A stretch of 64,000 bases of DNA. It comes from Stegostoma tigrinum (lineage: Eukaryota). Shown piece by piece: positions 1 to 64,000 of the stretch. The notes beneath the pieces are model-generated. The model ran no database searches. It saw only the letters and a program-made list of their open reading frames with translations, and was not told the origin of the DNA. Position numbers and translations under genes: made by a program. The number at the start of each line of letters is the position of its first letter. Position 1 is the stretch's first letter. Where the stretch lies: contig NC_081379.1 in the NCBI RefSeq assembly GCF_030684315.1, positions 16,584,637 through 16,648,636 of the forward strand, in the 5' to 3' direction.

Positions 1-659
1 CTGGCACCTGACCCGTGGCTGTAGATGGTCAAATATCTCTGCTAGGGCCCCATAGTTTCTTCCCTAACTTCACACACTGTCCTGGAATACACTTGATCAG
101 GTTCCAGAGGTTTGTTCAGAGGAAAGCTTACCAGACCCCAAAACATTAACTCTGTTTTCTCCTTCACAGATGCTGCCAGACCTGCTGAGCCTTTCCAGCA
201 ACTTTGTTTTTGCTTCTGATTTACAGCATCCACAGTTCTTTTGGTTTTTATCCAGAGATTTATCCACCTTTATCTTTTTATAAGACCTCCAGCACCTCCT
301 CTTCTGTGATGTGGACTGTTTTCAAGTCATCAATATTTATTTCCCTTAGCAGTGGATTAGCTCTGAATAGTAAGGAGTCAATACATAGTGAGCCAGGAAG
401 GACTCATAAAAAGCACAATCAATAGTTTAGCACAACCGACAGCCCACAAGCAGTATTTGTTTGATGCAATTGAGCAAGGTTGAAGTTTGGAAAAGGATTG
501 AAGTTAGGCTCAGGAATGGCTTAGTGAGGCTGCCTATTGGTGAAGAGCTGGAGTCGTGGCCATGAGTGTATGCTAAAATGCAGTTCAAGAGTTCAGAGGA
601 GTGTAGACCTGACAAAGAGGAATGACAGATGTTAAGCTGATTGACCTGCTTTGTCTCTC

Positions 660-3600
660 TGCCTCCTTGAATGAAGACTTCACATTAGTAGTTTTCCAAT
701 CCACTGGAACCCTCCCACATCCAGTGAGTTCTAGAATATTTTGATAATGTCTTCATTATCTCTGTAGCTACTTCTTTTAAAACCTTCTGAAGCTGGCCAT
801 CAGGCAAGGCAAATTGTCTGCTTTTAGTTCCATTAGTTTGTCAAATATTTTGTACCTCATGATAGAAACTGTTACAAGGTCTTTCCTTCAATTAGTACCT
901 TGCTTATCTCTTATCTTTTGGATATTTGTAGTGTCCTCCACAATGAAAACTAATGCAATATATTGATTTAACTTATTTACCAATTCCCTGTTCCCTGTTA
1001 TAAATTCAATCATGTGTTCTAAGTGTGCCACACTCACTTTCCCTAATCTCCTTTTATATATCTGTAAAAGCTCTTGCCAATTTGACAATCAATTTTCTCT
1101 CTTGTTAGATATATGCTGCTGGATACCAAAAATGTCCCAATCCTTCAGCTACAACTAGTTTTTGCGACTTTGAATGCCTAGTGCATATTTTTCAAACTGT
1201 CTCTCCTCGACTGCCTTTGGAAACCATGGGTGGCTCATTGTTCTTATCAAGAGCTCCTTTGTGACAGGAATAAGTTTTAGCTGAGCTATTTGAAATATCT
1301 GCTGAAATGTCTGCACTGTTGATCCATTAATTTTTCCCCTAGTCTATTTTTTCTTCGTATATTTTAGACAACTCTCTCTTCGTACCTCTGTAATTTCTCA
1401 TATTTAAGTTATGGAAGCTGGCTTAAGACCTCAAACTGAATTTAAAATGCTACTATTTTGTGATTGATACCTTTTAAAAACAGTGGTTGGCACTGCTGCC
1501 TCACGGCACCAGGGACCCAGATTCAATTCCAGCCTCAGGCAACTGTCTCTGTGGAGCTTGCTTGTTCTTCCTGTGTTGTGTGGGTTTCCTCCAGATGCTG
1601 CAGTTTCCTCCCACAGTCCAAAGATGTGCAGGTTAGCTGGATTGGCCATGCTAAATTGCTCATAATAACCAGGGATGTGTAGGTTAAGTGGATTAGCTAT
1701 GGGAACTGCATGGTTACAGGGATAGGATGGTGGGATAAGTCTGGGTGGGATGCTCTTTGGAGAGTCAGTGTGGACAATCTGGGCCAAATGGCCTGTTTTC
1801 ACACTGTAGGGATTCTATAATGATGAAAATACTGAACTACAAGACATCTTATTATTCTTCTCCATTACATATTACCAGAGCTAAGCTCTTAAATCATACG
1901 GCTGTCAGAAACAATCCCTGATCAATTCTACAAATTTATCTTCCATTTACCTTTGCCCACCTGAATTGTCCAGTCAGTATGTGGATTAAAATCACCCATG
2001 ACAACTGTAGTGCTCTTTTTATGATTCTCTATTATTTCCTGATTTGTACTTTGACTTACAGTGAAGCAACTGTTCAGGAACCTATTGATTACCCCCATCC
2101 ATGACCTCTTTCCTGTGATATTCCTTATTTCCACCCAAACTGATTTCACAGCCTAATGCTCATATATCATTACTCACCATCACACTGATACTTTCCTTTA
2201 TTAACAAAACTTCCCCATCATCTTTTCCTTTTTGCCTATTCTTCTGGAATGCTAAGTATCCTCGAATATTGAGTTCTCATTCTTGATCATCCTGCAACCA
2301 GGTCTTTGCAATAGGTATCAAGTCATATTCATTTATTTCTATTTGTGAATCAATTTTTTTTTAATAAATATTACATGCATTCAGATAAAAAGCCTTAAGC
2401 TTTGACTCTTTACCATTGTGCTTTCTCTGATTTTAATTTTTGCTGCACTCCTCTGCGTATATTTTCTGTGCTGGTTACACTTTGATTATCATTTGCCTCT
2501 TCACTATACTGAACCTGTATTGTTTCATTTCTTTTTATTTTTTTAAAACTTCTTTTCAAATAAACCATAAATTTCCTCATCCCTGCCCCTCCTCACTAAT
2601 TAGGTTAAAGCCCTGATTACAGCCCTAGTTATACAGTTCAGCAGGACACTGGTCCCAGCTTCATTCGAATGAAACCCCTCCCAATGGAACAGCTGTCTCT
2701 ATGCCCAGTACTGGTGCCAGTGTCCCATTAATCTAATGTCATTTCTTCCACACCATTCTTTGAGCTAGACATTTGCCTGCCTTATCTTATTTGGCCCACT
2801 TCAATTTGCACACGGCTGAGGTAGTAATCAAGAGATCATTTCCTTTGTAGTTCAGCTTTCTTAATTTAACCCTGAGTTGTTCATAATCTCTCACAGGAAT
2901 TTCTTTCCTCGTCCTACTTATTACATTGGCCATAACTGTGAGCCATGACAACGCAATTTGTCTTCTCCCACTCCAAGTTATTCTCTACCCTCGAAGAAAT
3001 GTGCTGAACATTGAGATCATGGAGGTAACACAGACTTTAGCACATTGTTTTCACTACAGAAAACAGGATCTTTTCCCCTAACTATGCTATTCCCTGTTAC
3101 TACATTAGTGTTTTCTCCCTCTCAAATTGCATGATAGGCCATGGTGCTATGATTGGTTTGCTCATCATCCTTGCAGTCTGTGCCCTTGTCCACATCGGAG
3201 GAAGAATCTCTATTGTAATGATTATTAAATGGCGGAGTGGACTCGATGGGCCGAATGGCCTTACTTCCACTCCTATGTCTTATGGTCTTATGGTCTTAAG
3301 GACCTTGTCTCTATTGATCAAAGGCACTGGCTGAGACTTCACCCAAGTTAAATTCTGGATCCAAATACCAGCTTCACCAACAATCATTTTGTTAATGCTT
3401 TTCTCTTTTAAATATTTATAGAAACTATCAGTTTTTACATTTCTGACTCTCTTCTACTCTAGTCTTTTCCTCATTTTTTGTTAGTGTTGCATTGCTTTTT
3501 TCATATATTCTCTCCAATGTTTTGACTTGCGACTGATGAAGGGTTACTTGACCCGAAACACTAACTCTGATTTCTCTTTGCAGATGCTGCCAGACCTGCT

Positions 3601-4330
3601 AAGCTTTTCAAGCAATTTCTACTTATGCTCCCTTAAATGTTAGCCGCTGCATCTCTATTAACCTAACTTTTCTAGTTCGCACTTGCTAACTCTGCTTTTG
3701 TGCCCTCATAAACACCATGTTTTAGTTTAAAATATTGGACCCACTCTTTTTCTTCAAATTAAATCTAAACGTCAATCATATTATGATTGCTTTACTTAGC
3801 AGAGTCTTCACTATGGTGTCCTTCATTGATCCTATCTCATTGCACAATACTATTCAAGTACACCCTACTTTCTGGTTGATTCAAGAACATGCTGTTCTAA
3901 GAAACTATCCCAAAAACATGTAATGAACTCCTCATCTAAGCTACCTTTGCCTATTTCACTTCTCTGGACAATGTGTAGGTTAATTCATGATTATTACCAT
4001 GTCTTTCTGACAAGCTCTCATTATTTATTCCTTCATACTCCATAACATCTGGTTACTGTGAGGGGGCCTGTACACGACTCCCACAAATAATGTCTTGCAT
4101 TTTACATGTCTCATCTGTGCTAGAATTGTTTCTACATTCTGATTTCCTTACCTTAGTTCATCATTCTCTATGATGCATACACCCTCATTAATTAACAGAG
4201 TATCCTTCCATTTTGTTCTTAGCTTTCTGTCCTTCATAAATGCCTTACCTTACACGGTTCAATATTCCGGACCCAATATTTATCAACTTGCAGCCATGTT
4301 TTTGTAATGGTTATATCAGATCATACTTAC
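660..4330 (-). mobile_element. Old, fragmented CR1 LINE (ORF1/ORF2 remnants) interrupted by SINEs
   Basis: The minus ORF 1928-2149 (SVWVEIRN...VVMGDFNPHTDW) is a CR1 AP-endonuclease remnant. Flanking sequence is CR1-like with many stops. Confidence 0.7.
1480..1820 (+). mobile_element. tRNA-derived V-SINE (HE1-like)
   Basis: tRNA-like head (cagtggttggcactgctgcctcac...gattcaattcc), V-core tgggtttcctcc...tttcctcccacagtccaaagatgtgcagg, and a CR1-like tail. Confidence 0.75.
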
Positions 4331-4984
4331 TTATTTTTATTTGCATGTTATAAATATGGTAACATTAAAGGAATAAAGAAAAGTTCTAAGGTTTGCTACG
4401 TTTGACTGTTGCACAAGGATCTGTTACATTCAATTCTGCCTAGCAATAGAGGAAGGAATGTTACAATGCTTCTGATTGGTACTGAAAAGCAATTCTGGGG
4501 TTACAATTCTTTGGAAAAAAGAGACAGAGACAATCTGGAAGTGTAAACATGTGAAAAAGAGACAAAAGAAACAGATTCCATGTTAGGCGCAATTGTTGTT
4601 ACCTGTGTTGCTAAAGACAACTGAACTACACATATTCCATTTAGATGGGACTCAGTGAAGTCCTAGAATAGTAGAATAGTTCTGTATCGTCATGGCTCAG
4701 TAAAATGTGAGCAAGTATAATGGGCCTGAAACATAGCTGTGGCCAATCAATAGTTCAGAACTGCTGAGAATGAGAGTTGAAAATCTCATAAGCAGAATTT
4801 TGAGAACCCTTTGGACCAGTCAACTTATGTTGTTCATAATAATGCTGACTTACAGCTGACTTCTGTTATATGAGGATGATCTCAGGAGTGGATGTTATTT
4901 TTTGCATCACCGTTTCACTGAGATAACTTAAATGCTTAAGTTAGTCATCATAGACGGAGCCAACAACATTTGAAGTTAGAATAC

Positions 4985-5440
4985 TAAATTAATGAATGTG
5001 TCACTTTTCCATTGAGATTCCAGTAGACTCATTGGAGTTTAGAAGAATGAGAGGTGATCTTATCAAAACATATACAATTCTTAGGGGATCTGAGAGGATG
5101 GATGTGACAAGGTTGTTTTCTTTTGTAAGTGAGTCAATGACTAGGGTTCAAAACCTCAAACTAAGAGGCCATCCATTTAATCTGAGATGATGAGGAATTT
5201 CTTCTCTGAGAGGATAATGAATCAGTGTAATTCTTCACCACAGATGGCTATAGAGGCTGGTTATTAAGTATATTAAAGTCTATGATAGACACATTTCTAA
5301 TCAATAAGAGAATCAAGGGTTATCACGGAAAGGCAGGAAAGTGGAGTTGAGGATTACCAGATCAGCCACAATCTCACTGAATGGCAGAGCAGGCCCAGTA
5401 AGGTGAATAGCCTACCTCTCCTTTATATCTCATGGTTGTG
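4985..5440 (+). mobile_element. CR1 LINE 3' end
   Basis: SLEFRRMRGDLIKTY...RVQNLKLRG, the typical CR1 ORF2 C-terminus, followed by 3' UTR. Confidence 0.8.
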
Positions 5441-5792
5441 TCATCATCAATTATCACGATCAAATTAATTACGAAAATGTGGACCTTGTGATTTCTGATA
5501 TCTAAATTTAGCTACCCCAAGCTAGGTTTCCTGAAAATGATAATAGCTAACAAACTTTTTTTTGGCAGAAGCCAGTTAAGTATGCGAAAATAAATTAGTT
5601 GTAATTCAGGTCATCATGTACTTTATATTTTGGTTTTTATGTCACATTAATATTTGACATCTATTTTTATCTAGCAGCTTAAAGTAAAGGTGTAGTGTAT
5701 AATTCCTGTCTTTTGCTAAAAATGTTTTTCATAAATAGCTATCAATGAAGTGTATAGCCTGTTACTGACACAAACCTTTGCAATAATTTTAG

Positions 5793-6049
5793 GAACAGCT
5801 GAACCAATGCAATCTGTTACTTATAATGTTGCCTGTCTCAGAAATAATATTTTTGTCCTGGAGACACCATCAGAAGTTTCTTTATCACATGCTGTACTGA
5901 GAGATCAACCTCTTTCCATCATGGGTGTCATCGTCTGTCATGTTTGCCAGGTTGCAGTTCATGCTATTATATTAATATATCAAACACTATGTGCTGATTC
6001 TTCAAATTTTCATGTATACATGTTACCGAATGATGCAGCATTAATACAG
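5793..6049 (+). CDS. FIIND-CARD protein (CARD8/NLRP1-like), internal exon spanning the ZU5 C-terminus, the autoprocessing site and the UPA start; 5' exons lie outside the window
   Basis: Acceptor ttttag|GA (phase 1) and donor CAG|gtatgt. Translation ...YNVACLRNNIFVLETPSEVSLSHAVLRDQPLSIMGVIV...IILIYQTLCADSSNFHVYMLPNDAALIQ aligns co-linearly with the NLRP1 FIIND ([38 protein letters not shown]...VLLYH...TFHLYLIPSDCSIRK, recalled). Confidence 0.88.
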
Positions 6050-6300
6050 GTATGTCAGTCCATTTAATATGGGTTTCCTTAATTGTATAGGAATACGGAG
6101 AATGTTTTAACAAATATTTTGTAGCAATGAGTTTTTTTTCTATAAAGTATGTCATAAATTATTGAAAGTTCAAAAATAGTTTATTTTATGAAATTAGTTT
6201 AAAGACATGGTTTTATGACGACTGATAATGCAACTCCCTGTGTCAAACAGAACAATTTTTACCAGGAAAATTCCAATTTGATTATTTTCTCCACATTAAT

Positions 6301-6572
6301 TCATAGAATTCCTATGGTGTGGAAACAGGCCATTCGGCCCTTCAGTAAATACCAACCCTGGGAATAGCATCCCACTCCATCCCTGGAATCCTGCATTTCA
6401 CATGGCCAATCCACCTAACCTGCACATCTTTAGACCAGAGGAGGAAACTTACACACCCACATAGACATGGGGAGAATGTGCAAACTCCACGCAGACAATT
6501 GCCCAGGGTGGAATCAAACCCAGGACCCTAATGCTATGAGGCACCAGTGCTAACATCGAGCCACTGTGCCAG
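6301..6572 (-). mobile_element. V-SINE (HE1-like), antisense
   Basis: Reverse complement of the same family as 1480-1820. Confidence 0.7.
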
Positions 6573-7089
6573 CCAAATTTGACTCAACATGCTTACACAG
6601 AGTGAAATAAAGCATTTAGCACTCTTGTTTCTCATGATTATCTACTGATCTTTAAACCAAATTTTGGCAGCAAATAAAGAAAGAACTTGCATTTATTTAT
6701 CACCATTCACACAAATATAAGTTAGCTGTAAACACAGAATGTAGGTAGCATAATATTGTGGCCTTACAAAGAGGATAAAAAGCAAAATCATTATATGAGA
6801 GTCAGGACGCCCAGGAGAAATTACTCGACAACCAAACTGAGCAACTGCAATATGAAGTCTCCCACAAAATATTTATGGTCTTTGAATGACTGTAGCACGA
6901 AAGGAGTCCACTCAACCCATTATATCCACATCAGCTATTTGTGAATCTAACTCCTTCACCCATGGCAGGGAGTGCTAAAGGAGGGACTGAGATGTTCACA
7001 GTTATAATTCATAGATGTGAAAAGGGAAAAGTGGTTCTTGTGCTGAGACCAAAGTCAACAAGACATAAAGAACTCATAATGTATTTTCG

Positions 7090-7620
7090 TAACTGAAAGA
7101 GAGATCATATTTCAAAGTTGTTGAACTGATGTTGAGCCCTGGCAGCTGTCAAGTGCAGTGTCTAAGTGGAAGTGGCAACCATTTGGAAGGGACGGGTGTT
7201 ATGAGTGATAGAAGGATAGGCCACGATGCCTTGGAGGGAATGGTTCCTGCAGAATGTTGACAGTCGAGGCAATGAGAAGATGCATCGGGTAGTGGTGTCC
7301 TGCGGGGTACTGGTGAAAATGACAGAGGAACGAGTTCGCAAGCTGGTAGGGTGGTAAATGAGGACAAGTTGAGGCCGCTCATTGTTCTGAGAGGGAAACA
7401 AAGGGATGAGGGAAGAATTGCAGGAAACAGGTTGCAGATGACTGAGAATCTTCACATTTGCTCACACCCTGCTTCGTTCAAGGACTCCACGCTATTCTCC
7501 ATGTTTCTTGCCCATGTTACCTCTGCTCCAATGAAGCCACTTTCTACAGTGGCATCTCCAATATGTCCTCCTTTTTTCCTAATTAAGGATTCACTGCTGC
7601 CCACACCCCTCCTCTCTTGA
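7090..7620. mobile_element. Penelope-like fragments in opposite orientations
   Basis: Minus-strand NNERPQLVLIYHPTSL and plus-strand HPASFKDS...FL match the PLE RT-to-EN linker seen at 21-26 kb. Confidence 0.6.
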
Positions 7621-7649
7621 AGTGGTTGACAAGACTCTCAAACATTTGT

Positions 7650-10600
7650 TCAAAATTGTTTATTGTAAAAGTTTTTCTGTTGGCTTGATGTATTTCGCCT
7701 GGGTAATCTAAGATGGAGGAAAGGAAAAAATTGTGGCAGTAAGAACTGCTCCTTTTTTGAGGTATTTTCAGTGTTGGAGCTGATTTCTTCAAACTCTGGA
7801 AACAGTAATTACTGTTTTACAAGCTGTTGCATTGCTTTGGAGCTGTGGGATAAAAAAGTCAAAATAATGGCTCTTTTAAAAGGAGGAAGAGCGACAAAGG
7901 TCATGACCAATGGGAGGTGAATCAAATTGAGCAGAAAAACTGCACAGCTGTCTGACCCAGCAGCAACTTGCATAGCTTACTGCATTTGCAGTTTGGTTTC
8001 AAGTATCCCTGGACATCAAAGTTCATCTAAGAAAAATTAACAAACAGCAAAAGTCCCAGCTGACCTTGGAGAAGCCTGTGTAGGGAAGCTCACAACAGGG
8101 GAGCAGCTAAGTGGCTGGATTTTAGGTATAACCTTACTGTTTATTGTAAATCCACAATAGTGAATAGAGTGGGTTCTTTTTTGATCATATGTTTTCATTG
8201 AAATCTGTCTCTTCATTAGACTTTAAAAATATAAAAGCATGGGTAGTAAATTAGACTGGAGCAATGTCTTTAGCGCAGTACAACTGAGCTATTTTCTGGG
8301 CCAGTATATTGTTAAGGTGCAAGGATGGCCTTTAATAGATTGACATATTCTTCCTATCAAATGTGGGAGATTAGGGATAATTTCCATGTTACTGATGATT
8401 ATATTTTTAGCAAGTGTGTTTGGTTACGAATCCTATTGGATCCCATTGATCAGTTGGAGAGGCAGTGAAAAGCAGTGAGAAATTTACAGGAGCTCGAGGT
8501 GTGATGGATGGCAGTTGTGGACAGAGATAAACTAAAGATACAGTTACGTAGATGGGTTACATCCAGGAAAGGCAGTGGAAGGAGGCAGGTATTGCAGGAG
8601 TCTCCTTTGGCTATCCCTATCTCAAATAGGTATGCTGTTTTGGAAAGTGCAGGGAGTGATGGACTCTCAGGGGAATTTAGCACTGATAGCCAGGTTTCTG
8701 GTACCCAGACTGGTTCTAATATAACTAGAGATATGCCAGGTTCCAACGATTGATTGAGATAGGGGACTCTCTCTTCAGAGACACAAATAGACATTTCTGC
8801 AGCCAACAGTGAGACATCAAAATGGTATGCTGCTCTCTGGTGCTAGACTCAGAGAGGGTGCAGAATATTCTCAAAGGAGAGAGGGGCCAACAAAGAATTG
8901 TTGTACACACTCAAACTAACAACATAAGATGAGAAAATGATGAGATTCTGAGTAGATAATATAACAAGTTAGGCAAGAATTTAAAAAGGAGGTCCTCGAG
9001 GGTAATCATATCTGGATTACTCCCAGTGCCACAAGCTAGTGAGGGATTTTTTTTTATTCATTCATGGGATAGGGCATCACTGGCTAGGCAAAATTCGTTT
9101 CCCATTCCTAATTACCCAGAGGGTGGTTAGGAGTTAACCACATTGCTGTGGGTCTGGAGTCACATATAGGCCAGACCAGGTAAGGATGGCAGTTTCCTTC
9201 CCAAAAGGACATTAGGGAACCAGATGGGTTTTTCCAACAATCAGCAATGGATTCATGGTAATCATTAGTCTCTTATTTTGAGATATTTATTGAATTCAAA
9301 TTCCACTATGGCAGGATTTGAACCCAGGTCCCCACAACATTATCTGAGTCTCTGGATTAACAGTCCAGCAATAACACCACTCAGCCATCACCTCCCCGTA
9401 TGGGGAAGATCGTAGAAATAAGAGGGTAGGGCAGATGAATGCATAGCTGAGGATCTGGTGCAGGGGAGAAGGATCACATTTTTGAATGGATTGCACCTGA
9501 ATTGGAAGGGGCCTAATATACTGGTGGGGAAGTTTGGTCAATCTGCTCAGGAGGATTTACATTAGTCAGGAAGGCATGGTTGTGTGTGGGACCCAAGAAG
9601 ATAGTGATGAAAGGGATCAGTCTAAAACTGGTAATGTTGGGAGAAGGGGCAAATCAAACAGTTAGGGAAGACAGGAACAAAGCAGACAATGAGGGGGTTG
9701 TGGCATTTTTGATTAGGGTTGTATGGATATTAGAGTATTTAGGATATTCCTGGGAATACGTCCAAGGAAGTTATTTGGGTGGAACTGAGAAATAAGGATC
9801 ACCTTATTGGGATTGCATTATAGACTTCCCAATAGTCAGTGGGAAATTGAGAAACAAATTTGTCAGGAGGTCTGTGAGAGTTGCAGGGTGGTTCTGGCAG
9901 GGGATTTTAACTTCCTAAACATAGAAAGGGGTTGAGGGCTTGGATAGAGAGAAATTTTGTTCAGTATGTAGAAGAAAATTTTCTGATTCAGTGTATGGAT
10001 GTACCTACCAGTGAAAGTGCAAAACTTGATGCACTCTTGGGAAGTAAGGCATGATAGGTGACTGAGGTGTCAGTGGGAGAGCACTTTGGAGCCATAGAAC
10101 ATAGAACATAGAACAGTACAGCACAGAACAGGCCCTTCAGCCCACGATGTTGTGCCGACCATTGATCCAGAGCCAGTGACCATAATTCTATTAGTTTTAA
10201 AACAGTGATGAAAAAGGATAGGCCAGATCTAAAAAGTTAAAAGTCTAAATTGGAAGAAGGCCAATTTTGATTGTATTAAACAAGCACATTCAAAAGTTCA
10301 CTGGGGGCAGATATTCGCACGTAAAAGGAAGCCTGGAAAATGGGAAGCCTTCAAAAATGCGATAACGAGAGTCCAGAGATAGTACGATCTCTGAAGGGTA
10401 AGGGCAAGGCTGGTAGGTATGGGGAATGCTGGATGAATAGAGAAATTTAGGTTTTGGTCAAGAATAAGAAGGAAACATATGTCAGGTACATCCAGCAGGG
10501 ATCGAGTGAATCCCTAGAAGGGTATGAAGGTAGTAGGAATATACTTTAGAGAGAGATTAGGAAGGCTAAAAGGGGACATGAGATAGCTTTGGCAAATAGG

Positions 10601-12345
10601 GTTAAGCACAACACAAAGGGATTCTACAAATACATTAAGGTCAAAAGGGTAACCGGGAAGAGAACAGGTCCCTTAAAGATCTTCAAGGCCAACCATGTGT
10701 GGTACCGCAGGATTTGGGTGAGATACAAAATGAGTATTTTGCACCAGAGTTTAGTGTGGAGAAGGACATGGAAGATAGGGAGAGAAAGTGGGGAAATAAA
10801 TAATGACATCTTGAAAAATATCCATATTACTGAGGAGGAGGTGCTGGATGGCGTAAAATGCATAGAGGTTGATAACTCTGGGACTACATTTATGTAGGAT
10901 ATCTGGTTGGCATGGATGAGTTAGACTGAAGGGTCCATTTCTGAGCTGTACATCTCTATGACTCAATGAGTCTAAATCCCCGGGACCTGATCAGGTGAAC
11001 CGTAGAACTCTGTTGGAAGCTAGGGAAGTGATAGCTGGACCCCTCGCTGAGATATTTGCATCATCGATAGCCACAGGTGAGGCGTCAGAAGACTGGAGGT
11101 TGGTTAACGTGGCGCCACTGTTTAAGAAAGGTGGAAGGAAAACTGAGGGAACTATAGACCAGTGAGCCTAACATCAGTGATGGTCAGGTTGTTGGAGGGA
11201 ATCCTGAGGGACAGAATTTATAGGTGTTTGGAAAGGCAAGGACTGATTGGGCAGAGTCAACTTGGCTTTGTGCATGGGAAATCATGTCTCACTAACTTGG
11301 ATGAGTTTTTTGAAGAAGTAACAAAGAGGATTGATGAGGGCAGAGAAGTGGATGCCATCTATATGGAGTTCAGTAAGGCATTTGACAAGGATCAGTGCTA
11401 GGTCCACTGCTTTTCATCATTTACATAAATGACTTGGATATAAACATAAGAGGTCGGCACCTTTTCAGGTGACACCAAAATTAGTGGTGCAGTGTATGGT
11501 GAAAAAGGTTACCTCAGAGGACAATGAGATCTTGATCAGATGGGCCAATGGGCCAAGGAGTGGCAGATGGAGTTTAATTTAGGTAAATGTGAGGTGTTGC
11601 ACTTTGGCAAATCCGGGGAGGACTTATACACTTAATGGTAAGGTCCTAGAGAGCATTGCTGAACAAAGAGAGCTTGGGGTGCAGGTTCATAGTTCCTTGG
11701 AAGCTGAGTTGCAGGTAGATAGGATAGTGAAGAAGGCATTTGGTACGCTTGCCTTTTCTGGTCAGTGTATTGAGTAAAGGAGTTAGGAGGTCAGGACATT
11801 GGTTAGGCCGCATTTGAAATATTGCATGCAGTTCTGGTCTCTCTGCTACAGGAACAATGTTTTGAGACTTGAAAGGGGTTAGAAAATATTTACAAAGGAT
11901 TTTGTCAGGTTTGGAGGGTTTGTACTATAGGGGGAGGCTGAATGGACTGGGGCTGATTTCCATGGAGCATTGGAGATGTTTATAAAATCAAGAAGGGAAT
12001 GGATAGGGTGAATAACCAAGGTCTTTTCTCTGGGGTTGAGGAATCCAAAATTAGAGGTCACAGCTTTAAGGTGTCACGACAAAGATTTAAAAGGGGTCGA
12101 AGGGACAACTTTTTTTCACGCAAATGGTAGTGCCTGTATGGAATGAGCTGCCAGAGGAAGTGGTAGAGTTTGGTACAATAACGACATTTAAAAGGCACCT
12201 GGAAGGGTACATAAATAGGAATTGTTTAGAGGGATATGGTCCAAATGCTGGCAAATTGGACTAGATTATTTAGGATATCTGGTTGGCAGGGATGAGTTAG
12301 ACTGAAGGTTTCATTTTTGAGCTGTACAACTTTATGATCCTATAA
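7650..12345 (+). mobile_element. Near full-length degenerate CR1 LINE in an intron of the FIIND gene, with nested SINE and CR1-tail insertions
   Basis: ORF1 remnants (MWEIRDNF..DDY, ISNRYAVLES, IGDS esterase-like). ORF2 remnants: GDFNF, NYRPVSLTS, QLGFVHGKSCLTNL, DAIYMEFSKAFDK. 3' UTR ends at about 12345. Confidence 0.85.
9055..9397 (-). mobile_element. tRNA-derived SINE (SacSINE1/Deu-like); other copies at 17567-17921(-), 52475-52779(-), 55531-55826(+) and 61283-61632(-)
   Basis: Shared core cacattgctgtgggtctggagtcacatgtaggccagaccaggtaaggatggcagtttccttccc and a tRNA-like head with B-box (ggttcaaatcc on the sense strand). Confidence 0.75.
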
Positions 12346-12388
12346 TCTTTAAAACAAATAAAATATAGATTGTTATATAATTTTTCAG

Positions 12389-12514
12389 GAAGTTGACCGC
12401 CAAGAAAAAGAAATAAAGTCACTGAAAATTCAAAGATCCGGACAAATAATATCACTTAATTATGGTAAAAAGTATAAGATGACATCTTTTGCAAATGTAA
12501 CTATTACTCCAACG
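12389..12514 (+). CDS. FIIND-CARD protein, UPA exon
   Basis: tttttcag| ... ACG|gtaagt, 126 nt, phase 0/0. Encodes EVDRQEKEIKSLKIQRSGQIISLNYGKKYKMTSFANVTITPT, resembling NLRP1 [34 protein letters not shown]...EILPK. Confidence 0.85.
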
Positions 12515-13709
12515 GTAAGTTTAATACATTATACAGAATTAAGTGTTGTACAATATAAAATGGTTTTTCATTCATTTTGTGGGATATGGGAGTTGCCAGC
12601 ACTTATTCTCTGTTCCAAGTTGCCCCTGAGAAGGTGGTGGTGAGCTGCCTTCTTGAATGCTACGGTTCTCCTGCTGTGGGTTGACCCACAATGCTATTAG
12701 AGAGGGAATTCTAGAATTTTCATCCAGCGACAGTGAAGGAACAGCGATATATTTCCAAATCAGGATGGTGAGTGGCTTGGAGGGGAACTTGAATGTGGTG
12801 GTGTTCCAATATATCTGCTGCCCTTGTCCTTCTAGATGGCACTGAGTGAAAAGCTTTCATCTAAATTCAAGAACAGGGAATGACAGTGCAGTCATTACAG
12901 TTAATGGGAAATAAGCATAAAGTTTTGATGTACTATTTCTAATTACTAATCTTAAAAGTAGATAAATCACCAGACATGGATGCATCATTTCTATCTCTTT
13001 AAGAGAAACAAAGGAGGAAACAGTGAAGGCTTTGATCACAATTTTTCAATCCTGCCTTGGCATTGACATGGTAGACGACCATTGTCCTGCTCATATTTTT
13101 TGTAGGAAACAAAGGGATAGACCACGTAATTATTTGCCAGTCAATTTAACCTTGGTGATGCACTAATTGTCAAAGCATCAGTGTATGATTAATAAAGCTC
13201 TTGTGAAGCACCTTGTCACTTTTTTGCCTTCTTAGGGTAATTAGTTCTGTTGCCCAGCTGTGGAATTGAATTGCTCGTCCTGTATGTTTAATCATACATC
13301 ATAATTAATTGCTTGTTTTGGTTTTATAAACACTTGGATTAATGATGAACTGGTTTTTCCTTCAAATTAGGCATGTGCCTTGGAAAATCTTACAATGCCA
13401 TTTTCCACTCACTTGTTGCACAGTTTAGCCCTGTTGGACCATATACCACATTACAGCTGTCCCTCACTTCACATTTACATAAAACTGATTTCGACCAATT
13501 CAAAACCATGACCAAGGTTCCCTGACTATCTCCCTTATACCTAACTCAGGGAGAGTGAAGCCACTTGTAACTTCTGCGATCTCGTTATGATATTTAATTC
13601 AACACAAAATTGTGATGTAGCCCTGGATTTTCATTTACTCTATGACTCAGCTATTGATAATTTAGCAAAGCTTCTGATTGATCTTACCACTTAACAATGT
13701 TCTTTCAAT

Positions 13710-14345
13710 GCCACTTTGCAGAACACCTATGCTCGGTTCGCAATAAACAACTGCACCTCCCAGTCACGAACCATTTTAACTCCCCCTCCCTTTCCTTAGA
13801 AGACATGTCCATCCTGGGCTTCCTGCAGTGCCATAATGATGCCACCTGAAGGTTGCAGGAACAGGAACTCGTATTCTGCTTGGGAATGCTGCAGCCCAAT
13901 GGTATCAATGTGGATTTCACAAGCTTCAAAATCTCCCCTCCCGCCACTGCATGCCAAAACCAGCCCAGCTCATCCCCACCTCCCTAACTTGTTCTTCCTC
14001 TCACCTATCCGCTCCTCCCACCTCAAGCCACCCTCCATTTCCTACCTCTTAACCTCATCCTGCCCCCTTGACCTGTCCGTCCTCCCCGGACTGATCTCTC
14101 CCCTCTCTACCTCCCCACCCTACTCTCCTCTCCACCTATCTTCTCCTCTATCCATCTTTGATCCGCCTTCCCCTCTCTCCCTATTTATTTCAGAACCTTC
14201 TCCCCATTCCCCTTTTCTAATGAAGGGTCTAGGCCCGAAACATCAACTTTTGTGCTCTTAAGATGCTGCTTGGCCTGCTGTGTTCATCCAGCTCCACACT
14301 TTGTTGTCTCAGATTCTCCAGCATCTGCACTTCCCATTATTTCTG
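13710..14345 (+). mobile_element. Penelope-like element 3' fragment (GIY-YIG end plus terminal repeat)
   Basis: FAEHLCSVRNKQLHLPVTNHFNS...QPNGINVDF, highly similar to 26340-26965. Confidence 0.85.
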
Positions 14346-14625
14346 ATGGACAAAATAATAGGATCTGTTAATGAAGTTTATCAAAAGTCTTGGAAGGCAC
14401 TGAATATACCAATCCGTAAGGAAGTCATGTAGTGATGTTAGCAGCATCGCACACTCTGAGCTCATAGTATTTAATAATATATAAAATACTTAATATTATC
14501 CAGCATGTGATAGGCTTAGAAAATGCATTCATGACCATGACCACTGTTACTGCTTACAACTACTGTAGTATGCTCAACAACGATCTCCTGTCAATCCAAT
14601 TTACCAAACTTCTTGTTAATGACAG

Positions 14626-14767
14626 GATATAAAATTCTGCTACTTCAGGTATAATCAAAAGCAACCATTCTACGAAGTGAACTGCATGGATATGAAGTAC
14701 AATATTAAACTGAGTTTGACAGAACGAAACAAAATCAGTGTTTTATGGGAAATCCTGGTAAAACCAG
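14626..14767 (+). CDS. FIIND-CARD protein, last UPA exon
   Basis: gacag| ... CCAG|gtaagt, 142 nt, phase 0/1. Encodes DIKFCYFRYNQKQPFYEVNCMDMKYNIKLSLTERNKISVLWEILVKP, resembling NLRP1 [20 protein letters not shown]...IRLQVKD...LVWEALVKP. Confidence 0.88.
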
Positions 14768-14832
14768 GTAAGTCTTGCTCATCTTAGTGTGATGGTGAAG
14801 TTGAACATAAACAAACTGCTTATTTTTGCTCG

Positions 14833-15059
14833 TAAACATTTAACAAGAAGTTAAAGCACCATGCCAACTCAGTTCTATAGGTAAAACATAAGATATTCTG
14901 GAGTTGGATACTGTCTGTGAAAGTGTTAGATACCAGTGGGTTTTCATAAACATTTAACAAGAAGTTAAAGCACCATGCCAACTCAGTTCTATAGGTAAAA
15001 CATAAGATATCCTGGAGTTGGATGCTGTCTGTGAAAATGTTAGATACCAGTGGGTTTTC
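14833..15059. repeat. Tandem duplication, 114-bp unit x2
   Basis: taaacatttaacaagaagttaaagcaccatgcc... starts at 14833 and again at 14947, near-identical. Confidence 0.9.
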
Positions 15060-18000
15060 CACATTCATGTTATGTAAGAGATATATTCCTGAATAGACAG
15101 AAAAGCAGTCACTGTTAAAAGTAAACATCAAGGCTTTCAGCAAACTAGCAAAAATTAAGTGTTTATTGTTAAGATAATTCAAAGCTCCATGGTCGAAGAT
15201 GAGCAGAATTAGTTTCTACATGCATGTCACTAAAAAGAATGTTATCCAGCTGGCCAAACTCAGCAACTTTTTAATGAAATTATTTTTATGTCTTGACAAA
15301 GAAGAGATATTTCTATTGTAGAGGAGACAAGAACTAAATGTAAAATAATTATAATAATGTGATTAGGGAATTCAGAAGAAACTTCTTAACTGAGCGAGTT
15401 ATTAGAGTGAGGAACTCACTACCATGAGTAGCAGTCGAAGTGACCAGCATAGATGCATTTAAGGGGAAGCCAGTTAAATACATAATGGACAAAATAATAG
15501 GATCTGTTAATGAAGTTCATTGAAAATCTTGAAAGGTATTGAATCTACTAATCCATTGGGAGGTCTTTTGTGGTGCTGTGAGCAATATCCCAGCCTCTGA
15601 ATTTATGTTATAATCTTTAATAAAATACACAATATTTAGTATTATCCGGGATGTGATAGGCTTGGAAGGTGCATTTATGACCTAGACAACAGGTTGGTTA
15701 TTAACCTACAGGTTCTTCCAATACACCTACAGCCGTTGGTAAGAGCAGGACAGTGTCCTCATCAGCCAGAACTGCTTGATAGCCGCACTGCATTAGAAGA
15801 CTCCAGATGCAGGCTCTGTAATCTATGCCAAGTATCCTCCTTGTTTTGAGGTCGTACTAGATGAACAAACATATCTATACTCCATTATGAGGAGTGAGTG
15901 GGGATAATATTTTTTTAAAATGCTGATGTTCATCACGAGGAGTCACTAAAAACTGAAAAGTACCACAAAGACTAAAACTAGATTGGAAAGAGAACACCAG
16001 TTTTTAGAAAGGGATCACTGTGATTCAGTCAACTATGGCCCTGCAACAATAATTGCTAAACAGAATTGATCACGAGAAATAATCCTGAGGACTACATGAA
16101 TAGTAATGATTTGGCACCACTGTTTCAAAAGGAGATATTGCAGTAAAAGCGACTCTTTGACATTCCAAGAAAATAATACCCTCAGAGGAAACGTGGAACA
16201 CAGTTTGATGGACAACACTTCCAACATTTGTCAATAAAATTCCACACAAAATACTATTGCTGAAATTTTATGCAGTGGGGATCAAATCTACATGTTTAGA
16301 ATTGCAGTCTTATTGATGGATTAGATTTGTGGGTCTAAGTTCTTTACCTGATCAACAAAGAGATTATGAAAGTCACAAACAGTCCAATTTAAGCTCAGGC
16401 AGAGACCACAAGAAGGATGAATGAAGTTGAAAGAGATTTGAAAGATCATGCAAAAACTTGATGTTCTCCAATAAGATTACCACGAAAAATGTGCTCCATT
16501 TTTGTCACTAATATTGAAAAAACATTTTGTAATGGACACAATTCTGAGAAAACCCATTTGGCCAAACTATGAAGCTGAAGAATTGAGTCACAGGAGTATC
16601 TACATAGATCAGATTCCATAAAGCTCAAAAGGAGCTGTTGAGTGAAGATCTTGTTAAAGGTTCCAGATATTTAATAATTAAGATAAGGTACTTGTAGAGC
16701 AGAAAATACAAGCTCGGCTGAGACAATAGAATACAAGTCTTACCTAAGATTGGTGAGATCATAGATTAAGAGATTTCATATAACTAGTGGTCAGTAGTTT
16801 TCTAAGCACAATGGTGGAGTTGAAAACCTCAGATTTACCCCAAGGAGGAGCATTGGCTTAACATTTTTAATGAGGGGAGGCGATGGCCTACTGGTATTAA
16901 TGCTGGATTGCTAACCCAGAGACCCAGATAATGTTCTGGGGAACCTGGTTAAAATCCTGCCAATTCTGCTCTACAAGTACCTTATACAAGTGGATATGTG
17001 TGCTTTTTGTTCTAATATTTCTAATACATGGGCTAAAACATGCAAATAGCTCTTTCACCTGTATTTTAAGATTTTGCAAATGATTCAGGAAAAAGAACTA
17101 CAAGAAAATCTCAGAATGTTGCTTCCTATATTTAAAGAGGCAGAAGAAACAAGAGGCAAAATTTAAGCCATCTGGAGAAACTGGGACCAGAAGTGGGCAA
17201 ACCTGCATGCAAACTTGCCAGATAACAAAGTGTGGAGCTGGATGAACACAGCAGGCCAAGCAGCATCTTAGGACCACAAAAGCTTACGTTTCGGGCCTAG
17301 ACCCTTCATGCTGGTTTGCCAGAATGTTCCTGTCTCTAGGCTTTTTAGAACATACCATTTTGGGATGAAACAGTTAAGCGTCCACAAATGATGGGTGGCC
17401 AGTTAGCCCAATAAAATATCCAGAAAATCCCCACTTCCATCTTTAATGGAATTTTCTACACAGAAGATGGGCTCCTCACAGTGTCTAGAATAGGACTACT
17501 CAAAGGTGGTGGCCTTCCTGCAGCTGACCGGAGTTGGGGGCTGGGGTGCTAGAATTCCTTTATTCTTTTATTCATCAACGGGATGAGAGCACCACTGGCT
17601 AGGCAGCATTTATTGCCCATCCCGAATTGCCCAGAGGGGACTTCAGAATCAACCACTTTGCTGTGGGTCTGGAGTCACATGCAGGCCAGACCAAGTAAAG
17701 GTAGCAGTTTCCTTCCCTAAAGGACATTAATGAACCAGGTGGGTTTTTCTGACAATTGACAATGGATTCATGGTCATCATTAGATTCTAAATTCCAGATA
17801 TTTTATTGAATTCAAATTCCACCATCTGCCATGGCAGGATTTTAACCAGGTTCCCCAGAACATTATCTAGGTCTCTGGATTAGCAATCCAGCATTAATAC
17901 CAGTAGGCCATCGCCTTCCCTCGTTAATAATGTTCAGCCAATGCTCCTCCAACTAGCCTTGTCATAACCAATAAATTACTGCAATAAATTGCTCCCTCCA

Positions 18001-18526
18001 TATTTGCATTCTCACAGCTGTAGCCAGTGCCCAGATTTTACTGAGTAAATTTTATGAACTTTGAGATGGTTTTCCATCTTGTGGCACCTGCCTTTTCTCT
18101 CACTTAACTCACAGCCAGTCTCTGAGGACTGAAGGCCATCCTATTGGTCCTTCAACCTCAGGAAATTAACCATCATCTTTAATTGGATGGTCGTGTATTC
18201 CCTGCCATCGTTGGTCAAACTTTCAAAAATCTCTTTGCATTTTTATTTCAATGCCATTTGGGTTCGGTCCTGACCCTAAGCCAAACATCCAGTCCCTCTA
18301 AACAACCTGGGCAGAATCAGGCCTTACTTCCTGCTCCTGTATACTTGGGCAATGCCAATCATATTCAAATTATCTACCAATACTTATGAAAAAAGACCAT
18401 AAAAAAGACAAAATAAAGTTTTAATGTTTTCATTGATTGTGTGTTTTTAAAAGTACATTTTGGATTTTTTATGTAAAAGATTTATGTACGTCAAATTTTC
18501 TTAGATGATTGTACTTTTATTTGCAG

Positions 18527-18984
18527 ACATGTTTAAAAAGCTAAAGAAAGGTGTGGACTTTGTTCAAAGACACAAAAAGGAAATTATTTGTTGTCTTAAA
18601 ATGACTCAACCAATCTGGTCACATTTGCGAATCAAAAAGGTCATTAGCATAGATGAAGAACGTGAAGTTGCCTCTCACATTACAGAGGCACAACAAAACA
18701 GAGCCCTTGTTCAACTAATAATGAATCGGGGAGAAGATGCAGAGGAGGAATTGTACAATGCGCTGCTAGAAAATGACCCTTACTTTGTGAATGATGTGGA
18801 ATGTAATTATTCAGATAAATTATGCACCAACTGTATAAAACGATGGAGTTTAACTTCTTTACAGGAAGATAGCTTATCTGTACAGGAAACAAATAGCAGG
18901 GTTGTAAGAAAGTTGCTTACTCGTTTGTGTTTTGTAGCTAGTGGTATGATTGCAGGCTATCTGCTTGGCTACAATTTTTCATAG
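18527..18984 (+). CDS. FIIND-CARD protein, terminal exon: CARD (about 18550-18798), linker and C-terminal hydrophobic helix (about 18913-18981)
   Basis: Acceptor ttttatttgcag|AC completes a phase-1 GAC codon. GVDFVQRHKKEII...VISIDEEREV...QQNRALVQLIMNRGEDAEEELYNALLENDPYFVNDV is a CARD8/caspase-1-type CARD. Ends RKLLTRLCFVASGMIAGYLLGYNFS-TAG. The four exons join in frame (983 nt). Confidence 0.9.
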
Positions 18985-19053
18985 AAGCTGTTCTTTGCAG
19001 AATTACTCTATTGTATGTGCTGAAGCTCACTGAAGATCAACTTTTCCATACTA

Positions 19054-19059
19054 AATAAA
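19054..19059 (+). terminator. Candidate polyadenylation signal of the FIIND-CARD gene (alternatives at 19345 and 19401)
   Basis: AATAAA 70 nt after the stop codon, followed by a T-rich tract. Confidence 0.45.
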
Positions 19060-20414
19060 AATATTGTTCTTTATTATTTTATCTGAACAGATTCCCCAAG
19101 TTTCCCCTCCCCACATGTAATGAAATATAACATTTTTTAAAGCTGCTCTGTCAACAGTGGTCATTATTTATGCTTAACATGCAGAAATATTGGAAAATCA
19201 TTTGCCTTTCATTGCATTGTAATTTTTATTTCACTCAGTCCCTGACCTGTTATAAATACTCAATTTAATTTTTATTGTTTATTAACTCAACCACAGTGAC
19301 ATCACTTTCATGACACTAAGCATTCATAATATTTTACCAAGTACAATAAATGTGCAACAAAAATTAAAATCTCATTCCATTTTGAGTTACTTGTAATGTA
19401 AATAAAATTATCTCCCTTATTTAAAACCAGTGTCAAGCTGCATTGTTAATTCTTTGAAAACAGAACAACATAATGACAGAGCAGGAAAGTGGGAAAAAGA
19501 TTGAGCTGATGGAGATGGGTTTTTTTTAACTATATCCTGCCCCAATATTTGTTTTTTTCTATTTAAAAAAAGTCAAATCAAATATTTAAAACAGTAAATA
19601 TACAAAATTGCAAGGTTAGATTCCCTCTTAAATTGGAGGAACACCTAGATCCCAAGTGCATCAGAGAGGGAAAGGGTACAGACACAATAGCTGCATTTGT
19701 AAATTTCTCCTTTCAGTTACTTGGAATTTCCAGAATTTCCTCAGGGAGGGAAGGAATAGGTTAAAATGTTTCCATCTACAGCAGGCACAAGCATTCAATT
19801 TGCAATTAAAATGGATGGAATTACATAACAGTGTCAAAGTAAGCCTCTTGTTTCCAACCCACTGTCAAATCTGATGAGCTAGGAGCAGCAGTCAGCAAGC
19901 TGAGCCCCAAGTGAAGTCTAGCCAATACAAGACTACAGCTGCAGTTTAGCTGACATTCTATTCACAAGACTTAATTTAGTTACCTGCAAATGTGAGCAAA
20001 TTCAAGTCAAATTAAAGTTACTATTTGTATGATGTGTCTGATTTGAAACTAGACAATATTGGAAGAGAATAATTGTGTTATGGATGGCAGTATAATAATA
20101 TTGCACTTACGCTTTCTAACAGAATCACTGGAAGCCCTCTGGTATAGTTTATGGTAATTAACTCAAAGAGTACAATTCTTTTGAGGACAAATATGTTAAG
20201 CCATTCAGCATGCAATATGTATTTTCAACAATACGTTGTACATTCATTTTCTTTAACATCTATTCTGCAAATCTTCAGAGACCATTGTTTATTCATGCTA
20301 CAATACCAGATTGTGGTTGGGATGGTTTGCTGCCACCATCTTCTTTCCATGACTGGGTTTACACATGATAAAGAAAATGTGCAAATGAGTCTTAATGAGC
20401 TAGTAGGACTTGCC

Positions 20415-21943
20415 AAAGCTGGAGAATCTGAGATAACGCAGTGTAGAGCTGGATGAACACAGCAGGCCAAGCAGCATTAGAGGAGCAGGAAAGCTGGCAT
20501 TTCGGGTTGAGACCCTTCTTCAGAAATGGAGGAGGGGAAGGGGATTCTGAAATAAATAGGGAGATGGGGAGGTGGATAGAAGATGGATAAAGGAGAAGTT
20601 AGGGTGAGAACAGGCAGACAGGTCAAAGCGGCAGGGTTGGAGCAGTAAAGATGAATGTAGGTGGGGAGTTAGGGAGGGGATAGGTCGGTCCAGGGAGGAT
20701 GGACAGGTTAAGGAGGCAGGATGAGGTTAGTGGGTAGGAGATGGGGGTGTGGCTTGAGGTGGGAGGAATGGCTAGGGAGGCAGGGACGAGCTTGGGTAGT
20801 TTTGGGATGCAGTTGGGGTAGGGAAGATTTTGAAGCTTGTGAAGTCCACATCGATATCCTTGGGCTGCAGGGTTCCAAAGCAAAATATGAGATGCTGTTC
20901 CTGCAGCTTTCTGGTGGCATCATTGTGACAATGCAGAACGCCCAGGATGGACATGTCATCCAAGGAGTGGGGGGGGGGTGGAGTTGAAATTGTTCAGGAC
21001 TGGGAAGTGTAGTTGTTTGTTGCGAACTGGCTATAGGTGTTCCACAAAGCGGTCCCCAAGCCTCCGCTTGGTTTCCCCAATTAGAGGAGGCCACAATGGG
21101 TACAGCGGATACAGTATGCCACATTAGCAGATGTGCAGGTGAATATCTGTTTCATGTGGAAGGTCTTCTTAGGGCATGAGATGGGGGTGAGGTGTAGGTG
21201 CAGGTGTAGTGGACAAGGGAGTCACAGAGGGAGTGGTCCCTCTGGAAAGCAGATAAGGGTGGGGAGCGAAAAAATGTCTTTGGAAGTGGGGTCAGATTGC
21301 GAATGGCGGAAGTGTCAGAGGACGATACGTTGGATTCAGAGGTTGGTGGAGTGGTATGTGAGAACAAAGGGGATTCTGTTTTCGTTGTTATTGTGGGTAG
21401 GGGGTGTGAGGGATGTGTTGCAGGAAATGCAAGAGACATGGTCGAGGGCATTTTCAACCACTGTGGAGGGGAAGTTGCAGTCTTTGAAAAACAAGGACAT
21501 CTGAGATGCCTGGAAGTGGAATGCCTCATCTCGGAAGCGGATGCAGTGGAAGCAAAGGAAATGGGAATAGGGGATGGCCTTTTTGCAGGCAGGTGGGTGA
21601 GAGGAGGTGTATTCTATATAGCTGCGGGAGTCAGTAGGTTTGAAATGGATATCGGTTTCCAGATGGATGCCAGAGATGGAGACAGAGAGGACCAGGGAGG
21701 AAAGAGAGGTATCAGAGATGGTCCAGGTGGACTTAAGGCTGGGATGGAAGGTGTTAGTGAAGTGGATGAACTGTTTGTGCTCCTCATGGGAGCACAAAGT
21801 GGTGTTGATACAACCATCGATATAATGGAGGAAGAGGTGGGGATGAGGGCCAGTGTAGCTTTGGAAGAGGGATGTTCCACATATCCTACAAAGACGCAGG
21901 CATAGCTTGGGCCCATGTGGGTACCCATGGCCACTCCCTTCAT
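20415..21943 (-). mobile_element. Penelope-like retroelement (family A), 5'-truncated: RT C-terminus, GIY-YIG endonuclease and terminal repeat
   Basis: GVAMGTHMGPSYACVFVGYVE, TDIHFKPTDSRSYIEYTSSHPPACKKAIPYS and the GIY-YIG region; frameshifted. Confidence 0.88.
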
Positions 21944-22719
21944 GTCTTAATGAGCAAAGGCTTTTGTCTTAAACAAGACATAGTCTATTGCATGATAACA
22001 GTTAGGTACAAGTTAGATGTTTGAGCAGATTTTCCAAGGAGTGGCAGTGCAATCTCATCAGATGCCATTCTGATTTTTTTGTTGAAAGACAAGGACTCCA
22101 TATTTCTCAGCTGAGATTCCGCTCAGGACTTTGTCAGAAACTGGATACAGGAGATTCTGGCGAGTTGAATGCAAAATTAGTTCAGTGACAGAAAACAAGT
22201 ACAGACATGTTTGTAAATTAAAAGTGGTTTCCAATGGTGTTCTACAAGGTTTAGTCTTGGGTCTCGTGCTGTTTGTGGTATATACTAATGATTTAGACTT
22301 AAATCCAAAAGTCATGATTGGGTAATTTGCAGACAACACAAAAATTGGCCACATAGATGATAGTGAAAAAGATGGCAGTTGCACTTAATCATGAAGTGAG
22401 ACTCTTCAGAGCATTGACAAAAATTGACAGGTAAAGGCTGTATCTGCTGATGGAGCATGTGTGTTTTGCCCCACTTAATTTCATGCATGAACATTCAAAC
22501 TAGATTTGTCTTGAAAGTGGATGTGTGATGAACAGAATCCTCCTGGCCTTACCTTCCTTCTGGGCATTGTCCTTCTAGCATCTTCACTTCCTCCATCCCA
22601 CACCCTTACTTCCCCCCATCCCACATACTCACCCCATCTCCTCACACCCCCTCTCCCTCCATGTCCCTAGTCCTCTGCTGTGTTCTTTATTTCCCCTCTC
22701 AATCTGTAGATTGGATAGA

Positions 22720-23420
22720 CTCTTTTAATGTTCTTGCAAAGATTTATAGCTTGGGTTATGGGTGAGGTTGTTGACTTCCACTGAGCTATCTGATTATAGT
22801 TCAGACATTTCATCAACATGTTGGGTAGCACGATCAGTGCAGCCTCTGCTTAAATGGTTGTTCTACACTGTTTAGTATTTATATAATCTGGTGTTTTATG
22901 TCATTTCTGGTTCTTTTTTGCATGAGTTTGTGGGGTCTAATTCCACGTGTTTATTGATTGCATTATGGGTGGAGAACCAAGTCTCCAGGAATTCCTGTGC
23001 ATGTCTGTGGCTGACTTGAGCTCGGATGGTTACGTCGTCCAGTTAAATTGATGGCCTTTGTTGTCCAAGTGTACTAAAATGAGGGCAAGTTGTTGTGTTG
23101 TTTTGCTGCTAGCTTGTGTTCATGTATCCTGCTGGCTAGTTTCCTTCCTGTCTGTCCAATGTAATGTTTTTGGCAATCTTTGCATGGTATCGTGTACACC
23201 AAGCTGGTCTTGCATTTCGTAGGTATGGGGTCTTTGGTCCTTGTGAGTGTTGTAGTGTGGGTGTGGTTTTGTGGACTATCCTGATTCCTAGTAGTCATAG
23301 GAATCTCATTGTCAGTGCCAATGTGTTTTTGACATATGGTCGTCTGGCCAGTGTATTAGGGCTTATTGTGTCCTCCTGGTGTTTACGATTTAGCAGGCAT
23401 CTGGTGGATGAAGTTGGTGG
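22720..23420 (-). mobile_element. Penelope-like element (family B) 3' fragment
   Basis: SLVYTIPCKDCQKHYIGQTGRKLASRIHEH, a GIY-YIG endonuclease. Confidence 0.85.
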
Positions 23421-23844
23421 ATTTCTCTGAGCTTCTTCTTGCATCCTGCTTCCACTACAATCTGAATAACACTCAAAATCCAGTCTTCTTTGAACTGTAA
23501 TAAATATAATAAAAACTCATCAGTGAGTTTAACAACAATTCTGTCTATTTTGAATTCTGATTTCAAAGCTCCAGTCACAATTCCCCGCTAATCTGTAGAG
23601 ATCATTCATGAACTTATCCATGGATTCCTGTAGATACTGAACTTTTCAGGTAAATTTTGCTTTTCAAGAATTTTATTTGTTCCCATATAATCATCAAAAG
23701 CTTAAACATCATCAAAGGTATCTTTGCATTTTTTTTAATACACGATCTACCTACAATATCATCTTTACATCTTATTGAATTCAAAACTATCTATTTATTT
23801 AGCTTGTGATTTTGTGCCTAGCTTGGAAGCAATTCTGTTTCTTA

Positions 23845-24535
23845 AGAATTTAGATAAATGTGAGATGTTGCATTTCAGTAAGTCAAACCAGGGCTGGACT
23901 TATACTGTTCGTGGTAGGGCCCTGGAAAGTGTTACCGAACAAGGAGACCACGGGTTGCAGGTGCATAATTCCCTGAAAGTGGAGTAGCAGGTAGCCAGGG
24001 TGGTGAAGGTGGCATTTGGCCTGTATGCCTTCACTGGTCAGTGCATTGAGTATATGAGTTAGGATGTCATGTTGTGGCCATACAGGACATTGGTGAGACC
24101 ACTTAAAATACTGGTTTCAGTTCTGGTCTCCCTGCTATAAGAAAAATGTTACATTTGAAAGGGTTCGGAAAAGGTTTACAAGAATGTTACCGAGTTGGAG
24201 GATTTGAACTATAGGAAGAGGCTGGTTTTTTTTCGGCCTGCAGTGTCAGAGACTGAGGGGTGACCTTATAGGAGTTTATAAAATGAACAATCAGTACAGT
24301 GAATAGCCAAGGTATTTTTCATAGGGTAGGGGAATCCAAAGCTATGATGCAAAGATTTAAGGTGAGAGGGGAAAGATTTAAAAGGGACCTAAGGGGGCAA
24401 TGTTTTCAAGCAGAGGTGGTACATGTATGGAATGATCTGCGAGAGGAAGTGATAGTAGCTAACACAATTACTACTTTTTAAAAAACATCTGGTTGGGTTC
24501 TTTAATTGGAAAGGATTAGAGGCATATGGGCCAGC
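23845..24535 (+). mobile_element. CR1 LINE 3' fragment
   Basis: DKCEMLHF, FKVRGERFKRDLRG, VWNDLREEV. Confidence 0.8.
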
Positions 24536-25930
24536 GAGTTTTGAGAAGATTTGTAGCTCAGGTTGAGGTTCTGGATGTGAGTTTGCTCGCTGAGCTGGAA
24601 GGTTCGTTTTCAGATGTTTCGTCACCATTCTAGGTAACATCATCAGTGAGCCTCCGACGAAGCGCTGGTGTTATGTCCCGCTTTCTATTTATCTGGTTAG
24701 GCGTCCTTGGGTTGGTGATGTCATTTCCTGTTCTTTTTCTCAGGGGATGGTAGATTGGCTCCAAGCCAACGTGTTTGTTGATGGAATTCCAGTTGGAATG
24801 CCGTGCTTCTAGGAACTTTCGTGCATGTCTCTGTTTGGCTTGTCCTAGGATGGATGTGTTGTCCCAATCAAAGTGGTGTCCTTCCTCATCTGTATGTAAG
24901 GATATGAGTGATAGTGGGTCATGTCGTTTTGTGGCTAGTTGATGTTCATGTATCCTGGTGGCTAGCTTCCTGCCAGTTTGTCCAATGTAGTGTTTGTCAC
25001 AGTTCTTGCAAGGTATTTTGTAGATGACGTTCGTTTTATTTGTTGTCTGTACAGAGTCTTTTAAGTTCATTTGCTGCTGTTTTAGTGTGTTGGTGGGTTT
25101 GTGGGCTACCCTGATGCCAAGAGGTCCGAGTAGTCTGGCAGTCATTTCGGAAATGTCTTTGATGTAGGGGAGAGTGGTTATAGTTTCTGAGCCCGTTTTG
25201 TCTGTTTGTTTGTTTGGGTTTGTTGCTGAGGAATTGGCGGACTGTGTTCATAGGGTACCCATTCTTTTTGAATGTGCTGTATAGGTGACTTTCCTCTGCT
25301 CTGCGTAGTTCCTCTGTGCTGCAGTGTGTGGTGGCTCGTTGGAATAATGTTCTAATGCAGCTTCGTTTGTGGGTGTTGGGATGGTTGCTCCTGTAGTTCA
25401 GTATTTGGTCCGGATGTGTTGTTTTCCTGTAGACGCTGGTTTGAAGTTCCCCATTGGCTGTTCGCTCTACTGTGACATCTAGGAACGGCAGTTTGTTGTT
25501 GTTTTCCTCCTCTTTTGTGAATGTTATGCCAGTAAAGGGTATTATTGATGGTCTTGAAGGTTTCCTCTAGTTTGTTTTGTTTAGTGATGACAAAGGTGTC
25601 ATCCACACAGCGGACCCAAAGTTTGGGTTGGATGATTGGCAGAGCTGTTTGTTCGAGTCTCTGCGTTACTGCCTCTGCTAAGAACCCTGATATCGGAGAT
25701 CCCATGGGTGTACCGTTGGTTTGTCTGTAGGTTTTGTTATTGAAAGTGAAGTGGGTGGTGAGGCATAGGTCCACTAGCTTGATGATGTTGTCCTTGCTGA
25801 TGAGGTTGGTGGTGTCTGGTGTATGTGTCTTCTGTTCTTCTAATAGTGTAGTCAGTGTTTCTTTGGCCAGGTTGATGTTGATGGATGTGAACAGGGCTGT
25901 TACGTCAAAGGAGACCATTATTTCATCATA
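24536..25930 (-). mobile_element. Penelope-like retroelement (family B), relatively young: RT plus GIY-YIG
   Basis: MVSFDVTALFTSI, QTNGTPMGSPISG, WVRCVDDTF (RT motifs) and NVIYKIPCKNCDKHYIGQTGRKLATRIHEH (GIY-YIG). Confidence 0.92.
24610..24649 (-). ncRNA. Minimal type-I hammerhead ribozyme motif in the Penelope terminal repeat
   Basis: The minus strand reads UCA-CUGAUGA-U-GUUACC-UAGAAU-GGUGAC-GAAAC-AUC-UGA: intact CUGAUGA and GAAA core, a 6-bp stem II, and stem I UCA/UGA. Confidence 0.7.
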
Positions 25931-25999
25931 GGAGTGTTCTCCTAACATCCAGGGGGAAAAGCAGGAACATGGTTTGTGCAAAACCAGACATCAATAATC

Positions 26000-26965
26000 T
26001 GACACTTCCGCCATCTACAATCCGACCCCACCACCCAAGACATTTTTCCATCCCCACCCCTGTCTGCTTTACGGAAAGACCACTCTCTCCGTGACTCCCT
26101 TGTTCGCTCCACACTGCCCTCCAACCCCACCACACCCGGCACCTTCCCCTGCAACCACAGGAAATGCTACACTTGCCCCCACACCTCCTCCCTCACCCCT
26201 ATCCCAGGCCCCAAGATGACTTTCCACATTAAGCAGAGGTTCACCTGCACATCTGCCAATGTGGTATACTGCATCCACTGTACCCGGTGTGGCATCCTCG
26301 ACATTGGGGAAACCAAGCGGAGACTTGGGGACCGCTTTGCAGAACACCTCCGCTCGCTTCGCACTAAACAACTGCACCTCCCAGTCGCAAACCATTTCCA
26401 CTCCCCCTCCCATTCTTTAGATGACATGTCCGTCATGGGCCTCCTGCAGTGCCACAATGATGCCGCCCGAAGGTTGCAGGAACAGCAACTCATATTCCGC
26501 TTGGGAACCCTGCAGCCCAATGGTATCAATGTGGACTTCACCAGCTTCAAAATCTCCCCTTCCCCCACCGCATCCCAAAACCAGCCCAGTTCGTCCCCTC
26601 CCCCCACTGCATCCCAAAACCAGTCCAACCTGTCTCTGCCTCCCTAACTTGTTCTTCCTCTCACCCATCCCTTCCTCCCACCCCAAGCTGCACCCCCATC
26701 TCCTACCTACTAACCTCATCCCACCTCCTTGACCTGTCCGTCTTCCCTGGACTGACCTATCCCCCTCCCTACCTCCCCACCTATACTGTCTCCACCTATC
26801 TTCTTTTCTCTCCATCTTCGGTCCGCCTCCCCCTCTGTCCCTATTTATTTCAGAACCCTCTCCCCATCCCCCTCTCTGATGAAGGGTCTAGGCCTGAAAC
26901 GTCAGCTTTTGTGCTCCTGAGATGCTGCTTGGCCTGCTGTGTTCATCCAGCCTCACATTTTATTA
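26000..26965 (+). mobile_element. Penelope-like retroelement (family A) 3' part
   Basis: FTCTSANVVYCIHCTRCGILDIGETKRRLGDRFAEH (GIY-YIG), pyrimidine-rich 3' UTR and terminal repeat. Confidence 0.9.
26874..26905 (+). ncRNA. Minimal hammerhead-like motif in the Penelope family A terminal repeat
   Basis: CU-CUGAUGA-A-GGGU-CUAG-GCCU-GAAAC-GUC-AG. Confidence 0.6.
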
Positions 26966-27879
26966 GCATTTGGAATGCACTGCCTGCACATGTGGAGAGA
27001 CATTCAAGAGGGCATTGAACAATTACATGCATGAAAATAATGTTCAAACTTATGGTGGGGGGGCTGCAGGGAAATAAAGGTAAAAAGCACAAGTTATAGA
27101 TATAACACAGTGTGGAGCTGGATTAACACAGCAGACCAGGCAGCATCAAAGGTGCAGCAAAACTGATGTTTCAGGTTGGGACCCTTCTGTTTTCTGTTGT
27201 TAAGTCTCCTGCACAGATCACAGGAGAGCTCACATAATGCAGGTTAAATTTTACATTCATTCAAAACAAGCAGAAAGTAAGAGAAATTGTCTGGCTGACT
27301 AAACAGGATTCTGTTTGATATTCTGATCAGAGATAATGGGAACTGCAGATGCTGGAGACTCCAAGATAACAAAGTGTGAAGCTGGATGGACAGATGCTGC
27401 TTGGCCTGCTGTGTTCATCCAGCTTCACACTTTGTTATCTGTTTGATATTCTGATTGGTTCTGTTCAATACATACAGAAAACCATCAACCTTTATACCCC
27501 TGCAATCACATATATTACTTACATTTCATTCTTGTACAAACAGAAATCTTGTATCCTAAGTACTTATTTTATGCTGTGTACAGTAATGTTTAGATTCTCT
27601 AGTCTGTTCCCGAGAATAATAAAGAATTAAAAGTTCCTCTCCAGCCATTTCTGGGTACTCAAAGCCCGCTAAAAATTGCCTTCCTGTTCTGTGCTGTCAT
27701 GTGCCATCCCACTAATGTTGCCTCACCCCGTTTCGTGACATTTTCTTCAAGCTGCACTGCAATTGTCATTTGAAGAGCTGGTGTAGGCACATTGGACATA
27801 ATGGCCTCTTCTCATGCTTCTTCATTTTGTAGTCTGGTGTCAGCGAAACGCATTCCCTAAACAAAGGGCAGTGCAAAAT

Positions 27880-28099
27880 ACAGTAAGGGACAAACACCAC
27901 TGAACCCGAGCCCTCGATGAACAGTTTAGCCACTATCCCCTCCACAGCCTTCGTCTTCAAACCTATTGGCGTTTCAAACCCGTGACGCTTGCGCACAAGC
28001 CGCAGGGATTAGTCGGTCACCGTCCACCACGTGACTGGGACTCCAGTACCCAGAAGGCGCTGTTCGACCGGATGCAGCGGTTACCAAGGAGCTGTTGTC
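27880..28099 (+). promoter_or_regulatory. CpG-island promoter / 5' UTR of ACYP1
   Basis: CpG-dense DNA from about 27880 to 28560 against a CpG-poor background. Motifs: inverted CCAAT (ATTGG about 27965), TGACGC, TGCGCA (NRF1-like) and E-box CACGTGAC at 28028-28035. Confidence 0.65.
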
Positions 28100-28405
28100 A
28101 TGTCGTCCGGTGGTGAAGGCCCGCTGCTGTCGCTGGATTTTGAAGTGTTTGGCAAAGTGCAGGGAGTTTTCTTCCGGAAATATACGCAGAAAGAGGCGAA
28201 GCGGCTTGGCCTGGCTGGATGGGTGGAGAACACGGAGCAGGGGACAGTGCGAGGCCAGCTGCAGGGAGCCGAGGAGCCGGTCCGGGCCATGCAAACCTGG
28301 CTGCGCCGTACAGGTAGCCCCAAGTCCCGGATAGACAGAGCGGAGTTCAGCAACCAGAAGCGAATCCAGCGCCGGGAGTACCCCGACTTCCAGATCATCA
28401 AGTAA
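28100..28405 (+). CDS. ACYP1: Acylphosphatase-1 (101 aa), intronless
   Basis: MSSGGEGPLLSLDFEVFGKVQGVFFRKYTQKEAKRLGLAGWVENTEQGTVRGQLQG...GSPKSRIDRAEFSN...YPDFQIIK. Carries the acylphosphatase signatures GKVQGVFFR (catalytic Arg) and GWVxN (catalytic Asn). GKVQGVFFRK, GQLQG, GSPKS and DFQI match ACYP1 rather than ACYP2. Confidence 0.93.
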   Translation: MSSGGEGPLLSLDFEVFGKVQGVFFRKYTQKEAKRLGLAGWVENTEQGTVRGQLQGAEEPVRAMQTWLRRTGSPKSRIDRAEFSNQKRIQRREYPDFQIIK

Positions 28406-29919
28406 CCGGAGGCGGGGCTCTGTCAGCCCGAGAGTCACGGAGAGGATCCAGTCCGGCTTGGGAGTTGCTCGGTTCCGCTCTGATTCCAACCGCTTACGGA
28501 GTTCTGTTAGAAACGGAATCAGCCACTGTCAACCTGGAACCAGCCTCGCTGGGAATCAACCTCTCTCAAAAGTTCGCCGATAACCTTTAGTCCGGATGTT
28601 GAGGGTCTTTGTGGTTTATGTTCAATGTTTCCGGACAGTATTTCAAGTAGGTCCGCATTTGTCTTCGATGTTTTCTCCCTGTTCTTGTGTTCTTTTTCAT
28701 GGAGGTTGGATGATGGTGAGTGGGGTTGATGTCCGGTTCTTGCCACCGTGGTCAGATCTGTAGCAACATTCCTATCAACAAACCAGAACGACCTCCAAAT
28801 TTGGAGTTCCTTCCGAACCGACCTGAGATGTTTTTGAAGGCTCACGTTTTCCCATCTGTTGTAAGATTTGTTTGTCTGAATTGTCAAACTGAAAAGAGTA
28901 CTACGGTAAATAAGGTACATAGGCGTGAGTTTTTTTTAAGTTCAACTGAAAAGCTCGCTTCTGCGTTTTCATTATTTTCATGTGAAAGGATTCAATTTTG
29001 AGTCTAAACTTAAAGCAAAATGGCATTTTCGTAAAAGTGGTCTTGGTTAGAGAGCCTCCTAAGTGTGTTGCTAGACCGGTACTTCGCACCACTGCGTACT
29101 TTGTGCAGTTAAAGTGAGAGTTAATACAAAACAACATTCAGATTTAAAGGAGGTGCGGCCCCTGCAGTGAGATATTAAACAAACGTTCTATTCCACTGTT
29201 CCTGCACTTCAGGAACAACCCATTGGTAATAACACAGTGACGACCACTAAGAGGTTCTGGCGACAGATCTAACGTTAAACTTCCATGATCATTTTCCCAA
29301 CTTCTGTTACTGACAAGATAATAAAATGTGAGGCTGGATGAACACAGCAGGCCAAGCAGCATCTCAGGAGCACAAGGTGCTGCTTGGCCTGCTGTGTTCA
29401 TGCAGCCTCACATTTTATTATCTTGGAATTCTCCAGCATCTGCAGTTCCCATTATTTCTGTTACTGACAAGTTGCCTTGCACAAAATTGCTGACATACTT
29501 CGCCTCAACCAGTGCAAAATAATCTATTGCATGTGAAGTGGTTTTCTTTAAAACATTTAATGTTATGGTCTAGTTCAAATATTTAGATCTGCCACAATTA
29601 AAGTGCCACTGTTTTGCAAAGTTTTATGTAAAGTTGAACACTGTAACAAAACTGATTTCACAACATTCTGAAATAAAGTTATTCTGCATTACACATTCTG
29701 AATCACAATATTTCAGGCTCAATTCATTTGTGTCTGCACTAAGTGGGAATTACAAGGAAAATAAAGCATCTTCATTGTCTGAAAGCTCTTAACTAGAGCC
29801 TAATTTCTGGAAAAAAGTCAATAGTTTCACAGTCACATGGCACAGTTGCAATTACTAGTTGAAGATGGGAGTTACAGCTCGAACTGCTTGCTTTGAATTC
29901 TGAGAATAGTTCTGTGGAG

Positions 29920-30690
29920 CCTGTTATAAAGGAGAGCATTTAGAAATACATTTACATAATCATGCAGAGATAGCATAATGGAAAAATCATGCCTAACAAA
30001 TTTATTAGCATTCTCTGAGGAGATAACATGCAGGATAGATAAAGTGAAATAAGCAAATGTAATATATTTGGTTTTCCAGAAGGAGCTTGAAATGTTACCA
30101 TTGTTTTAGGCTACTTTACAAGATAAGACCCTATGTTACCGGATGTAGGATGTTAGTTTGGGTTCAGAATTGGCTAACTAATAGAAGACAGAGTTGGGAT
30201 GTGGAGACATTTTAAGGGGTGATAATTTGTATCCCATAGAGTGCAACAGGATCAGTGATGAGGCCACAATTATTTACAATATGAATTAATGACTTGGATG
30301 AGGAAAATGAATGTAGGCAGCTTTTCAGGAGGGAAAAAAATAGATGGAAAGGCAAATGTTAAGGATGACACAATGCACTGGGGTAAAGACTAGTTGAGTG
30401 AGTGGGCAAAGCCTTAGCAGATGGAATAGAATGTGGGAAAATATGAGGTTATGCACTTGCAGGAAGAATAGAGGAGCTGAATATTATTTAAATGGAGAAA
30501 TATTGCAGTAGGCTTCAGCACAGGGATTTAGGAGTCCTTGCACATAAATCTCAAAGATCAGGTAATAGGGAAGGCAAAGGGAATGTTGGTCTCTAAAGGG
30601 AATGGAGTATAAAATAGGGAAGACCTAATAAAACCTTACAAGGTACTAGTCAGACCACAGCTGGAATACTGTGAACAGTTTTGAACCTGT
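29920..30690 (+). mobile_element. Old CR1 RT fragment
   Basis: Degenerate GKSCLTNL, QGSVMRPQLFTIYMNDLD and LVRPQLEYCEQF motifs. Confidence 0.7.
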
Positions 30691-31639
30691 TTTGGGTAAA
30701 TTGCCACAAGTTACCTCTAATTCAGGTACTTATTAAGAAATCTCACAGGCAATCAAATACTGAAACAATGATTTAAACTTTATCGCATGTAGCAACTAAA
30801 ATAACCTGAAGTGAGCAAGTTAAGCCTTACAATGCAATCTTGCTATTACCTGATTATTGGTGGAATTAAGCTACAGTCTCAATACAGTATTTGTCTCTGA
30901 AAGTGTCCAGGGTTCGATCCATATGTAAAGCGGTTGTCTCGAGTTATATTAAAGAGGGAGTTCTGGTGTTGGATTCTTATACAGATTCTTGTCCTTCAGG
31001 TCTGTGTGATATTATTGATTTTTTTAAAGGCCTTTCATCCAAATTACTGCAAGTCTGCGGCTTGCCTTATCAGAAATAGCTTCCCTGTTCTTTCTTACAT
31101 TTGGCATTGACTATTTGAAGGCACAGCTTTCTTTTGATTGCCATGCTGAAGAATTTAAGCAGTTAATCAGTTGTCATTATGGCATAAAGCAGCCAGTCAT
31201 CAAGCGGTCAAGACAGTTTTCTTCATGTAGTTTCGACTCCTATGCATGGCAAATTGCTTTCAACTCCTGTGTACGATTGTTCTTGTCGCTAATAATTTAT
31301 TCCAATGAGAGGTATTGCTGCTACTTTCTGTGTGTAACAGTTTATTTTCTGTTGATTCATTCAATCCATGAACAGTTATTAAAGTTCTGAAGTTTGTAAA
31401 TATCACAGCCCCACCTCTTTGTTCATAATTTTAATATGATGACCAAACACTAGTAATTAGCCATTTTCCACCATAATTGGTCTATATCGAGGCTAAGTTG
31501 CTACAGCATTTTGATATTGTAGACTTCAGAACTTTTATTTAGTAACTGCTCATAGTTTGAATGAGTCGACAAAGGTAAACTGTTAAACACGGAAAGAATC
31601 AGTAATAGCTCTGTCTGGAATTAATTATTAAAGGACAAG

Positions 31640-32862
31640 GACAGTGGAGAAAGTGGAAAGGAAACCAGGGAACAATAGATTGGTGAGCCTGATGTGTGGG
31701 TAAGTTGTTTGAAGGGATTTTGAAGGAAAGAATGTATATGTATTTGGAAAACCGAAGACTGATTAGGGATAGTCAACATGGCTTTGTGCATGGGAAATCA
31801 TGTCTCGCGAAGAAGATTTATGAAGGCAGATTGGTGGATGTAGTCTACATGGACTTCAGTAAAGGTCTGACAAGGAGATGCATGGTAGACTTGTTAGCAA
31901 AGTTACATCAGGGAGAACCAGCCATTTGGATACAAAGATAGCAGGAACTGCAGATGCTGAAGAAGATCATTTCTGAAGAAGGTTCTAGGCCCGAAACATC
32001 AACTTTCCTGCTCCTCTGCTGCTGTTTGGCCTGCTGTGTTCATCCAGCTCTGCACCTTGTTATCACATTTGGATACAAAATTGGCTCAAAGGTAGGGGAC
32101 AGTTGGTGACAGTGGACAGTTGGTTTTCAGACTGATCGATGATCAGTGATGTGCAGCAAAGATCGGTGCTGGGTCCATTGCTTTATGTCATTTATATAAA
32201 TGATTTGGATGTGAATATAGCAGGTATGGTTAGTAAGTTTGCACATGACACTAAAATTGGTGATGTAATCGACAGTGAAAAAGTTTACCTCAGAGTACAA
32301 CAGGACATTGATCAAGCAGGCAGTTAATGCTAGGGTCCTGGAGAGTGTTGCTGAACAAAGAAACCAAGGGGTGTTGGTGCATAATTCTTTGAAAATGGAG
32401 CTGCAGTTAGAGTGGTGAAGAAGGCATTTGGCACGCTTGTCTTTATTGGTCAAAACGTTGAGTATAGGCATCGGGACATCGTGTTGCGGTCACTTTTAGA
32501 ATATTGCATACAATTCTGCTTGCCCTCCTATAGGAAAGATGTTAAACTTGATAGATGTGGAAAAGATTTGCAAGGATATTGCTGGGACTGGAGGTTTTGA
32601 TGTCTAGGGAGAGGCTGAATAGGCTGGGGTTTTCTTCCCTGGAGAGTCAGAGGCTGTATGGAATGAGTTGCCAAAGGAAATGGTTGAGGTGGATGCAATT
32701 ACAACATTTAAAAGGCACCTGGATGGGAATATGAATAGGAAGACTTTAGAGGGATATGGGCCACATACTGGCAAATGGGACTAGCTCAGGGTGGGGTGTC
32801 TGGTCGCCACAAACTAGTTGGACTGAAGGGTCTGTTTCCATGCTGTATGACTCTATGATTCT
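31640..32862 (+). mobile_element. CR1 ORF2 3' fragment with a nested Penelope terminal-repeat insertion (31937-32065)
   Basis: SQHGFVHGKSCL, VYMDFSK, SVLGPLLYVIYINDLD, SKFAHDTK. The insertion is flanked by a catttggatacaaa duplication. Confidence 0.8.
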
Positions 32863-33451
32863 AAATGCAGATAAAGCTAAGAGGTAATTTCATACCAGAG
32901 GTGCCACATTGAAAATCATTTTTATGCAATAAATAGCATTTTCAAATACAATGCATGATAAGGGGGCAGATATAGTTCAAATAGGAGCCTTCAAACAGCA
33001 GTTGGATAAGCACTTTAAGAAGAAAGGAAATTTCAGGAATATGGAGAAACAACAGCCATAGGACAAACAGGGTTGTCTTCGTTAAGGGCCGGTGCAGGGC
33101 TGAATGGCAGCTTCTAATTCTATGATTTGATGAATTTCAAATTTTATTTTACTGTTACTACAAGTACATTTCAAAGATAACTCTAGTAGTTATTTCTACA
33201 ATATTATTAAAAGCCATATGAAGAGCAAAGTTTTTGTTTAAAATAAAAAACACTGACTTTAACTGAATAATACAAAGGAGAACAGAGTAATTAATACTTA
33301 ATATTGGCACAGACAACTATTTCAGGGTATCAGTGTTGTACGTATCTGGTCTTTTGGCTGCTATTGCAGGAGATTGCTGTATTACTGCTGATCAGATGGT
33401 GTTGGGATTATGAAGGATTTAGCTCAAATGGAACAGATTTCTCTACTAGCT

Positions 33452-33569
33452 ATGTCTCTGTATTCTTCTCTGCCTCATAATATCAGTCAGAATCTGACTA
33501 ATTTCACTGGACCTCTTTTCATCAGCAATAAAACTCAAGACTGTGGCAATGGACATAACATTATTTCAG
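33452..33569 (+). CDS. TMEM17: Transmembrane protein 17 (tmem17a-like), coding exon 1
   Basis: ATG...TCAG|gtaagt, phase 1. MSLYSSLPHNISQNLTNFTGPLFISNKTQDCGNGHNIIS resembles the TMEM17 N-terminus (LP...L.NF...F..N.T). In-frame upstream ATGs at 33410 and 33428 make the start uncertain. Confidence 0.78.
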
Positions 33570-34768
33570 GTAAGTCACACGAGCAGAAATTGCAAATTTA
33601 CACCTGTAGTAACTGGTAATAACACAAAATAAGATAGGTTTGCTGAAGGAGTTTCCATGCACAGTCCTAGCAATAACCCAGACTGACAAACATGGCAATT
33701 TAACAGGGAACTCCCACAAAATCTTGGCAATAATCCAAAGGTCTATGACAGCATATGTTGTGCCGGAAAATGCAACACCAGCTGAAATGCAGATTGCATC
33801 TACTATCAGAAACTCCAATGCAAGTGACAGAAGTATGAATCCAAAGAGTTAAAAGGACAATATGGCAAATTAAATTACTTAGATCATCAAAATTTGAACA
33901 GCTTAATATAACGACCCCAGAGGTGCAAATGACCCAAGGACCTATAAATTTCACGCTAACATTTAGCATGAGAGCTTTAAGATAGTACAGATAATTCTAG
34001 CTTTTTTTTAAAACTGTTAAATACAAATTCTGTGAAGCTTTACACGGATATTTTAAAATGGACGATGTGGATTAAACACAAATTTATAACTAAAACAAAA
34101 GGAACTCCTTGCATTTCTGAAAAGCCTTTCATATGGGTCAGGAGCAGACAGGTTGGACTAGTTTAGTTTGGGATTATGGTCTGCTTGGACTGAAGGGTCT
34201 GTTTCTGTGCTGTATGACTGTCTCAAAATTTTTAACTGCCAATTATCTAGTTTTGAAGTGTAGATGATATTTTGTTTTGCACAAATGGCAAATGATATTT
34301 GTCTCATTCATGTGCTTCTGATTAAGGAATGAAAGGTCCACACCATCTAACAAAAATAGATGTATAGTGTGTCGGTTAATTTAGAAAGTTTTCAAAATGT
34401 GTTAACAGTAAGTAATGCTATGACATTTGGCAGAAAGTACTATAGGGGCCTTTTACTTCAAACTAAAAAAATTTTAACCAGCACACTTGATTTTTTTTTG
34501 TTTATCTTCCATATGCCTTAATTGAATGGGATTGGTTGTGAAAGCTGTTAAATGGTTTCAGACCCCAGGAACAGTATAAAAAACTTTTGTTTGTGTTAAT
34601 GGCTGCTGGACATTTTCACCACTTTCTTCCTTGGTAACACCTCATTGAGTATAATTACGTGGAATAATGTGTTCACATTTACAGCTAAAATGATCTTGGT
34701 TCTGTAACTACTAATTATCACAATAAAAATGTTTAATAATTCACCCAGTTGAGTTTTTGTGTTAATAG

Positions 34769-34872
34769 CTAATGAGATGGTGTCCAGCTTACCTTTCCAG
34801 ATGACACTGTATTTCAATGTCGTCTTCTTTCCATTCTGGTGGACATCAGAAGTGACCATGCTTCAACTTAAG
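34769..34872 (+). CDS. TMEM17: TMEM17 exon 2
   Basis: aatag|CT ... AAG|gtaagc. ANEMVSSLPFQMTLYFNVVFFPFWWTSEVTMLQLK vs human NEMVSSLALQMSLYFNTYYFPLWWVSSIMMLHMK (recalled). Confidence 0.93.
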
Positions 34873-35873
34873 GTAAGCATTTGTTGTGAGGCTCTGTTGA
34901 CACTCCTTTGTCAACCATTGAGAAAGACACAAGTGGGATTTCTGGCAGGACTCAAAGGAAAGAATCTAGTTAACAGCGAACAAAGTCCATGAACTCATCT
35001 ACAGCAATATCTCTTGATAAAAACAGGGCGCTTGGCCTCGAAAAGATAAGTGAGATGGGGTGTGCATTTTATAGCTAATATTCAGATTTACTTAAGATCT
35101 TCAAGGTGGCAACAAAGTATGTTGCATCGCGTATCAAGAGACAGATCAAACTTCCATTCTGAATTCGCAAGCATAACTAATACAGCCTACAAGGACAGCT
35201 TAGATATAACTCAGTAAGAGAAAGTCACGATTAGTAAAACAGTGGTGAAGCAATTAGTTCCAGCTGACAGAAAGGTTTGGAGGAAACAAATTGGAATGGT
35301 GGGAGGAATCAAGTTGGAAATTGGGAAATGGGTTGACATGTGATCAAGGAGACAGTAAGGACTACAGATGCTAGGACCCAGCATCAATAAACATAGAGCT
35401 GGACAAACAGAGCAAGTCAGACAGTATCAGATAAACAGGATAGTCAACATTTCAGGCCAAAACCCTTCGTTAGGGCTGGGGTGAAGGGTTCTGGCCAGAG
35501 CATTGACTTCCCTGCTCCCCTGATGCTGTCTCGTCTGCTGTGTTTGCCCAGTTCCACATGTATTCTCATGTGATCAAGTTGGAGAGAGCTTATTAGGAGA
35601 GTGCCAAGCTTAGGTTGGTAAACACTGAAATTTGTGAAGCTAACAATGGAATGCCTTAATTTGTTCTACTGCAGACATATAATACTAAGTACATGATAAT
35701 TAGTTATTAGTATACTCTACTAATTAATGTAGAACTATCTATATTTCTCATTTTTGCAGTTAAAATTAAATAAGATTTTCTCCTCAACTCTAATTAATAG
35801 ATCACGTTGAATTATGTTGAATAGTCGTGTACTGACTTGAGCTCCGGCTCTCTTCATCTCCTCCCTGGTACAG

Positions 35874-35987
35874 TATAGCTTATTACCAGAATACTACCAG
35901 TGGCTGCTTTTGATGGTTGTGATAATTCTCGCATTAATTGAATGTGTCCGACTTTTTCTGGGATACGTGGGAAATTTGCAGGAAAAG
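35874..35987 (+). CDS. TMEM17: TMEM17 exon 3
   Basis: Polypyrimidine tract...tacag| ... AAG|gtaagt. Encodes YSLLPEYYQWLLLMVVIILALIECVRLFLGYVGNLQEK with the family motif RLxLGYxGNLQEK. Confidence 0.95.
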
Positions 35988-37164
35988 GTAAGTATCTTAG
36001 AAATGAATATTGCTATAGACATTGGCGTATGAGTCAACCTGTGTAACCTTTAAAAATCGCTCCAAAAGCTGGGATTGATTTAAACATGGAGTATGAAATG
36101 TGAACCAGAGTGTCGATATACCTAGCTGCAATTTTGAATTAAGAAAGAAATTCACAGCACTAGTAATTCATGTTAAATTAATACAGCATGCTTTATTGAA
36201 TAAACTACAATGAAACCATTTTAAAACCCGTCAAATTTATTGTCTTTGGCACCTGTTACATAGAAAAACAGAAAATAGGAGAAGGAATAGGCTGTTCTTC
36301 CCTTTGTGTCTGCTCTGCACTCAAAATAATCACACTAATCATCTAGCTCAGTTCTCTATTCCTGCTTTCTCCCTATAATCTTTGTTCTCTTCAGCTCTAA
36401 GAACTATATCTAACTCCTTCTTGAAAACAGTCAACATTTTGGCCTCAACCACTTTCTGTGCAGAGATGCAGAGTCCACTGAATTCATTCTGAGTCACTTT
36501 GGCACCAGAATCATTTGAAAGATTCCACTCTGAACCAAACCATGTGGGTGAGCCTTAAATGGCTGTGCATCTTCTTCACAAAACAGCTCGTAACACCTGC
36601 TCACTGCTTCATGAGGTAAAATACGCACTTACAGGGTGAGAAAACAGGACCCAATATGAATGCAAATATGGCATGTTGTAACTACAAAGGAGGATCAACT
36701 TACACTTGGAGTACATGCAAAAATATGATTTTTGGAGGTGGAAAAAATTGGGTTGTTTCACACCAGGTTGAAGTGTACACCACAATCCACAATAGTTGTA
36801 AGTGTTTCTCCCTGCTTCCTCCACCAATGACTCATTGATAAGTATGCCAGTAGATTTACTAAACCTTCCCCATTGAAGGAATGTATGCCTTAATAAGATA
36901 ACATATTCAGACTCAACTATGATATTCCCTTAAATCAATAGATTTCTGACAATCATCGTTGGTACTTGGAGGAAGGGCAGCTAAACCTGTAGAATATAAC
37001 CTTAGCATGATGCAGGGAGAAATGGGTTTTCTTTTAACTTAATTTAGTAATGTGTTTTTGCTCAATGCACCAAGGCACAGATTCCAAACTGGAGGACTAT
37101 ACAACAACATCCTTTCAGATCTCTAATGAATGTGTAAAACAGTAAGAGGAATGGACCAGAATTT

Positions 37165-38110
37165 TTTAAATTCACCATTGAATATGGATGTCACTTGATG
37201 TGTCAGCATTTAATGTCCATCCCTAGTTGTCCTTGGGAAAGTGGTATTGAGCTATCTTCTTGAACCGCTGCAATCCATTTGCTGTAAGTAGACCTAACAT
37301 TTCCTCAAAGCTGTGTTAGGTTCCCCCGAAGATCCTCACAGGTCGATCGGCATACCAATGATTTGCCTTCCAGTTTTGGACATAGTTTCTGAGCACAGAG
37401 CTCAAAAGTCTGCACACCAAAAAATAAGCAGAGGGAATATTGTGCAGACCCACATTGCAATTAGGAAGGTGTTCAGGATTTTAACACAGCGACAGTGACA
37501 TTGAAGGAATGATGATGTTTCCAAGTTAGCATGGTGAGTGACTTGGAGGGGAACTTGCAGGTGATGTACCTATCTAACTGTTGCCTTTGTCCTTGGAAAA
37601 TAGTGATCATGGGTTTGAAAGGTGCTGTCTCAGGATCCTTGGTGAGTTTTTGCAGTGCACCTTGTAGGTGGTGTATGCTGCCACTTCTGAGAGCTGACAA
37701 TGGAAGGATTTAGTGTCGATCAAGTGTGTTACTTTGCTTTGGGTGAAGTGAAGCCATGTGAGTATTTTTAGAACTGTACTCATCCAGGCAAGTGTGTGTA
37801 TTCCATCACATATATGACTTGTAGACTGTGGAGAGACTTTGGAAAATCAGGAGGTGAATTACTTACTGCAGGATTCTGAGTCACTAACCTGGTCATTTAG
37901 ACACAGTATTTATGTGGCAAAGTCGAGTTTACTTTCTGGTCAATGGTAACCTTCAGGATGTTGATAGTAGAGGTATCTGCAATGGTAATGAAACTGAATG
38001 CCAATAGGCAATGTAACTCTCTAAGTCGGAAATGATCATTGTCTGGCACTTGTATGTTTTGAATGTACTTCCTACTTGCCCGCCAACCTTGATACAGGCC
38101 AGGTCTTACA
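37165..38110 (-). mobile_element. LINE 3' fragment (CR1/L2 clade, tail shared with the Deu-like SINE); related fragment at 12570-12840
   Basis: INILKVTIDQKVN on the minus strand; the 3' end resembles the SINE tail gggcaactaggggatggaca. Confidence 0.6.
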
Positions 38111-41100
38111 GCATTTTTATCATAGAATCCCAACAGTATGGAAACAGGCCCTTTGGCCCAAAACATCCACACCAATCCTCAGAGCATCCCACTCAGACCC
38201 ATTTCCTTACAACTCACCTAATCTAGTCTGCTTCAAAATTATTCAGAAACCAAGGTAATCTATTCTTATGTTAGGAAATGTAAGCTTCTCATCAGTGGAG
38301 GCAAACAAAACAGGATGCATGGAGCATTTTATTACCTCTGTAAATTTTAGGCATTAAGAAAATATCCATAAAAGTGCACAATATGACAATAACATGAAAT
38401 CCCCTTGTATAAAAATTCAGAATGTACAAGCTAATTCCACTTGCACCAACTGTCAACTGACAAAACAAGCTCATCTCTTAATATTAATGTACTTTCTAAA
38501 TATAAAATAGGTTTCTCATGAAGTTTAGCACTCACTCATAAAATATCTAATTTAAGACAAATTCAGTTTACAGTGTTTCAATAGAAACAAGGGTAATTTT
38601 GATGAAACAGAAAATGCTTGAAATATCTGAAATCAGCAACTGAAAGATAAAATTGTGTTGTTTTGGCCATTTAGCTTTGTTAACAGCCTCTTCTTTAATT
38701 AAAAAATCTGGCCTTCTGGATGTCTGTCTATCTAAAGCAATCAGTTTGTATTGTGTGAATTTATAATTGATTCCAGTTGTTTGTTGTAAAAGGAAATATA
38801 TTGTACTTGAGTAGTGGTGAAAGAAAACATATTTTGTCAAAGCATTTTGTCTTGCACTCAACAGAATGCTCATAGGAATACCACAGTCAAGAGGAACAAC
38901 GCTTTATAAAGAAGAGAGTATTGATTTGATGGCATTGTAGGGGACTTGTCATGGAGAATGTACCAGTTGAATGATAGCTGACAGTTAATTGTTAAGTTTC
39001 ATTTAAATCATAAACCAGGCTGGTTGACTCTGACTGGTCAAAGCATTTCCCTGAGGAATGAATCAAAAGATGGCTGTCACCAATTTTATCAAGTTTTAAG
39101 ACATGCAGGGTGTGTACGTGTTCTTTCTGTCTGCAAAGATAAGGACACCATGTGTAAGTATATACTTGAAGCTTCCAGTACTTGCAAGCCTGACTGGCAA
39201 CCAATTTCAGATTGTCAATGTAATTCTTCGAGCACTCAAGATTATTTAGCAAATGTTACCCAATTGCAGATTCAGATGTAATGTTGGGCAAGATGCACTG
39301 AGTTTTTCAAGCATTGACTGACTGGCTATCCTTCGTATATTTACTTTTGCAAGCAGCCACGGGGATACAATTGAACATTTAATACAGTCAACCAGTCTTT
39401 GGGACATATTGTCTACAAAACTAGAGTCACTAAAATTTATTCTTGTGTGTGTAGCCAGAACATAACTCACATTGTTACTGTGTAGCAGCAATATGGAATA
39501 GCCTGTTTATCAAATGCTTTTTGAGATCCCTGTCATGGTAATCAGAGGTAGATTGTGCACTTATCAGAATTGAATGTGGCATCCTTAGGCCCATTCATCA
39601 GTTTGCATGACATGCAGCAAGAAATGATGTAATCGGGGTAACCATTATTTCACAAGGGTCTAGGCCTGAAACGTCAGCTTTTGTGCTCCTGAGATGCTGC
39701 TTGGGCTGCTGTCTTCATCCAGCTTCACACTTTGTTATCATTATTTCACAAGATCATTTTTATGTGTCCTATTTCAGTATGATGAGCAAATGGCTTGGGA
39801 TTTATTTACAAGGTTGCTGATTCAGCCAAATTTATAATATGAGTGTGGAACTAAGAATACCAAAGTCTACATTGATGTGAGAATAGGTTTACAGTAGACA
39901 GTAATAGAAAGCCCTCTAGTAGATTTCACAAAAGAGACTGCAAAAGTCTTGAAACTCTCCAAAATATGAGCAACAGCATGGTACACCTGCATGTCCTGGA
40001 AAGTGCACATATTAACACACTGGGTGCTATTCTTTGCTGACAGAAAGATCATGTGCACGCATTGTACCTGCTTCAATTTAACAAAATAAGTTACAGCCAT
40101 TCTCTGGTTCATTCTTCAGGGCAATGCCTTGACCAATCTGAGTTAATCAGTCTGGTTTAATTTATACTGCCAATCATCAACTAACTAGTACATTGTTAAT
40201 GGCAATGCCCCGACCAGTCGGAGTTCACTTGCATGAATCAGCAACCTATTCTTTTCCGGAATACAATGTTTTCCCTATGTGCATTCTTGCGAATGTTTTA
40301 ATGTGCCCAAAATGAAGAGACTCAAGAAAATGTGTACTTTTTCACCAAATATAAAGTACTACCAAATAATTATTTGTATACGTGCATCCCAGTTTTACAA
40401 TTCAACCCAACTGAGATTCATCCCAATCCTGATTGACGGATTAAACTGGATGGCAACCACAAAGTAGAAATGATCTATTATGTGAAGAGGAAGAATATCC
40501 AGGACTACAGGGAAAAGGTTATACCAAAGCACTTTAGGTAAATTGTTCCTTTGGGGAGTCAGTGTTGAACATGACAGGCCTCCTTGCTGTAACTGTATTA
40601 CAATTCAGTATTAGCCTTTGGAAAATTGGAATGCAGATTCACCAGAATGTTAAATGTTTGGGAAAGATTATGTGCATAAGTTTAAATTCTTTGGCCTATT
40701 TAACATGGGGACGATTTGAGTATGGGTTTTAGGATTATGAAAGGAAGTCATTGTGTAGACCGAAAGAAACTGTTTCCATTGCTGGAGTGCAGAACTAAAA
40801 GTAACTGCAAAATAAAAGGCAAGAAAATCATGAGAGAAGTTAGGAAACATATTTGATGCAAACTTGTTAGATACATGGATCTATTTCCTACAAAACAAAT
40901 CAGTAGACGTTAGCACAAATTTAAATCACATCTAGCAAAAGATTTTTGCTAAGCAAAAGGATTATGGTGCCAAATGGGTTGATGATGTAAGATACTGACC
41001 AGTTGTGATTTCAGTGAATGATTGAAAAGACTTGTGGGGCCACATTTGTTTTGCGTGTTCCTCATGACTTAAGTATTATTTAAAGTTACTGGTGATTATT

Positions 41101-41142
41101 GTGCATCAGCTCCTGATCTGCCTTTTGGATTTTTACCTGCAG

Positions 41143-41442
41143 CTGCCAGAGTTGGCTGGATTTTGGTTGCTATCCTTTACAATCCAGCTACCTATTATTC
41201 TGTTCCTCCTCACTGATCAGTCTGTCATCATTTTACCCCTGGAGCAGACTGTTCATATTCTCTACTTCACTTTCCTGGTTTTTGAATTGGTTGTGGGATT
41301 CCAGGCCCTAAGACAAATGACAAACCACTTTGCTACGCGCTTCTGCCTCCAGCAGTTTCAAAAGCCAGAACATTCACAACAGTGCAAAAGGAAACAAGGA
41401 ACAGGTATTCGACATGGGAAGAACTCTGTTTCCAATGTTTAA
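41143..41442 (+). CDS. TMEM17: TMEM17 terminal exon 4
   Basis: ttttacctgcag|CTG. Encodes LPELAGFWLLSFTIQLPIILFLLTDQSVIILPLEQTVHILYFTFLVFELVVGFQALRQMTNHFATRFCLQQF...-TAA. The spliced CDS is 211 aa. Confidence 0.95.
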   Translation: MPELAGFWLLSFTIQLPIILFLLTDQSVIILPLEQTVHILYFTFLVFELVVGFQALRQMTNHFATRFCLQQFQKPEHSQQCKRKQGTGIRHGKNSVSNV

Positions 41443-44400
41443 TGAAGCAAGGACTTCCATGTGTACCGAAGCTCCTAACCATGTTAAAGCATGCAAGTCG
41501 CTACATTATTTCTGTGAACTTATCCCATTGTAAATGCTAAGACCTCTGTTCTGTTGTTGTGAGGTGACAGCTGTGTTAAAGAATTGATGTTTGCTTCAGC
41601 ATAATTCAGACATTGAGTAGGACTTAGGAACGCTTCAAATATTTATGTGTTCTACCGACAGGAAACTGACACAATACTCTTATTTAAAATAATGTCAATC
41701 TTTGTGAAAATTGAGTTGCTTGTGTTGTTTGTGTATGGCTGTACTTATTGCATGTTGAAAACATTTTTTTTTCAGTTCCCTAACAAAAACAGAAGTTGAT
41801 GAAAAAGCTCAACAGGTCTGGCAGCATCTGTGAAGAGGAATCAGAGTTAATGTTTTGGGGCCAGTGAGGAAGGTTCACCAGACCCAAAAATTAACTCTGG
41901 TTTCTCTTTGCATGTGCTGCCAGACCTGTTGAGCTTTTTCATCAACTTCTGTTTTTGTTTCTGATTTGCAGCATCTGCAGTTCTTTTGGTTTTTGTTGTG
42001 GTCTGCTCTCTTGTCTCACCTTTCTGTGCCCTTCCAGACAGCTACTCAAGTGTCTAAAAGATTGCCAGCCTAATTTGAACCTGACCTTTGCTAACACACA
42101 CATTTTCTAGATTAACTCATAGAACAGCATTTAGCAATAAGTACCCTCATTAATTTTTGAAAAATTTCCTAGCACAGGAGCATTAGGCTAGCCTCTTGGT
42201 TTCTGTTTTCACTGCCTCTAACCTAGACCCCCTGCATAGAAGTTTTTCATCAGATCAATGGTAGGCAGAGACATAAAACAATTTGAGGACTGTGCTCCAA
42301 CTTGCCTATTGCTTTCCACTGTCTGGTTTCAATTGCATTACTTGTGCCTTCCCACCAGACATACACAGGAGAAGAACATGGCGCCTGCTCTGTTACCCAC
42401 TATTTTCACTCCAAGCAAAGTATCTACAGTTTTTGGGTGACAGTTCAGAGAAGCTCAAAGTGGAGGTCTGTGCAAGAATTTAAGAGTTTTGCTATATATA
42501 GGCCCTACTGTGAAAATGTTTTATTACAAACAACATAATAAGTACCTTTATGCCACACAACAATATATTTCAACTTCAGAGTAGCACCTGGTCATTCAAG
42601 CTTCTGATGTTCCTTGATAGAAATCCTCACATTTACTGAATACATGCACCTGCTAATAACAGATTGCTTCTTTGAAGTAAGATGCCACACCATGAATGAA
42701 AATCTGAAGTCAAATGCCATCCACTTTAAATAAATTCCTATACTGTTTTATTCCCTGCTTCCCAGATTTTTTAAGATCTATACAGGAACTATGTAGAAGC
42801 TATTCAATTACAGGTACATAAAAAACTTCAGAAAAAAACATATAGTATTTTCATTTTTCAAAGTTGTCTGCTCAGAACCTATTCCTTTTGCTTGTTCAGA
42901 TTCTGTATAAACACACACATACACACAATGAAAACACAAACACACGTTTTACACATCTGTATCTAGTATGGACAGGTGCAACAGAGTAACATTTTCCCGT
43001 TTCTCCACATTTCTTGGTTGTCCACCAAATGAAGTATTTTAGAAGGAACATTTTAAACCCAGTTGAGTGTTATGATTTTCATTAATGGACACAAAGCCAA
43101 ATTTCAGGGAAATTTAAATCAGATGAATGGATGATGTTAGTACACACAAGCCTCCAGAATTTAAACACAGAGCACAGTCACTCCTTCATGCACACACACA
43201 CACATGGAAGTATAGATTCCAGATACAAAGCATGAATTTAGGTCATTAACAGAAAAGACAAACTGTACAAGTGAATCTCTCTCTCTACTGCTTGGCTTGA
43301 CTGATTGTTCAAGGAAGGTTCCAGTCTTCTGAAGAAGTTCTGAAAATGAGTCATGCTGGACTCAAAACATTAATTCTGTTTTTCTCTACAGATGCTGCCA
43401 GATCAGTTGAGTTTCTCTGACATTCTTCGTGTTTGTTCCACCCTGCTTGTTGTCCCCTTTGTTCCATTGGTTTCCGGATTGACTTGACTCTTGCTGGTTC
43501 TTGGAGTAAAATAAAATTTGATATCTGAAGATAGTTTTGATCGTGGCTCTGTGTGATCAATACTTCTTTTGTTCACGCAAAGTATTCAAAATGAGAACCC
43601 GTTGCAACACAATGGGGAATGAATTGTGGCTGTTCACACCTGCTTTTGATAAGCTTGTTTCCCAGCATATCCCTTTGTTAAGCATTGAGTTCACAGACAG
43701 AATCTGGGGTGTGGGGTTAGGAGCATTGATTATGATTATTAAAGGGTTGGATCATAAATGGTTTTGCGTTTTGATTTTTTTTGAAGGGAAGGCATTCACA
43801 ATTTAAGAATTTTCCTAAGATTTGGGTTCAATCTTTGTGCAGAAATCTCAAAAACTCACCTGACTTTCAGAAGTTATCTTTTGCAGCACATTATCCACTT
43901 TTCAAGCTAATTTCAAAGAGTTTACCATACATAAAGGTTAGGAATAACATATCTGTACTGTACATGAAAGAAAATCATACTAACTGAACCAACCTTAACT
44001 TGAAACCTTTACCATAAAGTGAAAATGATATAGTCTAGGCTGCATGCTGAGACAGGTTCATCAAATGCACAGGCTATTAAATAGAAATTGAAATTACAGT
44101 TTTCTGGAGGAGAATATGGATAGTAATCACAATAGTTAAATGTTGTGAGTCAACTATTTGCTTCATGGTCCCATTTAAATTAAACATTTTCTGTTGACAT
44201 TTGAATGCTGTCAGATATTTAAAAGAGTGCAAGAAATGTAACATGTTGTAATTAGTAAGTTATAGAAATAACTGTAAGCAATAAACTTAATGTGTAAGAA
44301 GTGATCTGAGTAACTCAGAATGTAAACATGGCAAAACTTTTTTTCAAAACTTTCTTTGAAAGTCTTTCAGTGGCCAGTAGGTGGAGTACTCTTGTCCAAA

Positions 44401-44899
44401 GTCTCCTTTATTGAGAGGACAAGTTGCAGATACTTGACCCAGATTTGAAACGCTGAGAACATGCAGATAACAATCTTTCCCACAGTAAAGTTACACAGGT
44501 AACTTCCAAAATTCAGTCAGTCAGATGTCAATTTTCATATAACTTCTAGAATTATATAAACTATGGAGGAACTTCTGAGTCAGGGCAATAGGATGAAACT
44601 TATTTCATGCAGGGAATTTTAGAATAAAAGAAAAGTTCACTCGTTAAATTGTCTACAATAATGTTGGTAATCCATGAAGGTCAACAAAGATTGGCATTTC
44701 AACATAAAAATTACATTCAGACACTGCAACATGACACCTACAGTCAGACACTTCAGTTAAACAACTGCAGTCAGGTGCTTATCTGAAACACATCCAGTCA
44801 AACACTTCATTGTGGTATGTGCTTCCTGACAAAATAATACCTTTTCATCCCTTACCTTTCTTGTAGCGCACACTAGGGCAGTACTGAATCAGCTGACCG

Positions 44900-45395
44900 A
44901 AATGTCAGCATTTGTGCTCCTAAGATGCTGCTTGGCCTGCTGTGTTCATCCAGCTCCACAGTTTGTTATCTCAGCTGACCACCTGAAGGTTGCAGGAAAA
45001 GCAACTCATATTCCTCTTGGGAACCCTGCAGCCCAATGGTACCTATGTGGACTTCACAAGCTTCAAAGTCTCCACTCCCCCTACTGCATCCCAAAACTAG
45101 CCCAGCTCGTCCCTGCCTCCCTAATCTGTCCTTCCTCTCACTATCCCCTCCTCCCACCTCAAACCCCAACCCCACCCCACCCCCATCTCCAACCTACACG
45201 TCTTTGACCTGTCTGTCTCCTCTCACCCTAACTTCTCCTCTATCCATCTTCCATCTGCCTCTCCCTACTTATTTCAGCATCCCCTTCCCCTCCCCCATTT
45301 CTGAAGGAGGGTCTAGGCCCAAAACGTCAGCTTTCCTGCTCCTCAGCTGCTGCTTGGCCTGCTGTGTTCATCCAGCTCTGCACCTTGTTATCTCA
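44900..45395 (+). mobile_element. Penelope family A 3' fragment with duplicated terminal repeat
   Basis: Same sequence family as 13710-14345. gctgcttggcctgctgtgttcatccagctc occurs at both ends. Confidence 0.8.
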
Positions 45396-45803
45396 GCTGC
45401 CCACTGTACACTAGTTTGATTTTCTTCTACAGTGAAATCAAAATTGGGCAGAAGGTAAATTGGCTGTTGTGTTTTTCACACCGAACTTCAAACAATCTTC
45501 ATTCTTTTGAGTATCTTCAGAGTTGCTCAACAACATCATGATGTACACAGATATTAAAGGATTTATGTATGGCGTTCACTTATCATGATTACATTAATTC
45601 CTCTCACATTTTAGGCGTCTTACAATACCACATTCCCAGGTACATCGTAAATACAACCATGTGAGGCCTGCTGATATAAAATAACAGCTTTGCTGTTAAC
45701 ACATGTCTGCCACATGTTCGATACGATACACTAGGCGACACCCGGATCAAGAGTGAGCTGGGGCGAGAGCGGGCCAGTGGAGCAGCCAAGAGTGGGACGC
45801 TAC

Positions 45804-46319
45804 CGGTGGCATGGCATTGGCTGGAAATCCCGGAGCAGGATTCTGGCGGTGGCATGGTGTGGGCTGGAAATCCCGGAGCAGGATTCTGGCGGTGGCATGG
45901 CGTGGGCTGGAAATCCCGGAGCAGGATTCTAGCGGTGGCATGGCGTGGGCTGGAAAGCTCGGAGCAGGACTCCAGCGGTGGCATGGTGTGGGCTGGAAAT
46001 CCCGGAGCAGGATTATGGCGGTGGCATGGTGTGGGCTGGAAATCCCGGAGCAGGATTCTGGCGGTGGCATGGTGTGGGCTGGAAAGCCCGGAGCAGGACT
46101 CCAGCAGTGGCATGGCATTGGCTGGAAATCCCGGAGCAGGATTCTAGTGGTGGCATGGCATGGGCTGGAAAGCCCGGAGCAGGACTCCAGCGGTGGCAAG
46201 GCATTGGCTGGAAAGCCCGGAGCAGGACTCCAGCGGTGGCATGGTGTGGGCTGGAAATCCCGGAGCAGGACACCGGCGGAGGCGAAGAGAGGGTTGGAAA
46301 GCCTGGAGCAAGATAATGA
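45804..46319. repeat. GC-rich minisatellite, 43-bp unit, 11 good copies plus 1 degenerate
   Basis: Unit cggtggcatggtgtgggctggaaatcccggagcaggattctgg at 45804, 45847, ... 46234, with a degenerate copy at 46277. ORFs in both directions show 43-aa (3 x 43 bp) periodicity. Confidence 0.95.
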
Positions 46320-48329
46320 AAGTTGGACTTTCTTAAGATTTTTAAAAATCTTATTCTAAGTTAATGTGAATGTTGTACAGCGAAAGTACACACTTTTCAC
46401 TGTATTTTTACATTAAATACACGTGACAGTAAATGATTCAATTCACTTTGCTACACTCGCTGATCGCCTCGGAGTCTCGAAGTTACTGTTACAATTCCCT
46501 CTGATTAGCTTGAGAGATGTGAAGTAGATTGAACCACATGAACTTGCTAATTGTGAACAGTGATCTTAAATGAGACTGGCAGGAAAACATTCCAACTCTG
46601 CTCCTAGCCCGAGACAACCAAATTTTTTTATAGGAGGTTTGACAGACACTATGAACTGCAATCTTTAAAGGCAAAAATTCTGATGAGCAGACATATTTGA
46701 CTTTGGCATATTATGCTGTCGCCTCTCCATGCAGTCAAACTTTGACAGTAGTGTCTTCAACTGACAAGGTCTGTGCTCTGAAACGCTCTCCCTAAATCTT
46801 TCTCCATTGCAACCATTCTGCCTGTCATACCTACCTGTGTGTTTTTGACCTCCCTAATTCTTTTACAGCTGCCACATTCCCATTTCCTGTATTTTTCTTC
46901 TGTGGTGCACCTTGGAACATTTACTGCTTCGAAGATGTCTGGTTTTCAAACTAGGGTTGGAAACTCAATGCTGGGATAATTTCCAGATCCTGGCTCAATG
47001 CAGTGACACACATAAATGTTATTTTTAAAGATACATTGAACAAATGAATTAGAAGTGTTAGTAATCTATTTGGCCCTTGAACCTGCTTCACTATTCAACA
47101 AGATCTGATTGTAAAGTTGTATCCGCAATACTATAAAGCTCTGATTACTTGCCATCAGCTTGCTTAAAAAGAAAAAATGACCTAATATTAACAAAGGCAC
47201 GCTTGATATCTGACTTGTGATGTTAAGCAGTCCCAAGAGGTAGGAGCTGCTTGTAGTTAACGGGAGGCAAAAGCTGTTGACAGCCACGATGAGGTCTGCC
47301 ACTCAGAAAATGGCAGACAGATTTTGTATTTTCATTCTTGGGCCTGGGGTTTCTGGGAGTTGTAATAATTCATGACACCCACTCAACACCCCATTCTATT
47401 ACCGCTAAGACATCAATTCATCCAAAATCCACCATGAGCAGACCTCATGATGCATGCTGAAATGAAATAAAATACATTTCTTAAGTGTGTAACTTCCTCT
47501 AATCTAATGTAAAATCTAACACTAGAATTTATTGTCCATATTCAAAGAGTGTAAATGGAGATATTAGTAAAACTGATAAAGGACCTTGAAAGATTATGAA
47601 ATCAGTCAAGCAACACTAACCCACTAATGTTAATGCTCAGACTTATGTGAACAGAGTGAAACAGCAAGCAATGATTTTTTAAAGCTCCTTTTTTGCCAAA
47701 TATTTAAAGAAAATTCATAGTTGCTTTAGGCATTCACATTCCACACTATTGACAGTTTCTTTTGTCAGCTGTCATGACAGTTCCAATCAACACCTTCAGT
47801 TATACTCTTAACAATCTAAATGGCCATGTTTCCTCCCCAAAAGAGCACTTGCTCCCTCCCAACACCTGACTCCCTCCAAAAGTGTCCAGAGACCAAAAAG
47901 GTTCTTCACCTATCCTGGGGTAGAACTTCTGGATTTCAACCTCAAGCACCATTTGTGCAATTACAGAGTGACTTACTATGATTGTGAAAATTCAGGCCTA
48001 TATATTGATTTAATTTGATCACTGTTATCTAATTTGCCAGGTCACTGTATTAATCATAGAATTATGTTTGAAATTTTTCCATATATGTTTTAAAATTTAC
48101 CTTTTATTCATATAAATTCATGCACAAATACTTAAGGACTTGAAATATGTAGTAGCTTATGGCGGCTTCAAAACATTGTGAAAATGGGAGAAGGAATGGT
48201 CCACTCAGGCAGGCATCACTGGCATTTTTCATTCACTTGTGGGAATGTGAGTAACACTGTTTCTTCATCACACAGTCATTGCAAATGCAGTATCTGTAGA
48301 CAGAAACAGATGGTTAGTGTTTCAGGGTG

Positions 48330-48620
48330 ATGCTCAGACCATCATGCAGACCCAGACTCTCTGCACCTTCACACACCGCCTTTGAGATGCTGTGATGAAG
48401 AGACCATTACACATCTTCTCTTGGATTGTGACTTTGCAGAGAGAGTCTGAGAGAGATGCTGTGGCTTTTGGTGACATTGGACCCACGAAGCTCCATGTCA
48501 CAGCACTCTGTGCTCTGTAGGCTGATCCTTGGGACTGCACACCAAGATACACATCAACTGCATTTCAAGGACCATCAGCATGATGAAAGACACTCTTTAG
48601 ACTGCCTGAAATTCTTTGGT
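48330..48620 (+). mobile_element. Tx1/L1-like LINE ORF2 C-terminal zinc-knuckle fragment
   Basis: C.EETITHLLLDCDFAERV, the CxxxETxxHLLxxC motif. Confidence 0.55.
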
Positions 48621-48999
48621 CTTCCAGAATTGCCCATGACCAAGTGTTGCAGACTAGGATATTCCAAAATCTGAGATCACACGCTTGACAGACCAACTAT
48701 TGATAGGTGCAGCAGCTATGGAGTTTGGGGGATCCACCATCTGAGACATTTCTGCCATGCTGTACCCAGGATCTGTTAACTTATGGAACACCTCAAAGCT
48801 TGTATTGGAATGTAAACAATTTCTTGTCATATTTAGCATATTTTCCAATTTGGAATATGGAGACAGCAATGCTCAAATGAGAAATGTGACATTTTTATTG
48901 TATTTTCTGTAATGTCCACTCAGACTGTTTTGTAATGTAGTCATTTATGAACAAAAGTATATTTTTGAAAACAAAATCGGCAGTAAATCGCTGGCCCCA

Positions 49000-49930
49000 T
49001 CTGTCCTAGCCAGTTCCCACTCCACTGCGCTGCTAGTCTTTTGATAATTTCTCAGTTTGGTGGTTGTTCGGAACGAGTCCTTTGTGGCCATGCTTGTAAT
49101 TCCCAGCTGTACCAGCAGAGTATGTGGTGTTTGTAGCAGTGGATTTTTGTTTGTTTTGGTTTGCGTTTGGGAGCTGAAGGATTTTTTTTAATGGCCCACG
49201 TCCCTCCTCTCTTGGATCTCTTCCAGCTGAGTAGGTTGTCTCAGGTTTAGCCATTCTGGGAGGGGGTGAAGGGTCACACTCAGGCAGGTGGAAATGGTGG
49301 AAGGTATTGTGGAGGTTACAACCGAGAATCTTCAGGTAAAGACAATCCAAGGTAAGGGAAGAAAAGACAGTTCGATCAGACGGGCAGTGCACTGTTTGGA
49401 CTTTCCATGATTTTCATTGTCCTCGGGAGCTTTCAAGGAAGTGAAGTTTTTATTTTGGAGAAGAAAATGCTTTAATTTTTGGAAACATAAGTTTGCAGTT
49501 TGTAAGCCGGCGTGGGGCAAGGGGAAGGTTTTGTTTTCAATCAGCAGGGGCTGGGTTCGTGCTGCTTGTACCCGGGAGTTAGGCGGACGGATCGAACCCC
49601 CACCCCACCAAGCCTGGAATCTGAAACCATCCCTGACCCCCCTCACTGTGTGCGCGCGTGGGCGGGGTGCGGGAGTGTGAACAGGGTCCGGGGAAAAACA
49701 GCCAGTCACCGGCTGCCAGAAACTTTTATCGGCTTTTTCTTGTTGCTTTTATAAAAAAAAGAATACTGTTCTTCCCTTTGTTGGGTTAAAGCCGGCGGTG
49801 GCTGACTGGGAGCTGCATTATCCCCCCGCCCCGTGCAGTTTTTTTTAAAGACAGCATTCGCCCCGTTTGGAGATTATTTTTTAAAAATATCTGCGTGTTC
49901 AGTCAGTGGGCATCGGTCAGTAATGTGTCT
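49000..49930 (+). promoter_or_regulatory. CpG-rich promoter / first-exon region of an unidentified downstream gene
   Basis: Elevated CpG from about 49500 to 49930, GC boxes (GGGCGGGG about 49660, CCCCGCCCC about 49825), TE-free. Strong donors CAG|gtaaag (49335) and AAG|gtaagg (49351). Confidence 0.5.
49294..49351 (+). CDS. Possible first coding exon (MVEGIVEVTTENLQVKTIQ) of an unidentified gene
   Basis: Good Kozak context gaaATGG and a canonical donor. No homology recognised and no second exon identified; it could be 5' UTR. Confidence 0.2.
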
Positions 49931-52900
49931 GTACAAAGGATTTTCCTTCTCTCTTCCCTCCCCCACTGTCGAGAATAGTCACTCTTGTATCTGGGATTTG
50001 GAGCAGATTGTAGGTTTAAGGACTTGCGACCTGTCTGCAGTTACAAACTACGCAGTGCTCATTCTTTCATGGCTCAGTTTTTCAGAGTAGTTAGTAGTTC
50101 GTACGATTTAATTTTATTCCGTGGCTGATGGCTGATGCTGTGGTAGAAAGGGAGACCTTGTTCTGTGACTTCATTTGAAAGCAAGTGCAATGTGCTCTGA
50201 AATATTCCTGGTGTGGTGGAGTGGGAACAAATTGGATACGCAGTTTTCCCTGGATTTTGAGAGATGCGGATGAATTTGGTGAAGGAAGCTTTGTTTGGCA
50301 AGGTGAATCACAGTCTGTTTTTCTTAACATCCAATCACATTGCTCTTTGTGAAGCACTGAGATGTTATTCTCTCTGTTCAGGGTGACTCCCTTGACCGAG
50401 CCATTCCCCGTGTATCCAATTGTTATGTGAAGCGAGTAATTTAATAATACATTGCTTAAAACTCATTGTGATTTGGCAACTGAGCAAACGGTTTACTCCT
50501 CCAGTGGCCTGTTGTTACTTGTGGTGGTTAATGATCTTGTGATTTATAGTGTTGTTCTCTCTGTTAAAACCTTGTAAAATGTTGCTGCTGTGAGCATTTT
50601 GTCAAAAGTTCTGTCATTTGTTATATAAGGTTATCTCATCCTTTGGCAGGTCTGCAAATAATCTTGCGCCAAATAACTGAACCTTGCAAATCAAGGTGGT
50701 CAAAATTTGATCCTTTGTTTGGCCACCTCTGGACTAACAAGGCCCATAGGGGATAGATCTCAGAGTTATGGACACATCAGCCAGACTGCTACTTTCTGAT
50801 AGATGATTCTGGTTGCTTCTAGATTTATCTGTAGACTGAGCACAGGATCAGGTTGGCTGTCATACTCCTGTAGTCAAATAGCTGAGCTAGACATTCACAT
50901 AACAGAGGAAAAGAAAAAGAAAGATAAGGCGCCCTTGTTGACCACCAGACATCCCAAAACGTTTTACACCCGGTGAAGTACTTTTTAAAGTGTTGTCACT
51001 GTTAGGGAGTTTGGTAGTCATCTTGTATGTACAAAGGCCCACAAACAGCGTCATGATGGTTACGAGGTAAGGTATATAACAATACAATCATTCAATCAGG
51101 CAATTAAAAGCTCCAGTCAAAAAGAAGAGGAAGAAGATTAGCAAAGAAAGGGTTTTGTGTTACCATTGAACACTCTTGTCGAGAGCAGAAAACTGTAGCA
51201 TCTATCCTGTGCATCTGTAACAATTGACAACTAAAACAGTTGCACTATTTCAGACAGATTTTGTATAATTGACTCCTAGCACACACACAAAATGGGTAGC
51301 TTGTCCACACATGGAGCTTATTGGCAAAATCTGAACACATTCAGTTAGTTCAGTGAAATTATAAAAAGTCAACCAGCCTTAGGCTGTTTGATACCTGGTG
51401 TCTGCATCATTATACAGGTTCAAAGCGGGATTATTCAACATTAATGACATTTTAATATTCCTTAACTCTCATTTTCCTTGTTCATCACTGCTAATCACTT
51501 TCAATTACAAGCTTATTGAAAGGTTCAGGCCACTGCACCGGCCATTGAAAAAACCGCAGTCCAGTCATCTGGTAGATTCATGATTTTCTCTGATCTGTTT
51601 CTGAAGGTGTTGACTGGAACTGATGGCGGGGTGGGAGGCGGTGCGTTTTTCCTGCTGAGGATTATGAGTTACAAATTGAGACAGACTATTCTCTGGAAAA
51701 CAGGAAGATTTGTAAGAGGAAAGGCTATTAAAGTGAAAGAACGTTAATGGCGTCTGAAATCTTAGTCGTACTGTTTTGAGTGGGCAGTGGCAGATGTGGG
51801 TCTGATGGGCAGGGTCTTTCGTGATGTATCACATTATTAAAGACACTGTTCGTGCACATCATAAGGACCTGCCAGCACAACATTTTTTCCACAAGAGTCA
51901 TACATTTGACAAAGAAAGATCTCATGCTCTGCTATTTAGCTTTTGTTGAAGACATTTTTTAATCTTGTAGGTGTAACCATATTGCATACATAAGCAAATC
52001 CATGTGTACCTATGAGTGCTTTAAGGGATAAATAAAAAGAAAGCTGTATCAGTTGGCATGAAATCAGCCCGTTGTAGCAACAAGAGAGACACATAAATAT
52101 CAGCACGGACTCTCGAGCCTGAAAGTGGCTTGGAAACTGTTGTGAAAACACAGGTGTTACACTCTGTTGTGACGGGAAGGTTCCCGGGCAGATTTCACCA
52201 CTCAGTGTGAAATAAATTAGTCCCTTATCCCAGCATCCTGTCCTAAAGTGTCTGTGTCAACATTGTGCTTTCTGCTGATAACCTGGGGATGTGACTATTT
52301 GGAAACCATGGGCACATATGGAGTCTCTGCGATCGTCGGCAGCAATCTGCACTGTTATTGATCCATTTCTTTTTGCTGACTTACATATTTTATGGGGACT
52401 GAGTGGAATATTCCAGTTCTTCCAGCATAAAGTCAAACTGCTGGTGATTTTTTAATTTCCTTTGTTCTTTAACAGGATAAGAGCATTGCTGGATAGTCAA
52501 CATTTGTTGACCAGCCCTAATTGCCCAGAGGGCAGTTAAGTGTCAGCCACATTAGTGTGGGTCTGGAGTCACATGTAGGCCAGACCAGGTAAGGACAGCA
52601 GTTTTCTTCCCTAAAGGACATTAGTGAACCTGATGGGTTTTTCCAACAATTGGCAATGGATTCAAGGTCATCATTAGATACTTAATTGCTGATATTTTTA
52701 TTGAATTCAATTCAATTGATTCAAGCCCGGGTCCCCAGAACATTATCTGGGAATAAAATCACTAGGCCATTGCCTCCCTAATTTGTGTCAAATTATGGGT
52801 TAAGGACAAGCTCATTGTCATTCAGTCTGGCAGAGAAAGGGAATTGTGAGAGACGGTCACTGCGTAGAGCTCATAAGCACTTCCAAGCAGCTGGTGTTAG

Positions 52901-53399
52901 ATGAATGTTGGATGAAGGCTGAGATAGTCTGTCCTTTCTCATAGGGCTGTACAAGGGTTTTGGGTGGGTGCAATACAAGAACTTTGATCTGAAACTAAGG
53001 CAAGCGCCCTTACAGATACTAATGAACATTAGATGTGAAGACGGGAGGAGGCTTATGGGAAAGGTTAGATACAGGCTGAGCATTTTTAACCAAAGTAATG
53101 CAACATTTTTCCTGAGCAATCTATAACAATAGAATTAGGCGTTTCCAACTTGATAGTTTCCATTTTCCTGTTTTGTATCTGGTAGAAAAGGCTGATTACA
53201 ACAGAGTTCCTTCTGTTGTTACACAAGGGTAGCTAACTTTAAAGATATTCTGATCTCTATGCACAATTCTAAGAAATGTCATAGGGCTCTGTAAGTGCCA
53301 GTGTGACCCACAGTCAGAGAGGGGCCTCCATGCACTGCTGTGGGTTACAGTGCATTTCCAGGACAGTCTTGCCAGTCTGTCATAGCCTTACTGCCTTGT

Positions 53400-54000
53400 T
53401 TGACCCCGAGAGGAGTATCTGACAACCATCTGCTTCATCATCAATTTTGCTTGTTTAATTAAAAAACAACTGTGTCTGCCCCACCTCTGCTCATCAGCTG
53501 CTGAAATCCTCATTTATGTCTGTTTTACCACCAGATTTAACAATTCCTATGGTTTCCTGACTAACTTGTCTATTCCAACTCCATTTACTTGGCGCATCCA
53601 AATATTTGCTATCTATATTCCAGCACTCATCATGTTCTGTTCACTATTAACCCTGTGCTTATCAATCAGCACTGATTCCTGATCTGTTAATGTCTTGATT
53701 TTAAAATTCTTACCACGGGTAAGAATCCATCTGTGGCCTTATCCCAGCCTATCTTGACAACCTCCTCCAGCCCTAAAATTGTCCGAAATCAGGGCCTACT
53801 TTTAATTCTGGTCTCAGTGCTACCTGATTTCAGACAACCTGCCATCGGTGGTTCTATCTTCTGTTGAATGTGCCATCAGCTCTAGAATCCACTTGCTGAT
53901 TCTCTGCATCCCTTTCCTTTTATAACTTACCTCTGTTATCGAGTCTTGTAATATTCTGCCCTAATACTTCCTCATGGGGCTTAATGGCACATTTTGATGG
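53400..54000 (+). mobile_element. Old L2-like LINE 3' fragment
   Basis: Degenerate SAAEILIYVCFTTRFNNSYGFLT, resembling L2 AETLIHAFVTSRLDYSN. Confidence 0.5.
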
Positions 54001-55231
54001 ATAATATCTGGTGCAATCTTCTGATGAGCACTATTGTTTCTATGTAGCGATTGTATGCCACCTTTCTGGATATTGTTAGTCAGTCAGCAATCTTTCAACT
54101 GAAGCCATATGTTCTGAGGCATTTAGGCTTGTTTCACATAGACACCGTGGTGATTCTGAGCACTTAGCTATGCTGAGCAGTCTCACATTATATTGACTAT
54201 GGAGACTGAAATCCCTGTTCTCTTCTTATTAAAATGGCCAGGTTCACATAAATATCTGGAAATGTATGAGGAATGCATAACATTTCTGGCCTTAGGATGG
54301 ATAGGGTGGAGATTTTATGTAGAAAACTTTCAAGAATGTCTTCCCCTCCCAGTGGGAGATTGTGAGTCACTGCTGCTAATCGAGTCGAACTGGTGTCCAA
54401 GATGTTGTGTTTCGCTTCACTGATGCAGGATGCTTCCACACTTGGTAACAAAATAAAAACCAAAAAGAACTGTGGAGGCTGTAAATCAGGAACAGTTCCA
54501 CACTTGGTAACTCTGGGTGTAGCATGCAACAAGACCAGGAAGCTGATGTCACCTGACATTCTGCTGGCACTTCACATTTACAAACTTTATAAAATAACTC
54601 ATATATGTACTGTAAAATTTCTGGAGGACCGTATTTGATTAAGTGAAATCAAGTGCTGTGAATATATTTTCTGTAGTAAATGTTGATTGAATAACTTTTG
54701 CTTGTAGTAACATACGTACTTGAAGGAATTCCTCCGTATATGGTTGGGGTTAGGGTGGGAGGAGACGGTGGGGATGTGGTAATTCTTCTATTCACCATAG
54801 AACTTTTCCAATTTTACAATTTGTGATTTGTTCTAGCATTTTTCATTAACCAAGGAGTGTAAATGTATCAGACAAGGGCCAACATCATGGTGGTTTCTCC
54901 ACGTGTGTGTGTGGTTTGTGGTATGTGTTAGAAATTCTTGTGTAAGGTTTGATTGTGCTGGTTGGTGATATCTTCTGTTACATGAATAAAACATTTTAAA
55001 TTGGAAGCCAAAACGTTCAAGGAAGTGCTGTCTTAAACTGAAGTTTTAGCTTCATTGATCGCAGAGATTCTGTATTCTCCACCTTTGCCTGAAAAAGCAT
55101 TCCATGCAGTACTGCTCCAGATTGACAATAACAGGGAGCTTACATTAGAAACAATGGAACTTTAGGAATAAAAGCAGAAGCAGGCCATTTGGCCCTTCCA
55201 ACCTGCTCTGCCATTCAACTCTATCCTGCTG

Positions 55232-55445
55232 TCAGTTAGCTCAGTTGGTTGGACGACCACTGTGTGATGCCAAAAGTGTGGGTTCAATTCTGGAAATGGC
55301 TGCAGTTACCATGAAAGACTCTCCTTCTCAATCCCTCCCCTCATCTGAGGCAAGGTGACCCTCAGGTTAAACCACGAACAATCTTCTCTGTCCAATGGGA
55401 GAGCAGACCTATGGCATAGTAAAATTTGGGCGATTTTAGCTTTAC
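55232..55445 (+). mobile_element. tRNA-derived SINE (unassigned family)
   Basis: A-box tagctcagttggtt and B-box ggttcaattc followed by a non-tRNA body; no complete cloverleaf. Confidence 0.6.
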
Positions 55446-56158
55446 CATTTGATTCTTCTCAGCACCAATTTTCTGCATGTTCTTTTGATGTATTTAATAC
55501 ATAGGAATCTACTGATCTGAGTCTTGAATATGGGGGAGGCAATGAACTGATAATCGGGAGACCCAGATAATGTTCTGGGGACCGAGGTTCAAGTCCAGTC
55601 ACGGCAGATGATGGAATTTGAATTCAATAAAATATCTGGAAATTAAGAATTTAATGATGACCATGAATCCATTGTTGATTGTGGAAAAACCCACCTGGTT
55701 CACTAATGCACTTTAGGGAAGGAAACTGCCATCCTTACTGGTCTGGTCTACATGTGACTCTAGACCCACAGCAAATTGGTTAACTCTTAACTGCCTTTTG
55801 GGCAATTAGGGATGGGCAATAAATGCACTGCATAAATAAAAAAAGAATATAATGGCAACGCCTGCACCACCTTTTGGAGTAGACATTTCCGAAGATTCAC
55901 CATTCTTTGAATGAAGAAATTCCTCCTCATCGCCACCAGAAACTCCCTATTTATTATTCTGAGACTGCATTCCCATGTTCTAGACTCTGCATCGACCCTG
56001 TTGATCTGTGAAGAATTTTGAATATTTCATTGAGATCCCCTCTCATTCTTCTAGGTTCTAGTCAACAAAGGCCAGTCTCCTCAATCTGTCTTCATAGGAT
56101 ATCCCTGTTGTCCCAGGATTAGTCTGGTGGACCTTGTCCTTGCTCACTCTGTGACAAG

Positions 56159-56394
56159 TGCAGTGATTGTAATGATGCCAGCCAGATGGACCTCGTAGAA
56201 TATGAGTTCCTTGATTGGGGCTGTTAATCTGGTCCAATCAGGGAGCACTAGCTGACAGATATAAATGGGAATGTCAGAGGTTCTGCTTACTCTGAGAGCT
56301 GGCTCTAAAGGAGCTTGTTCAGTGTCAAGGACTTTCTACATGTGAATAAAGGGTGACTTGGTGATAGGATACTGGCCTCTGTGGAGTTATTTCA
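56159..56394 (+). repeat. 5' LTR
   Basis: Diverged direct repeat of 58291-58526. Confidence 0.85.
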
Positions 56395-58290
56395 GTGGCG
56401 ATGAGAGTCGGGTTAATGATGTAACGGTGCAAAAGCGTCTACTAGCCGAAGCCCAACTGGACTTCAAACAGGCACTACAACTGGCTTTATTACTGGAAGA
56501 TGTGGCAAGTGGAGCAGAAGAGTTGCAGGGTTTTCCAATTGAAGTGGATACCTTTACAAGCCTGAGTGAGCTTGGGGCGAAATGCATAACCTTGCTCAGT
56601 ACATATCTTGAACAGAGGGACTTTGGGTTAACAAAGTGGGGTGGACTGTGCGCCCCCAATCCGCACCAGCTGGCAGATACACCACTGGTGGTGCTGTCAC
56701 AGGAAGAATCTGTTCTGGTTTTAACTTTTCTGGACGCACCACCAGTCACAGCTAAAAGATCAGACTTTGGGTGGAGAAGGTCCCAGTCCTGGGAAAACCG
56801 AAAAAGCAGATGGTGATGGGGGCAACCAAAGGGCTGTCACAACCAGAATTGAAACCTTTTTGGATCCAGAGAGTTCGGATCACAGAGGGCGGCATATTCT
56901 GGGGAGCAAGAGTGATGCCCTAAGCAAAGGTTGCAGCCAGATTGTTCAGGACCATTGCACCCACCTGAATTTTATACGGCACTGGACCTGACCACGCGTC
57001 GACCGTCCCTGTTACCCATGCAGGGCCATGCCTGTGGTTCCTACACCAAACCTCATTCCCTGCAGTAAACCGTCACTCTCACTTCAGTTACCGAGCTGCA
57101 CTCCACCAGGCCCACCCAGGGGTTTCTAAAATGGAAATGGCAAGAAGTTATGTCTGATTGCCAGGATTGGATGCAGACCTAGCAGCACAGGTGGGGCAAT
57201 GCCCAGAGAGCCAACAAGGACCAACATTACTGCCAGCAACCCCTCAACATTCGTGGGATTGGCCGGGTAAACCCTGCATTCGGTTACGCGTCAACTCTGC
57301 CGGCCGAATAATGGGCTCAACCTGCTCAGTCATTGTGGATGCCCACTTAACGTGGCTGGAATTGCATTGAGTTTATTTGTCAAACACAGGGATGATGATA
57401 GAAAAAACAGTGCACATCTTTTGTAATAATGGACTCCCGGAAGTGTTGGTCACGGATAATTGGCCATTATTTACCAGCAGGAAATTTGAGTATATCCTAA
57501 AGTTGAATAGTAATTGTCATATAAGGACAGCTGCATACTATCCATCATCCAATGGCCAGGCAGAAAGAGCAGTCCAAAATGTGAAGGTGGACTTAAAGTA
57601 AATGCCTACAGCTTCACTTGATACCAAACTGTCCTGGTTCCCATTTGATTATAGGACCACCCCTCGTGCAACTGCAGGGATAGCTCCAGCTAATGAGGAG
57701 TGGATTCTGCACCAGGTTAAATGTGATCTTCCTGGATCTGGGAAGGCAGAGGGAAAAGGCATCAGAAATTCCAGTGCTAGACCCAAGACTCTGAGAAGAG
57801 AGAGTGACCATTTGCTGCAGGAGATGAAGTTTGGTGTAGGTCCCACAGGTAAGACCCTGCATGGGTAAGAGGTATGCTTGATGCAAGGTCAGGTCCAGTG
57901 ATGTATAAAGTTCTGGAGGGTGTGACGGTTCGAACAAGCACGTGGACCATATGAAAGCAGCAAACTCACAATGGTGTGGAAGCAAAATGGCGCTGGCTCC
58001 TCGACAGCTTTTCCAACTGTTCCGGAACCAGTGGGCCTCCCTCTCCTTCAAACATGGAAGACGGGAATTTGCGATGGATACAGTGGATTTGCCACCTTGA
58101 TGCCTTGACTGCCTGAAGAGGAGAATGGATTTCTTCTGAGATGCTCCAGGGACAAGAGGCAAGCTACTGTGTGTTACATGCTTGTGTATCAGAGGCAGCA
58201 TTGGAGGAACCTGGCCTAGTGCTAAAACCCTTCTGGAGCAGCGATAGAGAAAAGATCTGGCCTATGTCTTCGGACCAAGGGGGCAAGTGT

Positions 58291-58526
58291 TGTAGTAATT
58301 GTAGTGAGGTCAGTCTGGTGGACATCATAGAATATGAGTTCCCTGATTGGGGCTGTTAATCTGGTTCAATCAAGGAGCTCTGGCTGACAGATAAGAACAG
58401 AAATGTCAGAGGTTCTGCTTACTCTGAGAGCTGACTGCAAGGAAGCTGAATCTGTGTCAAGGATTGTCCATGTGTAAATAAAGTGTCACTGGCTGAGGGG
58501 TTACTGGTCTCTGTGGAGTTACTTCA
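58291..58526 (+). repeat. 3' LTR
   Basis: Diverged direct repeat of 56159-56394. Confidence 0.85.
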
Positions 58527-58990
58527 CCTTACATAAGGAGATCAAAACTGCAAACAATACTCCACGTGAGTTCTCAGCAAGGTTCAATGCAGATGCAACT
58601 CAATATCTTCACTGCTACGCTGCCATCCTTCTCCACAGACCATTTTCTTTATTGACTGCTTGCTGCACCTGCATGTTAGCTTTGAGTAACTTGTGAAAAA
58701 GGACATCCTGGATCCTTTGGATACCGACACTTCCCGATTTCTCATTATTTATGAAAAATGCTGCATTTCTACTAAAGGTCACATTTTTCTCTGCACTGTG
58801 TTCCTTCTGCTGTATTCTTGTCCAGTCACTTAATCTGTCTAAATCCCCTTGAAACCTCTTTGCTTGCAGTCTCAGGAGCAGCTGTGTCTTCCTCACAGCT
58901 GTGATTGCCACTTGGTTTTCTGTTGTCAGCCAGCTTGGAAATATTAAATTTGGGCCCTGAATCCCAATTATTGATATTGGTTAAAGGAGA
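58527..58990 (-). mobile_element. CR1 fragment; continues 55850-56158 across the LTR insertion
   Basis: LQGDLDRLSDW-like sequence on the minus strand; the sequence either side of the LTR element is contiguous CR1. Confidence 0.7.
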
Positions 58991-59924
58991 AATCTCTTCA
59001 AACAAGGCAACAAAGTAGTCAGCAGTGTGCACTGATGTTGTTCTCTGATTGTTGACTTCTCCCAGGTTGAGTTAAGGACCGTATATTTGATTTATCTAGC
59101 TTGGATTGGAGTTTTCTTTTAAATTGCAGTCTGATTGGGTTCTTTGGAGGATATTTGGACGTTGCTGCAACCCCATTGCTCTTGGTTCAGGTTGAGTGAT
59201 ATTAGGTTTCTTTGTATCAATGACTCATTAGAGCTTGATGGAAATGATTACATTAAGGAGATTGGAGAGTTATTGTGTTCACCTTGGAGTGAGCTACTAT
59301 GAAATCTAACTTGGCTATTTAGATATTCAGGAGGGAGTAATCTCACCACAAAGGTTGGCTAGTGTCCTAAACCATGACTGAGATTGGGCAATGCATTATA
59401 TATGTGGAATCACTGACATCCAACTTAAAACTAACAGCAGAAATGAATCGAGTCAGTATAATGGTCTAGGGGCAGGTGTTTCTCTTGAGGAGGGTTGGGA
59501 TAGGGAGTATTGTGAAAGTGACTATGAACGGTTGTGGAGACATTTCATATGGTCGAGGCATGTGGGTAGTTGGCTGGATGCGGCCCAGCTGAGGGGGTCA
59601 TGAACAGTGTGGGACGAGAAGCATGAACAAAATAGGAGAGAATCTGATGTGGTGAACTGTGCAACAGTGGTTTTGCAATGTGGAACAGATCTTCAGAGAT
59701 GGCATTCGAAATCTAATCAATGGACTTAGGTCCCAGATCAACCATGCTTTTAAAAACAATTAACAATTAGTTTCACTTCCCTGCTCCTTACCCTGGCCTT
59801 GCATACTTGACGTTTCCAAATATATATGTTCAATTCAGTTTTAACAGTTATCGTTAATTCTGCTCGACTACCCCTTCAAATTGTACATCCAGACCATTAT
59901 AACTTGCTGAGTTTTGAAAAAGAC

Positions 59925-60580
59925 CTGAGAACTATAGAGATATACAGTATGGATATGGACCCCTTGGTCCAACTCGTCCATGCTGACCAGATATCCCAAT
60001 ACATCTAGTCCCATTTGCCCATATCCCTGTAAACCCTTTCTATTCATATACCCATCCGATGCCTTTAAAATGTTGCAATCATACCAGCCTCCATCACTTC
60101 CTCTGGCAGCACATACCGTACATGCATCACCCTCTATGTGAAAAAGTTGCCCCTTGGGTCCCTTTTAAATCTTTGCCCTGTCACCTTAAACTTATGCCCT
60201 CTAGTTTTGGAGTTGCCCACCCCAGGGAAAAGACCTTGTCTATTTATTCTAATGATACCAATCATGATTTTATAAACCTCTGTAAGGTCACCCCTCAGCC
60301 TCTGACACTCCAGGGAAAATAGGCTCAAACTATTCAGCCTCTCCCTATAACTCAAGCCTTCCAACCCTGACAACATCCTTGTAAATCTTTTCTGAACCCT
60401 TTCAAGTTTTACAATATCTATCCTGTAGCAGGGAGACCGGAATTGCATGCACTATTCCAAACATGGCCTAACCAATGTACGGTACAGCCACAACATGACA
60501 TCCCAACTCCTGTACTCAATGCACCGACCAATAAAAGCAAGCATACCAAACGCCTTCTTTACTACCTTGTCTACCTGTGC
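59925..60580 (-). mobile_element. CR1 LINE 3' end
   Basis: DIVKLERVQKRFTRMLSGLEGLSYRERL...RLRGDLTEVYKIM...TRGHKFKV. Confidence 0.88.
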
Positions 60581-62509
60581 ATGGCACACAGGTTGTATAT
60601 TAGCTATCCTTTTCCTGTCCATTCATTACCTCCATGTGCCTGAAGCTCTTTCTTTGAGATTGAGATTCTTAGCTTATCAAATTATTTCCCTTGGCCATTT
60701 TATCATGTCTTGGGCTTGGATACCTTTTCACATAACAGCCGAAATATTCCACAGGATCACTCCAGTATGAGCTGTGGAACTCCAGCACAGTATCTGACAT
60801 TTTGTCAGTCATCCAGTGTCATTACCTTCTTGTACTGTCAAGAATGATGTGTAACAGGTCAACTAATATTTTCAGATTCCTCTTCAGGTTAAATGTCTAA
60901 AAAAGAGTTTCAATTGATACGAAGTGCCTGTCAAGGCCTCAAGATGTCCCAAAGAGGATGTGTAATGTTTCACAAAGTGCACTGACTTTTGTAGCTTAGT
61001 AAATTTTACTTCAGGTATACAGTGTCTTGCAGTTGTCTGAATTGAACATTATTTACCGTTCATCAGCCCGCATGTGAACTCCAGCACTCTCTTGGTCCTG
61101 TTACGATCCTATTGGAGGCCATTAAAATCTAAAGGGAAGTCTGAACACTGTATGACTGACGCAAGATTTCATGCGTTTATACAAAAATAAACTCTCTTGT
61201 ACATAAGAGGAATTGAGCTGAGAAATCACTAATAACTGAATGCCATTTAATATCTAAATAATACTCATGCTATTTCCTTCAGTCATTCAGGGGATAAGGG
61301 CATCACTGACTAGGCCAGCATTTATTGCCCATCCCTAATGGCCCAAAGGACAGTTAAAAGTTGTTCACATTGCTGTGGGTCTGGAGTCACATGTAGGCCA
61401 GACCAAGTAAGGATGGCAGTTTTCTTCCCTAAAGAACATTAGTGAACCAGATGGATTTTTTGGACAATCAGCAATGGATTCGTGGTCATCCCGGGATTCT
61501 TAATTCCAGATATTTTATTGAATTCAAATTCCACCATCTGCCGCGGTGGGATTTGAACCCAGGTCCCCAGAACATTACCAAGGTCTCTGGATTAACAGTC
61601 CAACAATAATACGACTAGGCCATTGCCTCCCCATTTCTACTTGTTACTCCAACCACTTTGGCCCCTCCTTCAAGAACTCCCAAATACATGATAAGAATCT
61701 TGAAGGACGTACATGGAATAGTGTAGGTTAGATGGGCTTCAGATCAGTATGACAGGTCGGCACAACATCGAGGGCCGAAGGGCCTGTACTGTGCTGTAAT
61801 GTTCTATGTTCTATGTTCATTCAGTTCCCTAGGCACCAGCCCGATGGTACACTATAGCCCTCTGGGATTCAGTAAAATTCTCTTCAATCTTCCAGCTATT
61901 CTTTGAAGTGTGAAATTCCATGAGGATCCTTCCATGGACTTATGGCTAATTGAGCCTCCGGCTTGTTTTAAAATGCCTCATATCTGTGGTGTATTCAGTT
62001 CATATTAGCACCTGTGCAGAGCTAAGCGAGAAGTTTAGCAATAATTTATGGAAAATTCAGGGTTTCTAAGTAATGCAAGTAGATTCCAGAGGTACCAGTC
62101 GAAGAAGTTTTACATGTCAAGATCAGGAAGAGGGAATTCTAAAATCAGACGGGACTGGAGAGAACAAACACAAAATCTGGAATAACTGATCCAGCAAGTT
62201 GAACAGGAAGAGAGTTGGAAGATTAATGATCAAAAATTCAAAAGCAGTCAAGGAAAGCATCAAACTGCTTTTTCTGCCATCAGTTCCTCCTTCATTTAAA
62301 AAAAAGTTTATTATGTTTGTTGCACTGGAAACATGGATTATCTTTAATAAGTAAGTTTCCAATAACTAAAATTACCCAATAAAATGTTTATGATTCTTCA
62401 TTTTCATTGTTACAATATATAAAATAAACTTGCTGTTGAAGTTGAAAAATTACTTGCATCAAAGTTTTATGATTGCCTTTGGATTGATTATAAGGATCTA
62501 TGACATTGG

Positions 62510-63572
62510 CTATCTGGCAGAAGGCTGAGAGTTGGGATAAAAGGCTGTTTTTCGGAATGGCAACTGGTGATGAGTGGTGTCCCACAGGGCTCAGTGTTGG
62601 GGCCGCAGCTGTTCACCATGTATATTAATGATCTGGATGAAGGGACCGGGGGCATTCTGGCGAAGTCTGCCGATGAGACGAAGATAGGTGGACAGGCATG
62701 TAGTACTGAGGAGGTGGGGAGGCTGCAGAAAGATTTAGACAGTTTAGGAGAGTGGTCCAGGAAATGGCTGATGAAATTCAATGTGAGGTTTAGCACTTTG
62801 GAAAAAAGAATACAGGCATGGACTATTTTCTGAATGGTGAGAAAATTCATAAAGCAGAAGTACAAAGGGATCTGAGAGTGTTGGTCCAGGATTCTCTAAA
62901 AGTTAACTTGCAGGTAGAGTCCGTAATTAAGAAAGCGAATGTAATGTTGTCGTTTATCTCAAGAGGGTTGGAATATAAAAGCAGTGATGTGCTTCTGAGG
63001 CTTTATAGGCCCCATTTAGAATACTGTGTCCAATTTTGGGCCCCACACCTCAGGAAGGACATACTGGCCCTGGAGCGTGTCCAGCGGAGATTCACATGGA
63101 TGATCCCTGGAATGGTAGGTTTAACATATGATGAACGGCTGAGGATCCTGGGATTGTACTCATTAGAGTTTAGAAGGTTGAGGGGAGATCTAATAGAAAC
63201 CTACAAGATAATGTATGGTTTAGAAGGGATGGACGCTAGGAAGTTGTTTCCGTTAGGCGGGGAGACTAGGACCCATGGGCACAGCCTTAAAATTAGAGGG
63301 GGTAAATTTAAAATGGAAACGAGATGACATTTCTTCCGCCAGAGAGTGGTGGCTTGTGGAATTCATTGCCACGGAGTGCAGTGGAGGCCGGGATGTTGGA
63401 TGCTTTCAAGGCAGAGATCGACAAATTCTTGATCTCACAAGGAATCAAGGGCTACGGGGAGAGAGTGCAGGGAAGTGGAGTTAAAATGCCCATCAGCCAT
63501 GATTTAAATGGCGGAGTGGACTTGATGGGCCAAATGGCCTTACTTCCACTCCTATGACTTATGGTCTTATGG
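62510..63572 (+). mobile_element. Relatively young CR1 LINE 3' portion (RT C-terminus plus 3' UTR)
   Basis: SGVPQGSVLGPQLFTMYINDLD, ADETK, RPHLEYCVQFWAPH, LEFRRLRGDLIETYK, and tail cttatggtcttatgg. Confidence 0.92.
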
Positions 63573-64000
63573 ACATTCTGCGATTGACTGGTGATCTTGT
63601 CGATTGGGAAATCCTAATATTTCAAGTTTGGTTCCCAGTTTGGTTCCTACTGAGGGAAACATAATTAAATAGTTTCCACCATTTTAGTTGAGAAAAATAA
63701 ATGCGTGCTGGATCTGTTTTCATCTACTTTTTAACTATTTGTAGGAAGACAAAGTGTTAATCGTAAATCTGTCTTAACTGTATGAAATAAAGTTGAACAG
63801 TTCACAATAGAAAACACATTGAAGTTTTTAATACACAGTTGAAACCTTGCTTACCTGCTTGCTTTTATCAGTGCTAAATGTAACTCTAACAGAGATGTAG
63901 ATGAAATCCAATGCAGCCAGCCTCAATCCTAATTTTTACACTAAACTTCAATCTACTTAAACCTAATTAAACCAAAACCTAAATTGAATGCATCCTTTGT

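What the first reader, a model, noticed from the sequence alone, without database searches (positions are those of the whole stretch)
5793..18984. FIIND(ZU5-UPA)-CARD inflammasome-type protein with a C-terminal membrane anchor
Seen: four GT-AG exons splice in frame into about 327 aa reading ZU5 end - UPA - CARD - ~38 aa linker - RKLLTRLCFVASGMIAGYLLGYNFS-stop. Established: human CARD8 and NLRP1 are soluble and end at the CARD, and their released UPA-CARD fragment nucleates filaments; tail-anchored CARD proteins (MAVS, BinCARD2/CARD19) lack FIIND. Inference: this joins the NLRP1/CARD8 sensor module to a MAVS-like tail anchor, so the ~286-aa UPA-CARD-TM part would signal from, or be sequestered at, an organelle membrane. 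I do not know this architecture from described inflammasomes; it may be a shark-specific membrane-tethered sensor or regulator.
Basis: partly seen in the sequence, partly recalled or inferred. Interest (0 to 1): 0.82.

Follow-up and report, generated by a model that had tools for sequence, protein, structure and literature searches.

The report
Membrane-tailed, non-cleaving shark CARD8 relative
Sharks and rays share an unstudied relative of the human immune sensor CARD8 that ends in a conserved greasy tail, predicted to anchor it in a membrane, and lacks the histidine that CARD8 needs to cut itself, so it likely works as a membrane-tethered brake or scaffold rather than by releasing a signalling fragment.

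Summary
Four GT-AG exons splice in frame into ZU5 end-UPA-CARD plus a 60-residue extension with a hydrophobic, GxxxGxxxG-bearing tail. The same tail closes orthologues in two catsharks, two rays and one unnamed Logan protein. It is absent from the other 149 of 153 FIIND-family proteins examined. RNA-like contigs of related species splice into the last exon, and one runs through tail and stop. The tail is only marginally hydrophobic (Kyte-Doolittle 1.5-1.9), and no membrane predictor or experiment was available.

The FIIND's catalytic His is Cys and the F|S site is L|S (L|A in a ray, L|T in elephant shark), so a released 286-aa UPA-CARD-tail piece is unlikely.

The gene extends upstream. A ubiquitin-like exon, a second FIIND and TQT-rich linker exons lie colinear over 555 kb, possibly as one gene.

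Best reading: a membrane-tethered, uncleaved CARD8-like regulator. RefSeq models exist under generic names. My open-access searches found no paper on it. This scan had not noted this gene on other DNA; it had noted a different shark CARD-plus-membrane-helix gene. New variant of a known kind.

The parts
5793..6049 (+). Coding exon: end of ZU5 and start of UPA of the CARD-proximal FIIND (FIIND2). The gene continues upstream of the window: exons at G000:C34:16579737-16579957, 16571875-16571936 and 16571709-16571773.
   Evidence: Splice signals and frame; Pfam; 84% identity to catshark model; joined frame without stops
5834..5836 (+). Cys codon (TGT) at the position of the catalytic His of NLRP1 (H1186) and CARD8 (H270)
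   Evidence: Alignment of the orthologue to solved NLRP1/CARD8 chains; codon located; His in 144 of 170 FIIND segments
5912..5917 (+). Leu-Ser in place of the Phe-Ser autocleavage motif (Leu-Ala in Narcine, Leu-Thr in Callorhinchus)
12389..12514 (+). Coding exon, middle of UPA
   Evidence: (UPA-FIIND 33-73)
14626..14767 (+). Coding exon, end of UPA
   Evidence: (UPA-FIIND 76-115); its end matches the loose 5' ends of related-species contigs
18527..18984 (+). Terminal coding exon: CARD, Cys-containing linker, hydrophobic tail and stop
   Evidence: one related-species contig spans it without an indel
18556..18801 (+). CARD
   Evidence: Pfam PF00619 E 8e-14; orthologue model matches CARD8 CARD at TM-score 0.94
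18802..18912 (+). Post-CARD linker: conserved Cys-x2-Cys-containing part (13 of 22 residues invariant in 4 species), then a variable spacer (2 of 15 invariant)
   Evidence: short helix in the AlphaFold model of the orthologue
18913..18981 (+). Predicted tail anchor: 19-residue hydrophobic stretch with a G-x3-G-x3-G motif and a short uncharged end; 9 of the last 13 residues invariant in 4 species
   Evidence: Kyte-Doolittle 19-residue mean 1.58 here, 1.54-1.85 in five orthologues; helix 401-425 of the orthologue model at low confidence
19054..19406 (+). 3' UTR with AATAAA hexamers at 19054, 19345 and 19401 (use not tested)
   Evidence: a related-species contig continues into this region with many indels

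Best explanation
This is the 3' end of a conserved shark-and-ray gene for a CARD8-like FIIND-CARD protein whose conserved hydrophobic tail likely anchors it in an organelle membrane, and whose FIIND lacks the catalytic His and so likely stays uncut, which would make it a membrane-tethered brake or scaffold for CARD signalling rather than a source of released UPA-CARD filaments. Shown: exon structure, ZU5-UPA-CARD domains, conservation of the tail, the His-to-Cys and Phe-to-Leu substitutions. Predicted: the fold, and a helical tail. Inferred: (1) the tail inserts with the CARD facing the cytosol, at ER or outer mitochondrial membrane; (2) without cleavage ZU5 stays on UPA, as in full-length NLRP1/CARD8, which cannot form an inflammasome but still binds DPP9 and can capture cleaved FIIND; (3) the tethered protein therefore holds DPP9, UPA-CARD fragments of paralogues, ASC or caspase CARDs at the membrane and restrains or positions them; (4) the upstream TQT-rich disordered linker would bind the LC8 dimerising hub and set its clustering.
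For: Tail kept in all five elasmobranch orthologue sequences recovered, with the stop at the same place in three of them and five residues later in Scyliorhinus. Only these orthologues, 4 of 153 proteins, have a 19-residue Kyte-Doolittle mean of 1.5 or more in the last 45 residues; 93 of 110 CARD-bearing homologues end within 15 residues of the CARD. A related-species contig has no indel over the coding exon but 8 gaps in about 150 bases of UTR. The G-x3-G-x3-G pattern is invariant while the spacer drifts. Catalytic His is present in 144 of 170 FIIND segments and His plus FS in 131, but Cys plus L[S/A/T] marks the chondrichthyan FIIND2 clade (clade support 100/100). His mutation abolishes autocleavage; uncleavable rat NLRP1 still binds DPP9, and that complex takes up cleaved FIIND (PMC8081665, passages). 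Full-length NLRP1 cannot form an inflammasome, and uncleavable CARD8 binds DPP9 as well as wild type (PMC7483925, passages). AlphaFold model pLDDT 84.8, best matches NLRP1 and CARD8, then ankyrin-B and UNC5B. [TVIS]QT motifs are enriched in 4 of 5 linker sequences tested (p 0.0002-0.003).
Against: The tail is marginal: 1.58 here with an Arg inside and an amphipathic first half (moment 1.49), and a beta-rich stretch at the start of UPA scores higher (up to 2.31), so hydropathy alone does not discriminate. The tail helix has pLDDT of only about 50-70. No topology predictor was on hand. The Ser is retained in this species and in catsharks, so slow or His-independent cleavage is not excluded. One elephant-shark model (P0005) shows His in that column, although the RefSeq model of what appears to be the same gene shows Cys. 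Conservation of DPP9-contact and CARD-interface residues was not tested, and no binding was predicted or shown. The brake role rests on analogy only. No RNA run of this species was on record as holding the exon, and the runs laid are only guessed to be RNA.
Confidence: 0.42

Rival explanations
1. Membrane-bound activator. The tail anchors the protein, and it signals positively: one long Ubl-FIIND1-linker-FIIND2-CARD-tail protein is cut (if at all) at the upstream FIIND1, loses its Ubl-ZU5 cap to the proteasome, and the tethered remainder clusters its CARDs on the membrane through LC8 and the glycine zipper, MAVS-style.
For: Ubl exon, FIIND1 and seven phase-1/1 linker exons lie colinear on the same strand over 555 kb. 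At score 50 or more, 7 plus-strand exon candidates match orthologue linkers against 0 on the minus strand, and the 6 that match the Narcine model are in perfect order. No second CARD exon and no non-repeat CpG island lie between. The Narcine model joins everything, and the Hemitrygon model joins Ubl to the start of FIIND2. FIIND1 in this genome has His and F|S.
Against: FIIND1 has Tyr at the His position in Narcine, Rhinoraja and Scyliorhinus torazame. Scyliorhinus torazame and Rhinoraja models keep FIIND1 separate, and elephant shark has a separate FIIND-CARD gene of the FIIND1 lineage. A search for full-length relatives returned only the Narcine model. The exon chain found here covers only part of the Narcine linker, and no transcript spanning it was seen.
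Confidence: 0.25
2. The tail is a conserved amphipathic or protein-binding helix, not a membrane-spanning anchor; the protein is cytosolic or peripherally attached, perhaps through acylation of nearby Cys residues.
For: Marginal hydropathy, an Arg inside the window's helix, an amphipathic first half, and no basic residues after it. No Atlas feature hit for the tail. Invariant polar Asn-Phe-Ser end and conserved Cys residues nearby.
Against: A 17-19 residue uncharged or nearly uncharged stretch at the very C-terminus in six species; ray orthologues reach 1.8-2.1 with low moment. G-x3-G-x3-G is typical of membrane helices (recalled). Yeast mitochondrial and peroxisomal tail anchors fall below GRAVY 1.75 (PMC5450235, section 7), so marginal values are normal for real anchors.
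Confidence: 0.2
3. One reading: FIIND2 cuts itself, and a 286-aa UPA-CARD-tail fragment signals from, or is held at, a membrane.
For: Ser is kept at the scissile position in this species and both catsharks, followed by a CARD8-like S-x-M-G start. The fold is intact.
Against: His is Cys and Phe is Leu throughout the clade, and the nucleophile itself is Ala in Narcine. His is required in three tested FIINDs (PMC8081665, passages).
Confidence: 0.1

Closest known systems
CARD8 (human; PDB 7jkq, 7jn7) and the FIIND-CARD half of NLRP1 (7crw, 6x6c)
   Same: ZU5-UPA-CARD order and fold (phmmer E 6e-40 to 2e-34; Foldseek E 2e-24 and 2e-14); a disordered region before the FIIND, as in CARD8.
   Different: Catalytic His and Phe replaced; 60-residue extension with a hydrophobic tail; no NACHT or LRR in the four orthologue models scanned; a second FIIND and a Ubl upstream.
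RefSeq models XP_072343775.1 (Scyliorhinus torazame), XP_038675825.1 (S. canicula), XP_072923080.1 (Hemitrygon akajei), XP_069792258.1 (Narcine bancroftii)
   Same: Orthologues: 72-81% identity over the last exon, same tail.
   Different: Named only 'NLRP1a-like', 'CARD8-like' or 'uncharacterized'; the names note neither the tail nor the dead site. The models disagree on where the gene starts.
UNC5CL and UNC5B (membrane-bound ZU5-UPA-death domain)
   Same: ZU5-UPA-death-fold module tied to a membrane; UNC5B is uncleaved and closes on itself, UNC5CL is pro-inflammatory (PMC10084454 and PMC8419169, passages); 3g5b matched at E 1e-10.
   Different: Their membrane helix precedes ZU5 and the death fold is a DD; UNC5CL self-cleaves. 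Here the death fold is a CARD and the anchor follows it.
MAVS and CARD19 (membrane CARD proteins)
   Same: A CARD held on a membrane by a single helix C-terminal to it (PMC8997538, passages; MAVS tail anchor from search listing).
   Different: No FIIND in either (recalled). CARD19's helix is internal, not tail-anchored. MAVS has a long linker and a basic tail (recalled); this tail is uncharged and sits 37 residues after the CARD.
Callorhinchus milii FIIND proteins A0A4W3JMI4 / XP_007900136.2
   Same: Sister to the elasmobranch FIIND2 clade (100/100); Cys and L|T at the catalytic positions; one TQT-like motif upstream.
   Different: The only model with the CARD stops right after it. That model also lacks a start Met, so it may be cut short; whether holocephalans lack the tail is open.

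Membership tests
CARD8/NLRP1 FIIND-CARD inflammasome sensors | ZU5-UPA (FIIND) followed by a CARD | tested here: met
   Pfam on exons and orthologues; structure model and fold search of the catshark orthologue
CARD8/NLRP1 FIIND-CARD inflammasome sensors | Catalytic His (H1186/H270) | tested here: not met
   Cys at window 5834 and in orthologues
CARD8/NLRP1 FIIND-CARD inflammasome sensors | Phe-Ser autocleavage motif | tested here: not met
   Leu-Ser here; Leu-Ala and Leu-Thr in relatives
CARD8/NLRP1 FIIND-CARD inflammasome sensors | Chain ends at the CARD (soluble UPA-CARD) | tested here: not met
   59-64 residue extension; 93 of 110 homologues end within 15 residues
CARD8/NLRP1 FIIND-CARD inflammasome sensors | Autoproteolysis, DPP9 binding, ASC or caspase-1 recruitment | not testable with these tools
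   Needs biochemistry; interface residues were not compared
NLRP1 proper | NACHT and LRR before the FIIND | tested here: inconclusive
   None in four orthologue models; the 620 kb upstream were not scanned with a NACHT profile
Tail-anchored membrane proteins | One hydrophobic helix within the last about 30 residues | tested here: met
   Kyte-Doolittle 1.54-1.85, 4-9 residues from the end; helix in the model. Marginal.
Tail-anchored membrane proteins | Post-translational insertion with the body in the cytosol | not testable with these tools
   No topology predictor or localisation data
MAVS-type mitochondrial/peroxisomal anchor | Positively charged residues after the membrane helix | tested here: not met
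   No Lys or Arg after the helix in six species; mean tail charge is 1.12 for mitochondrial and 0.21 for ER proteins (PMC5450235, section 7), so the organelle is undecided
UNC5CL/UNC5 | Membrane helix before ZU5, and a death domain | tested here: not met
   Helix is C-terminal and the death fold scores as CARD
Multivalent LC8 clients | Several TQT-type anchors in a disordered region | tested here: inconclusive
   Enriched in 4 of 5 orthologue linkers and present in 3 of 7 linker exons found in this genome; pattern chosen after seeing the motifs; binding not tested

The most novel reading that the evidence does not exclude
Sharks and rays fused two old FIIND genes into one 555-kb gene for a two-stage, membrane-tethered sensor: Ubl-FIIND1, an LC8-binding spacer, a dead FIIND2, a CARD and a tail anchor gained by extending the CARD exon. 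Removing the Ubl-ZU5 cap would unleash CARD clustering on an organelle surface, joining CARD8-type functional degradation to MAVS-type membrane signalling in one chain.
Probability: 0.15. Interest if true: 0.82.

Novelty: new variant of a known kind. Interest (0 to 1): 0.6.

Why it matters
NLRP1 and CARD8 signal only after self-cleavage and release of a soluble UPA-CARD piece. Here a family member has kept its FIIND without the catalytic His across all cartilaginous fishes sampled, and in sharks and rays carries a probable membrane anchor. It is a natural test of two open points: what the uncleaved, full-length form of these sensors does (about half of NLRP1 stays uncut and its function is unknown; PMC7483925, passages), and whether UPA-CARD signalling can be confined to, or silenced at, a membrane. 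It would also be a case of a tail anchor arising by extension of a terminal exon, if elephant shark truly lacks it.

Tried and rejected
No RNA holder of this species was listed for the last exon; this is not used as evidence on expression. A complex prediction of the tail with itself was not obtained, so self-association is untested. The ESM Atlas gave no usable hit for the tail and only generic CARD clusters at 0.77 for the exon. A search for full-length double-FIIND relatives returned only the Narcine model. A second CARD exon between FIIND1 and FIIND2 was sought with seven CARD queries over 684 kb and not found; only the window's own exon scored well. CpG islands upstream of the window as signs of intervening genes: 7 islands, all in retroelement-like reading frames; weak evidence. 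Rejected: chance read-through of 3' UTR (frame and motif kept in six species, UTR drifts); annotation artefact (contig support); shark-only distribution (rays have it). The integrase-like N-terminus of the Narcine model was left out of searches as a likely modelling artefact. The hydrophobicity scales were typed from recall, and the Hessa sums are not the position-specific predictor. In one search the acylphosphatase ORF was given on the wrong strand and was repeated; one search failed on a script error and was repeated; the window's own FIIND was missing from the alignment and was checked.
Full report
Observation. The four exons are at the stated coordinates with AG/GT signals and give one open frame of 326 residues plus stop. 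Pfam finds the end of FIIND, three consecutive pieces of UPA-FIIND and a CARD at E 8e-14. The window lies at G000:C34:16584637-16648636 of a 3.2-Gb genome. The tree places its FIIND beside catsharks, so it is most likely a shark (inferred).

The tail is conserved. A search with the last exon found 3 proteins among 216 candidates: from Scyliorhinus torazame, Hemitrygon akajei and Narcine bancroftii, at 72-80% identity over the whole exon. S. canicula came as a cluster member, and one unnamed Logan protein from a profile search, 1 of 732 candidates. All five end in the same G-x3-G-x3-G tail. Over four species, 58 of 82 CARD residues, 13 of 22 in the Cys-containing linker, 2 of 15 in the spacer, 1 of 10 in the first half of the hydrophobic stretch and 9 of the last 13 are invariant. 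The best 19-residue Kyte-Doolittle mean is 1.58 here and 1.54-1.85 in the orthologues. That is marginal, and the beta-rich start of UPA scores up to 2.31, so hydropathy alone is not proof. AlphaFold2 on the S. torazame orthologue (66 sequences, mean pLDDT 84.8) models that UPA stretch as strands and the tail as one helix, residues 401-425, at pLDDT about 50-70.

The tail is peculiar to this clade. A full HMMER scan gave 689 hits, of which the best 150 were listed. Of these plus three earlier proteins, 4 of 153 have a mean of 1.5 or more in the last 45 residues, and all four are the elasmobranch orthologues. Of 110 with a CARD, 93 end within 15 residues of it. The remaining 539 hits were not examined. 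The elephant-shark orthologue model ends right after the CARD, but it also lacks a start Met and may be partial.

Transcript evidence. No holder on record as RNA was listed for this species. Four runs of related organisms, guessed to be RNA and held as contigs, were laid on 18400-19400. All four start at 18524; in 3 of 4 the loose 5' end matches the end of exon 14626-14767 (window letters printed), which supports that junction. One contig runs from the CARD through tail and stop into the UTR with no indel in the coding part and 8 gaps in about 150 bases of UTR. A second stops matching at 18870 and rejoins at 19135 with 278 other letters between, so it is diverged, not spliced. A third reaches 18927 and goes on with letters that read like the ray tail.

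The self-cutting site is altered. Aligned to solved rat NLRP1, human NLRP1 and CARD8, the orthologue has Cys at H1186/H270 and Leu-Ser at Phe-Ser; the window has the same (codons at 5834 and 5912-5917). Among 170 FIIND segments, some redundant, 144 have His and 131 have His plus FS. Cys occurs in 11: five chondrichthyan FIIND2 segments, five near-copies from Astyanax and one other. Narcine has Leu-Ala and Callorhinchus Leu-Thr. One Callorhinchus model shows His, where it departs from the RefSeq model of what appears to be the same gene. Mutating this His abolishes autocleavage in rat NLRP1, human NLRP1 and CARD8 (PMC8081665, passages).

The gene is larger than the window. Three more FIIND2 exons lie 5-13 kb upstream and join without a stop, 427 residues from a conserved Met; coding conservation runs on upstream of that Met. 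A FIIND scan of the genome found a second FIIND about 500 kb upstream on the same strand and a third on another contig. FIIND1 (C34:16078083-16090413) has nearly the same exon sizes, and in this genome it has His and F|S. A Ubl exon starts at C34:16048903. Between the two FIINDs, 7 phase-1/1 exon candidates score 50 or more against orthologue linkers among 2071 plus-strand candidates, against 0 of 1815 on the minus strand; the 6 matching the Narcine model are in perfect order. No second CARD exon was found in 684 kb. The Narcine model joins all parts and a Hemitrygon model joins Ubl to the start of FIIND2. S. torazame and Rhinoraja models keep FIIND1 apart, and elephant shark has a separate FIIND-CARD gene of the FIIND1 lineage. 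In a careful tree of 42 of 149 segments, FIIND2 is a chondrichthyan clade (100/100), and FIIND1 groups with that elephant-shark gene and two lungfish proteins (96/95). I put one transcript across the whole at about 0.55-0.6. FIIND1 has Tyr at the His position in three other elasmobranchs, so its cleavage is uncertain too. The linker is acidic and enriched in [TVIS]QT motifs in 4 of 5 orthologue sequences. TQT is the usual LC8 anchor (PMC12057147, passages). The pattern was chosen after seeing the motifs, and binding is untested.

How it likely works. An uncut FIIND keeps ZU5 on UPA. Full-length NLRP1 cannot form an inflammasome, and uncleavable CARD8 binds DPP9 normally (PMC7483925, passages). 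Uncleavable rat NLRP1 forms a 1:1 DPP9 complex that takes up cleaved FIIND. A permanently uncut, tail-anchored member therefore most resembles the restraining form, fixed at a membrane (0.42). The uncharged end does not pick an organelle: mean tail charge is 0.21 for ER and 1.12 for mitochondrial anchors (PMC5450235, passages and section 7).

Comparison and novelty. It is homologous to CARD8/NLRP1 but fails their catalytic and C-terminal features, so it should not be filed as a CARD8-type sensor. UNC5CL and UNC5B tie a ZU5-UPA-death module to a membrane from the other end (PMC10084454 and PMC8419169, passages). CARD19 and MAVS are membrane CARD proteins, and CARD19's helix is internal (PMC8997538, passages). 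Five searches aimed at prior description (listings only) showed no paper on this gene or on a FIIND-CARD with a C-terminal anchor. Passages read in PMC11258412 and PMC11760013 did not mention it; the supplementary gene table of the former was not opened and may list the shark models. The library covers open-access papers and bioRxiv only. The scan's own index held nothing by place or sequence and, by words, one different shark CARD-plus-helix gene.

Verdict. Function and membrane insertion are untested. New variant of a known kind; interest 0.6.

Noticed in passing
window 28100-28405 (+): Single-exon acylphosphatase ORF inside the window's only CpG island (Pfam E 2e-24); the next recognised gene downstream.
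   Followed up: partly
G000:C34:16048903-16090413 (+), upstream of the window: Ubl exon and a second FIIND with His and F|S in this genome but Tyr at the His position in three other elasmobranchs; no CARD of its own found.
   Followed up: yes
L002 (G000:C15:67202551-67202796, +): A CARD exon, 27% identical, that stops right after the CARD; possibly ASC or another CARD gene.
   Followed up: no
L017 and L019 (G000:C17, about 27048757-27052370, -): A third, distant FIIND locus in this genome with a Leu-Ser site.
   Followed up: partly
P0010 (turtle), P0056 and P0089 (lungfish): FIIND proteins with ubiquitin-like-looking N-termini (by eye, not scanned) in other vertebrates; a Ubl cap may be a recurring feature of this family.
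   Followed up: no
window 45800-46270 and 14833-15059: Tandem repeats: 11 copies of 43 bases, and 2 copies of 114 bases in the last intron.
   Followed up: no
window about 21150-21970, 24630-26650 and 62500-63330: Decayed reverse-transcriptase-type retroelement reading frames, read by eye from the ORF list; near-identical copies of one such element occur upstream.
   Followed up: no
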